From the NCBI GenBank assembly GCA_964450405.1, contig CAYVCQ010000010.1, forward strand, positions 69,610 through 133,609: DNA of 64,000 bases, read 5' to 3'. Positions within the stretch are counted from its first letter, which is position 1. Each line of letters starts with the position of its first letter. This DNA is from an uncultured Leptospirales bacterium. GTDB lineage: Bacteria; Spirochaetota; UBA4802; UBA5550. The notes beneath the pieces were generated by a model. That model was not told the origin of the DNA, ran no database searches, and saw only the letters and a program-made list of their open reading frames with translations. Made by a program: the position numbers and the translations under genes. Positions 1 through 64,000 of the stretch are shown here, piece by piece.

Positions 1-1
1 A

Positions 2-760
2 AGAACTGTTAAATTATATGTTTATCGCGACTCAAAAGATAATTATCTTAACCCTACAAAGGGATATAGAATAGGGTTTACCTCTGCTTTTACAGGTGGT
101 GCTATAATGAGAGGGGATGACCATTTTACACAGCACTCACCGGAGTTTTATCTGTATTTTTCACCATTCCATATCCCGTTTCTTAAAACACATCCGACAG
201 TTTTTGAATTTAGAGCCAGTGCTGATTTTATCACTCCGCCGCTTGGAAGTAATTGGACCAAAAATAATAAACCTTTCAAGAAAAACGAATGGCTGGAAGC
301 TGAGGACAGATTGGATATAGGCGGACCTGAAACTGTAAGGGGGTGGGATTATAGTGATTCTACAATGCCTGCTTCATGGAGATATGTAGGTCTTTATCAT
401 CGAATTCTATACGGTGGTGAATATCGTATACCTCTGCATCCTCAGATGCTCTGGCTGGTTCTTTTCTTCGATGCAGGCTCCTTGTGGTCTGATAAGTATT
501 GGGAAGAACAGTTAAGTGATACAAACAAGGTTTATGTTGATAAAGATATTGCATCGGGTAAATTAAGAAGAATAGATGAAATAACAAAAGGTAATCTTCT
601 TCCGTATTTTATTTATTCATATGGTTTCGGTTTTAAAGTGCAGGTTCCGATGATGCCTCTTAGATTCTGGTTTGCTAAGAAAATGATTTATGAAGATGGT
701 TTTAAAACTATCAGTAAAGACTATAAGTTCCAATTCTCCATAGGAGATGTAAGATTCTGA
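2..760 (+). CDS. bamA: Outer membrane protein assembly factor BamA, C-terminal beta-barrel portion (5' end outside window)
   Basis: The reading frame is open from the window start with no stop before 760. The translation has Omp85/BamA C-terminal barrel motifs (NPTKGYRIGFTSAFTGGA, RGWDY, FFDAGSLW) and ends in an aromatic residue (F). The downstream gene is skp, the usual bamA-skp arrangement. Confidence 0.75.
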   Translation, partial: RTVKLYVYRDSKDNYLNPTKGYRIGFTSAFTGGAIMRGDDHFTQHSPEFYLYFSPFHIPFLKTHPTVFEFRASADFITPPLGSNWTKNNKPFKKNEWLEAEDRLDIGGPETVRGWDYSDSTMPASWRYVGLYHRILYGGEYRIPLHPQMLWLVLFFDAGSLWSDKYWEEQLSDTNKVYVDKDIASGKLRRIDEITKGNLLPYFIYSYGFGFKVQVPMMPLRFWFAKKMIYEDGFKTISKDYKFQFSIGDVRF

Positions 761-1233
761 TGAGATTTTTCCCGATGACAGTTATTATTGTTTTCTTTTT
801 GACTGTCTTCTCATGTACAACCGGTAAAAATAATACTTCCGGTGATTATGTTATAAAATACATAAATATGAACTCAATTTATGAATATGTCTTTAATAAC
901 AGTAATGAGGCTCAGGATATAAAAAGAAAAATTGATTCAATGAATAAAAAAATAGATGAGCTTGATAATTCCGGCGTAAACATATCAAAAACAGAACTTG
1001 TTTATTATAAAGGTGAAACCGCGAAATTGAAGGAACAGGAAAATAAGCTTAAGTCAGAGTTTTATGCCAGGATAAAAACCGCAGTAAATAATATTGCAGT
1101 AAAATATAATGCGGATTTCATCCTTAATTCAGGCGATGGTGTGGTCTATTCAAGACCGGCATATGATCTTACAAATGAAGTGATCAAAGATTTGAAAAGT
1201 ATTAACGAAAGAACATCTCCTGTTTATAAATAG
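760..1233 (+). CDS. skp: OmpH/Skp family periplasmic chaperone
   Basis: 157 aa with a signal peptide and a coiled-coil middle. The C-terminal segment (KYNADFILNSGDGVVYSRPAYDLTNEVIKDL) matches the Skp consensus. Its start overlaps the bamA stop (ATGA), the canonical bamA-skp context. Confidence 0.6.
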   Translation: MRFFPMTVIIVFFLTVFSCTTGKNNTSGDYVIKYINMNSIYEYVFNNSNEAQDIKRKIDSMNKKIDELDNSGVNISKTELVYYKGETAKLKEQENKLKSEFYARIKTAVNNIAVKYNADFILNSGDGVVYSRPAYDLTNEVIKDLKSINERTSPVYK

Positions 1234-1332
1234 CAGTCCTGCTGCAAGGGACTTTTTATTGTACAGCTTACCGTAACTCCGCAGGATCTGCCCGGTTGTC
1301 ACTATAGCAGCTAACGCTTGAATTAGTTGTTT

Positions 1333-1492
1333 GTCATTCCGGCTGGAGCGATAGCGGAATGCCGGAATCGCACAGTTGATGCATTATAAATTAGATTCCG
1401 GTATTTGGCCAGCATTAATGTAACATCGTGTTACTTGCAGGCAGGCAAACATCCTGTTTGCTCCAAAATTGAAGCCGCAAAACCGGAATGAC
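1333..1492. mobile_element. MITE-like non-autonomous element, copy 1 (160 bp) with perfect 10-bp terminal inverted repeats GTCATTCCGG / CCGGAATGAC
   Basis: Seen directly in the sequence. The element is intergenic between skp and the L,D-transpeptidase gene. It shares its termini and internal blocks (GAATGCCGGAATC, AGATTCCGGTATTTG, AATTGAAGC-GCAAAACCGGAATGAC) with the copy at 29262-29364. It carries no ORF. Confidence 0.6.
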
Positions 1493-1597
1493 AGAAAATG
1501 GTCTAATCAATTCGTAAACTGCTGTATTTAATTCATTAAGTTCTATGGAATAAAGTTTTTTAGCACAGTTCAACGGTCTAATAATGGTAAAGGTGTT

Positions 1598-2266
1598 ATG
1601 AAAAAAATATATTTAATACTATTTGTGATTTTAATGATAAATTCATGCGGTGATTCCAAAAAGGAATCATTGAAGAAGGTTTTCTCCACTCATAGGGGCG
1701 GATATGCTCTGGTGATTATCAAGAAACAATTCAGGCTGGAAGTATATAATTCGAGTCTGGAAAAAGTTGCTTCATATAAAATAGGCTTTGCTCATAATCC
1801 CGATATGAAGCCGAAACTCTATGAGAATGATAATAGAACTCCCGAGGGAGTTTATGAGATAAATGAGATTCTAAGTATGGATGCAGGAAAAGAATCTGAA
1901 TCTTATAGAAAACTGCTGAATATGAATAAGGTATTTTTCAAAAAATCAAAGGGTTATCATCGATTTGGTCATCCGGAATTTGATCTTGGAGATAATGCCT
2001 ATGGTCCCAGATACTTTGGGTTAAACTATCCGAATGAGGAAGACAAACAGCATTACAAAGATGCTCTTGCTAAGGGTGAGATACCTTCAGTTAATGGCAA
2101 ATTTGCAGACATAGGTTATGGTATAGCCATACATGGGAATAATGATGAGGATTCAATAGGGAATCTCTGTTCCAGCGGATGTATTAGAATGTTCAATAGA
2201 GATGTTGTAGATCTTGAGAAATATATAATGCTATCTTCGCCGGTTATTATTTTACATGATAAGTAA
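1598..2266 (+). CDS. L,D-transpeptidase (YkuD domain) lipoprotein
   Basis: Lipoprotein-like signal peptide (MINSCG). Catalytic YkuD signature (TPEGVYEI ... IAIHG ... SSGCIRM) with the conserved His and Cys. Confidence 0.7.
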   Translation: MKKIYLILFVILMINSCGDSKKESLKKVFSTHRGGYALVIIKKQFRLEVYNSSLEKVASYKIGFAHNPDMKPKLYENDNRTPEGVYEINEILSMDAGKESESYRKLLNMNKVFFKKSKGYHRFGHPEFDLGDNAYGPRYFGLNYPNEEDKQHYKDALAKGEIPSVNGKFADIGYGIAIHGNNDEDSIGNLCSSGCIRMFNRDVVDLEKYIMLSSPVIILHDK

Positions 2267-2426
2267 TGATTTATTATTATCCTTAATGTTGTCATAAAAG
2301 TGATTAATCTCTTAAATTCCTGAATAAGCCCTGTTATTCTGCATTTATAATAGGTCAAAATTAATAAGTTGACATAACCGCCTTGTTATTGAGTATTGAA
2401 AATACTCAAAGAATTTATTTTATAGG

Positions 2427-2720
2427 ATGTGTAATATGTTTGGATCAGCTTCCGCACAGGGACAATCAAGTTGGATGAGTTTTGTTCCGATTGTGCTTAT
2501 GATTGTTATTTTTTATTTCCTTCTGATCAGACCTCAGCAGAAAAAAGAAAAACAGCGTCTGGCAATGATTAATAATTTAAAAAACGGTGATAAAGTCATT
2601 ACTGCAAGCGGCATGTATGGTGTTGTAACCGGAATTAAAGATGACATTATAACAGTTAAAGTAGCATCTAACACTAATATCGAATTTGCAAAAAGTGCAA
2701 TCCAGGCAAAAATTTCCTGA
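2427..2720 (+). CDS. yajC: Preprotein translocase subunit YajC
   Basis: Single TM helix followed by the YajC consensus (IVLMIVIFYFLLIRPQQKKEKQ ... GDKVITASGMYGVVTGIKDD). It sits directly upstream of secD-secF. The true start may be an internal Met (2436 or later). Confidence 0.85.
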   Translation: MCNMFGSASAQGQSSWMSFVPIVLMIVIFYFLLIRPQQKKEKQRLAMINNLKNGDKVITASGMYGVVTGIKDDIITVKVASNTNIEFAKSAIQAKIS

Positions 2721-2743
2721 AGAACAGGTGTGAAGAATAAATT

Positions 2744-3364
2744 ATGAAATTGTTAAAAGTATTAACAATCGTTTTGTTTTCACTAACTCTCTGTTTTTCT
2801 GCTTTATCAGCGCAGGAAAACAGTACAGCAGATACTGTAGTGGATCAGAATACCGGTTCCGGTACCGTGATAGAAAAAACAGTTCCGGTTGAGAAAACTG
2901 AAACTGTTAAAGTCATACCGGAAACAACTAATACAAAAAAAACTTCGACTAATGAAAAGAAAAGTGAAAGCCGGAAAAACACAGTCAAAAAAAACGTAGA
3001 AAAAAAAGCTGCACCGGTAGCTGTTGAAGTTAAAGAAGAGAAAACTAATCAGGTGAAAATGGAAGGAGATCTTCTTCCTATAAATGAGGGTAATTTTAAA
3101 TATAAAAGAATCCCCGATATTAAACTGATAGATATAAAACCTGAAGCTGCTGAATCTAACACTCAGGTTGCAGAAGTGCCGAAATCCGCACCGAACACAT
3201 CGGGCGGGTTTTTAGGATTAAGTAAAACAGCTTCGGACGTAATTGTCAAGGGTGGAGCTCTTCTTCTTATACTCTTGATTTTTGTTTTATACAAATCAAG
3301 AATGTCCCGTCCGGGCAGTAAGATTTCAAAAAAAAGAAATGTTTTGAATAGTTACAGGAAATAA
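2744..3364 (+). CDS. Hypothetical secreted, Lys/Thr/Glu-rich low-complexity protein with a C-terminal TM anchor
   Basis: N-terminal signal peptide, a long K/E/T/V-rich low-complexity region, and a C-terminal hydrophobic helix (GGALLLILLIFVLY) with a basic tail. No recognisable catalytic motif. Confidence 0.45.
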   Translation: MKLLKVLTIVLFSLTLCFSALSAQENSTADTVVDQNTGSGTVIEKTVPVEKTETVKVIPETTNTKKTSTNEKKSESRKNTVKKNVEKKAAPVAVEVKEEKTNQVKMEGDLLPINEGNFKYKRIPDIKLIDIKPEAAESNTQVAEVPKSAPNTSGGFLGLSKTASDVIVKGGALLLILLIFVLYKSRMSRPGSKISKKRNVLNSYRK

Positions 3365-3383
3365 TATTTCATAGAGGATTTAA

Positions 3384-5039
3384 ATGACTAAAGGAATGGT
3401 ATATAAGAGTATTTTTATATTACTGCTGATTACGTTAGCTGTACTCCTTATTCTTCCAACTGTGGGAACAAAGAAGATGGAGATCAGGCTGAATAACTCA
3501 GCAACACTGCAGGATATTGAAATTGTTAAAAAACGTTTTGAATCCAGTAGTTATAAAATTGAAATGAATGATAAAATAATTACAGTTTCAGGGACAAATA
3601 TAACTGATGCTATAATGAATGAAATGAAAATTTATCCTGGCGTTGCGGATGTGAAACTTCTGAAACATTGGGTAGAGTCTGCATTTCTTGCAAAAAAAAT
3701 TAACCTGGGTCTGGATCTGCAGGGTGGTATGTATCTTGTTCTTCAAGCTGATTTTGATAGTATCAAGGCAAAACTCGGGAGAGAACTTACTGAAAAAGAT
3801 AAAAATGAGATTACTCAGCAGGCTCTTGAACTTTTAAGGAACAGGATTGATAAATTCGGAGTTGCTGAGCCGTCTATAAGACCAAGAGGTAATGATGCGA
3901 TTGAAATACAGCTTCCCGGTGTAAAAGATCCGGCTGGTGTGAAAAAAGCATTTGGTGAAACCGGAAGTCTGGAATATAGACTGGTTGATGATAAATATAC
4001 AGCATCGGCATCAGCATGGTTTGCCCAGCATTACAAGGATAAACCTCTCCCCGAAACTTATGAAGAATTGCAGGTAATACTAACCGAAATTTCAAAAAGT
4101 ATAGTACTTCCTGAAAATCTTGAAACTTTATTCTTCTATAATCGTAATAAAAATACAGGATTAGTAGTACCAGAGTATCCTATCGTTCTGAATAAGACCA
4201 TTGCATTAAACGGAACAGATATCCAGGAAGCAACTGTTGACAAAGACGAATATGGCCAGGTAGTTGTTTCTTTTAAAACAACTGCTGATGGAGCTGTAAA
4301 ATTTGCAGATGCTACTTCGGATAAAAATCATGGAAAGAAACTTGCCATTGTTCTTGATAATAAAGTCAGAAATGCTCCGAACATTAAAGAGACAATCGGA
4401 TCAGGAAGCGGTAATATAAGCGGCGGATTTTCTTATGAAGAAGCTCAAACTCTATCGAGGATTATTAAAGAAGGAGCTCTTCCTGTAAGATTGAAAATAG
4501 TAGAAGAGAGAACTGTCGGGCCATCTCTCGGACAGGATTCTATCGAATCAGGTGCAAAGGCATTTATGATCGGTATAATAGGAATCATGCTCTTCTGTAT
4601 TGCTTATTACAAAATGGGAGGAGTATTTGCAGTTTTCGGCTTAATATTGAATATGATTTTCATAGTTGCTGTTCTTTCTCTACTTGGTTTTACGCTGACA
4701 GTTCCAGGTATAGCAGGTTTTCTTCTTTCAATAGCGATGGCAACAGATGCGAATGTAATTATATATGAAAGAATAAAAGAGGAGCTGCGGAAAGGAAAAT
4801 CAATAAGAATTGCCATTGAAAATGGTTTTGACCGTGCTTTCTGGACTGTTTTCGATTCAAATCTCACTGTTCTGCTTGCCGCATTTATAATGTTTCAGTA
4901 TGGCACAGGACCGGTTAAAGGGTTTGCAGTAATGCTTTTTATTGGAAACATCGTAAGTATGTTTGTATCGCTTTATCTTACACGATTTGTTTACGAACTG
5001 TTGTCTCTCAATAAAAAAATGAAGAAATTGAGTATATAA
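3384..5039 (+). CDS. secD: Protein translocase subunit SecD
   Basis: 551 aa. N-terminal TM helix, a large periplasmic domain, and a C-terminal 6-TM SecD/SecF core (LGLDLQGGMYLVLQ, conserved C-terminal TM bundle). It is followed by secF. Confidence 0.9.
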   Translation: MTKGMVYKSIFILLLITLAVLLILPTVGTKKMEIRLNNSATLQDIEIVKKRFESSSYKIEMNDKIITVSGTNITDAIMNEMKIYPGVADVKLLKHWVESAFLAKKINLGLDLQGGMYLVLQADFDSIKAKLGRELTEKDKNEITQQALELLRNRIDKFGVAEPSIRPRGNDAIEIQLPGVKDPAGVKKAFGETGSLEYRLVDDKYTASASAWFAQHYKDKPLPETYEELQVILTEISKSIVLPENLETLFFYNRNKNTGLVVPEYPIVLNKTIALNGTDIQEATVDKDEYGQVVVSFKTTADGAVKFADATSDKNHGKKLAIVLDNKVRNAPNIKETIGSGSGNISGGFSYEEAQTLSRIIKEGALPVRLKIVEERTVGPSLGQDSIESGAKAFMIGIIGIMLFCIAYYKMGGVFAVFGLILNMIFIVAVLSLLGFTLTVPGIAGFLLSIAMATDANVIIYERIKEELRKGKSIRIAIENGFDRAFWTVFDSNLTVLLAAFIMFQYGTGPVKGFAVMLFIGNIVSMFVSLYLTRFVYELLSLNKKMKKLSI

Positions 5040-5049
5040 GGAGAGAATT

Positions 5050-5958
5050 TTGAAAAAGACTATCAATTTTCTTAAGTATCAATATATAGCTATCGGAGCT
5101 TCCTGGCTTTTTATTATAGGACTGACAGCAGGTACTATTCTCAGCGGCGGTTTTAATTATGGAATAGACTTTGTCGGTGGTTATAAAATAATTGCAAAGT
5201 TTCAGGACAGCTCAGTGTCTGAGCATGTAATCAGAAAAGTGTTAGATGATTTTAATCCTACAGTACAAAAAATAGGTGAGGAATCAAAAAACCAGTATAT
5301 TATAACAACAAAGCTGGAAGATACTGCCGTAGCCTCGGTGAAAGGTTCTGCAGATCAGACTTCAGTTTCAAAATATGAAATAATGAAAAAGACTTTAAAT
5401 GAAAAATTTCCCGGTATTTCAATTATGAGTGAAGAAACTGTAGGTCCATCAATCGGAGATTATCTCAGAAAGTCAGCATGGAAACTGACTCTCATGGCCG
5501 TTATTATGATGTCGATTTATCTTTCTTTCAGATTTGAGGTAAAGTATGCCTTTGGTGGAATGGTCTGTTTATTTCATGACATGGCTATGACAGTTGCTTT
5601 TTGCGGTATCATGGGTATTGAAATAAACATAACAGTACTTGCAGCGTTACTAACCTTGTATGGTTACTCGATAAACGACACTATAGTTATTTTTGACAGG
5701 ATAAGGGAGACCGATAAACTTCGCGCAAAAACAACTTTTAAAGATGTGATAAATAAAGCCATTACAGAAACCCTCTCAAGAACACTTATTACAGGTGTTA
5801 CAACACTGTTTTCTGTACTTGTTCTCTATCTTATCGGAGGAGAGGCTTTGCATGATTTTGCTTTTGTGCTTCTATTTGGTATAATTTTAGGAACTTATTC
5901 ATCGATATATATTGCGTCTCCCGCAGTACTCTGGTGGGAAAAGTGGAGAGCTAAATAG
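5050..5958 (+). CDS. secF: Protein translocase subunit SecF
   Basis: 302 aa with the SecF pattern (GIDFVGG, 6 TM core, DTIVIFDRIRE). Apparent TTG start 11 nt after the secD stop. A ribosome-binding site (AAGGAGAGA) lies upstream. Confidence 0.88.
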   Translation: MKKTINFLKYQYIAIGASWLFIIGLTAGTILSGGFNYGIDFVGGYKIIAKFQDSSVSEHVIRKVLDDFNPTVQKIGEESKNQYIITTKLEDTAVASVKGSADQTSVSKYEIMKKTLNEKFPGISIMSEETVGPSIGDYLRKSAWKLTLMAVIMMSIYLSFRFEVKYAFGGMVCLFHDMAMTVAFCGIMGIEINITVLAALLTLYGYSINDTIVIFDRIRETDKLRAKTTFKDVINKAITETLSRTLITGVTTLFSVLVLYLIGGEALHDFAFVLLFGIILGTYSSIYIASPAVLWWEKWRAK

Positions 5959-6011
5959 TAAAATAAATTTCCGGTTTATTTTAATCAAAAACCGGATAAC
6001 AGATTAGTTAA

Positions 6012-6884
6012 TTGAAAAATTTAAAAGTATTTTTTTTTATAATCTTTGTAATCCTGAATACAATGGTGTCTGCTAAAGAAGAGACGCCATTGTATGACGA
6101 TTTTACACCGGATAAAATTTCAACCTTCGCATGTTCACTTATTGAAAAAGGTGAGTATTACAGGGCTTATGTAGAACTTCTCCGTCTTAATTCATATTAC
6201 CCGTCATCTCTTAGTGTTTCAGTTTTTGATATTACCTCCAATTATCTATTTTATAAAAGTAAAAGATTTGATGATCTGCTGGAATTTGATTCTTCCGGAA
6301 TTGCTGATAATATTTTTATACCTGTCTCACTGTTTAGAATAGACAGTCTCTTTAAATTAAATAGAAGAGATGAAGCTGAATCTGAATTGGATGTACTAAA
6401 CAAACGAGCGGACTCAGAAAGTTATCACGAATATTTAAAGAAAAGATCTGCATACATTAAAATTCTAAAAAATGAAAAAAATGAATTTTCAGGTTATGAT
6501 GAACTTTTTGAATATTCTGAAAATATTTACGGAAGTAAAAAGAATCCATATCTCGGAGCATTGGCAGGAGTAATTCCAGGAATGGGATTTATCTATGCCG
6601 GGGAGACTGGTACCGGTATTGTTGCACTGATTTTAATCAGTGCCGGTTCAGCGATCACATATTCATCATACAGAGATGGCTGGGATTCTTTGGCAATAAT
6701 TTCAGGGACAATAACATTTTTTTTCTATGGCGGGAGTATTCTTGGAGGATACATGCAGACAACAAGATACAACGATAGTCTCATGAAAACTCTGGAAATG
6801 AAACTTAATAGAGAGTTAATGCCTGAAAAAGATCTTGAAGAGATTTATATTAAATTCGGGTTAAATTCAAATGATTGTAAATGA
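6012..6884 (+). CDS. Hypothetical membrane protein (signal peptide, helical periplasmic part, C-terminal Gly-rich TM pair)
   Basis: Apparent TTG start. Signal peptide, and a C-terminal hydrophobic region (GALAGVIPGMGFIYAGETGTGIVALILISAGS). Its 3' end overlaps the ribD start by 14 nt. Confidence 0.4.
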   Translation: MKNLKVFFFIIFVILNTMVSAKEETPLYDDFTPDKISTFACSLIEKGEYYRAYVELLRLNSYYPSSLSVSVFDITSNYLFYKSKRFDDLLEFDSSGIADNIFIPVSLFRIDSLFKLNRRDEAESELDVLNKRADSESYHEYLKKRSAYIKILKNEKNEFSGYDELFEYSENIYGSKKNPYLGALAGVIPGMGFIYAGETGTGIVALILISAGSAITYSSYRDGWDSLAIISGTITFFFYGGSILGGYMQTTRYNDSLMKTLEMKLNRELMPEKDLEEIYIKFGLNSNDCK

Positions 6885-8097
6885 TCTATACATGAAACGG
6901 GCGTGTGAAATCGCTTTTTCGAGAATAGGAAAAACTTCTCCTAATCCTGCTGTTGGTGCAGTCATCGTAAAGGGCGGAGTTATAATCGGAGAGGGGGGCA
7001 CTGGTATATATGGAAGTGACCATGCTGAGGTAACTGCAATAAAGGATGCCCGAAACAGGGGAAATGATACTAATGGTGCGGAGATCTATGTGTCGCTTGA
7101 GCCGTGCAGTCATTTTGGCAAAACTCCTCCATGTACTGATGCGATTATTAATTGTGGAATAAGCAAGGTATATATACCGATTCTTGATCCAAATCCTGTT
7201 GTCTCAGGGAGTGGTGTAAGGAAGCTTATAGAGGCAGGAATAGAAGTTAAGATAATGCACAATTATTTTCATGAAGCTTCTGACCTGATTAGAAGTTTTA
7301 AAAAATATATACTGCGAGGTCTGCCATTTGTTATTAACAAATGCGCAGTTACTTTAGATGGCAGAATAGCTGCAAATTCAGGTGATTCTAAATGGATTTC
7401 GAATGAATATACCAGGTTATTTGTTCATAAGCTAAGATCAAAGGTTGATGCAGTCATTGTCGGGAGCAATACACTGATTAAGGATAATCCGATGCTCAAT
7501 GTCCGGATTAACGATTTCGGAAACGATATAAGAACCGTTTTAAAAGAGAGCAGCAGCCGGATCAGCGGCAGAGATAATTTTTTTCTTGCAGAATTATTAA
7601 AAACAGAGATAACTGATTACAAAGATCCTTTAAGAGTTCTCGTAGGATTGCCGCAGGAAATTTCAGGTGGATGCAGTTTTTTGCGTGATGATAATTATAT
7701 AATCATTTCAAGTGAAGAAGAGTTTAACACAGCACTGCGGGTAAATAAGGATTTTAACAGTTTATCTGATAAATTGAATATTGTTAAAGGACATTTCACC
7801 TCGCACGAAGAGAGTATACATTTCGCATTGGATATTCTTAAAGGGAAAGGGGTAATGACAGCTCTTCTCGAAGGCGGAGGTACCTTGAATGGTTCATTTT
7901 TAGATGCAGGTGCTATAGATCAGTTTATGTATGTTATTGCTCCAAAAGTGCTGGGAAGCGGTCTTTCTCCAATCAGAGGGAGAGAAAGTGAAAAGATGTC
8001 AGATTCACTTGATCTTAGAGATGTATCAACGGTTATGATTGGAGACAACCTGCTGTTTAACGGCTACAAAGAAGAATATAATTTCGAGATGATGTGA
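6871..8097 (+). CDS. ribD: Bifunctional riboflavin biosynthesis protein RibD (pyrimidine deaminase / reductase)
   Basis: Cytidine/dCMP deaminase zinc motif (HAEVTAI ... SLEPCSHFGKTPPC). RibD C-terminal reductase motif (VTLDGRIAANSGDSKWIS). It is followed by the riboflavin synthase gene. Confidence 0.85.
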   Translation: MIVNDLYMKRACEIAFSRIGKTSPNPAVGAVIVKGGVIIGEGGTGIYGSDHAEVTAIKDARNRGNDTNGAEIYVSLEPCSHFGKTPPCTDAIINCGISKVYIPILDPNPVVSGSGVRKLIEAGIEVKIMHNYFHEASDLIRSFKKYILRGLPFVINKCAVTLDGRIAANSGDSKWISNEYTRLFVHKLRSKVDAVIVGSNTLIKDNPMLNVRINDFGNDIRTVLKESSSRISGRDNFFLAELLKTEITDYKDPLRVLVGLPQEISGGCSFLRDDNYIIISSEEEFNTALRVNKDFNSLSDKLNIVKGHFTSHEESIHFALDILKGKGVMTALLEGGGTLNGSFLDAGAIDQFMYVIAPKVLGSGLSPIRGRESEKMSDSLDLRDVSTVMIGDNLLFNGYKEEYNFEMM

Positions 8098-8104
8098 GGC
8101 TGCT

Positions 8105-8764
8105 GTGTTTACAGGTTTAATAGAAGAAACAGGTTCAGTTCTGAGTATAAGAAATTCCGGTGAAGGTAAGATTCTGGAAATTGCTGCGGATAAAGTTTTA
8201 AAAGAAACTGCAATAGGGGATTCAATTTCAATTAATGGAGCATGTCAGACTGTGACTGATATCTCCCCGAAAAGTTTTTCTGTTTTTGTTTCCAGAGTTA
8301 CACTTGATATTACAACTCTGGGGGACTTTAATCCCGGAAGAATTGTAAATCTGGAAAGGGCTCTGACTCTTAGTTCAAGACTTGGCGGACATATTGTCCA
8401 GGGTCATGTCGATTTGCGCGGCAAGGTAAAGAATATTAAAAAGGACAACAGGGGTGTAGAGATAGATGTTGTTTTAAGCGGCGATTATATGAAATATATA
8501 GTTGAAAAAGGTTCGATAACAGTTGATGGGATTTCATTGACTGTGGTTTCTACCAGCGGGAATGATTTTAAATTATATCTTATTCCGGAAACAATTGAGA
8601 ATACTATTATTAAAACCTGGAAACCTGGCACTGAGGTTAATATTGAGACGGATATTCTCGCAAGATATGTTGAACAGATGCTTAAGCATGGGAAAAACAA
8701 TCAAAATGATGAGAGTAACGATATTCAACTTATGAGTAAGCTTATGGAAAATGGTTTTGCCTAG
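8105..8764 (+). CDS. ribE: Riboflavin synthase alpha chain
   Basis: N-terminal MFTGLIEETG and an internally duplicated lumazine-binding fold. About 219 aa, as expected for this family. Confidence 0.85.
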   Translation: MFTGLIEETGSVLSIRNSGEGKILEIAADKVLKETAIGDSISINGACQTVTDISPKSFSVFVSRVTLDITTLGDFNPGRIVNLERALTLSSRLGGHIVQGHVDLRGKVKNIKKDNRGVEIDVVLSGDYMKYIVEKGSITVDGISLTVVSTSGNDFKLYLIPETIENTIIKTWKPGTEVNIETDILARYVEQMLKHGKNNQNDESNDIQLMSKLMENGFA

Positions 8765-8771
8765 TGCTTAA

Positions 8772-9857
8772 TCACGAAAGATTGAAAATCTTTTTTAGAT
8801 TAATAGATCCGGTTTTAAGAGGAAGTTCAATTTTTTTCCTTCCAATATGTGATGAATAATACACTGCATGAATAATTTCGAGGGCCTTGTAACCGTCAAT
8901 AATACCGGATATCTCCTGTACTTCTTTACCTTTAAGCATTGACGATGCTGATTTATATAATTCTGTAAAACAGTTCTTTTGTTTTACCATGGGGAATTTT
9001 GTTTCGTTTATATCATTAAAGCCGGTATATAGAACAGATTTCTTTTTTAAAAAGAGTTTATTGCAGCCGTTACCTATTACAATTTTACCCTCTGTTCCCC
9101 ATATTTCCAGTTCAAACTGAAAATATTTTCTTCCTCCGCCGGCTTCGAGAAAAATATTAATTCCCCCTTCACTTTGAAGCCACGCTGATGCAGCATCCTC
9201 GAACCCTGAACTTCTGTTAAATCTTGTAAACTCCCCCTGAACTGTAACTATCTCTCCAAAGAAAAATCGTATTATATCTACAAGATGAGTACCGTCATGA
9301 AGTAGTGGTCCGCCTCCCTCTTCGATATGAGATTTCCCCCTGTACGAACCGGTAAGTATCCGTGCATTTACAGATTTAATTTCGCCGATTACTCCGTCAT
9401 TAATCATCTCTCTTACTTTATTGTATCTGCCGTCAAACCGTCTTTCATGATTTACAATGATCCGGCATCCGGTTTTATCTGCCTCTGTGATAATTTGTTT
9501 TATAAGAGGGAGAGACGATGATGCAGGTTTTTCAAGGATAAGAATTTTAGCTCCGTTTTTAATTGATTCCAGCGCAATTTCCGCATGAGTATCTGTCCAT
9601 GTCGTGATTATAGCCATCTGCGGTTTTTTGTTTCTCAGCAGTTTTTTGTAATCTGTAAACAGCGATTCGCCTGGAATGCCGGAGGTTTTACCGAATTCAT
9701 TCAGTCTGTCAATATTGAGGTCGCAGGCTGAGGTAATCTTCATGCCAATGGATGAAGCTCCACCGAAGTGAGTGCAGGGTTTATTCCGCAATCTGTCATT
9801 CTCCAGAAGAAAACCTATCCTTCCGCATCCGATAAGTGATATTTCAGTATGAGACAT
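8772..9857 (-). CDS. Gfo/Idh/MocA family NAD(P)-dependent oxidoreductase
   Basis: N-terminal Rossmann motif (ISLIGCGRIGF), the family EKP motif (ILILEKPAS), and a C-terminal alpha/beta domain. Confidence 0.7.
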   Translation of the reverse strand: MSHTEISLIGCGRIGFLLENDRLRNKPCTHFGGASSIGMKITSACDLNIDRLNEFGKTSGIPGESLFTDYKKLLRNKKPQMAIITTWTDTHAEIALESIKNGAKILILEKPASSSLPLIKQIITEADKTGCRIIVNHERRFDGRYNKVREMINDGVIGEIKSVNARILTGSYRGKSHIEEGGGPLLHDGTHLVDIIRFFFGEIVTVQGEFTRFNRSSGFEDAASAWLQSEGGINIFLEAGGGRKYFQFELEIWGTEGKIVIGNGCNKLFLKKKSVLYTGFNDINETKFPMVKQKNCFTELYKSASSMLKGKEVQEISGIIDGYKALEIIHAVYYSSHIGRKKIELPLKTGSINLKKIFNLS

Positions 9858-9858
9858 G

Positions 9859-11169
9859 TTAGAGTCTCGGGAGGTATGTTTTTATCTCATAATCAGTTAT
9901 ATATTTATTAAACTGTTCCTGTTCGAAAACTTTGTTGTCGATAATATTCTGGTGAATGAATTCGCCAAGCGTTTCTTTCATAAACTCACTTTTAGAAAAA
10001 TTGGTCAAAGCCTCATGCAGCTGCAGAGGCAGTGGCGGGAATTTCTCCGGGTTATTTTTAAAAATACTTGATTCAACAGGGTCGGGTAATTCATATTTTT
10101 CTTCGATACCCTTCAATCCTGCGGCAAGCATTACTGAAAACGCAAGGTAAGGATTACATGCCGGATCGGGATTCCGGAGCTCAACTCTCATTGATGCCGG
10201 TTTATCCTGCCTGCATTGCGGGATACGTATCAGTGCCGATTGACTTTTTCTGCTCCATGTCGCGTGAGTCGGTGATTCATATCCTGCAACAAGTCTTTTA
10301 TATGAATTAATCCACTGATTTGTTATTATAAAGTATTCACTGCTATGTCGCAATAATCCGGCAATAAAATGTTTTCCTTCATCTGAAAGATAAAATTCAC
10401 TTTTTTCATCGAAGAAAATATTAACATCTTCTCTGAATAGAGACTGATGAATGTGGAGACCTGATCCATTCTGTCCTTTAAGAGGTTTGGGCATGAATGA
10501 TGCATAAATATTATTCAGCTGTCCTATTTCCTTAGCGATCACTTTAAATGTCATAATGTTGTCTGCTGTAGTCAGTGCGTCTTCATGTCTAAGATCAATT
10601 TCATGCTGACTGTGAGAGCCCTCATGATGTGATGAGATAACATCTATACCCATTTTCTCAAGAGTAAGTACTGTCTGTCTCCTGTAATCCGCTGCAACAT
10701 CGAGAGGAGTAAGATCGAAATATCCTCCCTGGTCGAGGACTTCGGGTTTATCAAAACTCTTAAAAAAGAAAAATTCTATTTCCGGTCCGGTATAAAAAGT
10801 AAGACCTTTTGCTGCAGCTTTTTTCAGATTTTTTTTCAAGATATATCTTGAATCACCTTCGAAGGGCGTTCTATCAATTCTATAAATATCGCAGAAAATT
10901 CTTGCAACAGAATCTTCTTTTGGTCTCCAGGGGAGAAGCTGGAATGTAGATACATCTGGCATTGCAATCATTTCTTCTTCATCTGATCTGATAAAGCCGA
11001 GTAGAGTGGATCCGTCAACACGGACACCTTCATTTAATGCGTCTTCAAACTCATCAATAGTAATGGCAAAACTCTTTAAGAAGCCAAGTGTATCCGTGAA
11101 CCATAATCTTATAAATTTTATTTTATTTTCGTGAGCAAATTTGAGGATATATTCTTTGTCGGTATTCAT
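9859..11169 (-). CDS. glnA: Glutamine synthetase, type I (about 436 aa)
   Basis: GS beta-grasp N-terminus (IKFIRLWFTDTLGFLKSF, VDGSTLLGF). Catalytic-domain motifs (TFYTGPEIEFFFF, GSGLHIHQSL, NPYLAFSVMLAAGLKGIE). Confidence 0.8.
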   Translation of the reverse strand: MNTDKEYILKFAHENKIKFIRLWFTDTLGFLKSFAITIDEFEDALNEGVRVDGSTLLGFIRSDEEEMIAMPDVSTFQLLPWRPKEDSVARIFCDIYRIDRTPFEGDSRYILKKNLKKAAAKGLTFYTGPEIEFFFFKSFDKPEVLDQGGYFDLTPLDVAADYRRQTVLTLEKMGIDVISSHHEGSHSQHEIDLRHEDALTTADNIMTFKVIAKEIGQLNNIYASFMPKPLKGQNGSGLHIHQSLFREDVNIFFDEKSEFYLSDEGKHFIAGLLRHSSEYFIITNQWINSYKRLVAGYESPTHATWSRKSQSALIRIPQCRQDKPASMRVELRNPDPACNPYLAFSVMLAAGLKGIEEKYELPDPVESSIFKNNPEKFPPLPLQLHEALTNFSKSEFMKETLGEFIHQNIIDNKVFEQEQFNKYITDYEIKTYLPRL

Positions 11170-11194
11170 TTTGTTCCTTTGTAATAATAAGATT

Positions 11195-12184
11195 TTACCA
11201 GCTCAGCGCGATAAGAATTATAAACAGCAATAGTATAACTCCAAACAGAGAAGCCATTATTACTATACTTTTTCCTGATCCGGCAGTATCTGTGTTTGAG
11301 TTTGAGGCCGAACTTTCTTTTTTTACTGCTGCTTTTGGTTTTTCATTTATTCCGCTGTCTGTTTTCTGGTCATACATTTTTAGTTTAATAAGTTTCTCAT
11401 CCTCTCTGCAGAGGCCGAAAACTCCCGGCATGATTTCGGCAAGGATTTCAATAGGATTGCTCTTACCGGCCGATGACTTGATGTCAACAACAGTTGCAGG
11501 GATCATCCTTATGCTTTTATCATCCTTCAGGTTGTAGAGGTCAATGTAATAATTCTCTTTGTTGGTGGCGGGGATAATTCTTACCATGATCCTGTCACCA
11601 ATTCGTAATTCATATATCGGCTTACCATTTAGGGGAGCCAGTATAGGCTTAACCTGCAGTATTGTACCATGGGGATCTTTTTTTATCTGATCACTTTCAT
11701 CATTCTGATTCTGTGGTTTGGATCTATCCTCTTTTACACTCTGAAGTTCCTGCAGCGAAATCTCCTGTATCAGAGATTCCATCACAAGGTTTTTATCATG
11801 AATAATCCGGTTTATCAAATCGTAAATAATAAGATCCATCTTATCATAATCATAATTATATACATGTTCATAAAGAACTTTTAAACTTCTTACATCGTTT
11901 GATATGTTATTAAATGCCTCCATTATCGAGGCTGTCATGCTGTTGTTGAAGTTGCCTTTCCATTTACGGTCGACAATATATTCTTCGAATTTATGCCAGG
12001 ATGTGCCGGGCTCTAAATCGTACATATCAGAATATGAGGAGACTATCGCATGATGGCTGTCGAGTCTTTTCATCGCATTGAAAGTTAGAAGGAAAAGACC
12101 ATAGAGATTCATTGAAGTAGACTTGAATCGACCCTTTACAATAAGAATATTACCTTCGGCCTGAGCTGATAATTCTGAATCCAT
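11195..12184 (-). CDS. Hypothetical tail-anchored membrane protein
   Basis: 329 aa with no recognisable motifs. Single C-terminal TM helix (IVIMASLFGVILLLFIILIALSW). It is preceded by a 530-bp AT-rich upstream region. Confidence 0.4.
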   Translation of the reverse strand: MDSELSAQAEGNILIVKGRFKSTSMNLYGLFLLTFNAMKRLDSHHAIVSSYSDMYDLEPGTSWHKFEEYIVDRKWKGNFNNSMTASIMEAFNNISNDVRSLKVLYEHVYNYDYDKMDLIIYDLINRIIHDKNLVMESLIQEISLQELQSVKEDRSKPQNQNDESDQIKKDPHGTILQVKPILAPLNGKPIYELRIGDRIMVRIIPATNKENYYIDLYNLKDDKSIRMIPATVVDIKSSAGKSNPIEILAEIMPGVFGLCREDEKLIKLKMYDQKTDSGINEKPKAAVKKESSASNSNTDTAGSGKSIVIMASLFGVILLLFIILIALSW

Positions 12185-12716
12185 ATTTGTTTACCACGGA
12201 AAATTATTTTTAAACTGATAGATATGCAGTGACTCAAAAACATAGGGAAATTGTTTTTCCTGTAGTTTATGGATAACTGCATAATATTAGTAATTATTAT
12301 CTCAGGGAAACATAATGTCAATATAAAAAAGAGCATGAGAAAACAATTATTAAGCTTGTATTTAATAAGGAGGATGGAATCTTTTAGTGTCAATTATTGA
12401 AAATAATTGAAAACTCAGTAAAAATAGTTATTGTGTTTAAAACATTTTTTCTAAATTAAGAAGTGCTGAACTCAAATGTTATATAAGGGTATGCTCAAAA
12501 CCGGCTGCAATAGAAGGCATAGCTTTATTCTCAGCTGCTGTGACTTGTTTTTGCAATGGTTTTTACAATGTATGGTTATTAATGCTCTGAATCTATAATT
12601 TTTGATTTACAATAAAAAGATTTTATTTTACTTTATTAAAGTCGATATATTAGATACATGCAAAGATCCAGACTTAAACAAGTAACATGGATTTCATTTC
12701 AAGGGGATAATAAGTA

Positions 12717-14066
12717 ATGAGAATCATAACATATCTTTCATCATTAGCAGTTATATTAATTTTTGGGGTAACAAGTTCTTTTGCAGCTGTTGATCAGACT
12801 TTTGTTGAAAGGATATTAAAGGAAAACAGGGAGTTTGTAGATTTTATAGATCTCAGTGTTACAAATTTCGCTCCTGCAAAGAAAAACGAACTATTTACTA
12901 TATACCAGAAACATTTTAATGCTGAAGTTGCTTTCCTTCAGGGTGATTACAAAAGAGCTTTTGACAACGTTTATGATTCACAAAAAGATATGGTGGCAAT
13001 GTATGAGTTAATACTTACTGAATACTACCTTGAGGACTCCAAAAATATACTAGATGGTTTTGCTGCTGATATAATCAGATCAAAAAATACCGCTGCTAAA
13101 CAATACCTTACACTGGGGTACCGGGACAGGACTCTCAGCAGGACATTTTATATTTCAGGAGAAGCCTCTCACCCCAGACTCTATTCTTATAAAATATTTA
13201 AATATCTCGAAGCTATAAACATGGCCAGAAGAGCAAAAAGGTATGCTTTTATTGCTTTATATACCGGCCAGAATGCAAAAGGGAAATTGAGAATTTACAA
13301 TCAGATGTTTAAAAGTGAGAACGAGAAGGGCGGTCTTTTCTTTAAAAGATTTGTAGATAAAAATGAAAAAGACTATATTATCGAGATGAACAAAACGTAT
13401 GAAGAGTCAGAAAAGGAGTTAGCACAGAAGACCCCCGCCGGGATTACTGATGTTAAGCCTGTTGAAGGAGATAAGAAAACTGAAACTCCCGATGCAGCAA
13501 ACAACGCAGCTTTTGAAAAAAAAATGGAAAGAAGTGTCAGATTCAGAAAAGAACAGAGAGTTGCTCAATACATTATGAATGAGGAATTTGATAAAGCTGA
13601 GACTATAATCAGATCGTATGTCGAAGATTATAATTTCAAGCTTATAACGGCTACGTTTTTAGCACTTGATTCAGGAGAAACTCACACAGAGGGTGAAGCT
13701 GCTGCAACGGCTAAAAAGGATTATAAAAAGTTTGTTCAGCATCATAATGATAATTATAAAATCTTTAATACTAAATCTGTACTTGATAGTGTTACAGGAG
13801 ATGTAAAGGTTATCGATTCAGTAAAAAAGGATGACAAAAAAGTTGAAGATATACAAAAAATCGAAGGCAGCAGCAGTAAAATCCCAGATGCTGAAGCGAA
13901 TAAGAAACTTGAAGAAGCTGCAAAAGATAATAAAGACATAAAAGATAATAAAGATATAAAAGATAATAAAGATATAAAAGATAATAAAGATATAAAAGAT
14001 AATAAAGATATAAAAGATATAAAAGATATAAAAGATATAAAAGATAATAAAGATTTAAATAAATGA
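12717..14066 (+). CDS. Hypothetical secreted protein with a C-terminal (D/N)KDIK tandem repeat tail
   Basis: Signal peptide, and a charged helical body. The C-terminus is encoded by 18-bp and 9-bp DNA tandem repeats giving KDNKDIK x6 followed by DIK x3. Confidence 0.5.
   Translation: MRIITYLSSLAVILIFGVTSSFAAVDQTFVERILKENREFVDFIDLSVTNFAPAKKNELFTIYQKHFNAEVAFLQGDYKRAFDNVYDSQKDMVAMYELILTEYYLEDSKNILDGFAADIIRSKNTAAKQYLTLGYRDRTLSRTFYISGEASHPRLYSYKIFKYLEAINMARRAKRYAFIALYTGQNAKGKLRIYNQMFKSENEKGGLFFKRFVDKNEKDYIIEMNKTYEESEKELAQKTPAGITDVKPVEGDKKTETPDAANNAAFEKKMERSVRFRKEQRVAQYIMNEEFDKAETIIRSYVEDYNFKLITATFLALDSGETHTEGEAAATAKKDYKKFVQHHNDNYKIFNTKSVLDSVTGDVKVIDSVKKDDKKVEDIQKIEGSSSKIPDAEANKKLEEAAKDNKDIKDNKDIKDNKDIKDNKDIKDNKDIKDIKDIKDIKDNKDLNK
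13922..14050 (+). repeat. Tandem repeat inside a CDS: about 5 units of 18 bp (GATAATAAAGATATAAAA) followed by 9-bp GATATAAAA units
   Basis: Seen directly in the sequence. It encodes the DNKDIK/DIK peptide repeat and is a candidate slipped-strand length-variable tract. Confidence 0.8.
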
Positions 14067-14452
14067 TGCCATTGAGAAGGATTTCTATGAAGAAAATTTA
14101 TCCTGTAATTCCGTTATTGCTACTGGTTGTTTTACTTTTTCCATCATGTACACAGCGTAACAGTAACGGTATACTGGGAATTGAGGTTCCGGTTGGTATC
14201 GGAAAAGTAAGTGAAAATACACCTTATATAATCAGTGGAGTCTATGAGGATACCCCGGCTTATAAAGCAGGTATAAAACCCGGGGATAGAATCATTCAGG
14301 TTAATGATTTGATAGTATCTAATGGAATGAGATTTGACGATATTTTTTCTAAACAACTTTCCGGGAAACCCGGTACGAAAGTTACCATTTATGTACGGCG
14401 CGGATCGGATAACCTTGTATTTGAAGTAGTAAGGGCTGAAAGAGAGAATTAA
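14063..14452 (+). CDS. PDZ-domain lipoprotein
   Basis: Lipoprotein-type signal (LLFPSCTQ). PDZ core (GIKPGDRIIQVNDLIV ... GTKVTIYVRRG). No protease domain. Confidence 0.55.
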   Translation: MMPLRRISMKKIYPVIPLLLLVVLLFPSCTQRNSNGILGIEVPVGIGKVSENTPYIISGVYEDTPAYKAGIKPGDRIIQVNDLIVSNGMRFDDIFSKQLSGKPGTKVTIYVRRGSDNLVFEVVRAEREN

Positions 14453-14619
14453 TGACGGTGTACAGGTTAATAGTTTAAATTATAAATAGGAAATTGACTG
14501 AATATATGAAGAATATTGCGATTAAAGTTTTTAAGATTTTTACGTACTTTTTTATTGTTATGATTGCACTGGATATTATTTACTGGTATTTTTATTAATA
14601 ATTCTGTGAAATTTTTAAT

Positions 14620-14665
14620 AAAGGCAGGATAAGTGTGAAGTAAAAAAATAATTTTATCCTGCCGA
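14620..14665. terminator. Hairpin (10-bp stem GGCAGGATAA / TTATCCTGCC) between convergent genes
   Basis: Inverted repeat seen in the sequence, immediately downstream of the minus-strand 192-aa gene stop (14674) and after the plus-strand PDZ gene. Confidence 0.4.
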
Positions 14666-14673
14666 ATACTCTT

Positions 14674-15252
14674 TTAGTTTTTTCCTTTTACATTATACTC
14701 CCATAGTTCTACAAGCTTATCAAATTCTCTATCAGATGGTTTATTCTCATACGCCTCATTTCTTCTTTTTATAAGATAGTAGACCGTTGAATCTTCCAGA
14801 AGGAATTTTTCACCAAGCTCATTCAGTTTATTAATAATGTAAATGAGATTGTAGGTGTTAAAACTCCCGAGTATTTCAGTGGATGCAACTGTCGGTTCAT
14901 ATTTCAGTAGAAGTTCAGTGAAGTAAAGAGCACTCCTCCATGAATCATTTATTCCGGCAAGACCCGACTTAAAGTGCATACTCAGTTTTTCAAACAGCTC
15001 CATATTTTTATAATAAGAGTCATATATGAATTTGATATATTGAGGAAAATTATTTTGAACTTCCATAAGATCGATCGGTTCATTTATAGTTGTGAACAGC
15101 TCAAAAATTTCGCGGCTTTTCTCATTGTTCGGTTCAACATCGATCAATTCAATTTTTAAGTCTTTTATTATAGTACGGACAATACCTGCTTTTTTCAGGT
15201 AGATTTCAATTTCAACAGGCTCAACATAATATTTTTTTTTGCTAATACTCAT
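14674..15252 (-). CDS. Hypothetical protein (192 aa), last gene of the antiporter operon
   Basis: No recognisable motif. Soluble. A 3-nt gap separates it from the upstream 805-aa gene, which suggests co-transcription. Confidence 0.4.
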   Translation of the reverse strand: MSISKKKYYVEPVEIEIYLKKAGIVRTIIKDLKIELIDVEPNNEKSREIFELFTTINEPIDLMEVQNNFPQYIKFIYDSYYKNMELFEKLSMHFKSGLAGINDSWRSALYFTELLLKYEPTVASTEILGSFNTYNLIYIINKLNELGEKFLLEDSTVYYLIKRRNEAYENKPSDREFDKLVELWEYNVKGKN

Positions 15253-15255
15253 TTT

Positions 15256-17673
15256 TTATTCTTTGATTCTTTTTTTATAAATATTTAAAATCTCTATCTG
15301 CTGTTTAATGTACGAAAATTTTTCGGCCTCGGCAATCAATGCACTGATTTTATTCTTGTCGGCAGAATCTGTTTTGTCAATTTGATCAATTATTGTGTAA
15401 AAATCAGCATTCATCTTCTCAAGCTTTGCGCGACAAAGATCCCAGAGAGTATCTCCTTTCTGTACAACGACCTTTTCTCCATCAAGCATGATGAATATAT
15501 TGGATGGAAAAATCCAGTGAGGATTTTTATCTTTTAATCCTTTATAAGAAATTTTCTGGTATCCATTTTTTACTGCAACATCATTTGAGTAGTTATATAT
15601 ATCCAGTTCGCTGATTTTTACTTTATGTTTTAAAAGAAGTTCTTTCTCCTGTTCATTAACTCTTTTTACCGTAACAACAATGTTTTTGTTTTCAGAGGTC
15701 TGCAAAGAAGAATCCTTAGCTAAGTTTGCCGTTTCATGTTTTTTTATTTTAACAATATAATATCCGGAAGCCAGGAGAAGAAGAAAAAGCAGCAGGAGTG
15801 CAGAGGGAATAATTATTCTCTTCTTTAAAGATTTATTTGATACATCTGCATCAATAATATTATTTTTATTGCTATTACTATTGCTGTTGCTCTTATTCTT
15901 CTTCTGTTTTTTTGATTCAGAACTGCTGATAGAATAGAATTCACTGGTGTAAACGTCTTTTCTGTTGGATATTTCATTTTTAAGAAGAGACATCTCTTTT
16001 TCTATTTTGCTGAAAGATGGTAAATGTGTTATTCCGCTATAAAACAAACTGAGAAGTTTATTTAATCTTTCCCTGTCTTCAATTATTCTTTTTCCTAGAA
16101 TTCGCTGTTCAGGGTTTAGTGTAATTTCTTCAACATTGGATTGGTTGTACTCGTCAATGAATCTCTCTTCCGTTGGAGATGGTACCTGTTTGAATATTGT
16201 GCAGCAGAAATTATTATGCAATGCGAGTATGATTTTTATTGAAGATTTCATTCCGGTTGTTGGAGTGAAAATTATTGTTGAATGAAAATTCTGATAAATA
16301 TCTTTCAGTGCGGAATATTTTTTTCTATCAGTGATATTTCCCATGTAAGCTTTTAACAGACCGGGAAGATTAAGGAGCTCCAGAGATTGCTGGTTGTTAG
16401 CGATAAGTGAGCTGATTAAACCGTCCAGTTTTTCGCGGTCAAAATCTTCAATGGCAGATTTAATTTCATCCAGTCCGGTGAATTCCTTCATTAGTTCTTC
16501 AAAAGATTTATATTTTTTCAAATCATATTGAATTCCGGATTTGAGAATAATTTTATCGGAGTCGCTGATTTTTTTAATATTGCGGTTTCCATCATCGATT
16601 ACTAATACAGGAACTTCGGTAGATTTAAAAAGAAGTGCAGATTCCTCATAAGCTGTATATGTAATCAGTACAGCATCTGATTTTTCTTTCAAAATCCTGG
16701 CTGTATCTGCGGGAGATTTGATGAACGGAATAATAATTTCATCATCTTTCTCATCTGATTGTCTGAATGAAAGTTTGATATTAGGAGAGTTTATATATGA
16801 ATTGATTTTTAAACCTTCACCAGTATTCATATGCAGGTTTGAAAACTTTTCATCACTAACCGTGGCCTTTTTAAATAACTTTTTGATTAATCCTATCTGT
16901 TCGAAATTGTCTGAATATAATTTAATTTTTCCACCGCGCTGATTTTTGAATTTCATAAAACCGGAAATATTAATCAGATTTTGTGAAGGGAGAAGCAGTT
17001 CACGGATATAACTTGGATCAATCTGCAGTGTTGAAAAATCAAGAAGACATTTGTCAGGGAACTGATAAGATGTAAAACATCCTTTCTGATAAAAAATCGG
17101 GTTGTTGTCTATGACTACAAGACCGGCTCCTTTATATCTATCGGTGTTTTTTGAGTTTGCAGATATTCTGTTTAGTATCTCTGCGTTGTTAAGATTGTCG
17201 CGATCTATTATATTAAGATCAAAGATATTGTTTCCGCCATGATTGATTTTTATATTGCCATCACTGTAAAAAATTCCAATAAACTGATCCCTGTTTGAAA
17301 CATTTTTCTGGCTCGATAACTCGGGAATATCCTTCTCGATATTTACTAGCGAGACATTTGTAAGATCCAGACCGAATATTCTCTGATACTCAAGAAATCT
17401 TTTTAGAATGGATTCACCACCGATGTAACGGTTAGCTTCAAGATTACGCACATCAATGTTAAACTGTTCGTAGGATGGATTACCGAGAATTTTATCTGAA
17501 ACAATAATATTTTCAACAAGCGGTATTATCTCAACCGGGAGGTCATACCATGTACCGATTCTGATAAAAGGTCTTTCATCGTTGATTGATCCTCCGGTAA
17601 AAATAATAAAACATTCGGTATCTACTATGAATAATCTGTCAGAGTTGCTTTTAATAATGTCGCTGAGCTGCAT
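15256..17673 (-). CDS. Large hypothetical membrane protein (805 aa) with a ~600-aa cytoplasmic region, one TM helix, and an extracytoplasmic tail carrying a LysM-like motif
   Basis: One hydrophobic helix (IIIPSALLLLFLLLLASGYYIV) follows an SN-rich linker. The C-terminal VVVQKGDTLWDLCRAKL resembles the LysM core. No ATPase or nuclease motif found. Confidence 0.45.
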   Translation of the reverse strand: MQLSDIIKSNSDRLFIVDTECFIIFTGGSINDERPFIRIGTWYDLPVEIIPLVENIIVSDKILGNPSYEQFNIDVRNLEANRYIGGESILKRFLEYQRIFGLDLTNVSLVNIEKDIPELSSQKNVSNRDQFIGIFYSDGNIKINHGGNNIFDLNIIDRDNLNNAEILNRISANSKNTDRYKGAGLVVIDNNPIFYQKGCFTSYQFPDKCLLDFSTLQIDPSYIRELLLPSQNLINISGFMKFKNQRGGKIKLYSDNFEQIGLIKKLFKKATVSDEKFSNLHMNTGEGLKINSYINSPNIKLSFRQSDEKDDEIIIPFIKSPADTARILKEKSDAVLITYTAYEESALLFKSTEVPVLVIDDGNRNIKKISDSDKIILKSGIQYDLKKYKSFEELMKEFTGLDEIKSAIEDFDREKLDGLISSLIANNQQSLELLNLPGLLKAYMGNITDRKKYSALKDIYQNFHSTIIFTPTTGMKSSIKIILALHNNFCCTIFKQVPSPTEERFIDEYNQSNVEEITLNPEQRILGKRIIEDRERLNKLLSLFYSGITHLPSFSKIEKEMSLLKNEISNRKDVYTSEFYSISSSESKKQKKNKSNSNSNSNKNNIIDADVSNKSLKKRIIIPSALLLLFLLLLASGYYIVKIKKHETANLAKDSSLQTSENKNIVVTVKRVNEQEKELLLKHKVKISELDIYNYSNDVAVKNGYQKISYKGLKDKNPHWIFPSNIFIMLDGEKVVVQKGDTLWDLCRAKLEKMNADFYTIIDQIDKTDSADKNKISALIAEAEKFSYIKQQIEILNIYKKRIKE

Positions 17674-17680
17674 AATGTCC

Positions 17681-19381
17681 TCACTTTAGTTTTGAATAAG
17701 CCGGTTTAATTGAAGCTATAAATTCATTGAATGACTTAGTTTTAAAAATTCTTTCCCGTGTTTCCCTGTCTTGAAAGACTGAAGATATATCCGCCAGTAT
17801 CTGGATTTGAGATTGATGGTCCTGGAGCGGTGTTAGAATCATGAATATCATTTTAGCCGGTTTGCCGTCAATTGAGTTAAAGTCAACTCCAGCCTCGGAT
17901 TTTGCAACAACAATAATTGGTTTTGTCAATCCCGCTAATTTTGCGTTGGGTATTGCAATGCCCAGTCCGATACCTGTGCTCATCAGCTTTTCACGTTCGA
18001 TTGCAAGAAGTGCGGCGTTTTCGAAGTCGATAGAAGTTTTATCTTTTAACGTTTTAGACATGGTTTTAATTGCACTGAACTGGTCTTCAGATTTAAGATG
18101 GCCGATGTAGAATCTGCTGTCAAAAAGTTCCAGAAGGTTCAGTTTTTCCACTGGTTTAAGAAAGTATTTGATCAATGGTCCGCTTGTCATGGAGGTTATC
18201 ACAGCAGTTAGTATAATAGCCTCAAATACCTGACCATTAATCAGTCCGTAACGGAGTGCAACAACGCCAAGTATAATACCCATGGCTCCGCTTGAACTCA
18301 TTGCAGCACCAATTGCCATCGACTCTCTGAGATTATATCCCGCAACTCTACCTGAAATTACGGTACTGCTGAATTTTCCTGCAAAAATTATGGCAAGAAA
18401 AATAATGACAAGAAGCGGATTGAAATTAGAGATGAAGTCAGTACGTAGTCCGATTGATACGAAAAAGAGCGGTGCAAAGATATTGTCTATGAATTGAGTT
18501 ATGATGTTTCTTGTCTGCTCTCTTAAATGTGGAGAGTCGCCTATTGCTATTCCGGCAAGAAATGCTCCGAGTATTGCATGGGTTCCTGCGGACTCCGCCA
18601 CGGCGGATAGAATCAGCCCTATTACTATGGTGAATGTAATCACACCGCCGGGCCATTCAGTTTTGGCCTGAATCCATGGTAATGTTAAATTGATAAGATA
18701 TCTCATTACTGTAAGAGTTAGCGCCGCTATTATAATTGTAAGAGTAATAGACTTGATCAGACCATAAAAATTAACAGATCCTGTCTGAAGAAGCTGTATG
18801 TTTACAGAAAAGATAAGCCATCCAATGAGATCTTTAACGACAGCCGAGGCCATAATAAGCATTCCAAACTCGGTATGAAAAAGCTTTAGATTGAGAAGTA
18901 TTTTTGCAATAAGAGGGAGCGCGGTAATTGAAAGAGATATTCCGATAAAAATAACTAAAGAGAAACTCCCTTTTTCCACACTGAATAATTGCGGGAATAG
19001 TAGAACCACGCATGCTCCAATAGCAAATGGAAATATTAAACTCAATGAACTTACTATAGCTACAGATTTCCCCTGTTTAATAACGGAGGAGAGTTCCACC
19101 TCGAGTCCCGCAGTAAGAAGTAGAAATACAACTCCTATAAGAATAAAAGCTTCAAGAGCAAAATATATTCTGGAATCTCCCGTTGGGAAGAAAGAGGCGT
19201 AAACACCGGGTGATATGCGGCCAAGAATTGTAGGTCCTAAAATAATCCCAGCAAGAATTTCTCCGATAACGGCAGGGAGCTTCATCCGTACGAATAATTC
19301 GCCGATTAATTTCGCAAGCCCCAGCATAAGTGCAAGGGAGAGAAATAATATAATTATATCGCTTTTATCAAATACGCTCAT
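17681..19381 (-). CDS. CPA2-family cation/proton antiporter (KefB/NhaP-like) fused to a C-terminal PTS EIIA type-2 (EIIA-Ntr-like) domain
   Basis: Twelve or more TM helices with a Na_H_exchanger-type core (GEILAGIILGP). The C-terminal ~150 aa match PTS_EIIA_2 (LAIEREKLMSTGIGLGIAIPNAKL ... AGVDFNSIDGKPAKMIFMILTP). Confidence 0.75.
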   Translation of the reverse strand: MSVFDKSDIIILFLSLALMLGLAKLIGELFVRMKLPAVIGEILAGIILGPTILGRISPGVYASFFPTGDSRIYFALEAFILIGVVFLLLTAGLEVELSSVIKQGKSVAIVSSLSLIFPFAIGACVVLLFPQLFSVEKGSFSLVIFIGISLSITALPLIAKILLNLKLFHTEFGMLIMASAVVKDLIGWLIFSVNIQLLQTGSVNFYGLIKSITLTIIIAALTLTVMRYLINLTLPWIQAKTEWPGGVITFTIVIGLILSAVAESAGTHAILGAFLAGIAIGDSPHLREQTRNIITQFIDNIFAPLFFVSIGLRTDFISNFNPLLVIIFLAIIFAGKFSSTVISGRVAGYNLRESMAIGAAMSSSGAMGIILGVVALRYGLINGQVFEAIILTAVITSMTSGPLIKYFLKPVEKLNLLELFDSRFYIGHLKSEDQFSAIKTMSKTLKDKTSIDFENAALLAIEREKLMSTGIGLGIAIPNAKLAGLTKPIIVVAKSEAGVDFNSIDGKPAKMIFMILTPLQDHQSQIQILADISSVFQDRETRERIFKTKSFNEFIASIKPAYSKLK

Positions 19382-19833
19382 ATATGCTTTCTTTTCTGAA
19401 ATTTCAAAAAGTTTGTAATCCTATGATATTTAATCTCAGTAGCTGCTCATAAACGGGTGGGAAAAATTGCTTCCCCGCGGCTATGGCGCGGGGAGGCATT
19501 ATTTGCCTTCAGTTTATGATTAGTTACTAATCTGCCTAGTTTATATAAATTAAATAATGTTGCAATAAAAATTTATATAGATGAAGATCCTTTTGCAGCC
19601 TGTTCGGGCTTTTGGTGTAACTGATTAATTTGTAATAATTCTTAAAATGCTGGTAAGATTGCTCTCTGACGCACCATGCACGACTCAGCTAAATCCACAA
19701 CTTATCCCAACTGATGAGCTCCCACCGCTTTTCATTGATAAACTTTCAAGGAGCATTTTTGGCCGTGGTTAATAAAAATAAATATGCTTCCTGTTGCCGC
19801 AGAAGGAGACCCAAATTCACATATAGAAAAAAG

Positions 19834-19862
19834 TTGACAATGTGCGCACATACCAATAAATT
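19834..19862 (+). promoter_or_regulatory. Sigma-70-type promoter (TTGACA - 17 bp - TAAATT) with a perfect 12-bp palindrome ATGTGCGCACAT filling the spacer; putative antitoxin operator
   Basis: Seen in the sequence 7-35 nt upstream of the first toxin-antitoxin gene's ATG (19869). The palindrome abuts the -35 hexamer. Confidence 0.5.
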
Positions 19863-19868
19863 GTATTT

Positions 19869-20144
19869 ATGAAATACAATTTCGATAAATCTAAAAACGA
19901 ATTATTGATAAAAGAACGCGGTATATCATTTTATCAGGTCATAGAAACAATTGCCGAAAAGGGAATTTTATTAAATATTGAACATCCGAATAAAGTAAAA
20001 TTTCCGAATCAGTACATGCTTGTTATTGAATATGATAATTATACTTATTGTATCCCGTATGTTAAAAATAAAGATACAATATTTTTAAAAACAATTTTTC
20101 CAAATCGCGATTTTATGTATTTGTTAAAGGAGACTAAAAAATGA
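19869..20144 (+). CDS. BrnT-like (DUF497) type II toxin
   Basis: 91 aa. The N-terminal FDKSKNELLIKERGISFYQV fits the BrnT consensus (W/F-D-x-x-K-N-x-x-N-x-x-K-H-G-I-S-F). It overlaps the downstream gene by 4 nt (ATGA). Confidence 0.55.
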   Translation: MKYNFDKSKNELLIKERGISFYQVIETIAEKGILLNIEHPNKVKFPNQYMLVIEYDNYTYCIPYVKNKDTIFLKTIFPNRDFMYLLKETKK

Positions 20145-20431
20145 AAACTACAAAATATCTTGATAAAGAAGAACAGGAATTAATCGAATCATTTTCAAAT
20201 GTTGACAAAAAGGATTTAAAGCATCCGACAAAAAAGGATCAGCAGGTCTTTAAAAAAGCCGCCAGACAATATATTGCGAAAGAAACGAAGATGAATATTC
20301 GAATCGATCCATATGAATTGAAAATTATTAAAAAATTCGCAGATGAAGCTGGTTTGAAATACCAGACATTCATCAAAAGCATAGTTCATAAATACATCAC
20401 AGGTCAGCTTATTGAAAAGAGAACAAAATAA
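20141..20431 (+). CDS. BrnA-like (COG3514, RHH/CopG-type) antitoxin
   Basis: 96 aa. The C-terminal MNIRIDPYELKIIKKFADEAGLKYQTFIKSIVHKYI matches the BrnA ribbon-helix-helix pattern. It is translationally coupled to the toxin. Confidence 0.55.
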   Translation: MKTTKYLDKEEQELIESFSNVDKKDLKHPTKKDQQVFKKAARQYIAKETKMNIRIDPYELKIIKKFADEAGLKYQTFIKSIVHKYITGQLIEKRTK

Positions 20432-20549
20432 AGTAGACCCGCTTGTATTCCGTAGAATGATTAAATTTAATTTAAAAAAGCCGTATTGAAGGATTAATGA
20501 CATGTTTGTTATTGTATGAAACTTCCGATAACTTTCATTATGATCATTT

Positions 20550-20584
20550 AATACACAGAGAGGTATGTTAAATCTCTGTGTATT
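20550..20584 (+). terminator. Hairpin (11-bp stem AATACACAGAG / CTCTGTGTATT) followed by a T-rich run
   Basis: Inverted repeat seen about 120 nt downstream of the antitoxin stop. Confidence 0.45.
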
Positions 20585-20726
20585 ATCGTATTTTCCTAAT
20601 TAGATATAAGCCCCGCCGTGCTTCCTGTAGTTTCCAACTCGTAGTTTTTGAAACCACCCATTAATTTGACTTGATCCTGGAAATGTATTATCCGATAATA
20701 TAAATTAGAGAAATAATGCAAAAATT

Positions 20727-23102
20727 ATGAATAGAATATCTGGATATATATTAAACCTCTATTTCCGTTTTCCCGGGATAAGAATGTTTTTCATGATGAT
20801 GATTATTTTTATAATCTTCAGCATTATCAGTGTTGTGGTAATGATATCTGATGAAGTGAAAACAGATCCTGTGGGCTGGGATAAGATGAAAATACTCTCA
20901 CCCGCAGGTGTTACCGCAAGGAATGTTCATGCAGACCGCAAAGGTAATCTTGTAGCTGCAGTATTTGAAGGTGCTTCGAAGGGTAATACCGGAATATATG
21001 TAACTCTATCATTTGATGGAGGGACAAGTTTTATTGATTCTATAAAAATAGCTGATTTTAAATCTGAAATAAGCAACAGTCCCCGGATTGCAATTTCCAG
21101 TAAGGGTGAGATTTACGCCACCTGGTATGTTCTTTCAGGGGATGAATCAAACAGCAGTATATACTATTCGATGTCCGGTGATATGGGTGTCACATGGAGT
21201 GCGCCGGCTGTAATAACATTCGGCATGCAGATGGAGATACTCCCGGAACCGGCATTTGATGATCAGAACAGATTCCATCTGTTTTTTATATCATACAGCG
21301 GGAACAGTTTTAATCTTTTTCACACCAGAATGGATGAAAAAAAAGTATTCGATAAACCTGAACCTGTGGTAAAAATTAAAGGAAGTATCAAAGGAGCATT
21401 TTTTCCCGCAGTAAAATTTATTAAAAATTATATCATTGTGGTGTGCCAGGGGAAGGAGGAGAGCTACTCGGATCATCTGTTCTTTACAATTTCTGATAAT
21501 TACGGCGGCAGCTGGAGCGGAGTTGAAAAACTAACTTCAGGGAAGTTTAATAATCAGGCCCCGTCAATCGAAGTATATGATGATATAATTTATCTTGTTT
21601 ACATGAGCAACAGTGACAAGAACTGGAGCATCAACATGCTTCGAGGGTACAGACTTGGAGAAAGATGGGACCCGGCACCTTTAAAAATTTCCACAACAAA
21701 TGCAAACTGCTACTCTCCGGATATTGCAAGTTCACCGGATAACGAACTGTTTATCACGTGGCATGATCTCCGCGAAAAAGGGAGCAGGATTTTTTATAGA
21801 AAATACTCCGTCAAAACAAAGGAACTTCTTCCTGAAAGCAAACTCTCGGTAAAACAGACTGCCGGAAGAAATCCTCTCTGTGTAAGTACTGCAAAAAAAC
21901 TTGTGGTGTTATGGGAGGAGGGTGGAAGGATTGCAGCAAACTATAGTGATACATATGTTGCTGCACCTGCAGTTTTTTCTTCAACTCACAGGGAGGACAA
22001 GTGGAGCAGGGAAAATTCAGCAGTAATAAACTGGAAAAAACCCTTTGATGAATCGGGAATTGCCGGCTACGCAGCAATTACAGATAAGAATCCATATACA
22101 AATCCGACAATACAGAACCAGCGGAGTGATTCATCCAGCATTCTTGTCACAGGTCTTGATGATGGAATAACATATTTTCATATAAGAGCGATTGACGGCG
22201 CTGGAAATATGAGCCGCACAGTTCACTACAGACTTCAGGTAAGTTCTAATCCGCTTGCAATGCCGATTGTAATATCTACAACACATCCGGAGAACGGAAA
22301 TTCTCCGGCAACTGATGCTGTTTTCAGATGGGCTGTAAATGATTCCAGAAGATTAAAAGGATTTGTATACAGCATATCAAAAGATACCGCTCTCAAGCCG
22401 GAAAAGTTTATTAAAGACTTTGAGATTAAATTCAGCGAGCTTGAGAATGGGGTGTATTATTTCAATATAGCAGCAGTGAGTACAACAGATCAATTCAGCA
22501 GGATTTCAACATATAGTTTTGTTGTTGGTGAAGGTTCAATTAATACAGATTATTTAAAGAATCTGGCAAATAAAGATTACGATAAGGGTGAGAAGAGAAA
22601 AATTATTTATCTCCCCGCCCTGGAAGTGAATCTTCCTTTTGGAGATACAGGTAAATATAATATCGGGAGTTTCACTGCGCTGCTGAAACCGCTTAATATT
22701 GCACTTGAGAATGTCAGCGGGTATTCTGTGGTTATAGGAAACGAAAAAAAAGTTCCAGCCGATAAAATAAATCTGATGTCCGGTGTTTTGAACATTGCAG
22801 GGCTGAGTAAGGGAAATTATACCCTTGGTATTAAATGCCGGTATTTTAAAATTGTTAACGGAAGAAAAAAGTACTTCTGGACCGAGCCGGTCTACAGGAG
22901 TTTTACAATTGCTCCCGATCCGGTAATCACACCCTTTGATAGAATTTATGCCAGATTGATGAAAAAATTCAATTCATCCCCGATTGTTTTTTCAATGATT
23001 ATATTTCTATTTTCAGCTACAGTTGTCTACAGAGGATATGGAAATAGAATCAGTTTTTATCTGAAAATGGTTAACTACAAAGTTAAGTATTATTTCGGTT
23101 AA
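20727..23102 (+). CDS. Membrane-anchored BNR/Asp-box repeat protein (sialidase-like beta-propeller) with Ig/Fn3-like distal domains and a C-terminal TM helix
   Basis: N-terminal TM helix. Several Asp-box motifs (SFDGGTSF, SGDMGVTWS, SDNYGGSWS). A beta-rich C-terminal half. The terminal hydrophobic segment is SPIVFSMIIFLFSATVV. Confidence 0.6.
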   Translation: MNRISGYILNLYFRFPGIRMFFMMMIIFIIFSIISVVVMISDEVKTDPVGWDKMKILSPAGVTARNVHADRKGNLVAAVFEGASKGNTGIYVTLSFDGGTSFIDSIKIADFKSEISNSPRIAISSKGEIYATWYVLSGDESNSSIYYSMSGDMGVTWSAPAVITFGMQMEILPEPAFDDQNRFHLFFISYSGNSFNLFHTRMDEKKVFDKPEPVVKIKGSIKGAFFPAVKFIKNYIIVVCQGKEESYSDHLFFTISDNYGGSWSGVEKLTSGKFNNQAPSIEVYDDIIYLVYMSNSDKNWSINMLRGYRLGERWDPAPLKISTTNANCYSPDIASSPDNELFITWHDLREKGSRIFYRKYSVKTKELLPESKLSVKQTAGRNPLCVSTAKKLVVLWEEGGRIAANYSDTYVAAPAVFSSTHREDKWSRENSAVINWKKPFDESGIAGYAAITDKNPYTNPTIQNQRSDSSSILVTGLDDGITYFHIRAIDGAGNMSRTVHYRLQVSSNPLAMPIVISTTHPENGNSPATDAVFRWAVNDSRRLKGFVYSISKDTALKPEKFIKDFEIKFSELENGVYYFNIAAVSTTDQFSRISTYSFVVGEGSINTDYLKNLANKDYDKGEKRKIIYLPALEVNLPFGDTGKYNIGSFTALLKPLNIALENVSGYSVVIGNEKKVPADKINLMSGVLNIAGLSKGNYTLGIKCRYFKIVNGRKKYFWTEPVYRSFTIAPDPVITPFDRIYARLMKKFNSSPIVFSMIIFLFSATVVYRGYGNRISFYLKMVNYKVKYYFG

Positions 23103-23271
23103 GGTTTAACTCTAAGTGCTTCGGAGCTGTATTTTCCTGCCGGTTTTTTAGCAGTTACGGTATAATTTCAATTATTTCTTTAACAATTGATTGATATTTT
23201 TTTCGTATATGGTATAAGAGTTATAATTATAACTTCTTATGTTAATATTTGTACGATAATATAATAACTTT

Positions 23272-25245
23272 ATGAAAACAAAAATAAAAACATATAATAT
23301 TATTCCGGCATTGCTGATGGCGGCACTGTTTTTAACTCCGCTGCCGATTTATACGCAGAGTACAGATGAGATGAACAGACAGGCACAGGAATATTTTGAT
23401 AATAAAGAGTTTTCAAAAGCCGCTGCTCTGTGGCTGAATATCCTTGATATTGATCCGAACAATATGGAGGTTCAGAAAAAGGTTGAGTTTCTTTATGAAT
23501 CGAAGCAGAAAAAAGACCTTGAACTCGAAAAATCAAAAATGAACTACAAAATTGCCAAAAGGGAGATTGTTAAGAATTTTACTCAAGGTGTATCCTTTGA
23601 GTCTGCTGAGGAAAATCTCAATGCGTCGAGAGAGAAGGCAAAAGTAGCATTTGAGAGTTTTATTATTGCATATAGAATTGATCCCAAAGATGCAGATATG
23701 CAGTTAATCCGGGAGGATATGCAGAAGCTAGAAAAGATAATAGCCTCTGAAAATAAGAGACTTGCATTATCCAAAGAGCAGCGTGAAAAAGCAAAAGCTC
23801 TGACGATTCTTGCAAATGCTGCCATGGATGAATCCAGATACCCGGACGCTCTTGGATACTGGAAAGAGATAATCTCATTTATGCCTGAAAACATCGATGC
23901 TGTCGAGGGTAAAAGGCAGTGCGAAATTGCAATAGATAACATTATCAGATACGAAAGCATAAAGAAATTTCTGGCCAGCGGAAAGAGTTTTTTTGAGCTG
24001 AATAGTTTTAAACTTGCACGTGATGATTTTATGAATGTTCTCCAGCTTGATCCGGAGAATACTGCTGCTCAGGATTATATTGAGAAAATAGAAGAAATAT
24101 TAAACAGCAAGAAAAAATACGAGCAGAGACTCAGAGAGGCCGAAACATTTTATATATCCGGTGTAAAAAATTTAAAAGATAATAAATTTGATGAAGCAAG
24201 AGATGAACTGGAAAATACCATTACTCTGATTGCAAATTATAAGGACGCTAAAGAAAAACTTGCAAGTATTCCCAGATTGAAACTTGAATTTGAAAGAAGA
24301 GAAAAAGAAAAAAGATTAAAACAGATAAATGAAGAGTTTCAGAGCGGTCTGATAGCTCTTGCCGATTTAAAATATCAGGATGCTATTTCCGCTTTTGAAA
24401 ATACTTTAAAACTCGATCCGGGAAACAAATTGGCGCCTATTTATATACTAAGGGCGAAGGACGCACAGAAGCTTGTGGAAGAGGAGGTTGTTGATGAAAA
24501 CTCCACCTATTATGATCTGGTAAATTCTCTTGTTGTGTCGGGCCGCCGGCTTTTTGAAACGGGTAAATATGAAGAATCAAAAAAAAGATGGAATCAGATT
24601 CTCGAACTGTTTCCATCTAACAGGCTGGCTAATGAATATATTTTCAAGTGTGAATTAAGACTCAATCCGGCGGAGGGTGATGCAGTAGTAAAAAAAATTG
24701 TTATTGAGGGTGAGGATTTTCTGAAAAAAAGGGAGTACAGAAATGCCTACAGAAAATTTGAACTGGTTAAATCTATATATCCCGATTATCCGGATATACA
24801 GAATCTGCTGAAAAAAGCAGAGAGAGAACAGACCTTTACGGGAACTGCTGCATTAACCCAGGAAGAGAAGGGTGATCTGGATCGAAGATATAATCTCGGT
24901 ATGGCATATTATCAAAAGGGCGGAGATGACAATTTAAAGAAAGCATTAGTTGAACTCAAATGGGTTGCCGCGAAGGATCCTAATAATATCAAGGCGGTTG
25001 TTGCTGTTAATAAAATTGAATCACAGTCAAGGGCCGGGTCAACTACAGCGAAGAGTGAAGGTTCCAAGCTTACTCCGGAACAGGAGATTTTAGTTAGAAA
25101 GTTTTATTATAACGGAATTAATTATTATTCTAATAACGATTTCAAGAGGGCAATTGCCGAGTGGAGAAAAGTAATTGCAATTGACCCAAATCATACAAGG
25201 GCAAAAAATAATATAAGAAAATGTCTGGCGCTGCTGGGTCAGTAG
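23272..25245 (+). CDS. Secreted tetratricopeptide (TPR) repeat protein
   Basis: Signal peptide, and repeated TPR-like 34-aa helical units (A...Y......A...L...P.N). Confidence 0.65.
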   Translation: MKTKIKTYNIIPALLMAALFLTPLPIYTQSTDEMNRQAQEYFDNKEFSKAAALWLNILDIDPNNMEVQKKVEFLYESKQKKDLELEKSKMNYKIAKREIVKNFTQGVSFESAEENLNASREKAKVAFESFIIAYRIDPKDADMQLIREDMQKLEKIIASENKRLALSKEQREKAKALTILANAAMDESRYPDALGYWKEIISFMPENIDAVEGKRQCEIAIDNIIRYESIKKFLASGKSFFELNSFKLARDDFMNVLQLDPENTAAQDYIEKIEEILNSKKKYEQRLREAETFYISGVKNLKDNKFDEARDELENTITLIANYKDAKEKLASIPRLKLEFERREKEKRLKQINEEFQSGLIALADLKYQDAISAFENTLKLDPGNKLAPIYILRAKDAQKLVEEEVVDENSTYYDLVNSLVVSGRRLFETGKYEESKKRWNQILELFPSNRLANEYIFKCELRLNPAEGDAVVKKIVIEGEDFLKKREYRNAYRKFELVKSIYPDYPDIQNLLKKAEREQTFTGTAALTQEEKGDLDRRYNLGMAYYQKGGDDNLKKALVELKWVAAKDPNNIKAVVAVNKIESQSRAGSTTAKSEGSKLTPEQEILVRKFYYNGINYYSNNDFKRAIAEWRKVIAIDPNHTRAKNNIRKCLALLGQ

Positions 25246-25360
25246 GTATAAAAGGTTTTAATTATAATCTGGATGTAGTTGTTGTATAAGTTACCTGTTA
25301 ATTTAAAGTTTATATAGTTGCATATTGATTTTGTAAAAAAAATTATGAGGTTATAGTATG

Positions 25361-25533
25361 CTTCGACAGGCTCAGAATGACAAATAGAATGATAATCAGT
25401 ATGACAAATAGAATGACAAACAGCAGGACAGATAGAATGACAAGCTCAGAATAATAATCAGCATAACAGGCAGTATGACAAATAGAAAGACAAACAGAAT
25501 GAAAAATGGTTTGTCACCCTGAGCCTGTCGAAG
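25361..25533. repeat. Composite repeat: 15-bp inverted repeats (CTTCGACAGGCTCAG / CTGAGCCTGTCGAAG) bracketing about 11 tandem 12-nt units (consensus AATGACAAATAG)
   Basis: Seen directly in the sequence. It lies 53 bp upstream of the RsbU-like sensor gene. Its GAATGACA core also occurs at the MITE termini (1333-1492, 29262-29364). Confidence 0.75.
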
Positions 25534-25586
25534 GGAGACTTGTTTAACTGATTGAAAAAACACTGATTAGAAAAGGATACTATAAG

Positions 25587-27161
25587 ATGAAAGAAGATTC
25601 TTCAAAGATTAAGCATTCTGCAGATAAGCCTGCACATAAAAAAATCAGATTCGGGATAAGTCTTAAGTTTTCTCTTGCGATCATTGCCCTTGTATCTGTT
25701 ATTATATTAACCATTGCAGTATTTATTGTATACAGGGAGAGCGGTCTTTTTAAAGAACAGGTTTTTAATTTTACTAAAAGGGAGATTGTTCATCTTGGGA
25801 ATACCGCTCAGCAGACTATAGGCTATGAAGAACTAACTCTTTCAGATGCAGTAAATGAATTGAAGAAAATTGACTATTACAAATATGTTTTTGTTCTGGG
25901 GAGTAATAATGAAGTGCTATATTACTTTGACAGAAGAGGGCCGGAGGGTGATGTAAAGCATGAAGTCAGAAAACAATTCAACGATTCGATAGTAAGAAAT
26001 CTTGATAATAGAACTGATCATGACTCTATTGATATCCTTGAGAACAAAGATGCTGCATCAAAAGGGGCGATTTTCGATTTTTCTAAAGTCGTCTACAACA
26101 GAGCAGATAGTAAGAAAAAATCAGGTGTTGTAATTATAGGAATGTCGGATATAATAATCCGTAATGAAATTGCAAATATTAAGCGTCTTATAATGTTTAT
26201 TTTCCTCGGCTACATGGTTATCTCCACAATCGGAGCAGTTATCCTATCACTTATCATTATCAGACCGATTAAAAAAATATCATATGGTGCGTCGGTAATC
26301 GGGAAGGGGGATTTTTCTTATAGGATAGAAGTAAACAGTTCTGATGAATTGGGGGTGCTTGCCTCGGAATTCAATCAGATGACGGAGATGATTCAGGATT
26401 CGAAGGAAAAGGAGATTGAATCACGGATTATGAATGAACAGCTGGAGATTGCCCGGGATATTCAGGAAGGGCTTAATCCAATGGGTTATTACAATAAAAA
26501 AGGGATACAGATAAAGGGTAATACAAAAGCAGCTAAAGGGGTAGGAGGGGATTATTTCGATTACATAGATATTGATGAAAACAGAGTATGTGCACTCATT
26601 AGTGACGTATCTGGTAAAGGTGTACCGGCATCTCTGGTAATGGTTATGATTCGAACCGTTTTTACATCATATATTACAAGAAAGGATATTGACTGTGCAA
26701 GTGTTGTGAAGGCGATTAATGATTCTCTCAGTGCAGACTTCGCCATAGATAAATTTGCCACGCTGTTTTTTATGATTTATAACAGGGAAACAGAGGAACT
26801 GTCATTTTCAAATGCAGGTCATGGTCCGCTTTTCTGCTACAGAGCTGCTGAGAATGTCTGCACCAGAACATCACTTGACGGGGTTCCAATTGGTATTATG
26901 GATGAAGTGGATTATAAACAGGCTAAGGTTAAGCTGCATCCGGGAGATATGGTTGTTCTTTATACTGATGGTATTACGGAAATGAGGAATAGTTCCAAAG
27001 AGGAATACGGATTGGGGAGAGTCCATAAGTTGATGATGGAAAATCACCATTTAAGTGCCGAGGATTTTCTTGCGCTTCTTATTAGTGAAGTGGAAGTATT
27101 CCGTGGGGAAACTCCTCCTCATGATGATACTACGGCAATGGTATTTAAACGTGATAAATAA
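25587..27161 (+). CDS. Membrane sensor with HAMP and a PP2C-type Ser/Thr phosphatase domain (RsbU/SpoIIE family)
   Basis: Two TM helices flank a periplasmic domain. HAMP-like linker. C-terminal SpoIIE signature (GVGGDYFDYI ... LISDVSGKGVPASLVMV ... LYTDGITE ... HDDTTAMVFK). Confidence 0.8.
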   Translation: MKEDSSKIKHSADKPAHKKIRFGISLKFSLAIIALVSVIILTIAVFIVYRESGLFKEQVFNFTKREIVHLGNTAQQTIGYEELTLSDAVNELKKIDYYKYVFVLGSNNEVLYYFDRRGPEGDVKHEVRKQFNDSIVRNLDNRTDHDSIDILENKDAASKGAIFDFSKVVYNRADSKKKSGVVIIGMSDIIIRNEIANIKRLIMFIFLGYMVISTIGAVILSLIIIRPIKKISYGASVIGKGDFSYRIEVNSSDELGVLASEFNQMTEMIQDSKEKEIESRIMNEQLEIARDIQEGLNPMGYYNKKGIQIKGNTKAAKGVGGDYFDYIDIDENRVCALISDVSGKGVPASLVMVMIRTVFTSYITRKDIDCASVVKAINDSLSADFAIDKFATLFFMIYNRETEELSFSNAGHGPLFCYRAAENVCTRTSLDGVPIGIMDEVDYKQAKVKLHPGDMVVLYTDGITEMRNSSKEEYGLGRVHKLMMENHHLSAEDFLALLISEVEVFRGETPPHDDTTAMVFKRDK

Positions 27162-27190
27162 ATAATTGTTAATAAACCAGTGGTATTTTA

Positions 27191-27220
27191 TCTCCGCCGC
27201 GCCTTAGGCGCGGCGGAGAG
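27191..27220. terminator. Perfect GC-rich hairpin (TCTCCGCCGCGCC-TTAG-GGCGCGGCGGAGA) between convergent genes
   Basis: 13-bp perfect stem seen 30 nt after the sensor gene's stop. It is a member of the CGCGCC...GGCGCG hairpin family. Confidence 0.55.
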
Positions 27221-27250
27221 TAATTTCAGCACCAGTTTTTGAGTAGATAT

Positions 27251-27286
27251 AAAAAAACCGGTTTAATAACCGGTTTTTAATTTTTT
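27251..27286. terminator. Bidirectional intrinsic terminator (AAAAAACCGGTT-TAAT-AACCGGTTTTT with flanking A- and T-tracts)
   Basis: Stem-loop with an A-run on one side and a T-run on the other. It sits between convergent genes (+ sensor, - STAS). Confidence 0.6.
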
Positions 27287-27302
27287 AGTTTAAATAGTAT
27301 TC

Positions 27303-27626
27303 TTACAACAGTTCATCTTCTGAGTCATAAATTGTAAAAAATTTATCAAGAGTAGCCAGTTTTAAAATGTTCAAAACATCATCGTGTATGTTCATAAGAG
27401 CAAATTTGCCATTATGAGCTTTCATTTTTTTCATGCCTGCAACAAGCGCACCTATACCGGATGAATCCATATAGTTCACTTTTTTCATGTCAACAATAAC
27501 ACTATTATGCTGTCCATCGGTTATGCTGAAAAGGGCTTTTTTTAATTCACTGACATTATATAGATCGACTTCGCCGCTTACGTCGATTATTTTATGTTCA
27601 CTAAAGTCTCTAAATTCGATGTTCAC
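27303..27626 (-). CDS. STAS-domain anti-sigma-factor antagonist (RsbV/SpoIIAA family)
   Basis: 107 aa with the STAS consensus, including the phosphorylatable Ser in the YMDSSGIG motif. It is a paralog of the gene at 58422-58769. Confidence 0.85.
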   Translation of the reverse strand: MNIEFRDFSEHKIIDVSGEVDLYNVSELKKALFSITDGQHNSVIVDMKKVNYMDSSGIGALVAGMKKMKAHNGKFALMNIHDDVLNILKLATLDKFFTIYDSEDELL

Positions 27627-27814
27627 GAATTCCTCCGAATTTAATTATCACTTTACTCTGTTATAACGGGTTTTATTTGTAAAGTAATAATTTTATTAAT
27701 GCATTTGATAGATAAAATATTTTAAAATATTCTTAAATTGCTTTTGATCAGTTATAAAAAACGGAATTATAATATTACTTGTTTACTAATAGTACATTTA
27801 AGATACAATCATTT

Positions 27815-29182
27815 TTATTTAATGTCAATAAATAATTTATCGATAAATCCGGAAAGATCAAGGAAATTATTAACTTCTTTCATTTCTTTACAGTAGTGTC
27901 CATAAATTGAAGCAATGCTGTCATTCCAGTCCCAGAGATGTTTTTTATCGGGATTAAGCCAGAAAACATTTTTTGTTTTATCATGAATTTTCTGAAATGA
28001 ATTGAGACCCGGATCGTTGTCATTATTTCTTGCATCTCCCAGTATAAGAACGGAAGTTTTTTTTGTCAATGAATCACTGTGATTTTCGACAAACTGATCG
28101 AAACATCTTCCGTAATTGCTTCCCCATCCGTAGGTAAAATTAGCATCAGTAAACATCGAATTTATTGCTCTTTCCGGATCCATTTCTCTGAACAGATCGG
28201 TTATTTCCACCATATTACTTATAAACGCAAAGGTTCTAACCTTGGAAAAAAGACTCTGAAGGCTATATGTAAGGAGAAGCATAAAACGTGAATACTGGTT
28301 AACTGATCTTGAAACGTCCACCATTACAACCAGCTGCGGGCGGTCTATTTTCTTAGTTTTAAAAAAAAGTTTAAATGGGACTCCGCCATATTGTAAATTT
28401 GTACGGAAAGTACGCTTAATATCTATTCCGCCATGTTTAACCCTTTTTTTTCTCAGAGAGATTCTGTTTTTCAGTTTCTGTCCGAATCTTTTAATTATCT
28501 CTCTCATCTCCTTTACTTCCTGAGGAGACAACTGGTAGATAAACTTATTCAGAAGAAAATCCTCTCTGTTCTTAAGTGTCTTACCAATATTTCTTTTTGA
28601 AACTTTCAGCTTTACAAGACTTTTAATAAGTGCAAGAAGATCCTCATTGCTTCTCTGGTCAGGCTCTCCATCTTCACTCTCTGAGTAATATGATCCTGCA
28701 GCTCCACCTTTAGACCGGAAGATTCCCATTCCCTCTCCTCCGCCTGAAGCATCTGATTCGGGAAGGTCATCGAGAAACATCTGCATAATTTCATCTGCGG
28801 ATTTCTCTAACAATATTGCCGGATCGAGCGACTCGATAAATTTATCAAGCTGAGAGTCTATTTCATTTATCAGATTACCGGGAACTTTATCGGCAAACTT
28901 CTGGAGGTCATCGCTGTCCATTCCGTCGAGGAACCTCTCGCGTCTGCTGAAGTATTCTTCGAAGCATCTGTCAAATACAGGAATGTCGGTGTAATCTTTA
29001 ACAAGTGTAGTTTTGAGAGTCTGTCTGAATATGACTTTGTCTTGAAGATCTATCTCTGTTATGGCCTTAAACACAGCAATAACTTCATCTGCAGAAATTG
29101 TAACATTCGCATCTCTTAAAATTTCTATAAATTCAAAGAGTTTGTCAGATATATAACTATGATTAATCATTTCGTTTGTCAT
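27815..29182 (-). CDS. VWA-domain protein of the CoxE/MoxR-partner type
   Basis: 455 aa. C-terminal von Willebrand A fold with a MIDAS-like DVSRS motif (VVMVDVSRSV). The N-terminal helical region is typical of CoxE-like partners of MoxR ATPases. It lies downstream of the MoxR gene on the same strand. Confidence 0.65.
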   Translation of the reverse strand: MTNEMINHSYISDKLFEFIEILRDANVTISADEVIAVFKAITEIDLQDKVIFRQTLKTTLVKDYTDIPVFDRCFEEYFSRRERFLDGMDSDDLQKFADKVPGNLINEIDSQLDKFIESLDPAILLEKSADEIMQMFLDDLPESDASGGGEGMGIFRSKGGAAGSYYSESEDGEPDQRSNEDLLALIKSLVKLKVSKRNIGKTLKNREDFLLNKFIYQLSPQEVKEMREIIKRFGQKLKNRISLRKKRVKHGGIDIKRTFRTNLQYGGVPFKLFFKTKKIDRPQLVVMVDVSRSVNQYSRFMLLLTYSLQSLFSKVRTFAFISNMVEITDLFREMDPERAINSMFTDANFTYGWGSNYGRCFDQFVENHSDSLTKKTSVLILGDARNNDNDPGLNSFQKIHDKTKNVFWLNPDKKHLWDWNDSIASIYGHYCKEMKEVNNFLDLSGFIDKLFIDIK

Positions 29183-29261
29183 TGTATTTTCAGTAGTAAT
29201 CCCTAAACTTTTTTATAATAGAAAAATCTCTATTCGGCACTGATTCATAAGTATAATCATT

Positions 29262-29364
29262 GTCATTCCGGCTGCAGTGAAACGAAATGCCGGAATCTCA
29301 TACTACAGATTCAATCAGGAGATTCCGGTATTTGCAAGAATTGAAGCAGCAAAACCGGAATGAC
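29262..29364. mobile_element. MITE-like element, copy 2 (103 bp), same GTCATTCCGG / CCGGAATGAC termini as copy 1
   Basis: Seen directly in the sequence in the 239-bp spacer between the MoxR and VWA genes. It is co-linear with copy 1 but lacks a ~55-bp internal segment. Confidence 0.6.
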
Positions 29365-29421
29365 AAATGTTTAAAATGCAAACTTTTAGACAACTCCTGT
29401 AAAATCTTTTATGAATTCAAA

Positions 29422-30330
29422 TCAGTTAAGGAACAGCTCTTTGGACTGGGATACTGCAAGCTGTATATCCTTCTCATACTTTAGAATAAAGTTCAGTGTC
29501 TCCATCGCTATGGCCGGATCGAGATCCTGGTACCCGAGTATAACAAGCGCTTTTGCCCAGTCGAGAGTTTCGCTTATGCTCGGTTCTTTTTTCAGCTGGA
29601 GTTTTCTAATTCTCTGAACAGTTTCAACAATCTGTCTTATCATTTTAGGTCCGCTTTCAGGTACTTTTAATGATACAATTTTTTCCTCAAGCTCGATTGT
29701 GGGGTAATCTATATAGAGATGAAGACATCTTCTCTTCAATGCATCGGACATTTCTCTCTGGCTGTTTGATGTGAGGAATACAAAGGGTTTTACATCAGTC
29801 TTAAAAGTTCCAAGTTCAGGAATTGTTACCTGGAAATCAGAGAGAACTTCAAGTAGAAACGCCTCGAATTCGGAATCAGATTTATCTATTTCATCGATAA
29901 GAAGTACAGATCTTCTGTTGTTGGTTATCGATTTTAAAATCGGCCGTGGAATAAGAAAGTTTTCCGAGAAGAATACATCCTCGGTTGATGTAAGTTTGGC
30001 AATGGCACCCTTAAGAGTCTGTTCCGAGCCCATGATCTCCGACAGTTTATCTTTTAATATCTGAGTGTAAAGGAGCTGTTTGGCATACTCCCACTCATAA
30101 AGGGCTTTTGATTCATCCAGTCCTTCATAACACTGCATTCTGATTAAATCGATGTTAAGGGCAGAGGCGATGCATTTGGCAAGTTCTGTTTTTCCAACAC
30201 CGGCCGGTCCTTCTACCAGTACCGGTCTCTCCAGCTTCATTGCGAGATATACGGTAGTGGCGATCTCTTTGGAGGCGATATATTGTACTTTTTCAAGTTC
30301 TTTAATTGTTTCATCTACACTTTTAAACAT
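29422..30330 (-). CDS. MoxR-family AAA+ ATPase (CoxD-like)
   Basis: Walker A (LVEGPAGVGKTELAK), Walker B (LLIDEIDKSD), an AAA_5-type architecture, about 300 aa. Confidence 0.8.
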   Translation of the reverse strand: MFKSVDETIKELEKVQYIASKEIATTVYLAMKLERPVLVEGPAGVGKTELAKCIASALNIDLIRMQCYEGLDESKALYEWEYAKQLLYTQILKDKLSEIMGSEQTLKGAIAKLTSTEDVFFSENFLIPRPILKSITNNRRSVLLIDEIDKSDSEFEAFLLEVLSDFQVTIPELGTFKTDVKPFVFLTSNSQREMSDALKRRCLHLYIDYPTIELEEKIVSLKVPESGPKMIRQIVETVQRIRKLQLKKEPSISETLDWAKALVILGYQDLDPAIAMETLNFILKYEKDIQLAVSQSKELFLN

Positions 30331-30466
30331 AACCGCACCATCATTTTTTAATTTAACTCAACATTGTATTGGTTAGTTTTTTTTTCAAGAAATAAATCGG
30401 AAAGGGTGGGTAAAACCAGGTTTTATGGGAGGGGGATGTTAATAGGCGGCCGGAATCATTTTTACT

Positions 30467-30507
30467 GAATTTCGTTATATGCTAATGATGAGCATATAAC
30501 GAAATTC
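30467..30507. promoter_or_regulatory. 17-bp perfect-stem hairpin/palindrome (GAATTTCGTTATATGCT-AATGATG-AGCATATAACGAAATTC)
   Basis: Seen in the sequence about 140 nt upstream of the MoxR start (minus strand) and 90 nt upstream of the plus-strand lipoprotein gene. No flanking U-tract, so it is more likely an operator or structured RNA than a terminator. Confidence 0.4.
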
Positions 30508-30599
30508 AATAAAAAGTATATATTTAGAAAAAACTTTGTCAATTTTCCTGTTGTATTTCAACTACTTAAAAAAGCGTAATTATTTAAAAAGGGGTTTTA

Positions 30600-31025
30600 A
30601 TGAAATTTGTAAGTATAATTAAATGTTTTAATATGAAATTATTTTATATATTTTTTATCTCAGCTTTCATTTTCATATCTTGCGGCGGGAATAGGGTTGA
30701 AGATGCCGGGGGTGGGGTATCAACTCGTGTTACTACAACTTTCAAATATGCTGATATTCCTGGAGATGATGCTTCGGTGAACATCGGTTCAGAAACAATT
30801 TACATGATTTATGCTAAAGCCACTGATGGTAAAACTTTAATTGCAGCATCTAACGATTCATCCTTTCTAACTGAAAATAAAAATTTTAGAGATGAGACAG
30901 AAGTAACCCATGAACTGTGGTACATAGTTTACAGATGGGCAACCGGAGAAAAGAATATGAATCACTTTATAGATGCCGGAGAAATGGGGCAGGATAATCT
31001 GAATGATACAAACCACCATTTCTGA
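30600..31025 (+). CDS. Hypothetical small secreted/lipoprotein (141 aa)
   Basis: Signal peptide with a lipobox-like ISCGG. No other motif. Confidence 0.45.
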   Translation: MKFVSIIKCFNMKLFYIFFISAFIFISCGGNRVEDAGGGVSTRVTTTFKYADIPGDDASVNIGSETIYMIYAKATDGKTLIAASNDSSFLTENKNFRDETEVTHELWYIVYRWATGEKNMNHFIDAGEMGQDNLNDTNHHF

Positions 31026-31226
31026 GTAGGTAGAAAATTTTTTTGCAACCGGAATAATTACAGAATTGTCTTTAATATAAATGAGCAATTGTGATGAGTT
31101 ATAGTTAATAAAACCCTTTTTCATCCATTTCGTTTTTTTGTATAACCTGCCAGATTGTAAATTTAAGATGCAATAACCGTGTATCACTGACCTTTATTGT
31201 ACTATCAATAAAATGAAGGTTAGGCC

Positions 31227-32741
31227 ATGAAGAAAAAAATTCTAATGATCTATCCCGAATTTCCCGCAACTTACTGGAGCTACAAATATTCAATGCCATT
31301 TGTCGGGAAAAAAGCTGTAATGCCGCCGCTCGGGCTGCTTACGATTGCATCAATGCTCCCGGACAGCTTCGAAGTAACTCTGATTGATATGAATACTTCT
31401 CAGATTTCCATCCGTGACATAGAGAATTCAGATATGGTATTTATATCGGCGATGATAATCCAGAAAGATTCTTTTAATCGAGTGATAGAGATGTGTAATG
31501 AATGCGGTGTGACAGTAGTGGCCGGTGGACCATACCCGACGTCTTCATATCAAATTATAGATGGTGTTGATCATTTTATACTTAATGAAGCTGAAATAAC
31601 ACTCCCTATGTTTCTCCGTGATTATGAAAATGGTATTCCAGAGAGAGTTTATGAAGATAAAACCAAACCTGATCTTGCGCTGACTCCGCCTCCGAGGTTT
31701 GATCTTATTGATGTTTCTGATTATCTGAATATGACTCTTCAGTTTTCTAGAGGATGTCCCTTTAACTGTGAGTTTTGCGATATTATTGAAATGTTCGGTA
31801 GGAATCCGCGCACAAAAGTCCCTGATCAGTTTATAGGAGAAATGGAGATAGTCTACAATTCCGGATTCCGTGGCCCTATATTTATTGTTGATGATAATTT
31901 TATCGGGAACAAAAAAGAGGTTAAAAAACTGCTGGAACTTATAATATTGTGGCAGGAGATTCACAAGTTTCCATTTACATTCTTTACCGAAGCGAGTGTA
32001 AACCTTGCGGAGGATGACGAGCTTATGGGGTTGATGGTACAGGCAAATTTTGATATGGTGTTTGTCGGCATAGAGACTCCGGATACGGCGACGTTAACAG
32101 TGACACACAAAAATCAGAATGCAGCGGTGGATCTTTTTGAAAGTATAAAAAAAATTCAGAACAGCGGGCTTGAGGTTTGTGGAGGATTTATAATTGGTTT
32201 TGATACAGATCCGGATAATATCTTTGATCTTCAGATTAATTTTATACAGAGATCGGGAATACCAATTGCGATGATAGGTCTGCTGATTGCTTTACCGAGG
32301 ACTCAGCTATATCGCCGGCTTCAAAGTGAGCACAGACTGACATCTGAAACTAACGGGAATAATACACACCAGATGACGATGAATTTCAAAACTGTGATGC
32401 CTGCGGGAAAAATAGTAGAGGGTTATAAACGTGTGATTGCAGAACTCTATTCACCGCAAAAATTTTTTGAACGAAGCCTGGTTCTGATCAGGAGGCTTTC
32501 GAAAAATAAAAGCAGGAGCACTAAACTTTACTGGAGTGATATACGTGCTCTGATGCTCTCACTTTTAAGGCAGAGTTTCAGCAGATACGGATACTGGTAT
32601 CTGAGGTTTGTTATAAAATCGATACGTTATAATTACAGGCGGTTCCCTCAGGCTATTGGTATGGCTGTTATGGGTTATCACTTTTTTAAAATAACAAGGG
32701 AGATTCTTTCTAAAGAAAATCGTTTAGCTGGAAATATGTAG
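31227..32741 (+). CDS. B12-binding domain-containing radical SAM protein (class B, DUF4070-type C-terminus)
   Basis: N-terminal cobalamin-binding Rossmann region (KILMIYPEF ... PPLGLLTIASML). Radical SAM motif CPFNCEFCD (CxxxCxxC). About 500 aa, typical of this family. Confidence 0.8.
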   Translation: MKKKILMIYPEFPATYWSYKYSMPFVGKKAVMPPLGLLTIASMLPDSFEVTLIDMNTSQISIRDIENSDMVFISAMIIQKDSFNRVIEMCNECGVTVVAGGPYPTSSYQIIDGVDHFILNEAEITLPMFLRDYENGIPERVYEDKTKPDLALTPPPRFDLIDVSDYLNMTLQFSRGCPFNCEFCDIIEMFGRNPRTKVPDQFIGEMEIVYNSGFRGPIFIVDDNFIGNKKEVKKLLELIILWQEIHKFPFTFFTEASVNLAEDDELMGLMVQANFDMVFVGIETPDTATLTVTHKNQNAAVDLFESIKKIQNSGLEVCGGFIIGFDTDPDNIFDLQINFIQRSGIPIAMIGLLIALPRTQLYRRLQSEHRLTSETNGNNTHQMTMNFKTVMPAGKIVEGYKRVIAELYSPQKFFERSLVLIRRLSKNKSRSTKLYWSDIRALMLSLLRQSFSRYGYWYLRFVIKSIRYNYRRFPQAIGMAVMGYHFFKITREILSKENRLAGNM

Positions 32742-33020
32742 GAGAATTGTTCGAATTCAAAAATCCTTTTTTAATTTGTTTTAAAAATGGATTAAAAAAA
32801 AGAATGGGATAATGATACATTTAGCAGCAGAGAAATCTGATGATCCCAATTGCATCATTTCGCATAACTGAAAAATGAAGGACGATTCGAAATGAGTTTG
32901 ATCTGAAGCAATCGTTTCCCGCTATAATGTTTTGTAAATTGATATATAGATAATATCAGGTTGACTTTTCCACATCCGGTGTTTATTATAAACTGATTAA
33001 AATAATGGAAGGTAGACCTG

Positions 33021-33878
33021 ATGTTTGAATCCGCCTTGTATAAACCGCTTTTGGCTGTACTTTCGATAATACTGGTTTTCACTTTTTTAAAATGTGCTTC
33101 TGGTAGAAAAAATGTACGAACGCTGCAGTGTTCGGATAATTCAACACTTTCCCTCACAGTTGAAAAAGTATTTGTAGAACTCTCGTATCAGAGTGTCTAT
33201 GATTTGTCATATAAAAAAAATTCTGATAAAACTCCGCGAATGGTGACCGGTAATATCTCAGTTCTTCCAACTGCAAAAAGATATAGGGACATGATCAGTG
33301 TTAGAGATTTTTTACCGGGAAAACCGAAATCCGTATTTCAGCATCACTATTTATTTCCGTCAGAATTTACATCGGATGAATTTAACGAGATATGCGGCTG
33401 TTTTGAAAAAAATAAAAATTCATTTCCTGAACTGAAAAATAAGGTAGGAGCGCTAATCCATGGAGATTATAACTCTTTCCGTGAAGCCTTTAAACTTCCT
33501 GATGGATTCTATATTGTGACGGAGTATAATGGGAACCTCACCATAGTAAAAGATCCCTCCCGCGAGGCGATGACAATACCCGCTGAACTCAAAAACTTCG
33601 CTCATATCGGATATTTCGATGACAGCAGCAGACTCCATCTTCGAAAAGGGAGGATTGTCTCCGGTGAATTCAAAGGACTTTTCGAAAGGCCTGTTAAACA
33701 GGTGTTATATGTTACAGAAGACGGGAAGGAGGATTACACCGGAGAGGTTGATACAACTTTCTGCAATATCTTATATAAAGAGAATGTAACAGGTGTAAAT
33801 AGTGAATATCTTCTTTCTGCAGTAAATGATAAGGGTGTAAAAATCGGCTCAGTGTTTATGACGGGCGGTAAGGAATAG
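33021..33878 (+). CDS. Hypothetical secreted protein (285 aa)
   Basis: N-terminal signal/TM segment. No recognisable motifs. Confidence 0.4.
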   Translation: MFESALYKPLLAVLSIILVFTFLKCASGRKNVRTLQCSDNSTLSLTVEKVFVELSYQSVYDLSYKKNSDKTPRMVTGNISVLPTAKRYRDMISVRDFLPGKPKSVFQHHYLFPSEFTSDEFNEICGCFEKNKNSFPELKNKVGALIHGDYNSFREAFKLPDGFYIVTEYNGNLTIVKDPSREAMTIPAELKNFAHIGYFDDSSRLHLRKGRIVSGEFKGLFERPVKQVLYVTEDGKEDYTGEVDTTFCNILYKENVTGVNSEYLLSAVNDKGVKIGSVFMTGGKE

Positions 33879-33991
33879 GTATATAGTTATAAATTTGACT
33901 CTAAAAATAAAATTATTGACTATCTTTTTCTCTGCAGTAATAATATCTCATAACTACTTCTTTAAATAAGATATTCCGGTTGGATTAAAAT

Positions 33992-36900
33992 ATGCAGGGA
34001 ATTCAAGACATTCTTAATATTTTTATGATTCCGCCCATCCTATTTTTAATCACAGGAGTTTCTGTCGGTGTTTTTTCCTTCATAAAGGGAAAGCGTCAGT
34101 TGGAGACTGTTTTATTCGCTCTTATATGTGTCTGGTATTCGCTTCTTATGCCTGTCTTTATATCTCATCACATCTTTAAGGGGAATATATCTCTCATAAT
34201 GAAAATAGAGAGATGTATTCATGTTCTCTACGTATACGGCCCTGCAATTTTAATACTTTTCTCGCATTCACTGGTTAATAAAAAAAACAGAATCATAGAG
34301 ATAGGTGCTTTTATTTTTGCTTTTATCATTTCTCTTTTTGTTTTTACTGATTATTACTTTTCTGGAATTTGGATATACAATTGGGGGTACATAGCCAAGG
34401 GGGGGAATGTATTTCAAATATTCGGCCTATTTGCCATGAGTGCCATTGTATATTCTTTTGTGTTATCTATAAAAAAATTAAAAACTGATATTGATATTCA
34501 AACCCGTCTTAAAATAAAATTTATTATGTTTGCCGTTTTGGCTATAGGTATTCTGACATTAGGGAATATGCCTGCTTTGAATGGAATTAATATTTATCCG
34601 CCCGGGAACTTTGCCTTTATACCGATGCTCTTCATGGCGTGGGGAATTTTCCGGCATGACGCAATAAAGATTAATCTTTATACAAAGCGGAGAATTGCCG
34701 GAACTATTGTGCGTATATTTATTACCCTGATGCTTTTAGCTGCAATACCCATCGGCTTCTGGGCCATTGGAAGTTATAGTTTTAGTCATATTATTGATAA
34801 AACTTTACATTATGGAATTCCTCCTTTCATATCTTTTCTGTGTTGTGTTTTTTTATCTTATCTCTCTCTGCGATTGGGGGATTACCGCAAAGAATCAATT
34901 ATCTTCAGTCTTCTGATGTTAGTTTATGCACTATTAAGTATCGATATTTATCTCAACTGTATTATTACGGATCCTGTCATCGGGCTTCGGGTGAGCAGGT
35001 TCAGTCATCCTTTTGTTGTTTTTCTTCCGGCACTGGGGATGCACCTGATACGCGTGGTCACAGGGCGTCGTTCTGTGAACAGATTACTTTGTTTGAATTA
35101 TATCATATCAATATTTCTTTTAGCTTTTTCGCAATCTAACTATTATCTGCAGGGGATGAATGTATATTCATGGGGATTATTTGCAAAGAAGGCAATTCTG
35201 TTTGATGTAATGAGCGTCGTTTCAGCTTCAACACTCATATACAATATTGTGATTCTTATCAGTGCTTATCGGCATAGCGGCAACCGTTTTTTCAGACACC
35301 GTTTTCTTTTTCTTCTTATCGGTTTTGCAAGTACTGCTATTTTGTCGCTTGGGAATATACCTGCGATGAACGGGTACGGATTTTATCCTGTAGGCAATTT
35401 CATTTTTATTCCGGTAACATTTTTCGCCATAGCGCTTTTCAGGCACAACATCCCTGAGCTGATCCGTTTTGGAGGATCTTTTTCATATTTCGGAGTAATG
35501 TCAGGCGGAGTTTTTGCTGCTGTTTATTTACTTTCTGTAAAACACTCTGATAAATATTTACCCTTATATACCGGACTTTCAATTTTCAGTATTTTGATTT
35601 TTGATTTTTTTCTCCGCCGGCTTCGTGATGGGATATCGGGCAGACATATTAAACATTTACAGATTGCTCTGGAGAATCTTAGTGATAAGCTTTCCAGAGT
35701 CCGGACTCTGGATGATATTGCCGGATGCATTTCACAGTCATTCTTTTATGATCTGGATTGCGGTGAATGCTCTGTTCTGATCCACCAGGAAAACACAGGG
35801 GAATATAAAGGGAACAAGTTCATGAACAGAAGGCATGAATTTATTTCCGGCAAGAATTTAGATGAACGTTTATCATTTATTACAATTCCTTCCGATCATC
35901 CGCTTCTCGGTTATGTTGAGACTAAGTATTCTCCCGTTAAACAGGAGAATATTGAGTTCTGGCTTCTCAATAACGAGAGGGCCGTGGAGATGAATGATCC
36001 ACTCCGGAGGGCCGAAATAATTCTCCCGGTTTTTTTCGAGAACCGTCTCTCTGCTATAATACTGCTTGGTGTGAAAAGTTCAGGTTCGATGTATTCCAGT
36101 TATGAAACAGCATTTCTCTATCAGCTTGGAATTATTCTTGGTCCGCATATTGAAAATGCAGGAATTCTTCAGAGACTTGAAAATACTCTGGAGGAACGGA
36201 CAGGAAAACTGCGGGATTCGGAAAAAAAATACAGGACACTGCTTCAGACCAACAACGTGGGATTTTTCGAAATTGATTTAAGCGGAAAAATAGTATCCTG
36301 CAACGATGTTGTTCTTTCCTTTACCGGGTATACTCAAGAGGAATTCATAGGTATGAGCTTCTTAAAAATAATGACTCCGGAAATTTCTAAAAAGATTTTT
36401 TCCGAATATCATCGTGTTTTTTTAAAAGAAGTCGGACTGGGATCAATTGAGCATGAAGTAATAAGAAAAGATGGTTCATTAGGATTTGTTGAAACAACAG
36501 TATCTGCGATAATAGATAAATCAGGTAATGTTACAGGGTTCAGTACAATTGCAGTTGATGTTTCCAACAGGAAATCAGTTGAAAATGCCTTGAGGGAAAG
36601 TGAAAAAAAATACCGTCACTTTATTGAAAACGCAAATGAGATAATATATAAGTCTGACTGGCGCGGTAACTTCATTTACTCAAATCCGGCCTGTCAGAAA
36701 ATGGTGGAATATAGCAATGATGAAATCAGTCATATGAATTATCTTGATTTTATTCCACCCGAAAACCGCGAAACTGAATATGAGTTTTACAAAAATCAGT
36801 TAAAAAATAAAATTGATGAAACACATCGTGAACTTTCTTTAATAACTAAATCCGGAAAGATTTTATGGGTTGAGCAGGATGTAAGATCTGTAAAAGATGA

Positions 36901-39346
36901 AAACGGACGAATTGTCGAATTCGACAGCATTGTACACGATATAACAGAGAGAAAAGCCGCTGAGGATGCCTTGCGTGAAAGTGAAATGCGCTATCAGCAG
37001 CTCATGGAGAATGTAAGTGATTGTGTTTTTATCTGCAAGCTTGATGGTCATTTCAAATATATTAATCATGCAATTACCCGGATATTCGGCATGAGTCAGA
37101 GCGATTTAATAGGGGCACACTTTTTATCAATCGTACATCCGGATTATCGTGATAAGCAGATTGAATTTTATCGAAAGCAGGTGATGGAAAATATCGAAAT
37201 AACCCGTTGTGAATTTCCCGTTCTAATGAAAAACGGTGAAATTGTTTGGGTTGGTCAGACTGTCAGAATGATAAAAAATAATGAGGGAGAAATAGAATTT
37301 TACGGTATAGCCCGGGATATTTCCAATCTTAAAAAAGCTGAGGATGCACGCCGTGATCTGGAGGAGGCGAAAACCCGTTTTTTCGCAAACATCTCCCACG
37401 AAATACGAACACCGCTAACTCTTATGCTCGGGCCGATTGAATCTGTCCTTCAGGGGGACTATGGAAAAGAGATCGGGAATGATTTTTTTAAAAGTCTTCA
37501 TCGTAATACATTGAGTCTATTAAAACTTGTGAACAATCTCCTCGATTTTTCTAAAATTGAAGCCGGTAAAATGGTTTTGAATGTACAGGAAGGGGATATG
37601 GTCTATTTTGCAAATCATTATATATCCAGTATTCAGCAGGCAGGCAAATTAAAAAATATTAATCTGAATTTGAAATCATCTGCCGATTCGATTATGATCT
37701 TCTTTGATCCTGAAAGGCTGGATAAAGTTTTTATGAATCTTCTTTCAAATGCGTTAAAGTTTACCGGAGAGGGCGGAACAATTTCTATCAATCTTATTGA
37801 TGATGAGGATTATTGTCGAATAGTAGTGTCCGACACCGGAGAGGGAATACCTGAGAACAGCATGGAGGTAATATTCGACCGCTTCAGTCAGGCGGATACA
37901 ACTTCTACCAGGAAGTATGAAGGTACAGGTATAGGTCTTGCACTGGTGAAGGAACTAGTGGAACTGCACGGAGGATCGATCACTCTGGAAAGCCGATATA
38001 TCGAAAAATACCCCGATGATCACGGGTCAGTCTTTACTGTGAGTCTGCCGAAGGGTATAGCTCACCTTGAAAACAGGGCATATGTTAAATTTTCCGAAAA
38101 GAGCAATCTTGATGATTATGTAAAAGATTACCGGTTAATTGGAATCCGCGAGATTGAATCATCAGGAAATTCTGAACCGGTTCCTTCTGCCGGGGTGCAG
38201 GTCGATGAAATGTTAAACTCCGGTATGAAAAAAACTGTACTGGTTGTTGATGACAATGAGGACATGCGGAATTTCATGAAGGTACTTCTCCGGAAGCATT
38301 ACCGTATAATACTTGCAGTGAATGGAGAGGAAGGGATCAGCATCGCCAGAAGTCAGAGACCTGATCTCATTCTAACAGATGTTATGATGCCTGTAATGAA
38401 CGGTTTTGAGATGACATCGATAATAAAGAACGATGACGATCTAAAAACAATCCCTGTAATAATGCTCACGGCAGATACCGAACTTATGAATAAAGTAACA
38501 GGACTTGAAAATGGAGCTGATGATTACCTGCATAAACCTTTTAACTCAATGGAGCTTATCACGCGCATCTCTTCACTTATGAAAAATTATGAATATCAGC
38601 AGATCATAAGCCGCAGGAATTCAGATATTGAAAGCGAACTTGAAGTGGCCCGACAGCTGCAGCATCGTCTTCTACCGCTATCGATGCCTGAAATTTCCGG
38701 ATATAATGAATATGCAGTCTATATTCCAATGGACAAAATCGGCGGAGATTTTTACGATATCGAAAATCGTGATGGATTTCTTAATCTGTTTATTGCCGAT
38801 GTCTCCGGGCATGGTCTTCCGGGTGCTTTTCTGGCAACAGTGACAAAAATTGCTCTTGATAATATTGCTGTCCGCACCGCATCAAACAAAGTCCTCTATC
38901 TACTAAATAATGTTATTCTCCGGCATACTGTGAAGAGTCATTTTGTTACAGCATTTTTTGCAATGATTGACATCAGTACAAATGTTATGCGGTACGCAAA
39001 TGCAGGTCACACACCTTCGATTCTTTATCGTAAAAAAAATGATGAATTAATTGAGCTTCGTACCAAGGGAAAACCTCTGGGCTGGTTTAATGATATTCAT
39101 ATTGAAGAAAAAACAATTCAGCTTGAATCCGGTGATAGAATAATATTCTATACAGACGGTATTACAGAGTGCAGCAATTCTTCTGATGAGCTTTATGAGG
39201 ATGAGCGATTTATAAAAGCAATTAAAGATTATTCCGGATTGTCTGCCGAAATGTTTTCAAAAGAACTCATGAAGGAGCTTGAGTTATTTAACGGCGGCAG
39301 CTCATTCGATGATGATATTACAATGATGGTAATTGACGTACTATGA
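33992..39346 (+). CDS. Giant multidomain signalling protein: duplicated polytopic membrane module, GAF-like region, about 4 PAS/PAC domains, histidine kinase (HisKA+HATPase_c), receiver domain, and a C-terminal PP2C (SpoIIE) phosphatase
   Basis: About 14 N-terminal TM helices with an internal duplication (LGNMPALNGINIYPPGNFAFIPMLFMAWGIFRH vs LGNIPAMNGYGFYPVGNFIFIPVTFFAIALFRH). HisKA H-box (FFANISHEIRTPL). HATPase G-boxes (DTGEGIP, GTGIGL). REC (LVVDDNEDMRNF ... DLILTDVMMPVMNGFE). PP2C (GGDFYDI ... IADVSGHGLPGAF ... FYTDGITE). Confidence 0.85.
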   Translation: MQGIQDILNIFMIPPILFLITGVSVGVFSFIKGKRQLETVLFALICVWYSLLMPVFISHHIFKGNISLIMKIERCIHVLYVYGPAILILFSHSLVNKKNRIIEIGAFIFAFIISLFVFTDYYFSGIWIYNWGYIAKGGNVFQIFGLFAMSAIVYSFVLSIKKLKTDIDIQTRLKIKFIMFAVLAIGILTLGNMPALNGINIYPPGNFAFIPMLFMAWGIFRHDAIKINLYTKRRIAGTIVRIFITLMLLAAIPIGFWAIGSYSFSHIIDKTLHYGIPPFISFLCCVFLSYLSLRLGDYRKESIIFSLLMLVYALLSIDIYLNCIITDPVIGLRVSRFSHPFVVFLPALGMHLIRVVTGRRSVNRLLCLNYIISIFLLAFSQSNYYLQGMNVYSWGLFAKKAILFDVMSVVSASTLIYNIVILISAYRHSGNRFFRHRFLFLLIGFASTAILSLGNIPAMNGYGFYPVGNFIFIPVTFFAIALFRHNIPELIRFGGSFSYFGVMSGGVFAAVYLLSVKHSDKYLPLYTGLSIFSILIFDFFLRRLRDGISGRHIKHLQIALENLSDKLSRVRTLDDIAGCISQSFFYDLDCGECSVLIHQENTGEYKGNKFMNRRHEFISGKNLDERLSFITIPSDHPLLGYVETKYSPVKQENIEFWLLNNERAVEMNDPLRRAEIILPVFFENRLSAIILLGVKSSGSMYSSYETAFLYQLGIILGPHIENAGILQRLENTLEERTGKLRDSEKKYRTLLQTNNVGFFEIDLSGKIVSCNDVVLSFTGYTQEEFIGMSFLKIMTPEISKKIFSEYHRVFLKEVGLGSIEHEVIRKDGSLGFVETTVSAIIDKSGNVTGFSTIAVDVSNRKSVENALRESEKKYRHFIENANEIIYKSDWRGNFIYSNPACQKMVEYSNDEISHMNYLDFIPPENRETEYEFYKNQLKNKIDETHRELSLITKSGKILWVEQDVRSVKDENGRIVEFDSIVHDITERKAAEDALRESEMRYQQLMENVSDCVFICKLDGHFKYINHAITRIFGMSQSDLIGAHFLSIVHPDYRDKQIEFYRKQVMENIEITRCEFPVLMKNGEIVWVGQTVRMIKNNEGEIEFYGIARDISNLKKAEDARRDLEEAKTRFFANISHEIRTPLTLMLGPIESVLQGDYGKEIGNDFFKSLHRNTLSLLKLVNNLLDFSKIEAGKMVLNVQEGDMVYFANHYISSIQQAGKLKNINLNLKSSADSIMIFFDPERLDKVFMNLLSNALKFTGEGGTISINLIDDEDYCRIVVSDTGEGIPENSMEVIFDRFSQADTTSTRKYEGTGIGLALVKELVELHGGSITLESRYIEKYPDDHGSVFTVSLPKGIAHLENRAYVKFSEKSNLDDYVKDYRLIGIREIESSGNSEPVPSAGVQVDEMLNSGMKKTVLVVDDNEDMRNFMKVLLRKHYRIILAVNGEEGISIARSQRPDLILTDVMMPVMNGFEMTSIIKNDDDLKTIPVIMLTADTELMNKVTGLENGADDYLHKPFNSMELITRISSLMKNYEYQQIISRRNSDIESELEVARQLQHRLLPLSMPEISGYNEYAVYIPMDKIGGDFYDIENRDGFLNLFIADVSGHGLPGAFLATVTKIALDNIAVRTASNKVLYLLNNVILRHTVKSHFVTAFFAMIDISTNVMRYANAGHTPSILYRKKNDELIELRTKGKPLGWFNDIHIEEKTIQLESGDRIIFYTDGITECSNSSDELYEDERFIKAIKDYSGLSAEMFSKELMKELELFNGGSSFDDDITMMVIDVL

Positions 39347-39771
39347 TTTTATAAATATTAAAGCGCTTAAAAAAATAATCCGGTTCTCCAGTAAATATTC
39401 TCCCGAATTTTAAAAAAGAGAAAAGTCTGAAGAGTAGATATATTAATCTCGACAAGATAAATAGAGCATTCTGTCAATCGAAACAAATCCTGCGCTTATA
39501 GTAACCTGTTTAAGAAATAATTATTTTAATTAAAATTCTACTATGAATATATTTATAATTAAGAAATTTTTGTAATTATGGAACTTTTCTATTGCAAAAA
39601 GGGTCTAAATATGGTAGCTGTTTTAAAACTGATGTGTTTAGTTTGTAAATATGCTACTTAACAAGATCGTGAAATTTATTTTTAAAAAAACCGGACTTAA
39701 TCAGAACACCATCAGTTTCAATTTAGATTATTGATAATTACAAAATAAATTAAATAAAAGCAGGAATCATT

Positions 39772-40692
39772 ATGAAAAAGAAAATTCTGTTTATCAGCTG
39801 TCTGATAATCATTTTTTCGATAATAGGGTTTAACATCTATCAGAAAATACAGAAGTCCAAACGTGCTCCAAGGTCAAACGAGTTTGCCGTAGGTGTACAG
39901 CTTCTAAAAAAGGAAATGGTGGATATTTCTTATGAGTTTAACGGTATTTTAGAGGGAGATCCTCAGGTGAAAGTTTACTCTGATATCACCGGAAAATTTA
40001 TACGTAATGCAGTTTCAGAAGGCGGGTATGTTAATAGGGGCGGTGCTATTGCCTTTATAGACAGGGATATCATCGGGCAGGAATTTCAGCCGGCAATGAT
40101 CGTTTCACCAATCAGTGGAATGGTTAAGAAACTTTACTTCTCGGACCGTGGAGCTGCTGTAAACACAGCTCTACCTATTGCGGAAATTGCCAATACGGAG
40201 AGGGTAAAAGTAGTAGTGAATATAGGTCAGGAGAATATCGGAAAAATCAGAAAAGGAATGCAGGCACGGATATCTCAGGTTTTTGATTCTTCAATAAGTA
40301 TTTATTCATCCGTTTCTTCTGTAACTCCATTTGTAGATAGTGATACTCTTACTGGTTCATTTGAAGTTAAAGCTCCGGGAGTTAAGAGTATGACTATCGG
40401 TTCTTCTGTTACGGTAAGTGTTGTAACCGGAAAAATTAGCGCTTTCATGGTTCCCCTGGGAGCGGTTAATATGGGAATCAATGAGGTATATGTTTTTGTA
40501 AATGACAAAGGTAAAGCGCGTAAGGTCGCTGTTACTCAGGGATATATAAGCAGAGATAAAGTTCAGATATCCGGAGATTTTAAAGAGGGAGATGAGCTTA
40601 TAACTGATGGAAGTTTCAAATTATCAGAAGGATCAAGTGTGAAAATTGTGGGAGATCAGCAGAAAGGTGACGATAAAGGGACGCAGAAATGA
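39772..40692 (+). CDS. RND efflux periplasmic adaptor (membrane fusion protein, HlyD family)
   Basis: N-terminal TM anchor, lipoyl/beta-barrel adaptor architecture. Its stop overlaps the start of the RND pump gene. Confidence 0.7.
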   Translation: MKKKILFISCLIIIFSIIGFNIYQKIQKSKRAPRSNEFAVGVQLLKKEMVDISYEFNGILEGDPQVKVYSDITGKFIRNAVSEGGYVNRGGAIAFIDRDIIGQEFQPAMIVSPISGMVKKLYFSDRGAAVNTALPIAEIANTERVKVVVNIGQENIGKIRKGMQARISQVFDSSISIYSSVSSVTPFVDSDTLTGSFEVKAPGVKSMTIGSSVTVSVVTGKISAFMVPLGAVNMGINEVYVFVNDKGKARKVAVTQGYISRDKVQISGDFKEGDELITDGSFKLSEGSSVKIVGDQQKGDDKGTQK

Positions 40693-43600
40693 ATATAGCT
40701 CAACTTGCAATTAAAAAACCGGTTTTCATTGTGATGATACTTGCTTCGATTATCACTCTCGGTGTTATCGGATATACAAGACTTCCTGTTGATCTTCTTC
40801 CGAATGTCGAATTTCCCACGCTGGTTGTGACAACACAATATCCCGGAGCTTCATCTGCTGAAATTGAAACTCTCATCACAAAACCTCTTGAGAATGCTCT
40901 GGCCAATGTTGAGGGACTGGATACTCTCTCTTCACAATCGCGTGAAGGTGTATCGAGAGTAAATATTACATTCCGGATTGGAGTAGATATTAAATTTGCA
41001 GAGCTTAAGGTTCGTGCCAAGGTCGATCAGGCTAGGCAGAAACTTCCTGACGATGTAACAGATCCGGTAATCAACCGCTTCTCGACAGATGACAGTCCCA
41101 TTATGTTCCTGTCAATTCAGGGGAATAAATCTCTCAGCGATCTGCGTGAAATTCTGGAGAATAATATCCAGCCGAAGATTGAATCTATCAATGGTGTCGG
41201 ATCAATTTCAATTCAGGGCGCTCAGCAGAAAATAATAAAAATTACTGTAAATGGAGATCTTTTAAGGGCGAACGGAATCAGTTATACTCAGATCAAAGAT
41301 GCTATTACCAAAAAAAATGTAAGTATCCCTGTGGGTGACATCAGGCCGATGAGCAAATTCACAACATTGCGGGTCTACGGTAAGGCCGAATCGATAACTG
41401 AAATTGCAGGTAAAACTATTTCAACATCAAGCGGTAAAATTATCAGGATTTCCGATGTTGCGAAAGTTGAAATGTCATCGGTCGATCCCGATACCCGGGC
41501 CCGGGTCAAAAGTGAAAACGCAGTTATGTTCCGTCTTTACAAACAAAGCGGTAGCAATACAGTTGAAGTTTCGAAAGCCTTGCGAAACGAACTTCCGGCA
41601 ATTCAAAAACTTCTTCCGCCTGATGTGAAGATAAAAATTGTAAGTGATACTGCAGATGCAATAAATAGAAGTATTCAGGGTGTACAGCATGATATTCTTT
41701 TAGGAGCATTCCTTTCGATTATTATTGTATGGTTTTTTCTCGGTAATTTCCGTTCAACAATTATTACTGCAGTCGCTCTCCCTACATCTATTCTGGGTGC
41801 ATTCTTTTTTGTGAATGCTGCAGGTTTTTCGATTAATACAATGACACTACTGGCTCTCTCGCTCTCTGTGGGGCTGTTGATAGATGACTCGATTGTCGTG
41901 CGGGAAAATATTTTCAGATATATAGAGCTTGGTGATGATCCGAAGACCGCTGCGGTGAAGGGTACAAACGAGGTCGCCCTTGCGGTTATCTCTACAACGC
42001 TTTCGATTATGGCGGTCTTTATTCCCATCTCATTACTACAGGGTGTTATCGGACAGTTTTTCAAAGAGTTCGGATTTACAATTGCGTTTGCTCTGGGAAT
42101 TTCACTTATAGATGCGTTCACCTCTGCGCCGATGCTCTCCGCCTACTGGTACAGGCATACCGACAAGGCCCATGCAAAGGGGATGAGTCTTTTTTTTATA
42201 AATCTTTCCGGCCAATGGAATACAATTTATGAAAGAATAAATGAATTATATCATAGAGTTCTTCACTGGAGTCTTGATAACAAGAAAATTGTTATGATCC
42301 CGATTATATTCCTTTTCGTTATCTGTATGTATGCATCGCGTTTTATAGGAAGCAACTTTATGTCAAATACAGATTCAGGATCAATCGGATTTGATATTCA
42401 GGCATACCCCGGCGCTTCATTTGATGAGGTAGATCAGTATCTGAAAAAAATAGAAGAATATGTTGCACAACAGAAAGAAGTGGCAGTGTTTTACACTACA
42501 CTTGGCGATCAGGGTCTAATCAATGCCGGAGCGGTTGATATCGAACTAAAACCAATTAAAGATAGAGAAATAACCACGCAGCAGATGATTGCACGGCTCC
42601 GGAAGTTCACAAAGGGCACTCTTGAAAAAAATCTTGTTATCCGGATATCTGAAAAGACAGTGAATATGACTGGAACAGGCGGAGGCGGATCCGGAATTCA
42701 ATTGATTCTTAATGGCTCCGACCTCAAGGTGCTGGATGAACTGGCTCAAAGAGTATTTGCTGTTGTCTCTGCAACGCAGGGTGCAACAGACGCTAATTCA
42801 TCGTCTCAACCCGGAAATCCGGAGATAGTTATCAAACTGGATCCGGTTAAGGCAGAGAAACTCGGATTTAACGAAAATGAACTTGGAACTTCTCTTCGCG
42901 ATCTTATACAGGGCTCAACGATATCAACCTTTACACTTGCTGATAAAGAATATGACATCATCCTGCGTCTGAGAGAAGAAGACCGGAACAGTGTTGAAGA
43001 TATAAAAAATATAATCATCACCGCAAAAAATGGAACAAAACTTCCTCTGTCGGCAATTGCAGACTTTTCGTATTCATCATCACCCGTACGCATTGCCCGT
43101 GAAAACAAACAGCGCATTGTGCGGATCAGCGCGAATATTGCTGATGGATCTTCCATGACCGAAGTCATCAGCAGGATTGACGAAGGCATCTCGAAAAATA
43201 TAGTATTCCCCAATGGATACGGATATTACTACAGCGGACAACAGAAACAATTCGCGGATCTTCAAAAGCAGATTATATTTGCAGTATTCATTGCGCTTAT
43301 ATTTATGTATATGATTCTTGCTTCGCTGTATAACTCTTTTGTTCAGCCGATAGTCCTCATGGCATCGATTCCGCTTGCAATTATCGGATCATATCTGGCA
43401 CTGCTGCTGACAAATGTAGATCTTGATATCTACGGTTATATAGGACTACTGCTTGTTCTGGGACTTGTTGCAAAGAACGCAATTCTACTGATAGACTTTA
43501 CCAACAAGATGCGTGACGATGGGATGACTATACGGGAAGCTCTTCTTCACGCGAGTCCAATCCGGCTTAGACCGATTTTAATGACAAGTTTTGCGATGAT

Positions 43601-43874
43601 TTTCGGGATGCTCCCCCTTGCGCTTGGAATGAATGAAGGATCACGCGGCCGGGAAGCGCTGCCGGTCACTGTAATCGGAGGTATTATAACCTCTACATTC
43701 CTTACACTGATAGTTATACCGGTTCTCTATGAATGGGTTGAAGCAATACTTGAAAAAAGAAAGATCCATGCGGAAATTTCAGATGATGTTATAAGTAATA
43801 TCTATATATCACCTTTGCCTGATTTACCGGAAGAGAAACCGAAACGCAAAAAGAAAAAAAACACCCGGATTTGA
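40689..43874 (+). CDS. RND family efflux transporter permease (AcrB/CzcA-like, 1061 aa)
   Basis: 12-TM architecture with two large periplasmic loops. Conserved AcrB motifs (ALSLSVGLLIDDSIVVREN, LVLGLVAKNAILLIDF). Confidence 0.85.
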   Translation: MNIAQLAIKKPVFIVMILASIITLGVIGYTRLPVDLLPNVEFPTLVVTTQYPGASSAEIETLITKPLENALANVEGLDTLSSQSREGVSRVNITFRIGVDIKFAELKVRAKVDQARQKLPDDVTDPVINRFSTDDSPIMFLSIQGNKSLSDLREILENNIQPKIESINGVGSISIQGAQQKIIKITVNGDLLRANGISYTQIKDAITKKNVSIPVGDIRPMSKFTTLRVYGKAESITEIAGKTISTSSGKIIRISDVAKVEMSSVDPDTRARVKSENAVMFRLYKQSGSNTVEVSKALRNELPAIQKLLPPDVKIKIVSDTADAINRSIQGVQHDILLGAFLSIIIVWFFLGNFRSTIITAVALPTSILGAFFFVNAAGFSINTMTLLALSLSVGLLIDDSIVVRENIFRYIELGDDPKTAAVKGTNEVALAVISTTLSIMAVFIPISLLQGVIGQFFKEFGFTIAFALGISLIDAFTSAPMLSAYWYRHTDKAHAKGMSLFFINLSGQWNTIYERINELYHRVLHWSLDNKKIVMIPIIFLFVICMYASRFIGSNFMSNTDSGSIGFDIQAYPGASFDEVDQYLKKIEEYVAQQKEVAVFYTTLGDQGLINAGAVDIELKPIKDREITTQQMIARLRKFTKGTLEKNLVIRISEKTVNMTGTGGGGSGIQLILNGSDLKVLDELAQRVFAVVSATQGATDANSSSQPGNPEIVIKLDPVKAEKLGFNENELGTSLRDLIQGSTISTFTLADKEYDIILRLREEDRNSVEDIKNIIITAKNGTKLPLSAIADFSYSSSPVRIARENKQRIVRISANIADGSSMTEVISRIDEGISKNIVFPNGYGYYYSGQQKQFADLQKQIIFAVFIALIFMYMILASLYNSFVQPIVLMASIPLAIIGSYLALLLTNVDLDIYGYIGLLLVLGLVAKNAILLIDFTNKMRDDGMTIREALLHASPIRLRPILMTSFAMIFGMLPLALGMNEGSRGREALPVTVIGGIITSTFLTLIVIPVLYEWVEAILEKRKIHAEISDDVISNIYISPLPDLPEEKPKRKKKKNTRI

Positions 43875-43895
43875 TATGCGGCAGGAGAATATTTC

Positions 43896-45254
43896 ATGAA
43901 GAGACTTTATATAACCGCAGCAATATGTTTACTGCCGTTTATTATTCTTACAGCGCAGGATGCCGGAAAGCTGAGCCTGCGTGATGCGATTACTCAGGCA
44001 TTGACCGAGAACAATTCCTATAAAAGCAACAGGTCAAAGGTTGCTGAGTCTCAGGCACAGCTTGACGAAGCATGGGGAGCTCTCTGGCCGGTGCTGGCTT
44101 CTGATGCTTCATATCTTAAATCAGGTGAAGAGTCCGCGTCGGGGACAAAGATTGATTCACAGTACCTTTTAAATATTGTAAATTGTTCAATATCGTTAAA
44201 TCCCGGAACAGTTTATAATTCAATTATGGCAGCACGTGATGAGAGGATCATTGCAGAAAATAATCTGCGGGTTACGCGGGGAGAAATTGAGAAGTCAACA
44301 ATTAAGCTTTTCTACAACCTGATTCTAGCCCGAGAAACAGTGAGGATCCAGACAGAGTCGGCTGATTCTCTGAGGGAAAACTTAAAATTAGTCTCTGCTG
44401 CATATGAACGAGGAAGAGCATCCCGTCTTGATTTTCTTACTGCAAAATTGACCCTGGCAAATTCCGAAACTGATCTTCATAATGCAGAGAGCAGCGCCGA
44501 GACTGCACTGGCAGCACTAAATATTAATCTTGGCAATAGTGTAGATATGGCTATTGTACAGGATGACTCCTTTAAGGAAATTCCATCCGATGAAAAAGAA
44601 ATTATGATGCTCGATCCGGAAAAACGGTCGGCGTTCATAAACACTCTGGCATCTGAATCTTTAAAAAACAGACCGGAGCTTATAATAAAGAGAACTACCG
44701 TAGAGCAGTATAAACATAATGAAGGAATTCAGTCCGCAACGTATCTCTGGCCCTCTTTTTTTGTAAACGGAAAATACAGTAAATCCAGATATAATCCCGA
44801 GTCCGGATTGACTGCTTCGGGCGTCATGAATGAACAATGGACTGATTCATGGTCTGTCGCAATGGGCGCTACTTACAGATGGGGTTCCGTTGTACCATGG
44901 GATGCCTCAAATTCGCGGAAGCGGCAGCAGGAAGAAAAAAAGAAACAGGCACAATATGATCTGGATGACTTTGTGAAACAGATTACCCTTGATGTAATTC
45001 AGAACTACTCAAGTATGAGAGCCGCTTACAGCGCGATAGTTTCTCAGAAGGCTAATGTTATGATTGCAGAAGAGAATATGAAGGCCGCACAGGCGCAGTT
45101 CAGAAATGGTGTAATCGACAATAGTAAACTTCTTGAAGCAAATATTCAGCTTATTAAAACAAGAAGCAATTATATTCAGGCGCTTGTTTCATATTCAATT
45201 GCCAAGTCTTCACTTAATAACATTATCGGGCGTGAATATTTCAATCTGTATTGA
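43896..45254 (+). CDS. TolC-like outer membrane efflux protein
   Basis: Signal peptide. Two-repeat OEP architecture with coiled-coil segments. Final gene of the MFP-RND-OMP operon. Confidence 0.7.
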   Translation: MKRLYITAAICLLPFIILTAQDAGKLSLRDAITQALTENNSYKSNRSKVAESQAQLDEAWGALWPVLASDASYLKSGEESASGTKIDSQYLLNIVNCSISLNPGTVYNSIMAARDERIIAENNLRVTRGEIEKSTIKLFYNLILARETVRIQTESADSLRENLKLVSAAYERGRASRLDFLTAKLTLANSETDLHNAESSAETALAALNINLGNSVDMAIVQDDSFKEIPSDEKEIMMLDPEKRSAFINTLASESLKNRPELIIKRTTVEQYKHNEGIQSATYLWPSFFVNGKYSKSRYNPESGLTASGVMNEQWTDSWSVAMGATYRWGSVVPWDASNSRKRQQEEKKKQAQYDLDDFVKQITLDVIQNYSSMRAAYSAIVSQKANVMIAEENMKAAQAQFRNGVIDNSKLLEANIQLIKTRSNYIQALVSYSIAKSSLNNIIGREYFNLY

Positions 45255-45485
45255 GTGTTTATAATTCACCGTTGTTCCAGATGACTTATGTGATTTATCT
45301 GAAGGGGCAATGTCTGATTTTTATTTATAAAATGGGCTCTTTCCGGAAAGTTGGGAAAATAAATAATTTAATTCAAACCTTCAAGCCCCCTATCCCCGGT
45401 CGGTTGCACCGGGTATATCAGTTATATCGCTGTTAGTTTTAATATTGTTATGATTCATAAATTCACTAATAATTTCTCTCTTGCG

Positions 45486-45503
45486 TGCCCCCTCCGGGGG
45501 GCA
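45486..45503. terminator. GC hairpin (TGCCCCC-TCCG-GGGGGCA) between convergent genes
   Basis: Seen in the intergenic region shared by the 3' ends of the TolC-like (+) and ACAD-like (-) genes. A second CCCGGT/ACCGGG hairpin lies about 90 bp upstream. Confidence 0.4.
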
Positions 45504-45578
45504 GGGGGATATAGGAATGTCAATTATCCAAACATTCCGGAAGGAGCTGTAAAATGTTAATAAATAGAAATTAGAAAC

Positions 45579-46529
45579 CTATCCTTTAAAATTATCAAAT
45601 AAGAATACGTCTTTGAGTTTAACTCTCTCTGCTTCAGAAAGATTGCCTTCAACTTTTGAGTATGCTTTTTTAAATGTATCAACTATAAGGAAAAGTTTCT
45701 GGATCGGAATATTTTCAGTTTCAATCCTGTCGCTGTATGTACCTTCATCAATCTGTTTTGTCACTGAATCGGACTGGGTTTCTATGATAGAATAAATTTC
45801 TTCAGATTCAGAAATTTCTGCACCGGCATCAATGAGTATTTTTTCCGCATAAAGCAGAAACGCAAGGAATGCCTCAACGATTAATGACCGTTCCAGTATT
45901 GCCCATTTTTTCAGCATTCTTCTTACTTCCGATGGATTAATTCGCGGTATCTGGAAGTGCTTTAAAAATGTGTCACTCAAATGCAGTCTGGTATGGCTGA
46001 CACTGTTTAGAATTTCAAGTTTCAGGTCGGGGAGAGAGTCATCAGCTATTGAGGTCGGATCTATCACTGCAATACGGCTGATTTTTGCGTCTCCAGGCAT
46101 CCGGCATGATACTATCATCAGATCTGAACTTTTTCCTGCAGTGACAAATTTTTTTTCTCCTGTTACCTTAAATCCATCACCTGACTCCGTTAGTATCACA
46201 GGAGCCGCGGAATTTTCAGAGTGAGCAAGAGCACATAGAGAATTATGGTCTACTCTGCTCAGCATAGAGGATAGTTCTTTATCATTCTCAGATTTTAGTA
46301 CAATATCTTTAAGGATCGGTCTTATCAGGGCCGCCTGTACAATCCACAATACCGAGAGCCCAAGATCGCCGGTTTCTTTTGCTATAAGCATCGATGGCCG
46401 GCCTGTTCTGTAGAGTGTCAGATCCGGTCTGAATTGTCCTGAGAGACTGGTCCATATTTTCTTCTGTTCACCTATATCGGCGGTTCTTTGCAGATAGTTT
46501 GACTTAATCAGTTCCAGAAGTTCTGTCAT
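45579..46529 (-). CDS. Acyl-CoA dehydrogenase-fold protein (divergent, N-terminally short)
   Basis: Middle beta-domain pattern (GDGFKVTGEKKFVTAGKSSDLMIV) resembling ACADs (G-x-K-x-[FW]-[IV]-T-N/A-G). Only 316 aa and the catalytic Glu is not evident, so the call is weak. Confidence 0.35.
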   Translation of the reverse strand: MTELLELIKSNYLQRTADIGEQKKIWTSLSGQFRPDLTLYRTGRPSMLIAKETGDLGLSVLWIVQAALIRPILKDIVLKSENDKELSSMLSRVDHNSLCALAHSENSAAPVILTESGDGFKVTGEKKFVTAGKSSDLMIVSCRMPGDAKISRIAVIDPTSIADDSLPDLKLEILNSVSHTRLHLSDTFLKHFQIPRINPSEVRRMLKKWAILERSLIVEAFLAFLLYAEKILIDAGAEISESEEIYSIIETQSDSVTKQIDEGTYSDRIETENIPIQKLFLIVDTFKKAYSKVEGNLSEAERVKLKDVFLFDNFKG

Positions 46530-46782
46530 GTTGGCACCTCTTTGATCTCAGGATTAAAAGTATCTGCCCATAAACCAGCAGTTTAATTTCTTTACCCGCG
46601 CCTTCGGCGCGGGGAAAACCGTAATTACCTGCTGTCTTTGAGTAGTTACGATTTAAATTTTGAAAATTTACAGCAGTAGTATTGAATATTAAAACTGCAG
46701 GATAATGTCAAGCGATCTATTGAGATTATGGGAATAAAAGTTTAATGCTTTACATGCTTATTGAGAGCCTGATTCTTGTTTT

Positions 46783-47238
46783 ATGAAAAGAAATTATATA
46801 TTTACTAATGTATATCATATTGATAAAGAAGCGGAAGAGGTCTGGCGGAAGGTTGTCGATGTAGAATCATGGCCGGGCATCTGGAAGTACTTTCGGTATG
46901 TGGCTATTCAGGGGAATGAAAAGAATCTTCGATATGGAAGTATTATTCATTGCAGGGTAAGAGCCGCAATGTTTTATAAACTGGAATTTGCCGTAACGGT
47001 AAAAGAGATTGTTCCCTATGATAAATTGGTGGTTACGTGCAGCGGCGATCTTGAAGGGGAGGGAACCTGGCTCCTGAATAGTGACGGAGGCTCAGTGGAA
47101 TCACATTTTGAATGGAATGTTACAACAGATAATGTATTTTTAAAATTTATTGAGATGCTCCCTTTAGGTAGAAAATTTCTGCAGTTCAACCATAGAATAG
47201 TTATGGAAGAGGGCTACAGATCATTTCTCCGGGAGTAA
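46783..47238 (+). CDS. SRPBCC-superfamily (polyketide cyclase/START-like) small protein
   Basis: 151 aa with an alternating beta-rich pattern and conserved Trp residues typical of the Bet v1-like fold. Weak call. Confidence 0.4.
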   Translation: MKRNYIFTNVYHIDKEAEEVWRKVVDVESWPGIWKYFRYVAIQGNEKNLRYGSIIHCRVRAAMFYKLEFAVTVKEIVPYDKLVVTCSGDLEGEGTWLLNSDGGSVESHFEWNVTTDNVFLKFIEMLPLGRKFLQFNHRIVMEEGYRSFLRE

Positions 47239-47865
47239 AAATTTCTTTAATCCGGAAAGTGTTTTATAAGGTATAGTCCATCCTCCTAATCGTACCATAA
47301 AATCCGGTATCGTTCCCCCTGATTCACCTGCTACGGAAAACTTAACTTCTGTCAATCCCGGGTTGGTTTCTATAAGAGTGACCGTACTTGACATAGTGTA
47401 AATGCGCACATTTTCATTATTGACCGGTTTATATTTTTCAGCATCACCTTTTGGAAGAGCACTTATCGTGAAGGTAATTGTGCCTGATTCTTCAGCAGTT
47501 TTTATAATTACAACCGTATCTCTCCTGCTGACCGGCCATGGCGGAGCTGTGATATAGTATGCAATCTTATCGCCTGAGTTAGATCCTGCAAGTAACTCCG
47601 AGTGAATGCAGTCTGCCATCCAGTACCTATTTGCGGGTATGTCCAGAATTGCCTTCAATATAATATCAGCCGGTTTGTTTATTGTTGTAATTGCAAGAAA
47701 TTCGTAAATACCGTCAGTTACTCCTTCACGATGGAAAATTTTTATATCAGAGATAGTGCGGGAATATTTCCAGGGTTTATCATTTCTTAACGGATCAGTA
47801 AATGCCGATGAAAAAATCAGAAGGAATATAGTTAGAGTTAAATATTTTTTCATTAAGATATCCAC
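47221..47865 (-). CDS. Secreted START/lipid-binding-like domain protein
   Basis: Signal peptide. Helix-grip-like length and pattern (PWKYSRTISDIKIFHREG ... WMADCIHSELL). Weak call. Confidence 0.4.
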   Translation of the reverse strand: MDILMKKYLTLTIFLLIFSSAFTDPLRNDKPWKYSRTISDIKIFHREGVTDGIYEFLAITTINKPADIILKAILDIPANRYWMADCIHSELLAGSNSGDKIAYYITAPPWPVSRRDTVVIIKTAEESGTITFTISALPKGDAEKYKPVNNENVRIYTMSSTVTLIETNPGLTEVKFSVAGESGGTIPDFMVRLGGWTIPYKTLSGLKKFLLPEK

Positions 47866-48004
47866 ATTTGATTTAGTTACTTTATGCGTTTTTTATATAT
47901 AGTCATTAACCGTATCTCAACGGCCTATTAAATCCCCCGGAGTGGGACTTGAGTATTGAATTCATCATAGTAATAATTAAAATTGAAAGTTTTTATCAAC
48001 AATG

Positions 48005-48027
48005 CCTTGCCCCCTCCGGGGGCAAGG
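48005..48027 (-). terminator. GC hairpin (CCTTGCCCCC-TCC-GGGGGCAAGG) downstream of argG
   Basis: 10-bp perfect stem seen 66 nt after the argG stop on the minus strand. No strong U-tract. Confidence 0.4.
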
Positions 48028-48092
48028 CTGAAGTGATTGTTTAATTTGGACAGATTAAAATTAAGTCGGCTCCGGAGGTCGGGGCATCTGAA

Positions 48093-49304
48093 TTATTTTT
48101 TCTTTTTGTTTCTCAATAGAGATTCCACTTTGAGTGGAAGCCCGTAGATGTTAAGAAAACCTGTTGCATCTTTCTGATCGTAAAGTTTGCTCGCGTCAAA
48201 AGTTGCGATATCCGGTTCATAAAGAGTGTCTTCGGACTTTCTGCCCACCAGCGTGCAGTTTCCTTTATAAAGTTTTAATCTGACTACGCCGTTAACATAT
48301 TCCTGAGTCTTATTGATGAGCAGGTCAAGTGCCTCACGTTTTCTGCTGAACCATAAACCGTTATAAATCAGTCTGGAATACTCATTCGCAAGGTCATCCT
48401 TGAAATGCTGAGTGTCTCGATCTAGAGTGATCGACTCCAGATCGCGGTGTGCAATCATAAGAACCGTTCCTGCAGGAGTTTCATAAACACCTCGTGATTT
48501 TATTCCCACTAGTCTGTTCTCAACTATATCAACACGACCGATTCCGTTTTCGCCGGCAATTTTGTTAAGCTTCTTCATCAGTTCGACTGGTTTGAGCTTT
48601 TTCCCGTCGATTGCAACCGGTTCACCTCTTTTGAATTCGATCTCAATATACAAAGGTTTGTCCGGAGCTTTTTCTGGAGATTTTGTAAGGAGAAACATGC
48701 TCTCGTCAGGCTCACGGTACGGATTCTCCAGAATGCCTCCTTCGTATGAAATGTGCAGAATATTTCTATCCATGCTGTATGGTTTGTCCTTGGTTACCGG
48801 TAGTGGTATATTGTGTTTCTCGGCGTAATCGAAGAGTTTTGATCTTGAATCGAGTTCCCATTCTCTCCATGGTGCAATAATCTGAAGATCAGGAGCGAGA
48901 GATTTGAACGCCATCTCGAATCGCACCTGGTCATTACCTTTGCCGGTTGCGCCATGACACACAGCATCAGCCTTCTCTCTTCTTGCTATCTCAATCTGAC
49001 GTTTTGCAATTACAGGGCGCGCCAGAGAGGTGCCAAGAAGATATCTGTCTTCATAAATTGCATTAGCTTTTATAGCCTGGAATATATAGTCTGTAACAAA
49101 CTCTTCGGTAAGATCTTCGATGTAGCATTTGCTGGCACCGGTTTTTTTTGCTTTTGCCTTAAGCCCGTCCAGCTCCTCCTCCTGTCCGATGTCTGCAGCG
49201 TATGCAATTACTTCACAGTCATAAGTCTCAACCAGCCATTTGAGTATTATCGATGTGTCCAGTCCGCCGGAATATGCAAGTACAACTTTTTTTATTTTTT
49301 TCAT
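48093..49304 (-). CDS. argG: Argininosuccinate synthase
   Basis: N-terminal PP-loop ([12 protein letters not shown]), a length of about 400 aa, and conserved ArgG motifs throughout. Confidence 0.9.
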
Positions 49305-49321
49305 TTATATGTTCCTCTCTT

Positions 49322-50275
49322 TTATTTCCCCATCAGTGCGCAGAGTACTGCTTTCTGGCAGTGCAGTCTGTTCTCCGCCTGATCAAATATTATTGATTGT
49401 TTTCCGTCCATAACCTCGCCGGTTATCTCTTCCCCTCTGTGTGCTGGAAGACAGTGGAGAACTTTTGTATCTTTACCGGTTTTATTCAGGAGATTTGTAT
49501 CTACAATATATTTTGAAAAAATCTTTTTTCTCTTCGCGGCTTCTTTCTCCTGTCCCATGCTAACCCACACATCTGTATAAATATAATCTGCCCCTTCAAC
49601 GGCTTTGTCAATATCATTTGTGATAACGATCTTTGAATATGAATTTGCAGCCAGCTTATAGGCCTTTTCAACTATTGCCATTTCAGGTTCAAATTTTTTC
49701 GGACAGGCGATTGTAATATCTGTGCCGAGTATCGCCGCACCCATAAGGAGAGAGTTTGCTACATTGTTTCCATCCCCAATGTAAGTGAGCTTAACTTTTG
49801 CGATATCTTTCTCTCTCTCGAAAATAGTAAAGTAATCTGCCAGTGCCTGGCATGGATGATACGAGTCTGTCAGTCCGTTTACTACGGGAATATCCGCATG
49901 CTTTGCAAGCTCTACAACTTTATCGTGAGCGAAAGTTCTTATCATAATACCGTCATTGTACCTGGAAAGAACTTTTGCCGTGTCAGCAATTGTTTCACCA
50001 CGTCCAAGCTGAATTTCATTACTGCTGAGAAAAAGTGCGTGTCCGCCAAGCTGAAGCATTCCGGTTTCAAAGGATACTCTTGTGCGTGTGGAGTTTTTTT
50101 CAAAGATCATTGCCAGAGTTTTGTTCTCAAGCACTTTTCTGAATTTACCTTTCTTTACCTCTTTCTTAAGAGAAGCTGAACATTCGAAGAGTCTGAATAT
50201 ATCATCTCTCGACAGGTCTGCAAGTGTAAGAAAATCTTCAGTGCTTATTCGAGGAATTTTCATATGATTCACCAT
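49322..50275 (-). CDS. argF: Ornithine carbamoyltransferase
   Basis: Carbamoyl-phosphate-binding STRTRVSFE. Ornithine-binding DxxxSMG (VWVSMGQE) and HCLPAHRGEE. Confidence 0.88.
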   Translation of the reverse strand: MVNHMKIPRISTEDFLTLADLSRDDIFRLFECSASLKKEVKKGKFRKVLENKTLAMIFEKNSTRTRVSFETGMLQLGGHALFLSSNEIQLGRGETIADTAKVLSRYNDGIMIRTFAHDKVVELAKHADIPVVNGLTDSYHPCQALADYFTIFEREKDIAKVKLTYIGDGNNVANSLLMGAAILGTDITIACPKKFEPEMAIVEKAYKLAANSYSKIVITNDIDKAVEGADYIYTDVWVSMGQEKEAAKRKKIFSKYIVDTNLLNKTGKDTKVLHCLPAHRGEEITGEVMDGKQSIIFDQAENRLHCQKAVLCALMGK

Positions 50276-51476
50276 TCTTTAAAATTAATTTTTCAAAAAT
50301 ATCCATACCCTCTTCGAGAGTCTTCATACTTATGTTCAGAGGGGGCATTATTCTTATAACGTTTCCGGCTACACAGTTTAAAATTAGTTTCTCTTCGAGT
50401 GCATCTTTAACAAACTGTTTGCCCTCTTCAGCTATTTCAACTCCGATGTGAAGTCCCATTCCCCGAAGACTCTTTATGTAACCGGTCTTCTGTTTAATCT
50501 TTTTCAGTCTGTCGAACATGTAGTTTGATGACGCATTGACAGATAATACAAACTGTTTCTTTTTTACTTCATTTAATACAGCTGAAGCGGCTGCGCATGC
50601 AAGATGATTGCCACCGAATGTTGTTCCATGCGTCCCCTGCGGAAGATGTTCCGAGAGAAAATTTTTTGCATGAATTGCACCGATGGGAACACCGCCGCCG
50701 AGACCCTTCGCCAGTGTGAGAATATCCGGTGTAACATTAAAGTGCTGGTGAACATAAGTCTGACCGGTTCTTCCAATGCCGGTCTGAACCTCGTCGATGA
50801 TTGTAAGTATTCCCTTCTGGTTGCAGGTTTCAAAAATCTCTCTTACAAAATCGGCATCGGCAACATTGATTCCGCTTTCACCCTGTATAAGCTCAAGCAT
50901 TACCGCCGCTATATGTTTATCGTGCTTTAATATTTTTCTGATCGCTTTTTTATTGTTGTATGGCGCATATATAAAACCTGGAACTATAGGTCCGAATCCT
51001 CCATGAATTTTTGTCTGTGCAGTGGCGGACATCGATCCGAAAGTTCTTCCATGAAATGAGCCTGTAAAGGTTACTATCTTATATTTTTTTCTGTGAATGC
51101 TTAATCCGTAACGTCTAGCGAGTTTTATAGCAGCTTCATTGGCTTCGGTCCCGCTGTTCACGAAGAGAGACTTTCCCGGAAATGAAGTTTCCGAGATGAG
51201 TTTTGCGGTTTCAATCTGTTCCTGATTTAAAAACAGGTTTGATGAGTGAATTAACTTGTCGATCTGACCGTGAAGCGCCTTCTGATATGACTTATCAGAA
51301 TATCCAAGAGCGGATACAGCAATGCCCGATAAAAAATCGACATATTTTTTATTATCCTGATCGTAGAGATATGAACCGTCACCCTTTACAAATGAAACCG
51401 GGAGTCTATCTCCGTAATTCTGGAAAAGAAACTCTTTGTCGTCGTTCATAATTTTTGTAAGTTTTGATGAACCCAC
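50238..51476 (-). CDS. argD: Acetylornithine aminotransferase (class III PLP aminotransferase)
   Basis: PLP-enzyme motifs (GSFHGRT, DEVQTGIGRTG, TLAKGLGGGVPIGA). It sits in an operon with argF-argG. Its stop overlaps the annotated argF start by 38 nt. Confidence 0.8.
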   Translation of the reverse strand: MGSSKLTKIMNDDKEFLFQNYGDRLPVSFVKGDGSYLYDQDNKKYVDFLSGIAVSALGYSDKSYQKALHGQIDKLIHSSNLFLNQEQIETAKLISETSFPGKSLFVNSGTEANEAAIKLARRYGLSIHRKKYKIVTFTGSFHGRTFGSMSATAQTKIHGGFGPIVPGFIYAPYNNKKAIRKILKHDKHIAAVMLELIQGESGINVADADFVREIFETCNQKGILTIIDEVQTGIGRTGQTYVHQHFNVTPDILTLAKGLGGGVPIGAIHAKNFLSEHLPQGTHGTTFGGNHLACAAASAVLNEVKKKQFVLSVNASSNYMFDRLKKIKQKTGYIKSLRGMGLHIGVEIAEEGKQFVKDALEEKLILNCVAGNVIRIMPPLNISMKTLEEGMDIFEKLILKNGESYENSSNKH

Positions 51477-51538
51477 TTTTTAACTCCGTTTAGAAAAGAT
51501 TAAGAATGCTTTGACTCTCTGATTCTGAAAACACATAT

Positions 51539-51570
51539 AACTCCCGCTCGATTAAATCAGTCGGGAGTTG
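51539..51570 (-). promoter_or_regulatory. Hairpin (AACTCCCG ... CGGGAGTT, 15-nt loop) in the argD leader
   Basis: Seen 60-95 nt upstream of the argD start on the minus strand. A neighbouring 7-bp inverted repeat AAATCAA...TTGATTT is also present. Confidence 0.3.
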
Positions 51571-51720
51571 TAAATCAACACAGATGTATTTATAAAGTAT
51601 TGATTTTATCGGGATTTTGCTGTCAATTATTAAAATAAAAACGGTGGAAATTTACCGGTATCTACTTATAAATCCCCCCGTTTCACTCCGTTCAACATTC
51701 CCCTTTGGTTAAAGGGGGTT

Positions 51721-51759
51721 AAAAAATCCAACAGGTAAAACCCCCTTTAACAAAGGGGG
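51721..51759 (-). terminator. Intrinsic terminator for rsmI (CCCCCTTT-GTTA-AAGGGGG followed by a T-tract on the minus strand)
   Basis: Hairpin plus U-run on the coding strand about 110 nt after the rsmI stop. A second similar hairpin CCCCTTTGGTTAAAGGGG lies at 51700-51717. Confidence 0.5.
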
Positions 51760-51867
51760 TAGCCTACAGGCCGGTGGATTTTTAGTTTATTAACATGACG
51801 AAATTTGTGCTTAATTTTATCAAGTTTTGTTTTTCAAGTTTAATATATGAGTTATAAAGTGGGAGCA

Positions 51868-52587
51868 TCAGTCATCCTCTCCGTCGTCATCATCTCTGAA
51901 TTTAAGATCCTTGTTGAGTATCCCTATTGCAAACTCACCCTTTTCTGTTAATTTATCAATAATGGAGGTCATGCAGTCGGCGTTGAAACTGATATATTCC
52001 TCAAATTTTTTTGTCATCTCTCTCCCTATTACAATTTCCTTTCCGGGAAAGACTTCACCTACATCTTTGAGAGTTTTTTTTATTCTGTGGGGAGATTCAT
52101 AAATCATTATAATTCCTTCATGTGTTTTAAGCCTGTTGAGTTCGTTAACTCTCTTCCCCGGTTTTTTACTTAAAAATCCGCCGAAGAGAACTGTTTTCTC
52201 TGGAAATCCTGAAACTGAAATAAGTGTTGTCAGTGCAGAAACTCCCGGAACCGGGATTACGTTTATACCCTCTTTCCGCGCCATGGATACAATTTTGCTT
52301 CCGGGATCAGAGAGTCCCGGAGTTCCAGAGTCGGTCATATAACCTATATTGATATTATTCTTTACTTCATCGATGAGCGACAGAATTTTCCTGTCATCGG
52401 AATGCATATGCAATGAACGGAGAGGTTTGTTTATGCCGTGATGCGAAAGTATCCGCGCGGTCTGCCGTGTGTCTTCACAGTAGATTATCGCAACAGTCTC
52501 TTTTATTATACGGAGAGCCCGGAGTGTGATATCTTCGGGATTTCCAATTGGTGCTGCTATAATGTAGAGAGATGCACTTTCGGTCAT
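51868..52587 (-). CDS. rsmI: 16S rRNA (cytidine1402-2'-O)-methyltransferase RsmI
   Basis: Tetrapyrrole-methylase-fold motifs (LYIIAAPIGNPEDITLRAL, SDAGTPG-like GTPGLSDPG). Confidence 0.8.
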   Translation of the reverse strand: MTESASLYIIAAPIGNPEDITLRALRIIKETVAIIYCEDTRQTARILSHHGINKPLRSLHMHSDDRKILSLIDEVKNNINIGYMTDSGTPGLSDPGSKIVSMARKEGINVIPVPGVSALTTLISVSGFPEKTVLFGGFLSKKPGKRVNELNRLKTHEGIIMIYESPHRIKKTLKDVGEVFPGKEIVIGREMTKKFEEYISFNADCMTSIIDKLTEKGEFAIGILNKDLKFRDDDDGEDD

Positions 52588-52809
52588 ATTGTTTTCCTCT
52601 TTATAATTGTACTAAACGAACCTCACTTATGTTTCTGTCTGCCATGTCATAAAATAGAAAGGTGTGAGGTTTAATTATTTTTCATTCTTAATTTGAGATG
52701 AAGGTTTATTTCTGGCAATGCTTTTTTATTCTATGAATTTAATTTGATATTAAATCATTTATTATTATTATAATAGTATAGTTTCTTAATCTAGTATCTC
52801 AAAAAAACA

Positions 52810-55800
52810 GTGATATTCTCTCCATCGCGAGGGAGAGGAATAGTTTATGAGTGCGTACGTTTCTTAACGTTTAAAGGCGGTGGACCTTTGCTTGATCAAC
52901 ACACATTACGTATAATTAATGCAATTAATGTCCCGGTTCTTGTAACGGATGAATCGGGTATTATACTGGCAGGCAATAAATCTGCAGTCAGTTTTTTTCA
53001 TCAGGATAATTTAACCGGAACAGGTATACTTGAGTTTATACCGTCGATAATTTTTGAGGGAAACAGCCGGATTCTTTCGCTCAAAGAAGGTGAGGATTGT
53101 TATTTTTTTGGTGTAGAAGCTAAGGTAAATGGCAAGATCAGGGAAACGGATCTGGATGTTGTTCTTTTTGAAAGCGGAGAACACCGTATATATATCTGCA
53201 CAATACAGGATATTACAATCTATTCAGAGCTGATGAATAGTATAAATAAATTCAGCACGATAATTGAGAACAGCCCCGCTTCTGTTTTAATAACTGATAC
53301 TGATGGAAATATTGAATTTGTAAATAGTAATTTTCAGCAGCTTACCGGATACAGTTATGATGAGCTGACAGGTTCAAATATCAGTATGCTCGGCTCTCAT
53401 TTTCAGAAGAAAGAGTTCAGAAAAAGTATAAGGGAGAGTCTTAAAGAGGGAGATAAATGGAAAGGGGAGCTTCTTAATATTACTAAGAATGGAACACCCT
53501 ATTGGGTGATAGCAACAATCGCGCCGATTTTCAATAAAAACAATGAGATAGCTAATTATATATCTATTCAGGAGGATATAACCTACCTGAAAAAAATTGA
53601 AGAGGAATTAAAACAGTCGGAAGAGAAGTTCAGAGTTGTATTTGAGACTCTTCCCGAGGGCATTGCGGTTACCGATCTTTCTGGTGTTATAATTCAGGTT
53701 AACCAGGCATATATGAATATTCACGGGCATGACGTCAGAGGAGAGCTTGTCGGTAAAAACATATACGACGTTGCCGATGAAAAGATGAGTATTCTTTTAC
53801 ATTCACTTTTTGAAAAGGCCGGGAAAAACGGTTACAGTGAAATTGTAAGTTACGAAATAATTAATAACGGCAAAGTCTATGTTGAGCTGCAGGCGGCATT
53901 AATGACCGGCGGAAAAGGTCCAATCGGTTATGTTATACTGGCGGCGGATCATACAGTGAGAAGAAAAGCTGAGATTGCTCTCCGCGAGAGTGAAGCAAAA
54001 AACCGCGCCCTTATCGAAGCTGTTCCGGATATAATGTTCAGAGTAAACAATCAGGGAATATACCTGGATAAAATGCTGGGCACTAAAATAAGCGAGGTAT
54101 TTCCTGAAAGTATCGCGGTTGATTCGGTGCGATATATCTCGGCAGCTATTACGTCACGGGAGATACAGATTTTTGAATATCCGGTTGTATCTGCCGGAAA
54201 GAATGAATTTTATGAATCGAGATTTATTGCAATTGAAGATGATGAAGTGCTGATAATCCTCCGCAATGTAACTGAAAGACATACTGCCATGATGCAGATT
54301 GAAGATGCGCGCCGTGAAGCCGAACTTGCGAACCGTTCCAAAAGTGAATTCCTCGCCAATATGAGTCATGAAATTCGAACACCTCTTCATAGTATAACTG
54401 GATTTATAGAACTTCTAATGCGCGGCAGACTTGATGAAGATCAGCGGGAATATCTTGGTATAATAAATAAAAGCGCTTCAAATCTACTCGGGATAATCAA
54501 CGACATTCTGGATTTTTCAAAAATCGAGAGCCACAAACTTGAATTAAATAAAATAGAATTCAATCCCTTTACCGAATTTGAGTCTGTGGTGAGACTCTTT
54601 TCCATAAAAGCACGCGAGAAGGGGATGAAATTTTTTGCTTTCATTGATCCGGGGATACCCGAGGGTATTATTTCAGATCCGCTCCGGATTAAACAGGTGC
54701 TCTCCAATCTTTTAAGTAATGCTATTAAGTTTACTCCAGAAGACGGTGTTGTAATAGTTGAAATTAATCTATCGAGAAATAAGGATGGATTCTGTCTGAT
54801 TAATTTTTCAGTAACTGATACCGGAATAGGAATTCCTGAACGAAAACAGAAGCAGATATTTGAAGCATTTGCACAGGCCGACAGTTCAATCACCCGGCGC
54901 TTCGGCGGGACCGGTCTTGGTCTAAGTATAAGCACCAGTCTGGTACGGCTGCTCGGGAGTGAAATTGTCCTTGAGAGTTCAATGGGGGTGGGGAGTAAAT
55001 TTTATTTTACTCTGGAAGCTGAAGTTACAATTGATTCTTCTCCTGCGGAATTAATCAGAAAATCATATATTAAGGCATCGGTTATAACCGGGGATGCCGG
55101 GGACCATTCGTTTAAATATCTCTATGCATATCTTACAGCATGCGGCTGCGCAATACAAGTCTTTGAGAGCATCCCGCCGGCAGCCGGACAAGAGAGCGAT
55201 GTTGTATTTATCATCAAACCATCCTTGCCGCTGTATAATGTGTCAGTTGAAGATATTAAAAATCTGAAATCTCCGGTAATTGCAGTAGCAGATGGTGATG
55301 AAACAGATGATTATACTCCTGATGTTAAGATGCTTTTTTTTGAAAAACTAAGTCATCCTTTATCACCTGAAATTATATTTAAAACCTTATCCGAAGTTGC
55401 AGATTTAAACCGACCTCAGAACATTATATATGGTGAAACTGAAGAGCATATAAATTTAAAATTTTCAGGAAAAATTCTGGTAGGTGAGGATAACAGTATT
55501 AATCAGAAACTTATGATGCTGCTTCTGAAAGATTATGGACTGGAGGTCGATCTTGCCGGCAACGGACTTGCAGTTTTTGAAAAATTCAGCAAAAACAGAT
55601 ATGATCTTATACTGATGGATATAAATATGCCTGTTGCAGACGGTATTGAAACGGCCCATATGATACGTGAATATGAAATTGAAAATGGATCTGGTGCTAC
55701 ACCGATTGTTGCACTCACGGCAAAGGCACTAAAGGGTGATCGTGAGATGATAGATCAAAGCGGAATGAATGATTATCTTTCAAAACCGATAGAAATGGAT

Positions 55801-56217
55801 AAACTGGAGGCAGTACTGCTCAAATACCTCCCTTGTATAAAACGGGAAAAACAATCCGATCATCTTATGAGAAATGATGCTGATTCAGCATCTGTCGTTT
55901 ATTATGATTTGAAGAAAACCGCAGCCGAGTTGAAAATTCCGGTAAATGTTCTTTTGAATATAGGGCGGGATTTTTTTGAGGACACAATGAAAGCTATTGA
56001 TGATATCCGGGTGGCAGTTGAATCAGATACATATAAAGAGATTACCGCTTTTTCTCACAAAATTAGGGGAGCATCGGCAAATTTAAGATTTGTGAAACTA
56101 ACGGAATTTTTCTCGGAGCTCGAGGAGAATTCTTTGAAATCTGAAAATAATTTTGATTATTCCGCAATGCTTGATATTATATTAAATGAAATAGATCTTC
56201 TTAAAAAATATTTCTAG
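52810..56217 (+). CDS. Hybrid sensor histidine kinase: multiple PAS/PAC, HisKA, HATPase_c, receiver and C-terminal HPt domains
   Basis: H-box EFLANMSHEIRTPL. G-boxes (DTGIGIP, GTGLGLSI). REC (ILVGEDNSINQKLMMLLL ... DLILMDINMPVADGIE). HPt (SHKIRGASANL). The start codon is uncertain: GTG at 52810 or a downstream TTG/ATG. Confidence 0.85.
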   Translation: MIFSPSRGRGIVYECVRFLTFKGGGPLLDQHTLRIINAINVPVLVTDESGIILAGNKSAVSFFHQDNLTGTGILEFIPSIIFEGNSRILSLKEGEDCYFFGVEAKVNGKIRETDLDVVLFESGEHRIYICTIQDITIYSELMNSINKFSTIIENSPASVLITDTDGNIEFVNSNFQQLTGYSYDELTGSNISMLGSHFQKKEFRKSIRESLKEGDKWKGELLNITKNGTPYWVIATIAPIFNKNNEIANYISIQEDITYLKKIEEELKQSEEKFRVVFETLPEGIAVTDLSGVIIQVNQAYMNIHGHDVRGELVGKNIYDVADEKMSILLHSLFEKAGKNGYSEIVSYEIINNGKVYVELQAALMTGGKGPIGYVILAADHTVRRKAEIALRESEAKNRALIEAVPDIMFRVNNQGIYLDKMLGTKISEVFPESIAVDSVRYISAAITSREIQIFEYPVVSAGKNEFYESRFIAIEDDEVLIILRNVTERHTAMMQIEDARREAELANRSKSEFLANMSHEIRTPLHSITGFIELLMRGRLDEDQREYLGIINKSASNLLGIINDILDFSKIESHKLELNKIEFNPFTEFESVVRLFSIKAREKGMKFFAFIDPGIPEGIISDPLRIKQVLSNLLSNAIKFTPEDGVVIVEINLSRNKDGFCLINFSVTDTGIGIPERKQKQIFEAFAQADSSITRRFGGTGLGLSISTSLVRLLGSEIVLESSMGVGSKFYFTLEAEVTIDSSPAELIRKSYIKASVITGDAGDHSFKYLYAYLTACGCAIQVFESIPPAAGQESDVVFIIKPSLPLYNVSVEDIKNLKSPVIAVADGDETDDYTPDVKMLFFEKLSHPLSPEIIFKTLSEVADLNRPQNIIYGETEEHINLKFSGKILVGEDNSINQKLMMLLLKDYGLEVDLAGNGLAVFEKFSKNRYDLILMDINMPVADGIETAHMIREYEIENGSGATPIVALTAKALKGDREMIDQSGMNDYLSKPIEMDKLEAVLLKYLPCIKREKQSDHLMRNDADSASVVYYDLKKTAAELKIPVNVLLNIGRDFFEDTMKAIDDIRVAVESDTYKEITAFSHKIRGASANLRFVKLTEFFSELEENSLKSENNFDYSAMLDIILNEIDLLKKYF

Positions 56218-56244
56218 AGTGGTTATAGTAACAGGGAGTTTAAT

Positions 56245-56979
56245 ATGCATACAGTTCTTGCAATTGATGATGATAAGACAACATTGGGAATTCTTGAATC
56301 TCAGCTTAACGGATTGGGATATAGAGTCTTTACAGAGAGAGCTGCCGTAAAGGGTCTGGAAATCGCAAAGGGATTCAACCCTGATGTTATACTTCTTGAT
56401 CTGAATATGCCGGTTATGGATGGTTTCGCTGTGCTCGGTGCTTTAAGACGGGATAAGGAAACACGGGATATTCCGGTTATAATGTTAACATCAAACAAAG
56501 AGAAGGAGACAGTAGTTGAAGCAATGCGTCATGGAATTGTTGATTATATTGTCAAACCGCACAATCCGGATAAACTCAACCTTAAGATTCGTGCTGCAAT
56601 TAATTATGGCGGAATGAAAAAGCAGCAGAATACAGATGTATTTATAGAGATCAGCAGAAAGGGGGAGATGTCCGTAATTGTAATGAGAGGGAGTATAAAC
56701 GAAAAGGGATTCCAGAGGGATGTGAAAACTGTATTTAATAATTTTTTCATGAAGCAGATTCATGGGAAAATATGTATTTTTGATATAAGAAATGTTGGAG
56801 AAATGCAGAAACAGGATATTGAAGAGTTCGTGAACATCGTCAATATGTTTTCCGGTACCACAAAAAAGATAGTGGCCGGCAGACATTACGGTGCAATAGT
56901 AGCATCGACAAACCTTGAGGAGATAGCAGAACTATTTCTCTCATTCGGAGATCTTGAGCTTGAAATGAATACTGAATAA
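56245..56979 (+). CDS. Response regulator: CheY-like receiver plus a C-terminal ~120-aa STAS-like domain
   Basis: REC motifs (LAIDDD ... DVILLDLNMPVMDGF ... IMLTS ... K). The C-terminal region fits a STAS-like alpha/beta pattern (inference only). It lies 27 nt downstream of the hybrid kinase. Confidence 0.7.
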   Translation: MHTVLAIDDDKTTLGILESQLNGLGYRVFTERAAVKGLEIAKGFNPDVILLDLNMPVMDGFAVLGALRRDKETRDIPVIMLTSNKEKETVVEAMRHGIVDYIVKPHNPDKLNLKIRAAINYGGMKKQQNTDVFIEISRKGEMSVIVMRGSINEKGFQRDVKTVFNNFFMKQIHGKICIFDIRNVGEMQKQDIEEFVNIVNMFSGTTKKIVAGRHYGAIVASTNLEEIAELFLSFGDLELEMNTE

Positions 56980-57023
56980 CATAATCTGTTGACACAAAAA
57001 ACCCCCGTTGTATCTTTTGCATT

Positions 57024-58136
57024 ATGAAACTATCTATAATTAAAAAAGATGACAAAACCTCAGCCAGAGCATGTGAGCTTGAGACTTCCAGAAGTGTAAT
57101 AAAAACCCCTGTGTTTATGCCTGTTGCGACCCGAGGAGCAATCCGTGCGCTCACACAGGCCGATGTCGAAAGCCTTGGATTTGATATTATTCTTGCAAAC
57201 ACATACCATATATATATGCGTCCCGGAACAGATGTGATATCTGCAGCAGGGGGCTTGCATAAATTCATGAATTATGAAAAGTCGCTCCTGACCGACTCCG
57301 GCGGATTTCAGGTTTTTTCGCTGAGCAATCTCTGCAAAGTAAGAGAGGACGGTGTTGAGTTCAGTTCGCATCTTGACGGATCTAAACATTTTTTTACGCC
57401 GGAGAAGGTTCTCGATATTCAAAAGGTAATAGGCTCTGACATAATGATGGTGCTTGATCAGTGTACCGATTATCCGATAGAAAAGAATAAGGCCGTATCT
57501 GCAATGGAAAAAACAATCGCATGGGCAGAGAGATCTAAAATATATTACGACAATACCTTTGACAGGGAACTCCAGGCATGCTTTGCCATTATACAAGGTA
57601 GTGTTTTTACAGATTTGCGGAAAGAGTGTGCAGACAGGCTTGTCGACCTCGATTTCCCCGGATATGCAATCGGAGGATTATCCGTAGGTGAGCCTAAGGA
57701 GATATATCGTGATATCACGGAAAATCTTCTCCCTCATATGCCCGAAAATAAGCCGAGATATATGATGGGTGTCGGAAGCCCGTTAGAAATACTTTTTGCA
57801 ATCCGTCATGGCGTCGATATGTTCGATTGTGTAATGCCCACGCGTATCGCACGTAACGGCACTCTCTATACAACTAACGGACGTGTAAATATTAAAGCTG
57901 CACAGTTTGAAAAGGATTTTGGTCCCCTTGATGAAAACTGCAGCTGTTATGTCTGCAGAAATTTTTCCAGAGCTTATCTGCGTCATATATTCAGGGCGGG
58001 TGAAATAGCTGCTCTTACTTATAACACCTACCACAATCTTCATTTTATGAAACAATTTATGGATGAGATCCGACAGTCAATAATCGATGGAACTTTCAGT
58101 GAAACTGAAGCAAAATGGCTCGCTGTGTTTAGTTAA
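57024..58136 (+). CDS. tgt: Queuine tRNA-ribosyltransferase (tRNA-guanine transglycosylase)
   Basis: Conserved Tgt motifs (TPVFMPVAT, DSGGFQ, LDQCT). Zn-binding CxCxxC...H (CSCYVCRNFSRAYLRH). Confidence 0.9.
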   Translation: MKLSIIKKDDKTSARACELETSRSVIKTPVFMPVATRGAIRALTQADVESLGFDIILANTYHIYMRPGTDVISAAGGLHKFMNYEKSLLTDSGGFQVFSLSNLCKVREDGVEFSSHLDGSKHFFTPEKVLDIQKVIGSDIMMVLDQCTDYPIEKNKAVSAMEKTIAWAERSKIYYDNTFDRELQACFAIIQGSVFTDLRKECADRLVDLDFPGYAIGGLSVGEPKEIYRDITENLLPHMPENKPRYMMGVGSPLEILFAIRHGVDMFDCVMPTRIARNGTLYTTNGRVNIKAAQFEKDFGPLDENCSCYVCRNFSRAYLRHIFRAGEIAALTYNTYHNLHFMKQFMDEIRQSIIDGTFSETEAKWLAVFS

Positions 58137-58363
58137 ATTTTAGTATTATTCCCTTGCTCCCTCCTCGCCAATTTTCAAATAAGAAATCTAATTTTATTTA
58201 TGATTATATAACTTATTATGAAAAAGATTCTGAACAAATCCGGGGGGCTTCCATGGTTTTGAAGAACAATCAATTTTAAAAAAATCTTATACCATTAATA
58301 TTAAAAATTGTATGTTTTTTAAATAAACTATATTAATCTTAATAAAGAATCGTTTTATAAAGC

Positions 58364-58392
58364 TTGACAAGCTATTTAATATGAGATTATAG
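58364..58392 (+). promoter_or_regulatory. Sigma-70-type promoter TTGACA - 17 bp - TTATAG upstream of the second STAS gene
   Basis: Hexamers seen in the sequence. A strong RBS AAGGAGG lies at 58414-58420. Confidence 0.45.
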
Positions 58393-58421
58393 TGTTTACT
58401 ATAGATGTGCTGTAAGGAGGA

Positions 58422-58769
58422 ATGATCTCTATGGACATAAGTTCCAGAGCAAAAGGGGAGGTCGTCATACTTGATATTTCAGGTGAGATTGATTTGTACA
58501 ATGCGCCCGAGATAAAAGATATTATTAACAAGTTGATTGAACAGAAAAGATATAATGTTGTAATTAATCTTAAAGAAGTAACCTATATCGATTCTTCCGG
58601 CATAGGGGCGCTTATTTCGAGTTTATCAAATCTCAAAAAGTATCAGGGGGGATTGAAAATAATCAATGTTTTTGCCTCCGTACGAAAGGTTTTTGAGCTC
58701 ACAAAGTTGACATCATTTTTTGATATTTATGATAATGAAGATGATTCCGTTAAGGCTTTCCAGCAGTAA
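58422..58769 (+). CDS. STAS-domain anti-sigma-factor antagonist (paralog of 27303-27626)
   Basis: STAS consensus with YIDSSGIGAL. RBS spacing favours the internal ATG at 58431 (MDISSRAKGEVV...) as the true start. Confidence 0.85.
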   Translation: MISMDISSRAKGEVVILDISGEIDLYNAPEIKDIINKLIEQKRYNVVINLKEVTYIDSSGIGALISSLSNLKKYQGGLKIINVFASVRKVFELTKLTSFFDIYDNEDDSVKAFQQ

Positions 58770-58803
58770 TTTTTTTAAGATATTTTAATACAGAGGTTTA
58801 ACT

Positions 58804-60030
58804 ATGAAACTAAAATTTGCAACCGCATTGGTATTGTTTTTAACTTTTTTTCTTGCAGCATGTGAGGATAAAATTCCAATTAAAGAATTCTCAAAGGCAA
58901 AAGAAGCTATCGATTTAGCTCTATCTGTTAAGGCTGACCAGTATAGCCCGGCAGAACTAAAAGAGGCTAATGATCAGCTGATAAAGGCTCATGAGGTCTT
59001 AATAAAAGACGATAAGCTTGATGATTCAGTTAAAAATTCTGAACAGTCATATGTTAAAGCAATGGAAGCTTACAATAAATCTGCAGTTCTTTTCGCAGCT
59101 GATGCACTTAAGAAAGCGGATGATGCAATCACTGCCGCTGATGTTGTGTATGCTGAGAAACTCTCTCCTGAACTTTATACTCAGGCAAAAGAATTATACA
59201 CTCAGGCAAATGAGAAATTCGAAGCTAAAGATTACATGGCTTCAAATGCGCTTTCTGTAGAGTCGTACAAAAAAGCTGTAAAAGCGAAAGAGGAGTCTCT
59301 TGATAATAAGTTTCAGCTTCAGGTTAAAATCGACGAGGTACACGCTACTTTATCAAAAATTGAGCAGTATGATTATGAAGAGTATGCCGGTGAAAAATAT
59401 AGTATAGCAAAAACTAAAACTGCAGTTGCAGAGAAGGGCTTCAGCAGTGATGCACTGAAAGAAGGTTTTGAATCTATTGAGACAGCTAAAATTAACGCTG
59501 ATGAAGCCTATACATTGACAATGGACGGAGTTACTTCCAGAAAGTTGACTGAGGCAGAAGATGTTGTTAGTGAAGCAGAAAACTCCAAGGGTGCCGCATC
59601 TGCTCAGGAGGATCTTGCTGCTGCTAAAGAAGCGCTTAATAATGCTAAAAATCTTAAAAGCAACGGAAGTTATGAAGAATCTATAACGTATTCAAACGAA
59701 GCTATCAGACTTGGAAATAGTGTTATAGAAGAAGGAAAAAAATCTAATGTCGCTGTAAAAAATCAGAATACAGATGCTGATAAAGACAAAGACAAAGATA
59801 AAGTTGTATCAACAAAAACTAAAAGCGGATTTGTAGAAGAAGATGAGAACTACTATTACTACAAAGCGAAATCATGGGAAAAGTATAAAGAGTGTCTTTC
59901 ACGAATAGCAGAGAAATATTATAAAAATGCAAAAGCGTGGAAAGGTATCCAGAAAGCTAATAAAAATATTAAAAATCCGGATTTAATCCAGCCGGGACAG
60001 ATTATAAGAGTACCAAAAGTAAGAAAATAG
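58804..60030 (+). CDS. Lipoprotein with a helical Ala/Lys/Glu-rich body and a C-terminal LysM domain
   Basis: Lipobox (FLAAC). C-terminal LysM pattern (KECLSRIAEKYY ... WKGIQKAN ... IQPGQIIRVP). Confidence 0.6.
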   Translation: MKLKFATALVLFLTFFLAACEDKIPIKEFSKAKEAIDLALSVKADQYSPAELKEANDQLIKAHEVLIKDDKLDDSVKNSEQSYVKAMEAYNKSAVLFAADALKKADDAITAADVVYAEKLSPELYTQAKELYTQANEKFEAKDYMASNALSVESYKKAVKAKEESLDNKFQLQVKIDEVHATLSKIEQYDYEEYAGEKYSIAKTKTAVAEKGFSSDALKEGFESIETAKINADEAYTLTMDGVTSRKLTEAEDVVSEAENSKGAASAQEDLAAAKEALNNAKNLKSNGSYEESITYSNEAIRLGNSVIEEGKKSNVAVKNQNTDADKDKDKDKVVSTKTKSGFVEEDENYYYYKAKSWEKYKECLSRIAEKYYKNAKAWKGIQKANKNIKNPDLIQPGQIIRVPKVRK

Positions 60031-60068
60031 ATAAAAAGTAATACAGGTTGGTGCAGATCTGATCAATT

Positions 60069-61061
60069 ATGAGCCAGAGATATAATAATAGCGACTTTAA
60101 TGATGCGGATGATGATAGAAATCCCGATGCAGCGCGGTCTCATTCCAGAGATGATGTAATGGATGAGGCTGAGATGCAGGAGGATTCAGATCTTAAAAAT
60201 GAAGATAATGTAAAAAGCTCGGGAAAAGATTTTACTGATTCCTCAATTTCATGGTATCTGGATCAGATTAACAGAATTCCTCTCTTAACAAGAGTACAGG
60301 AAGATACACTGGCCAGGGCTTCAAGAGACGGCAGTGAAAAGGCCAAAGATGAATTAATCAAATCTAATCTTCGTTTTGTTGTGTCCATTGCCAAGAAATA
60401 TCAGACCAGCGGTATATCCCTTCTTGATCTTATCAATGAAGGGAATCTTGGATTAATTAAAGCAGCTGAGAAATTCGATCCCGATAGAGGTTTTCATTTT
60501 ATCTCTTACGCTGTATGGTGGATAAGACAATCCATAATGCTTGCGATTTCACAGAAAGCATCGCTTATAAGACTCCCGCTGAACAGAACTGCTGATCTTC
60601 AGAAAATTGAAAGAGTCCACAAGAAACTTGAAAATAAATTCGGTCGTGAACCCTCTGCCAGTGAAATTGCAGAAGAGCTCGATATGGATAATGAAGAAAT
60701 TAATCATCTTCGTAATATAACCCAGGATTTTGTTTCTCTCGATTCAACTCTTGGTGATTCAGAAGATACAACAATACTCGATATGATAGTTGACCCGAAG
60801 GCCGACTCACCCGATGAGCATGTCTTTGAGGAGTCTCTTGTTAACTCGCTTAACGAGGTTCTTGCAACTCTTACAGATTCCGAAAAAGAGATTCTCTGTA
60901 TGAGATACGGACTTAACGGATACGAACCTATGTCTCTTCAGCAGATAGGGGACAAGTTCAATCTTTCTAAAGAGAGAATCAGGCAGATTGAGAAAAAGGC
61001 AATAAGGCGGCTACGTCACCCTTCGAGAAGCAGCAAATTAAAAAGTTTTATGCAGGACTAA
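60069..61061 (+). CDS. RNA polymerase sigma factor, sigma-70 family (RpoD/SigA-like, group 1/2)
   Basis: Region 1.2-2 (YLDQINRIPLLT ... NLRFVVSIAKKY ... DLINEGNLGLIKAAEKFD ... YAVWWIRQSI). Region 3 (IRLP). Region 4 helix-turn-helix (SLQQIGDKFNLSKERIRQIEKKAIRRLR). Acidic N-terminal extension. Confidence 0.85.
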   Translation: MSQRYNNSDFNDADDDRNPDAARSHSRDDVMDEAEMQEDSDLKNEDNVKSSGKDFTDSSISWYLDQINRIPLLTRVQEDTLARASRDGSEKAKDELIKSNLRFVVSIAKKYQTSGISLLDLINEGNLGLIKAAEKFDPDRGFHFISYAVWWIRQSIMLAISQKASLIRLPLNRTADLQKIERVHKKLENKFGREPSASEIAEELDMDNEEINHLRNITQDFVSLDSTLGDSEDTTILDMIVDPKADSPDEHVFEESLVNSLNEVLATLTDSEKEILCMRYGLNGYEPMSLQQIGDKFNLSKERIRQIEKKAIRRLRHPSRSSKLKSFMQD

Positions 61062-61065
61062 AAAA

Positions 61066-62142
61066 ATGAGATATCTTTTTGCAGGAATTCTGGCGGGGGC
61101 ACTTGCCGGTATATTCTTTTTCCAGGGAGTTTCAGCTTCTGAAATTATTCCCGAATTTTATAATTCACTGGCAGCACTTGAAATAAAAGCAAATTCTGAT
61201 AATCGTAAACTCCCCGAATCTTTCGTACTGCCCATGGATGGTAAAGCATTTCTCATCGATACATCAGGTAATGCAGTTAAAAAGGTTGAATTTAAAGGTT
61301 CACTTGTGGAATTAAGCGGTAATGGAAATTTCTATATAGAGTATGGGCAGGTCGGTACAAAGATAGGTCTTTTCGGAATTGACGGTGAAAGATACTGGCA
61401 GAAGGATTCCATGGAGAAACCTTTTCTGTCGTATAACGGAAAGCTTATTTTTCTTCTGAACGGAGATCATAGCGGATTAAGAATTTTTGACACCAACGGC
61501 AACACCGTGGGAACCGGTCAAATTACCGGAAGACTATGTACATCTGTTGAGTTTTCAGAAAAGAATGACTTTGGTGCCTGCGGATTTATCGATGGATCGT
61601 ATCATTTTATTAATCAGGATGGAGTTGTCATCAATAGCGGAACATCTCCGGCGGGAACGGCTGTCAAAGGGATCAGAATCAGCAGTAATGGAAAGTACGG
61701 TTTTGTACATTACGGCAATACAGTGAAAGATGGTGTAAGAATTGTCGACATTGCAGGTAAAGACTTTGATGATTCAGAAATCGAAAATGTTCATCCTGTT
61801 AAAACAGCAATGAATATATCTGATGAAGGATATGGCGCAATTTTTGATAATGACAAAGTTCTGCTTTTTGACGATGACTGTGATCTGCAGTTTAAACTCA
61901 ATGTTCCTAAGAAAAGGGCAGGTTTTTCCACATTGGCGCTTGAAAATGGAATTTATGCACTCGGCTATACAAAAATTACCGGTGAATCGCAGCTGATTGT
62001 TTTTCGAAAAAGCGGGGAGATATTTTATACAAAAGAGTATCCCGGTGAGTCTTTCTTGAGCAGCAGTATCAAAGATGGACTTATATTTCTAAGAGGTTCG
62101 GATAATCTGTTTGCTTATAGAATCCAGCTTCAAGCTGAGTGA
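61066..62142 (+). CDS. Hypothetical secreted beta-rich protein (358 aa)
   Basis: Signal peptide, with Gly/Asp-rich repetitive beta-strand segments suggesting a propeller- or sandwich-like fold. No catalytic motif. Confidence 0.4.
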   Translation: MRYLFAGILAGALAGIFFFQGVSASEIIPEFYNSLAALEIKANSDNRKLPESFVLPMDGKAFLIDTSGNAVKKVEFKGSLVELSGNGNFYIEYGQVGTKIGLFGIDGERYWQKDSMEKPFLSYNGKLIFLLNGDHSGLRIFDTNGNTVGTGQITGRLCTSVEFSEKNDFGACGFIDGSYHFINQDGVVINSGTSPAGTAVKGIRISSNGKYGFVHYGNTVKDGVRIVDIAGKDFDDSEIENVHPVKTAMNISDEGYGAIFDNDKVLLFDDDCDLQFKLNVPKKRAGFSTLALENGIYALGYTKITGESQLIVFRKSGEIFYTKEYPGESFLSSSIKDGLIFLRGSDNLFAYRIQLQAE

Positions 62143-62953
62143 TTATATTCATTAATATTTTCGACTGAGTTTCATTTCCTCTTTTATCTGATCCGTTCAG
62201 CAGAATTTTCCCTTTCTTTATCGCGTTATCTACTGTGGCCATTCTATATGATATATTCATCTTCTCACCGGAGTTATCAAGCAGTTTAAGAATTGAATAA
62301 AGCCTGAATCTGTCCATCCCCCAGAATGATGAAGAGAGCTGATCATCGTGACCGGCATATCTCGTTATGAGTTTCTCTCTTATCAGACCAATCTCCTCAA
62401 AGGGAGTAATTCGCAACCATAGATCGTAATCTTCACAAGCCGGGAGTTTTTCATCAAAGAGACCATATTTATTAAAAATTTCTCTTGAGATGCAGACTGA
62501 TGAGGGGCTTATCATACATAAATCGAGGGACTGCGGGAATATTTTTCCATCTGTCTTTAAATGCTTTACTCCCGGATTGACTCTTACACCGTTTCTAATC
62601 CATATATCTTCAGTCTGATGTAATAGTATCTGCGGGTTCTTCGCAATAAATTCCCGGTGTTTACTAAGTTTTTTTTTATCCCATGTGTCATCGGAGTCAA
62701 GCAGTGTAATGTTTGGAGCGCAGCTTGATACAATTCCTTTGTTCCGGGCCGCACTGACTCCTGAATTTTCCTGAAAGATATAGGTAATCCGGTTGGAGTA
62801 TTCATCTGCAAAGGATGATGTTCCGTCATCCGATCCATCATCAACAACGATTAGTTCAAAATCAATATCACTCTGAGCAAGAACAGAATCAATGGCATTT
62901 TTTAATTTCTCTTTTCTGTTGTAAGATGGAATTATTACACTAAAATAAGGCAT
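62081..62953 (-). CDS. Family 2 glycosyltransferase
   Basis: GT-A N-terminus (FSVIIPSYNRKEKLKNAIDSVLAQS ... ELIVVDDGSDDGT) and DxD-type motifs. Confidence 0.85.
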   Translation of the reverse strand: MPYFSVIIPSYNRKEKLKNAIDSVLAQSDIDFELIVVDDGSDDGTSSFADEYSNRITYIFQENSGVSAARNKGIVSSCAPNITLLDSDDTWDKKKLSKHREFIAKNPQILLHQTEDIWIRNGVRVNPGVKHLKTDGKIFPQSLDLCMISPSSVCISREIFNKYGLFDEKLPACEDYDLWLRITPFEEIGLIREKLITRYAGHDDQLSSSFWGMDRFRLYSILKLLDNSGEKMNISYRMATVDNAIKKGKILLNGSDKRGNETQSKILMNIITQLEAGFYKQTDYPNLLEI

Positions 62954-63382
62954 CTATAAGTAATAAAGTTCACTATCGGAAATGATCGAAAAGCCCGCTT
63001 CTTTAAGAATTTTCTCAGTAAGCGGTATATCCTCAACCTGAAATACGAAAACAGCCTGATTCTTTTCTCGAATTGTAAAACCATATGCATCTTCAACATT
63101 AATATTTCTGTTTGATAGCAATGCTGCTGCTTTATGCAAACCTCCGGGAGTGTCGTCAATTGTTATTGCTACAATATCCTTTAGTGTTGAAGTGATACCT
63201 TCATTCTTGAGACATTCATTACCCTCGGCCGGTTTGTCAAGAAGGAGTTTTATGATTCCGTAATCGCCGGAGTCAGATATTGTTATAGCTCTTATATTAA
63301 TATTATTTCTGCTCAAGACTTCGGTTATCCTGCTTATTTTACCCGGTTTATTTTCTGCGAATACAGATACCTGATGTGGCAT
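62954..63382 (-). CDS. ACT-domain protein (tandem ACT)
   Basis: Two ACT-like beta-alpha-beta-beta-alpha-beta units (VSVFAENKPGKISRITEVLSRNNINIRAI). It is adjacent to a PaaK-like ligase, a common pairing. Confidence 0.65.
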   Translation of the reverse strand: MPHQVSVFAENKPGKISRITEVLSRNNINIRAITISDSGDYGIIKLLLDKPAEGNECLKNEGITSTLKDIVAITIDDTPGGLHKAAALLSNRNINVEDAYGFTIREKNQAVFVFQVEDIPLTEKILKEAGFSIISDSELYYL

Positions 63383-63391
63383 AACTCCCCC

Positions 63392-64000
63392 CTATATTAT
63401 CCTTTTATCAATTACTCTTTTTGCTTTACCTTCACTGGGCGGAAGTGATCCGGGCTCCATGAATTCAACTTTCGGATTAATGACAATCAGCGCGCGGAGT
63501 TTTTCAACAATATCTTTGTTGAGCCTCTGCAATGCCTTGATATCACCCTGGAAAAGTTTGGAATATAATTCCACTTGAATATGCATTTTATCAAGTCCCT
63601 CTTCTCTATTCATAACTATGACATAATTATTTCCGACTTCAGGAATATTCATTAGAACGGATTCTATCTGGGATGGAAATACATTCACACCTCCGACAAT
63701 AATCAGGTCATCTGTTCGTCCCATGATTCTTTCTATTCTTCTGTGAGTCTTTCCGCATTTGCACTGCTCGGGAATTATGCGGGTACGGTCTCTTGTTCTG
63801 TACCTTATTATAGGCATAGCATCTCTGTATATGTGAGTAAGTACGAGTTCACCCTCTTCTCCATCGGGGAGCTGTTCACATGTTTCAGGATCAATAATCT
63901 CTGCGATATAGTAATCTTCACAAAGATGCATGCCCCCCTTGTAAATACAGTCTGCTGCAACGCCCGGGCCGTTCATTTCGGAGAGCCCGTACATGTTATA
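63392..64000 (-). CDS. paaK: Phenylacetate-CoA ligase (PaaK / coenzyme F390 synthetase family), C-terminal part; N-terminus lies beyond the window
   Basis: PaaK C-terminal motifs (YGLSEMNGPGVAADC ... IRYRTRDRTRI ... GRTDDLIIVGGVNVFPSQIE). The minus-strand ORF stays open to the window edge. Confidence 0.75.
   Translation of the reverse strand, partial: YNMYGLSEMNGPGVAADCIYKGGMHLCEDYYIAEIIDPETCEQLPDGEEGELVLTHIYRDAMPIIRYRTRDRTRIIPEQCKCGKTHRRIERIMGRTDDLIIVGGVNVFPSQIESVLMNIPEVGNNYVIVMNREEGLDKMHIQVELYSKLFQGDIKALQRLNKDIVEKLRALIVINPKVEFMEPGSLPPSEGKAKRVIDKRII

Follow-up and report, generated by a model that had tools for sequence, protein, structure and literature searches.

Do the STAS and PP2C genes in this 64-kb stretch of DNA (hereafter the window) belong to a signalling network that lacks a cognate anti-sigma kinase, as the first-pass annotation proposed, or are they part of a conventional partner switch whose other components are encoded elsewhere? 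The window encodes two STAS proteins (STAS1 and STAS2), two intact SpoIIE/PP2C phosphatases (PP2C1 and PP2C2), and no RsbW/SpoIIAB-like protein, and all domain calls of that annotation were reproduced using Pfam and other resources. The window covers ~1.4% of the genome, whose size is put at 4.3-4.9 Mb from contigs of 4.27 and 4.95 Mb in relatives, and its STAS and PP2C genes are divided between two loci that lie 31 kb apart (Table 1).

Two dispersed loci encoding STAS proteins and PP2C phosphatases

Table 1. Positions of the features discussed in the text and the evidence for each assignment
Feature	Position	Strand	Basis and remarks
TPR-repeat protein, 657 aa	23272..25245	+	Pfam TPR families; 5' neighbour of PP2C1
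PP2C1, membrane sensor phosphatase, 524 aa	25587..27161	+	Pfam HAMP and SpoIIE; hydropathy
Terminator-like palindromic hairpin, T-runs on both strands	27253..27278	.	Scan, 11-bp stem; consensus match only
STAS1, single-domain, anti-sigma-antagonist type, 107 aa	27303..27626	-	Pfam, NCBIfam
VWA protein, CoxE/MadC-like	27815..29182	-	Pfam VWA_CoxE, E 5.6e-38; upstream of STAS1
MoxR-type AAA+ ATPase, CoxD/MadB-like	29422..30330	-	Pfam AAA_5/AAA; syntenic
PP2C2, polytopic hybrid sensor, 1784 aa	33992..39346	+	Pfam
Hybrid histidine kinase (PAS, HisKA, HATPase_c, REC, Hpt)	52810..56217	+	Pfam
Response regulator, REC and cryptic STAS fold	56245..56979	+	PF00072, E 2.6e-26; AF2 fold comparison
Sigma-70-like promoter match (TTGACA, 18 nt, TATAGT)	58364..58393	+	11/12 consensus match only; just upstream of STAS2
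STAS2, single-domain STAS, 112 aa	58431..58769	+	Pfam, NCBIfam; ORF opens at 58422
LipL71-like lipoprotein (DUF4398 and C-terminal LysM)	58804..60030	+	Pfam; NCBIfam LipL71 below cutoff
Sigma-70 family factor, 330 aa (regions 1.2, 2, 3 and 4)	60069..61061	+	Pfam
Conserved protein, 358 aa, without family match	61066..62142	+	N-terminal hydrophobic signal-peptide-like segment (by eye)

Both phosphatases are sensor proteins. PP2C1 is predicted to have two transmembrane segments (residues about 22-48 and 198-220) enclosing an extracytoplasmic domain of ~150 aa, followed by a HAMP domain (220-271, E 6.6e-13) and a SpoIIE/PP2C domain (330-522, E 1.4e-49) in Pfam; its N-terminal 220 aa, including the extracytoplasmic domain, have no Pfam match. 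PP2C2 combines two HisKA_7TM modules, three PAS domains, HisKA, HATPase_c, REC, and a C-terminal SpoIIE domain (1595-1783, E 1.1e-45). All four metal-binding motifs are present in PP2C1 (GGDYFD320, SDVSGKG339, YTDGI459, and DDTT513) as well as in PP2C2 (GGDFYD1584, ADVSGHG, YTDGI1720, and DDIT1774), the shared patterns being GGD[YF][FY]D, DVSG[KH]G, YTDGI, and DD[TI]T. STAS1 and STAS2 match both PF01740 (81.0 bits, E 6.2e-23, and 78.9 bits, E 2.9e-22, respectively; cutoff 22.6) and TIGR00377 (84.5 and 93.3 bits; cutoff 53.45). The two STAS paralogs and two RsbU/SpoIIE-type phosphatases of the first-pass annotation are thus well founded. Canonical phospho-acceptor motifs are kept in STAS1 and STAS2 (VNYMDSSGIGAL and VTYIDSSGIGAL), with predicted phospho-acceptors at Ser55 of STAS1 (within D54-S55-S56-G57) and Ser55 of STAS2 (within D-S-S-G). 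The acceptor loops read YMDSSGIGAL and YIDSSGIGAL, and DSSGIGAL is invariant among 13 aligned orthologues. By STAS match and predicted phospho-serine loop, the two proteins are classed as SpoIIAA/RsbV-type antagonists.

In 15 of 16 related loci, some of them in genomes of 58% GC (37% in the window), PP2C1 and STAS1 lie next to each other in convergent orientation, and the proposed pairing of this STAS gene with a sensor phosphatase is therefore a conserved feature. A terminator-like hairpin, detected on both strands, sits between the two genes. Across the 16 loci, PP2C1 orthologues are only 53-85% identical, whereas STAS1 is 84-97% identical in the same relatives, as expected of a protein that fits several partners. 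The TPR gene is syntenic upstream of PP2C1 in those related loci that reach that far, and on the other side the VWA gene (with a MadC-like NCBIfam match below cutoff) and the AAA+ gene (MadB, 337 bits, below the cutoff of 475) form a same-strand run with STAS1, in which the AAA+ gene comes first; this run is kept together in genomes from 37% to 58% GC. A gap of 188 bp with a promoter-like site separates the VWA gene from STAS1. A literature search on MadB/MadC, the NCBIfam names of this pair, returned only unrelated lantibiotic papers. The resulting layout, TPR–PP2C→←STAS–VWA–AAA, is conserved lineage-wide. In a distant group of relatives (L012-L014 and L016-L018), genes for a Cache-HAMP kinase and a REC-HisKA-HATPase_c kinase lie directly upstream of STAS1, between it and the VWA gene; the window's own group lacks both. 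Such a strongly conserved PP2C1/STAS1 pair offers a clean entry point to signalling in uncultured spirochaetes.

The second locus also has a lineage-wide conserved layout, hybridHK–REC/STAS–TGT–STAS–LipL71-like–sigma, an order found in the related loci L022 and L031. Orthologues of STAS2 are 111-112 aa long, and its true start is therefore probably the ATG at 58431. Downstream of STAS2, successive genes are separated by 34, 38, and 4 bp, which suggests that STAS2 and the genes for the lipoprotein, the sigma factor, and the 358-aa protein form an operon. Linkage of a STAS gene with a sigma-70 family factor, as first noticed, is accordingly conserved in relatives; the sigma factor gene is the second one after STAS2 rather than three genes away as originally stated. 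This sigma factor is matched best by the NCBIfam models of RpoD (295.8 vs 572) and RpoS (282 vs 378.7), both below cutoff, as is SigBFG (TIGR02980, 122.6 vs 234.35), and it is not of the SigB/F type. No anti-sigma factor gene adjoins it. The 358-aa gene that follows in the same orientation after 4 bp is conserved in L022 and L031, and its product does not resemble an anti-sigma factor. Of the hallmarks of a canonical partner-switching operon, neither an adjacent HATPase_c_2 gene nor a sigma factor of the SigB/SigF/SigG group was found here.

A response regulator with a cryptic STAS fold

The first-pass annotation had suspected a STAS-like tail on the response regulator of the second locus. The receiver residues of this protein (D8, D9, D52, T82, and K104) are invariant among 40 sequences. 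Its tail of 117 aa gave no Pfam match at E<=5, nothing significant in a phmmer search against the PDB, and a probability of 1% in an hhalign comparison with a local STAS profile, and an exhaustive profile search returned no canonical STAS proteins. The relationship is visible only by fold comparison: AF2 models of the tail match only STAS structures, including RsbR, RsbS, and YtvA, and according to these models the C-terminal domain is a STAS (SpoIIAA) fold at residues about 134-243, with the topology beta-beta-alpha-alpha-beta-alpha-beta-alpha-beta-alpha. The suspicion was thus confirmed at the level of structure comparison. Signature motifs of the regulator are AGRHYG and SFGDLE. The STAS tail has no phospho-serine, its acceptor position being occupied by a non-conserved K/Q. 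An RsbW/Bergerat (GHKL) domain of the LvrC/TciR type was also considered for the tail, which would have placed the missing anti-sigma factor inside the window, and was rejected because the models match only STAS folds.

This family of REC-fused cryptic STAS domains comprises 123 clusters among 1.84 billion representatives, usually beside a PAS hybrid kinase, and is the most original element found here. A hybrid kinase of this kind directly adjoins the regulator in the window, L022, L025, L027, L028, and L031 and is presumed to be its phosphodonor; in L026, genes for a REC-STAS regulator and a STAS protein adjoin PP2C genes and genes encoding GGDEF-EAL and PilZ proteins. A literature search for response regulators described as 'REC-STAS' or 'C-terminal STAS', with Galperin's 2006 response-regulator census outside its scope, returned nothing relevant. 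It is possible, though we put this forward tentatively, that the regulator is the founder of a small unannotated REC-cryptic-STAS family in which aspartate phosphorylation replaces the serine switch on STAS. Its gene shares a conserved block with those for STAS2 and a group-2-like sigma factor, so the regulator and STAS2 could be competitors for a single partner. If so, a phosphorelay would enter the partner switch and that branch would need no serine kinase, which is a partial and narrower form of the original idea.

The missing serine kinase and the readings it allows

No ORF of at least 100 aa in the window matched HATPase_c_2, and SpoIIAB and RsbW probes (validated against the PDB with E-values of 2e-68 and 2.2e-91) produced only weak matches to histidine-kinase ATPase domains, in agreement with the reported absence of an RsbW/SpoIIAB-like gene. 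ORFs without family assignment (14674-15252, 30600-31025, 33021-33878, 47221-47865, 61066-62142, and others) were inspected for a hidden RsbW, and nothing was found. By eye, ORF 30600-31025 looks lipoprotein-like. The absence extends to 10 kb on either side of the STAS loci in relatives, and no canonical RsbW was detected in ~0.5 Mb comprising the window and the relatives' loci. Near the sigma cluster of L022, a 130-aa protein was rejected as a candidate because it is a membrane protein. About 7 kb past the same cluster lies a gene for a PAS kinase-like protein, a histidine-kinase homologue in which the acceptor His is replaced by Ser.

A putative RsbW-superfamily protein does occur elsewhere in the genomes of relatives. 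Three close relatives that share both loci (P0377, P0396, and P0384; OW818666.1, CAXXHB010000003.1, and HGW-Spirochaetae-5) encode a small protein of 167 aa away from the shared loci, and a 96%-identical copy was found in SRR13723393, whose run number is adjacent to runs with the window's strain. Many members of this family match HATPase_c_2 (PF13581), the L026 copy scores 24.7 bits (below the 27.4 cutoff), and the best NCBIfam match is the slr1658 superfamily (38 bits vs a cutoff of 100). In the two of these relatives with long contigs, the gene shares an operon with genes for a STAS-fold protein and a MASE8-PP2C, and this small GHKL-like protein probably serves its own STAS-fold neighbour and may not act on STAS1 or STAS2. 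The first-pass annotation had conceded that canonical RsbW-type kinases beside other STAS genes in the genome would make the local absence trivial; close relatives bear this out in spirit, with a kinase that is atypical. Small GHKL partners here are often missed by precomputed Pfam annotation, and censuses based on HATPase_c_2 only would under-count them.

Intact acceptor motifs in the STAS proteins and intact metal motifs in the phosphatases make sense only if a serine kinase exists. Relatives also carry further PP2C and STAS-fold genes elsewhere in their genomes, implying that the lineage is simply rich in such genes. The Rsb genes of Chlamydia are unlinked and scattered around the chromosome. 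In Anabaena, a scattered layout is reported for HenR/All4160, and it took a two-hybrid screen to find the kinases (bioRxiv 10.64898/2026.04.08.717354). Most likely, the local absence of RsbW reflects ordinary genome-wide gene scattering and not kinase-less signalling. We therefore favour, with moderate confidence, the view that these genes are input branches of a conventional serine-phosphorylation partner switch, with the kinase and switch partner encoded elsewhere on a chromosome of ~4-5 Mb. Against this view weigh the atypical character of the one small GHKL-like protein found in the lineage, the lack of a canonical RsbW in the ~0.5 Mb covered, and the RpoD/RpoS-like rather than SigB/SigF-like sigma factor with no anti-sigma factor gene beside it. 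In one branch, a signal at the extracytoplasmic domain of PP2C1 would be passed via HAMP to the PP2C domain, which would dephosphorylate Ser55 of STAS1; unphosphorylated STAS1 would then bind a GHKL-type kinase/anti-sigma (or other) partner and release the partner's target. In another, the hybrid kinase of PP2C2 may control its own C-terminal PP2C domain through REC, as in REC-PP2C phosphatases, and act on one of the two STAS proteins. STAS2, probably co-transcribed with the group-2-like sigma factor, is probably part of the control circuit of that factor; here the adjoining hybrid kinase would phosphorylate the REC-STAS regulator, in which aspartate phosphorylation may stand in for serine phosphorylation as the STAS switch. 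The substrate of each phosphatase, a kinase acting on STAS1 and STAS2, and the target of the switch are inferred: each phosphatase would dephosphorylate its cognate phospho-STAS (for PP2C1, on the basis of its conserved adjacency to STAS1), and both antagonists would be phosphorylated by, and bind, a GHKL partner.

A network without any RsbW-type kinase, in which HATPase_c domains of hybrid histidine kinases might phosphorylate the STAS serines, was the original proposal. It would agree with the lack of an RsbW-like gene in the window and, in relatives, in the 10 kb flanking each locus, with the kinases directly upstream of STAS1 in L012-L014 and L016-L018, and with the Ser-for-His kinase-like protein of L022. 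However, this evidence is one of adjacency; the kinases that adjoin STAS genes are ordinary in their HisKA H-boxes and have REC partners, two of them (those on the STAS1 side) are missing from the window's own group, and a putative RsbW-superfamily gene does occur elsewhere in close relatives. We know of no histidine-kinase CA domain shown to phosphorylate a STAS serine, and no result here suggests that such domains do so. With the acceptor and metal motifs intact, we regard this proposal as very improbable. In another scenario, also quite unlikely in our view, a REC-fused RsbW-like anti-sigma factor (LvrC/TciR type) would be the missing partner, and STAS1/PP2C1 and an LvrA/LvrB-like phosphorelay would converge on it, making the system a two-component/partner-switch hybrid. 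Precedents come from Leptospira, where LvrC (LIC11110) is a REC plus RsbW-like Bergerat domain protein fed by the REC-kinase LvrB (PMC13269768) and TciR-like REC-RsbW proteins occur in several species (PMC12826045), and a sensor kinase together with a REC-HisKA-HATPase_c protein, the LvrB architecture, is encoded between the VWA gene and STAS1 in six or seven distant relatives. On the other hand, no REC-RsbW protein was present in any relative locus examined, the kinase pair is absent in the window's own group, and the unassigned tail of the window's REC protein is a predicted STAS and not a Bergerat fold.

A further, rather unlikely scenario is that the STAS proteins, still phosphorylated by a distant kinase, act on targets other than sigma factors. 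STAS1 might target the MoxR-type AAA+/VWA pair, with which it is kept on one strand over the whole GC range, or c-di-GMP enzymes, as the GGDEF-EAL and PilZ neighbours in L026 could indicate, and non-sigma outputs are documented for All4160 (bioRxiv 10.64898/2026.04.08.717354) and for SypA and SiaC (PMC12826045, PMC9239204). Against this, the promoter-like site and 188-bp gap separate STAS1 from the VWA gene, two kinase genes intervene there in the distant group, and the linkage of STAS2 with a sigma gene is tight. To our knowledge, no STAS-MoxR interaction has been documented. Taken together, a kinase-less system should not be concluded from the lack of RsbW in a window of 64 kb, and the initial finding as first stated matters little. 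Its by-products may be useful, namely the PP2C1/STAS1 pair, the REC-STAS fold, and the under-counted GHKL partners, in an uncultured Leptospirales-related lineage with a rich and dispersed partner-switching repertoire.

Comparison with known partner switches

Like RsbU-RsbV-RsbW-sigmaB and SpoIIE-SpoIIAA-SpoIIAB-sigmaF of B. subtilis, the window has single-domain STAS proteins with a D-S-S/T-G phospho-serine motif and SpoIIE-family PP2C phosphatases with intact metal sites; it differs in that neither an RsbW/SpoIIAB gene nor a SigB/F-type sigma gene adjoins the STAS and PP2C genes, that one phosphatase is a membrane HAMP sensor and the other is fused to a hybrid kinase, and that the genes lie at two distant loci. 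The Rsb system of Chlamydia trachomatis is similar in its membrane PP2C with an extracytoplasmic sensor (RsbU), its two STAS paralogues (RsbV1 and RsbV2), and its proposed control of an RpoD-type sigma factor (PMC8256260, PMC11619594). Unlike the window, however, it has a single identified RsbW, and it lacks components such as the REC-STAS regulator and the hybrid-kinase-PP2C protein; the sensor domain of PP2C1 belongs to no recognisable family.

PP2C2 resembles RsfS/RsfR-RsfB of M. smegmatis, in which the REC-PP2C protein RsfR acts on RsfB, and RsbK/RsbY of B. cereus, in that a REC domain directly precedes the PP2C domain (PMC10950880); aspartate phosphorylation should therefore set phosphatase activity toward a STAS protein. 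In contrast to these systems, a single polytopic protein with two HisKA_7TM modules unites kinase, REC, and PP2C. The relatives' operon of small GHKL-like, STAS-fold, and PP2C genes is similar to Pseudomonas SiaA-SiaB-SiaC and cyanobacterial slr1658/slr1659, with weak matches to SiaC, slr1658, slr1659, and SiaA models, all below curated cutoffs, but it contains an inserted methyltransferase-like gene and lies outside the window, and its link to STAS1 and STAS2 is putative.

The REC-STAS regulator shares with the stressosome protein RsbR and with YtvA the fusion of an N-terminal input domain to a C-terminal STAS fold. Its input, however, is a REC domain that a hybrid kinase presumably feeds, its STAS domain escapes both Pfam and profile comparison and has no phospho-acceptor Ser/Thr, and no RsbT- or RsbS-like genes are located nearby. 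Closer in principle are LvrA-LvrB-LvrC of Leptospira, from the same bacterial order as the source of the window, and TciK-TciR of Vogesella, in which a two-component relay leads to a partner-switch-type domain fused to REC, such as the RsbW-like domain of LvrC and of TciR homologues in Leptospira (PMC13269768, PMC12826045). Whereas LvrC and TciR carry an anti-sigma/kinase Bergerat fold, the domain fused in the window's regulator is predicted to be an antagonist-type STAS. This Pfam-invisible REC-STAS architecture would widen the list of response-regulator output domains and complement the REC-RsbW regulators LvrC and TciR.

Partner-switching proteins in the window and their conservation

Pfam and NCBIfam scans reproduced every domain call of the first-pass annotation. 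That annotation had also reported no RsbW/SpoIIAB-like gene in the window, and this is confirmed by two approaches: HATPase_c_2 had no match among all window ORFs of at least 100 aa, including family-less ones rescanned at E ≤ 5, and SpoIIAB and RsbW probe sequences (checked beforehand against the PDB, E 2e-68 and 2.2e-91) showed only weak similarity, to histidine-kinase ATPase domains, in the window and the related loci L001-L025. The missing local RsbW is unremarkable in itself; the contigs available for two relatives measure 4.27 Mb and 4.95 Mb, and thus the 64-kb window corresponds to about 1.4% of such a genome.

Coordinates of the features discussed (window positions unless a locus, contig or genome is named)
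Feature	Location	Description	Basis
PP2C1	25587-27161	524 aa, TM-sensor-TM-HAMP-SpoIIE	Pfam/NCBIfam
STAS1	27303-27626 (-)	107 aa, convergent with PP2C1	Pfam/NCBIfam
PP2C2	33992-39346	1784 aa, polytopic; two HisKA_7TM, three PAS, HisKA, HATPase_c, then terminal REC-SpoIIE	Pfam/NCBIfam
STAS2	58422/58431-58769 (+)	second STAS protein	Pfam/NCBIfam
Sigma-70 family factor	60069-61061	two genes 3' of STAS2	Pfam/NCBIfam
Cryptic STAS tail	56626-56976	within response regulator 56245-56979	fold comparison of predicted structure
Inserted kinase pair	L018:11998-15238; equivalents in L012-L014, L016, L017	higher-GC relatives; REC-HisKA-HATPase_c kinase of LvrB-like architecture	
GHKL-like/STAS-fold/methyltransferase-like/MASE8-SpoIIE operon	L029:10001-13629, L030:10001-13627, L026:13042-16672, L032:62-1789	relatives, elsewhere in genome	
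P0377	4,946,450-bp contig OW818666.1 (genome of L011)	homologue of 167-aa protein	
P0396	4,265,687-bp contig CAXXHB010000003.1 (genome of L006 and L022)	homologue of 167-aa protein	
P0384	HGW-Spirochaetae-5 (MAG of L005)	homologue of 167-aa protein	

Judged by their sequences, both STAS proteins and both phosphatases look fully conventional. STAS1 contains ...VNYMDSSGIGAL... and STAS2 contains ...VTYIDSSGIGAL..., all 13 aligned STAS orthologues share an invariant D-S-S-G loop, and PP2C1 and PP2C2 retain the four Asp-containing PP2C motifs. The first serine of the loop is the equivalent of SpoIIAA Ser58 and RsbV Ser56, and conservation of this acceptor beside a phosphatase that is intact implies the existence of a serine kinase. 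The extracytoplasmic domain of PP2C1 (window 25650-26180, about 150 aa between two TM segments) had no Pfam match. The N-terminus of PP2C2 (window 33992-35500) is a polytopic membrane sequence of about 520 aa with the two HisKA_7TM modules, and residues about 520-750, ahead of the PAS domains, matched no family.

The nearest relatives of the window (37% GC) are uncultured 'Leptospirales' or 'Spirochaetota' MAGs, in which PP2C1 identity is 81-85% in a first group (L003-L007, L011), 70-73% in a second (L008-L010) and 53% over the full length in a third (L012-L015, L018; 58% GC in L018), while L016 and L017, with the gene order of the third group, hold only the C-terminal part (63-69% identity). 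The order TPR→PP2C1→←STAS1←VWA←AAA was found in 15 of 16 related loci, the sixteenth being interrupted by a contig end. In the window, a terminator-like palindromic hairpin lies between the convergent genes. VWA and STAS1 are separated in the distant group by two inserted genes, one for a Cache-HAMP kinase and one for a REC-HisKA-HATPase_c kinase. STAS1 keeps 84-97% identity while the phosphatase falls to 53% and GC shifts by 20 points, suggesting that STAS1 is constrained by several partners.

A putative RsbW-superfamily gene elsewhere in relatives

Locus L026 from a relative encodes, ahead of a SiaC-like protein, a 167-aa protein whose match to HATPase_c_2 stays under the threshold (24.7 bits vs 27.4). 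Used as lineage-related bait, this protein retrieved homologues in relatives, among them P0377, P0384 and P0396; many members of the family carry PF13581, and for many of the members the kinase-like gene goes unrecognized by precomputed Pfam annotation. On both long contigs, the 167-aa GHKL-like gene is the first of an operon and is followed by genes for a 123-aa STAS-fold protein, a methyltransferase-like protein (about 463 aa) and a MASE8-SpoIIE protein. These proteins have weak matches to slr1658, slr1659 and SiaA models, the 167-aa protein being slr1658-like and the 123-aa protein slr1659/SiaC-like. A 96%-identical copy of the 167-aa protein is present in SRR13723393, a run number adjacent to those containing the window's own strain at 100% identity (SRR13723394, -96, -97). 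Most plausibly, this candidate kinase serves its own operon neighbour. Close relatives sharing both window loci, as far as homology indicates, carry an RsbW-superfamily gene beside a STAS-fold gene elsewhere in the genome, which undercuts the earlier proposal of a network with no kinase in the system.

The STAS2/sigma locus and a cryptic STAS domain

The order of hybrid kinase with Hpt, 244-aa regulator, TGT, STAS2, LipL71-like LysM lipoprotein, sigma factor and a 358-aa protein with a signal-peptide-like start is kept in L022 and L031, two related loci. Because an 11/12 consensus match to a sigma-70-like promoter lies immediately 5' of STAS2 and the gaps downstream are short (34, 38 and 4 bp), STAS2 probably shares a transcript with the sigma factor. 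The best models for the sigma factor were RpoD and RpoS, all under cutoff, and it scored far under the SigB/F/G model cutoff. The LipL71-like lipoprotein lies directly 5' of this group-2-like sigma gene (window 58804-61061), an arrangement that recalls proteobacterial nlpD-rpoS. In L031, a DUF4160/DUF2442 pair sits between regulator and TGT. Elsewhere in the window (19869-20431), two small ORFs of 91 and 96 aa, overlapping by 4 bp and with weak BrnT/DUF4258-like and CopG/BrnA/NikA-like matches, probably form a type II toxin-antitoxin pair. By synteny with L022, a PAS-PAS-DHp-HATPase_c protein (L022:17898-19493) would be encoded about 3 kb past the right end of the window; it has a serine replacing the phospho-acceptor histidine (GVASELKSH vs GIAHEINNP), is possibly a pseudo-histidine kinase, and was the best local match of the SpoIIAB probe (tblastn E 4e-5).

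A 2026 paper (PMC13269768) established that LvrC of Leptospira carries an RsbW-like Bergerat domain fused to its REC domain, and therefore the unassigned tail of the 56245-56979 regulator was examined as a candidate for the missing anti-sigma factor. This candidate was ruled out: the confident AlphaFold2 models (pLDDT 90 for the whole regulator, 94.6 for the tail alone; predicted tail topology β-β-α-α-β-α-β-α-β-α) matched RsbV, SpoIIAA, TM1442 and RsbS in Foldseek (best E 9.8e-5, TM 0.6-0.7), so that the STAS-like tail guessed by the first-pass annotation holds at the level of fold. Pfam gave no match to the tail, and hhalign against the local STAS profile gave a probability of 1%. The tail has no serine at the acceptor position and carries invariant motifs of its own, AGRHYG and SFGDLE. 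When 1.84 billion representative proteins were searched exhaustively by profile, the family comprised only 123 clusters, none of them containing canonical STAS proteins, and the majority were 240-260 aa and carried the domain at about 130-245, i.e., REC plus tail. A PAS hybrid kinase directly adjoins the regulator in the window and in L022, L025, L027, L028 and L031; the L026 regulator has no adjacent kinase and is instead neighboured by a canonical STAS gene, a GGDEF-EAL protein and PP2C genes, and a paralogue in L024 stands alone. This REC-fused cryptic STAS family is the sole element beyond the catalogue that was consulted, and REC-STAS architectures may have been described earlier. Tentatively, the regulator could be a STAS antagonist controlled by aspartate phosphorylation, through which a phosphorelay would enter the STAS2/sigma switch.

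Alternative readings and known systems

The best-supported reading, which we regard as reasonably probable, is a conventional partner switch that works by serine phosphorylation and has its genes dispersed; in it, PP2C1 would be a membrane sensor phosphatase acting on STAS1, PP2C2 a phosphatase under REC control that is fused to its own kinase, and STAS2 would be tied to the group-2-like sigma factor, with the kinase and switch partner for the STAS proteins encoded outside the window. It is unlikely that the STAS proteins instead have non-sigma targets, such as the MoxR-type AAA+ ATPase and CoxE-like VWA pair (window 27815-30330, minus strand) directly 5' of STAS1 on the same strand; this pair, MadB/MadC-like under cutoff in NCBIfam, is linked to STAS1 across genomes of 37% to 58% GC, and we know of no functional connection between them. 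An LvrC/TciR-type REC-RsbW protein as the partner would fit the LvrB-like kinase beside STAS1 in distant relatives, and we consider it quite improbable. Phosphorylation of STAS proteins by histidine-kinase ATPase domains, raised as a possibility by the first-pass annotation, has adjacency in its favour and nothing further, and we give it very little credence.

For a conventional dispersed switch, several known systems offer comparisons. In principle, PP2C2 would resemble RsfS/RsfR, which act on RsfB, as a phosphatase under REC control (PMC10950880). However, kinase and phosphatase are fused in one protein in PP2C2. The Rsb genes of Chlamydia are unlinked. They encode a membrane sensor RsbU, two RsbV proteins and one RsbW (PMC8256260, PMC11619594), and two-hybrid screening was needed to identify the kinases that act on All4160 of Anabaena (bioRxiv 10.64898/2026.04.08.717354). 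The layout in the window is comparable to both, and would add a signalling-rich spirochaete to the cases in which partner-switching components are dispersed.

Follow-up and report, generated by a model that had tools for sequence, protein, structure and literature searches.

Tandem HisKA_7TM modules in a predicted histidine kinase-receiver-PP2C fusion protein from an uncultured Leptospirales bacterium

Introduction

Can a single bacterial polypeptide carry a complete signalling route from a membrane sensor to a Ser/Thr phosphatase, and which part of such a route, if any, is out of the ordinary? This question is raised by a gene in a 64,000-nucleotide stretch of DNA (here called the window) from an uncultured Leptospirales bacterium (GenBank assembly GCA_964450405.1, contig CAYVCQ010000010.1, positions 69,610 to 133,609 of the forward strand). 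The initial annotation described its 1784-residue product as a duplicated membrane sensor followed by a GAF-like segment, four PAS domains, a histidine kinase, a receiver and an RsbU-type PP2C phosphatase, so that a His-Asp phosphorelay would act directly on a phosphatase presumed to have a STAS-domain substrate.

The output half of this arrangement has well-studied counterparts, because REC-PP2C proteins are a very common type of response regulator (RsbY, RsfR). In both RsbK/RsbY and RsfS/RsfR, the REC-PP2C regulator targets a phosphorylated STAS-domain antagonist (PMC10950880). In the RsbK/RsbY/RsbV system of Bacillus cereus, phosphorylation activates the phosphatase (PMC10950880; for RsbK also PMC4574943), whereas in the RsfS/RsfR/RsfB system of Mycobacterium smegmatis phosphorylation of the receiver Asp decreases PP2C activity (PMC10950880). 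On the input side, the family to which we assign the membrane modules below, HisKA_7TM, appears in the literature searched as a catalogue entry among the sensor domains of kinases from bacteria and archaea (PMC5847659), and no description of tandem HisKA_7TM arrays was found there.

Results

An intact gene for a hybrid sensor kinase with a phosphatase output

As shown in Table 1, the protein is encoded by one open reading frame, which runs uninterrupted from ATG to stop in the ORF list of the window. The N-terminus of the product (MQGIQDILNIFMIPP...) aligns with the N-termini of homologues (MQGIQDILNIF versus MPGITDNLNIF), which supports the start codon. A reading frame of this length could be an assembly chimera, or could consist of separate genes joined through a sequencing error, and the annotation of Spirochaetae bacterium HGW-Spirochaetae-5 does have two separate ORFs, of 1003 and 626 aa, in place of the one gene. 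However, intact full-length orthologues occur in three independent, species-level Spirochaetota/Leptospirales MAGs (58-72% identity over the aligned segments), namely one of 1809 aa in an uncultured Leptospirales bacterium, 72% identical across all 1784 residues, and two of 1730 aa and 1666 aa in Spirochaetota bacteria, all with the same domain order. Further full-length relatives are P0033 (1535 aa; 7 contigs) and P0309 and P0312 (1784 aa each). The HGW-Spirochaetae-5 split is apparently due to a frameshift, as the end of the split ORF resembles the HisKA region translated in a shifted frame, and it is this split that is the likelier artefact. We therefore regard an artefactual origin of the long ORF as barely credible.

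Table 1. Features of the 1784-residue protein and of its surroundings. Nucleotide positions are those of the window; helices, hairpins and topology are as predicted.
Feature	Position	Strand	Residues and remarks
Whole ORF	33992..39346	+	7TM-7TM-GAF-PAS-PAS-PAS-HisKA-HATPase_c-REC-PP2C, 1784 aa
7TM module 1, HisKA_7TM-like, 'single-module' subtype	34007..34678	+	aa 6-229; FISHH kept
Module 1 beta-hairpin, predicted periplasmic			aa 123-137; W131-G132 on hairpin
Module 1 TM6-TM7 loop motif			N192-P-A-x-N-G...Y202-P-x-G-N-F-x-F-x-P211
Inter-module linker	34676..34768	+	aa 229-259; basic cytoplasmic stretch and one extra TM helix
7TM module 2, 'last-module' subtype	34796..35467	+	aa 269-492; IYLNCI in place of FISHH
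Module 2 beta-hairpin and loop motif			aa 386-400 and N455...P474; counterparts of module 1 features
Two further TM helices leading to the cytoplasm	35474..35638	+	aa ~495-549
Cytoplasmic GAF-fold domain	35642..36232	+	aa 551-747; long signalling helix 703-747 at its end
Three PAS domains (Pfam)	36248..37348	+	aa ~753-860, 873-984, 1000-1119
Histidine kinase core	37367..38053	+	HisKA aa 1126-1192 (His1136), HATPase_c aa 1239-1354
Receiver domain	38237..38569	+	aa 1416-1526; D1420/D1421, phospho-acceptor D1463, T1493, K1515
SpoIIE/RsbU-type PP2C phosphatase	38774..39340	+	aa 1595-1783; four Asp-containing metal-binding motifs all present
HAMP-SpoIIE phosphatase	25587..27161		convergent with the STAS gene 27303..27626
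STAS-domain protein	27303..27626	-	107 aa; candidate substrate, 6.4 kb upstream of the 1784-aa gene
B12-binding radical SAM protein	31227..32741		upstream neighbour
Protein of no family	33021..33878		285 aa; upstream neighbour
RND efflux system HlyD/AcrB/OEP	39772..45254		downstream neighbour
Hybrid kinase with Hpt domain	52810..56217		elsewhere in the window
STAS-domain protein	58422..58769	+	115 aa; candidate substrate, 19 kb downstream of the 1784-aa gene
Sigma-70 family factor	60069..61061		STAS gene 58422..58769 lies two genes upstream

The catalytic half of the protein was recognised by Pfam (HisKA, E 9e-16; HATPase_c, 6e-29; Response_reg, 9e-27; SpoIIE/PP2C, 1e-45). The kinase carries its H-box (SHEIRTP at 1135, which includes His1136) and the ATP-binding boxes (N at 1249, G1 at 1281, F at 1295, G2 at 1311), and together with the complete receiver these make it a hybrid sensor kinase of the HisKA, HATPase_c and REC type. 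In the SpoIIE domain (PF07228) the motifs GGDFYD (1584), DVSGHG (1603), YTDGI (1720) and DDIT (1774) are present, which we take to be the metal ligands of bacterial PP2C. Thus the initial annotation was right that sensor, kinase, receiver and phosphatase are joined in one polypeptide with all catalytic and phospho-acceptor residues in place and that a receiver-PP2C output is present, and the same fusion recurs in the orthologues and in more distant relatives. Its count of four PAS domains has to be reduced to three, which are matched by PF00989, PF08447, PF13426, PF08448 and TIGR00229; the NCBIfam sensory_box model likewise delimits three units, and there is no room for a fourth. As for the GAF-like segment, an AlphaFold2 model of aa 551-747 gave an alpha/beta domain with a GAF fold, which bears out the fold, whereas aa 550-753 matched neither Pfam GAF nor any other family at E up to 10.

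The C-terminus aligns end to end with stand-alone REC-PP2C response regulators

A search with the last 395 residues retrieved more than 5,000 relatives at E up to 1e-10. The majority of the 120 matches listed are REC-SpoIIE proteins of 385-400 aa, named RsbU-type phosphoserine phosphatases by their sources, with 36-43% identity and 93-98% query coverage; the closest among the matches listed (42-74% identity) have a HATPase_c domain upstream, as does the window protein. The solved REC-PP2C regulator 3eq2/3f7a matches over both domains (E 1.6e-29), and the receiver-linker-PP2C segment, aa ~1414-1784 (371 residues), fits the layout of a REC-PP2C response regulator. Overall, the most fitting reading of the window protein is that of a kinase/REC-PP2C regulator pair fused into a single chain. 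With RsbK/RsbY and RsfS/RsfR it shares the receiver-linker-PP2C unit, with intact Asp and metal sites, fed by a sensor kinase. It differs from these split systems in holding kinase and regulator in one polypeptide, in sensing through a 7TM array where they have CHASE3/GAF, and in the absence of adjacent STAS or anti-sigma genes.

It could be argued that the receiver serves instead as a phosphate sink, as a kinase-inhibitory domain or as a relay to an external Hpt protein, with the PP2C domain regulated separately or acting on substrates other than STAS proteins. The C-terminal receivers of hybrid kinases are often used in this manner, as has been proposed for RsbK (PMC4574943), an Hpt-bearing hybrid kinase is encoded elsewhere in the window (Table 1), and no STAS gene is adjacent. 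However, thousands of stand-alone REC-PP2C regulators of ~385-400 aa align with the C-terminal segment over its whole length, and in these the receiver is the sole regulatory domain; furthermore, a Pfam scan found no Hpt domain in the 1784-residue protein. We therefore judge a sink or relay role improbable, and favour the receiver as the regulator of the adjoining phosphatase. As phosphorylation turns RsbY up and RsfR down, the sign of this control in the window protein is not predictable.

The membrane region is a duplicated, divergent HisKA_7TM module

The motif that had drawn attention in the membrane region lies at aa 190-222 and again at aa 453-485. Comparison of aa 1-260 with aa 261-552 by BLASTP with composition-based statistics aligned 214 residues with 29% identity and 55% positives (E 2e-27), the repeat units being aa 13-223 and aa 276-486. 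The repeat is a true duplication, as the initial annotation had supposed, and not an artefact of hydrophobic low-complexity sequence. That annotation could not place the duplicated motif in a named family. In our hands aa 1-550 matched Pfam HisKA_7TM (PF16927) in two stretches with 35.9 bits (gathering score 28.6, E 9e-9), each membrane half scanned alone falling below detection by the same model. An alignment was made of 24 module copies, taken from the window protein and from homologous proteins; PF16927 matches 13 of them (best E 2e-13) and is already present as precomputed annotation on the relatives P0001 and P0005. It follows that the module belongs to the named family HisKA_7TM, as a divergent branch. 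One relative from the clusters described below carries the NCBI name 'histidine kinase N-terminal 7TM domain-containing protein'.

A word-indexed protein search with the 24-copy alignment gave 6 fragments only, and it was the exhaustive profile search of 1.84 billion representatives that exposed the family: 2,471 clusters at E<=1e-3, of which 719 were at <=1e-10 and 191 at <=1e-30. The domains of the closest 175 proteins were then mapped with the module HMM and with phmmer queries from the window protein and its relatives. One full module is present in 113 of them, two in 33 and three in 22, so that the duplication is not peculiar to the protein in which it was noticed. A recurrent cassette emerged from these 175 proteins, in which one to three 7TM modules are followed by two TM helices and a cytoplasmic GAF-like domain, and it precedes HK-REC-PP2C, HK-REC(-REC)-Hpt, GGDEF, adenylate/guanylate cyclase or, directly, PP2C outputs. 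HK-REC-PP2C is the output of the window protein and of P0033, P0039, P0041, P0088, P0104 and P0106. Shuffling of this kind, with various outputs behind one cassette, is how an input module behaves. Those multi-module relatives that are named belong to the Spirochaetota, candidate division CSSED10-310, the SAR324 cluster, the Desulfobacterales and 'Deltaproteobacteria bacterium TL4', and have been given automatic names such as 'SpoIIE family protein phosphatase', 'PAS domain S-box protein' and 'diguanylate cyclase'. Compared with HisKA_7TM proteins in general, the window protein shares the seven-helix N-terminal membrane module ahead of signalling outputs and differs in having a tandem pair (three modules in many relatives) joined via an extra TM helix.

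The two modules of the window protein are of different subtypes. When 229 module copies were aligned, module 1 had its highest mean identity (0.33) with the modules of single-module proteins, whereas module 2 was closest (0.37-0.38) to the last modules of two- and three-module proteins; last modules show 0.32-0.34 among themselves compared with 0.23-0.27 to modules at other positions. Across the family, 72 of the 74 inter-module linkers measure 40-69 aa (median 51), which leaves space for one TM helix. These alignments indicate that the duplication is old, family-wide and position-specific, with one to three modules per protein. Module 2 lacks the HH motif of the single-module relatives (Table 1), and its ligand may therefore be a different one, if it has a ligand at all.

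The modules are predicted to have a GPCR-like fold and conserved residues at the outer face

AlphaFold2 modelled aa 1-748 from a 38-sequence alignment with a mean pLDDT of 87.1 and a pTM of 0.77, and module 1 alone with 90.6 and 0.85, respectively. Each module is predicted to consist of seven helices, with which the hydropathy peaks agree; a beta-hairpin connects TM4 to TM5, and the loop from TM6 to TM7 contains two short helices. The model gives a total of 17 TM helices in the protein. As this number is odd, a cytoplasmic C-terminus would place the N-terminus outside, and the linker helix (aa 229-259) would send the chain back outside, so that both modules adopt the same N-out/C-in orientation. 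Lys and Arg are abundant in the loops that follow TM1, TM3, TM5 and TM7 (e.g. KGKR, NKKNR, KKLK...RLKIK and YTKRR), in keeping with the positive-inside rule.

Among the columns for which conservation reaches 55% or more of the 229 copies are P14/P15, R74, H77, Y122, G125, W131, G132, N192, P194, G198, Y202, P203, G205, N206, F207, F209 and P211, all with equivalents in module 2; those of R74, H77, Y122, W131, N192, Y202 and N206 are R336, H339, Y385, W394, N455, Y465 and N469. The sites so marked are the PP pair that opens TM1, R74/H77 at the opening of TM3, the W-G hairpin between TM4 and TM5 and the loop before TM7. On the predicted topology, nearly all polar and aromatic residues conserved across the family would thus lie at or near the outer face, which in the model is formed by short loops and the hairpin only.

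The likeness of the module to the 7TM domains of eukaryotic GPCRs (class C GABA-B, adhesion and class A) is at the level of the fold only: ~190-212 of 224 residues aligned with GPCR structures at 3.2-4.1 Å with 4-13% identity, and among PDB chains the 24-copy profile had no match at E up to 10. The TM4-TM5 beta-hairpin sets the window modules apart from GPCR 7TM domains, as do their outputs, which are covalently attached enzymatic domains, without G proteins. Large-scale mining of AlphaFold models has earlier been reported to reveal a GPCR-like fold in 7TM histidine kinases and diguanylate cyclases of prokaryotes (PMC13581589), and this fold is therefore not new. Another comparison is 7TMR-DISM (PF07695), with which the window protein shares the general plan of a bacterial 7TM module fused to a kinase, GGDEF or PP2C output; P0236, for instance, combines 7TMR-DISM_7TM with SpoIIE. 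Kinship with 7TMR-DISM was rejected at an hhalign probability of 0.4%, one member having been compared, and Pfam scans found no PF07695, DISMED-type or other extracytoplasmic domain in the 1784-residue protein.

These results bear on whether the 7TM array is a sensor at all, as it may instead serve as an anchor or scaffold, or as a reporter of membrane properties, with chemical signals read by the GAF and PAS domains. The literature searched reports no ligand for any HisKA_7TM protein, the model predicts no extracytoplasmic domain beyond the short loops and the hairpin, and four cytoplasmic sensor-type domains stand downstream of the membrane part. However, 17 TM helices are more than an anchor needs, the position-specific polar and aromatic motifs assigned to the outer face are kept in the 229 copies from several phyla, and the cassette is kept as a unit ahead of many different outputs. 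We consider the anchor or membrane-state explanation unlikely, though deserving of serious weight, and favour a sensory role for the array. An anchor or a membrane-state reporter would be partly compatible with the mechanism set out in the Discussion.

The gene is a stand-alone unit

Comparison of the orthologous loci found no counterpart of the window neighbours beside any orthologue. An operon link to the RND pump or to the radical-SAM gene was accordingly rejected, neither being conserved beside the orthologues. With no neighbour conserved, the gene is a stand-alone unit, and its context does not name a partner. The promoter scan returned 25 promoter-like sites compared with 25.8 expected, one of them at 33916-33944, and the terminator scan found no terminator-like site past the stop codon of the gene.

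Neither a STAS nor an RsbW-like gene adjoins the gene, so that the linkage typical of partner-switching systems is not seen at this locus, and phmmer, run with RsbW and SpoIIAB query sequences, found no anti-sigma kinase of this kind in the window. The window does encode two STAS-domain proteins (Table 1). The nearer of these (27303..27626) sits beside another PP2C phosphatase, which counts against the STAS-substrate step considered below.

Discussion

We posit that the 1784-residue protein is a hybrid sensor kinase, bound to the membrane, with its cognate REC-PP2C response regulator fused to the C-terminus, and we hold it probable, at roughly 0.6, that the whole chain runs from the sensor via His1136 and Asp1463 to a receiver-controlled PP2C domain and on to a phosphorylated STAS protein. 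An extracytoplasmic or membrane-borne signal would be sensed by one or both 7TM modules at their outer face and would pass via the two extra TM helices and the stack of GAF, PAS and signalling helix, at which cytoplasmic signals could join. The incoming signal would set the autophosphorylation of His1136, the phosphoryl group would be transferred to Asp1463 within the dimer, and the phosphorylation state of the receiver would switch the adjoining PP2C domain on or off. The phosphatase would most likely dephosphorylate a Ser or Thr of a STAS-domain anti-sigma-factor antagonist encoded elsewhere, and two-component input would in this manner be coupled to partner switching with no response regulator as a separate protein. 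Gating of the phosphatase by His-Asp phosphotransfer is plausible from the split systems RsbK/RsbY and RsfS/RsfR, which have been studied experimentally, and the STAS substrate is inferred.

A tentative and rather doubtful extension concerns the tandem arrangement itself. Instead of being redundant, the modules could form a covalently linked hetero-oligomeric receptor, in which first, middle and last subtypes pack together and divide the labour, with ligand bound by one module and the signal passed by another to the GAF/kinase stack, much as in obligate class C GPCR heterodimers such as GABA-B. If this were so, each kinase dimer would hold 4-6 seven-helix bundles, and the arrangement would be an undescribed bacterial route to 7TM receptor heteromerisation.

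Every domain of the protein comes from a known family, and relatives are already public under generic names. We therefore regard it as an ordinary, very large fused two-component/partner-switching protein. The logic from kinase to receiver to PP2C and probably to STAS is established, and the fusion saves one diffusion step only. Less ordinary, and modestly novel, is the occurrence in several bacterial lineages of tandem, topologically matched and diverged modules of GPCR-like fold that fall into position-specific subfamilies. The specialist interest thus lies on the input side, in a widespread and unstudied 7TM sensor family with outer-face motifs, tandem copies and a linker helix. The conserved outer-face motifs are direct targets for mutagenesis, and the cassette, found with kinase, cyclase, GGDEF and PP2C outputs, offers a convenient reporter for finding ligands.

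Split and extended relatives of the target protein

The orthologue of the 1784-aa target protein in Spirochaetae bacterium HGW-Spirochaetae-5 (PGXT01000095.1; 6114..11031 of the retrieved locus, L001) was called as two ORFs of 1003 and 626 aa. Because the end of the 1003-aa ORF resembles the HisKA region translated out of frame, the sequence suggests that a frameshift, arising from either sequencing error or a pseudogene, splits this orthologue. Among the relatives found by profile search of representative proteins, P0100 has four matches to the seven-helix membrane module, and some others, such as P0047 (3040 aa) and P0055 (2352 aa), carry very long additional N-terminal regions ahead of the 7TM array. 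By eye, these extensions look like WD40-like repeats and periplasmic-binding-protein-like segments, and the start of P0055 looks Ser/Thr-kinase-like.

Other genes in the window

Further genes in the window are listed in the table. Of the four sizeable ORFs without a Pfam match, the 285-aa one is directly upstream of the target gene, and this ORF is not kept beside target-gene orthologues. In the 566-aa fusion, the PTS EIIA-2 part would serve as the phosphotransferase-type regulatory domain of a transporter. The adjoining VWA_CoxE and AAA ATPase genes have an arrangement like that of MoxR/CoxD-CoxE.

Selected features of the window
Feature	Length (aa)	Position	Strand
ORF, no Pfam match	449	12717..14066	+
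ORF, no Pfam match	805	15256..17673	-
Na+/H+ exchanger membrane domain fused to PTS EIIA-2 domain	566	17681..19381	-
ORF, no Pfam match	791	20727..23102	+
PP2C phosphatase (second in window), two-TM/HAMP-SpoIIE	524	25587..27161	+
STAS protein	107	27303..27626	-
VWA_CoxE protein and AAA ATPase	455, 302	27815..30330	-
ORF, no Pfam match	285	33021..33878	+
Hybrid kinase, PAS x3-HisKA-HATPase_c-REC-Hpt	1135	within 52810..56979	
Receiver protein	244	within 52810..56979	
STAS protein	115	58422..58769	+
DUF4398/LysM protein		58804..60030	
Sigma-70 family factor, regions 1.2, 2, 3, 4		60069..61061	

The receiver gene directly follows that of the second large hybrid kinase, and the C-terminal half of its product had no family match. 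The HAMP-SpoIIE phosphatase and 107-aa STAS genes are convergent (25587..27626), and their products are likely a phosphatase/antagonist pair separate from the target gene. At 58422..61061, the STAS gene is followed by the DUF4398/LysM gene and then by the sigma-70 family factor gene. No RsbW-type kinase was seen with this locus, which may be a partner-switching output locus.
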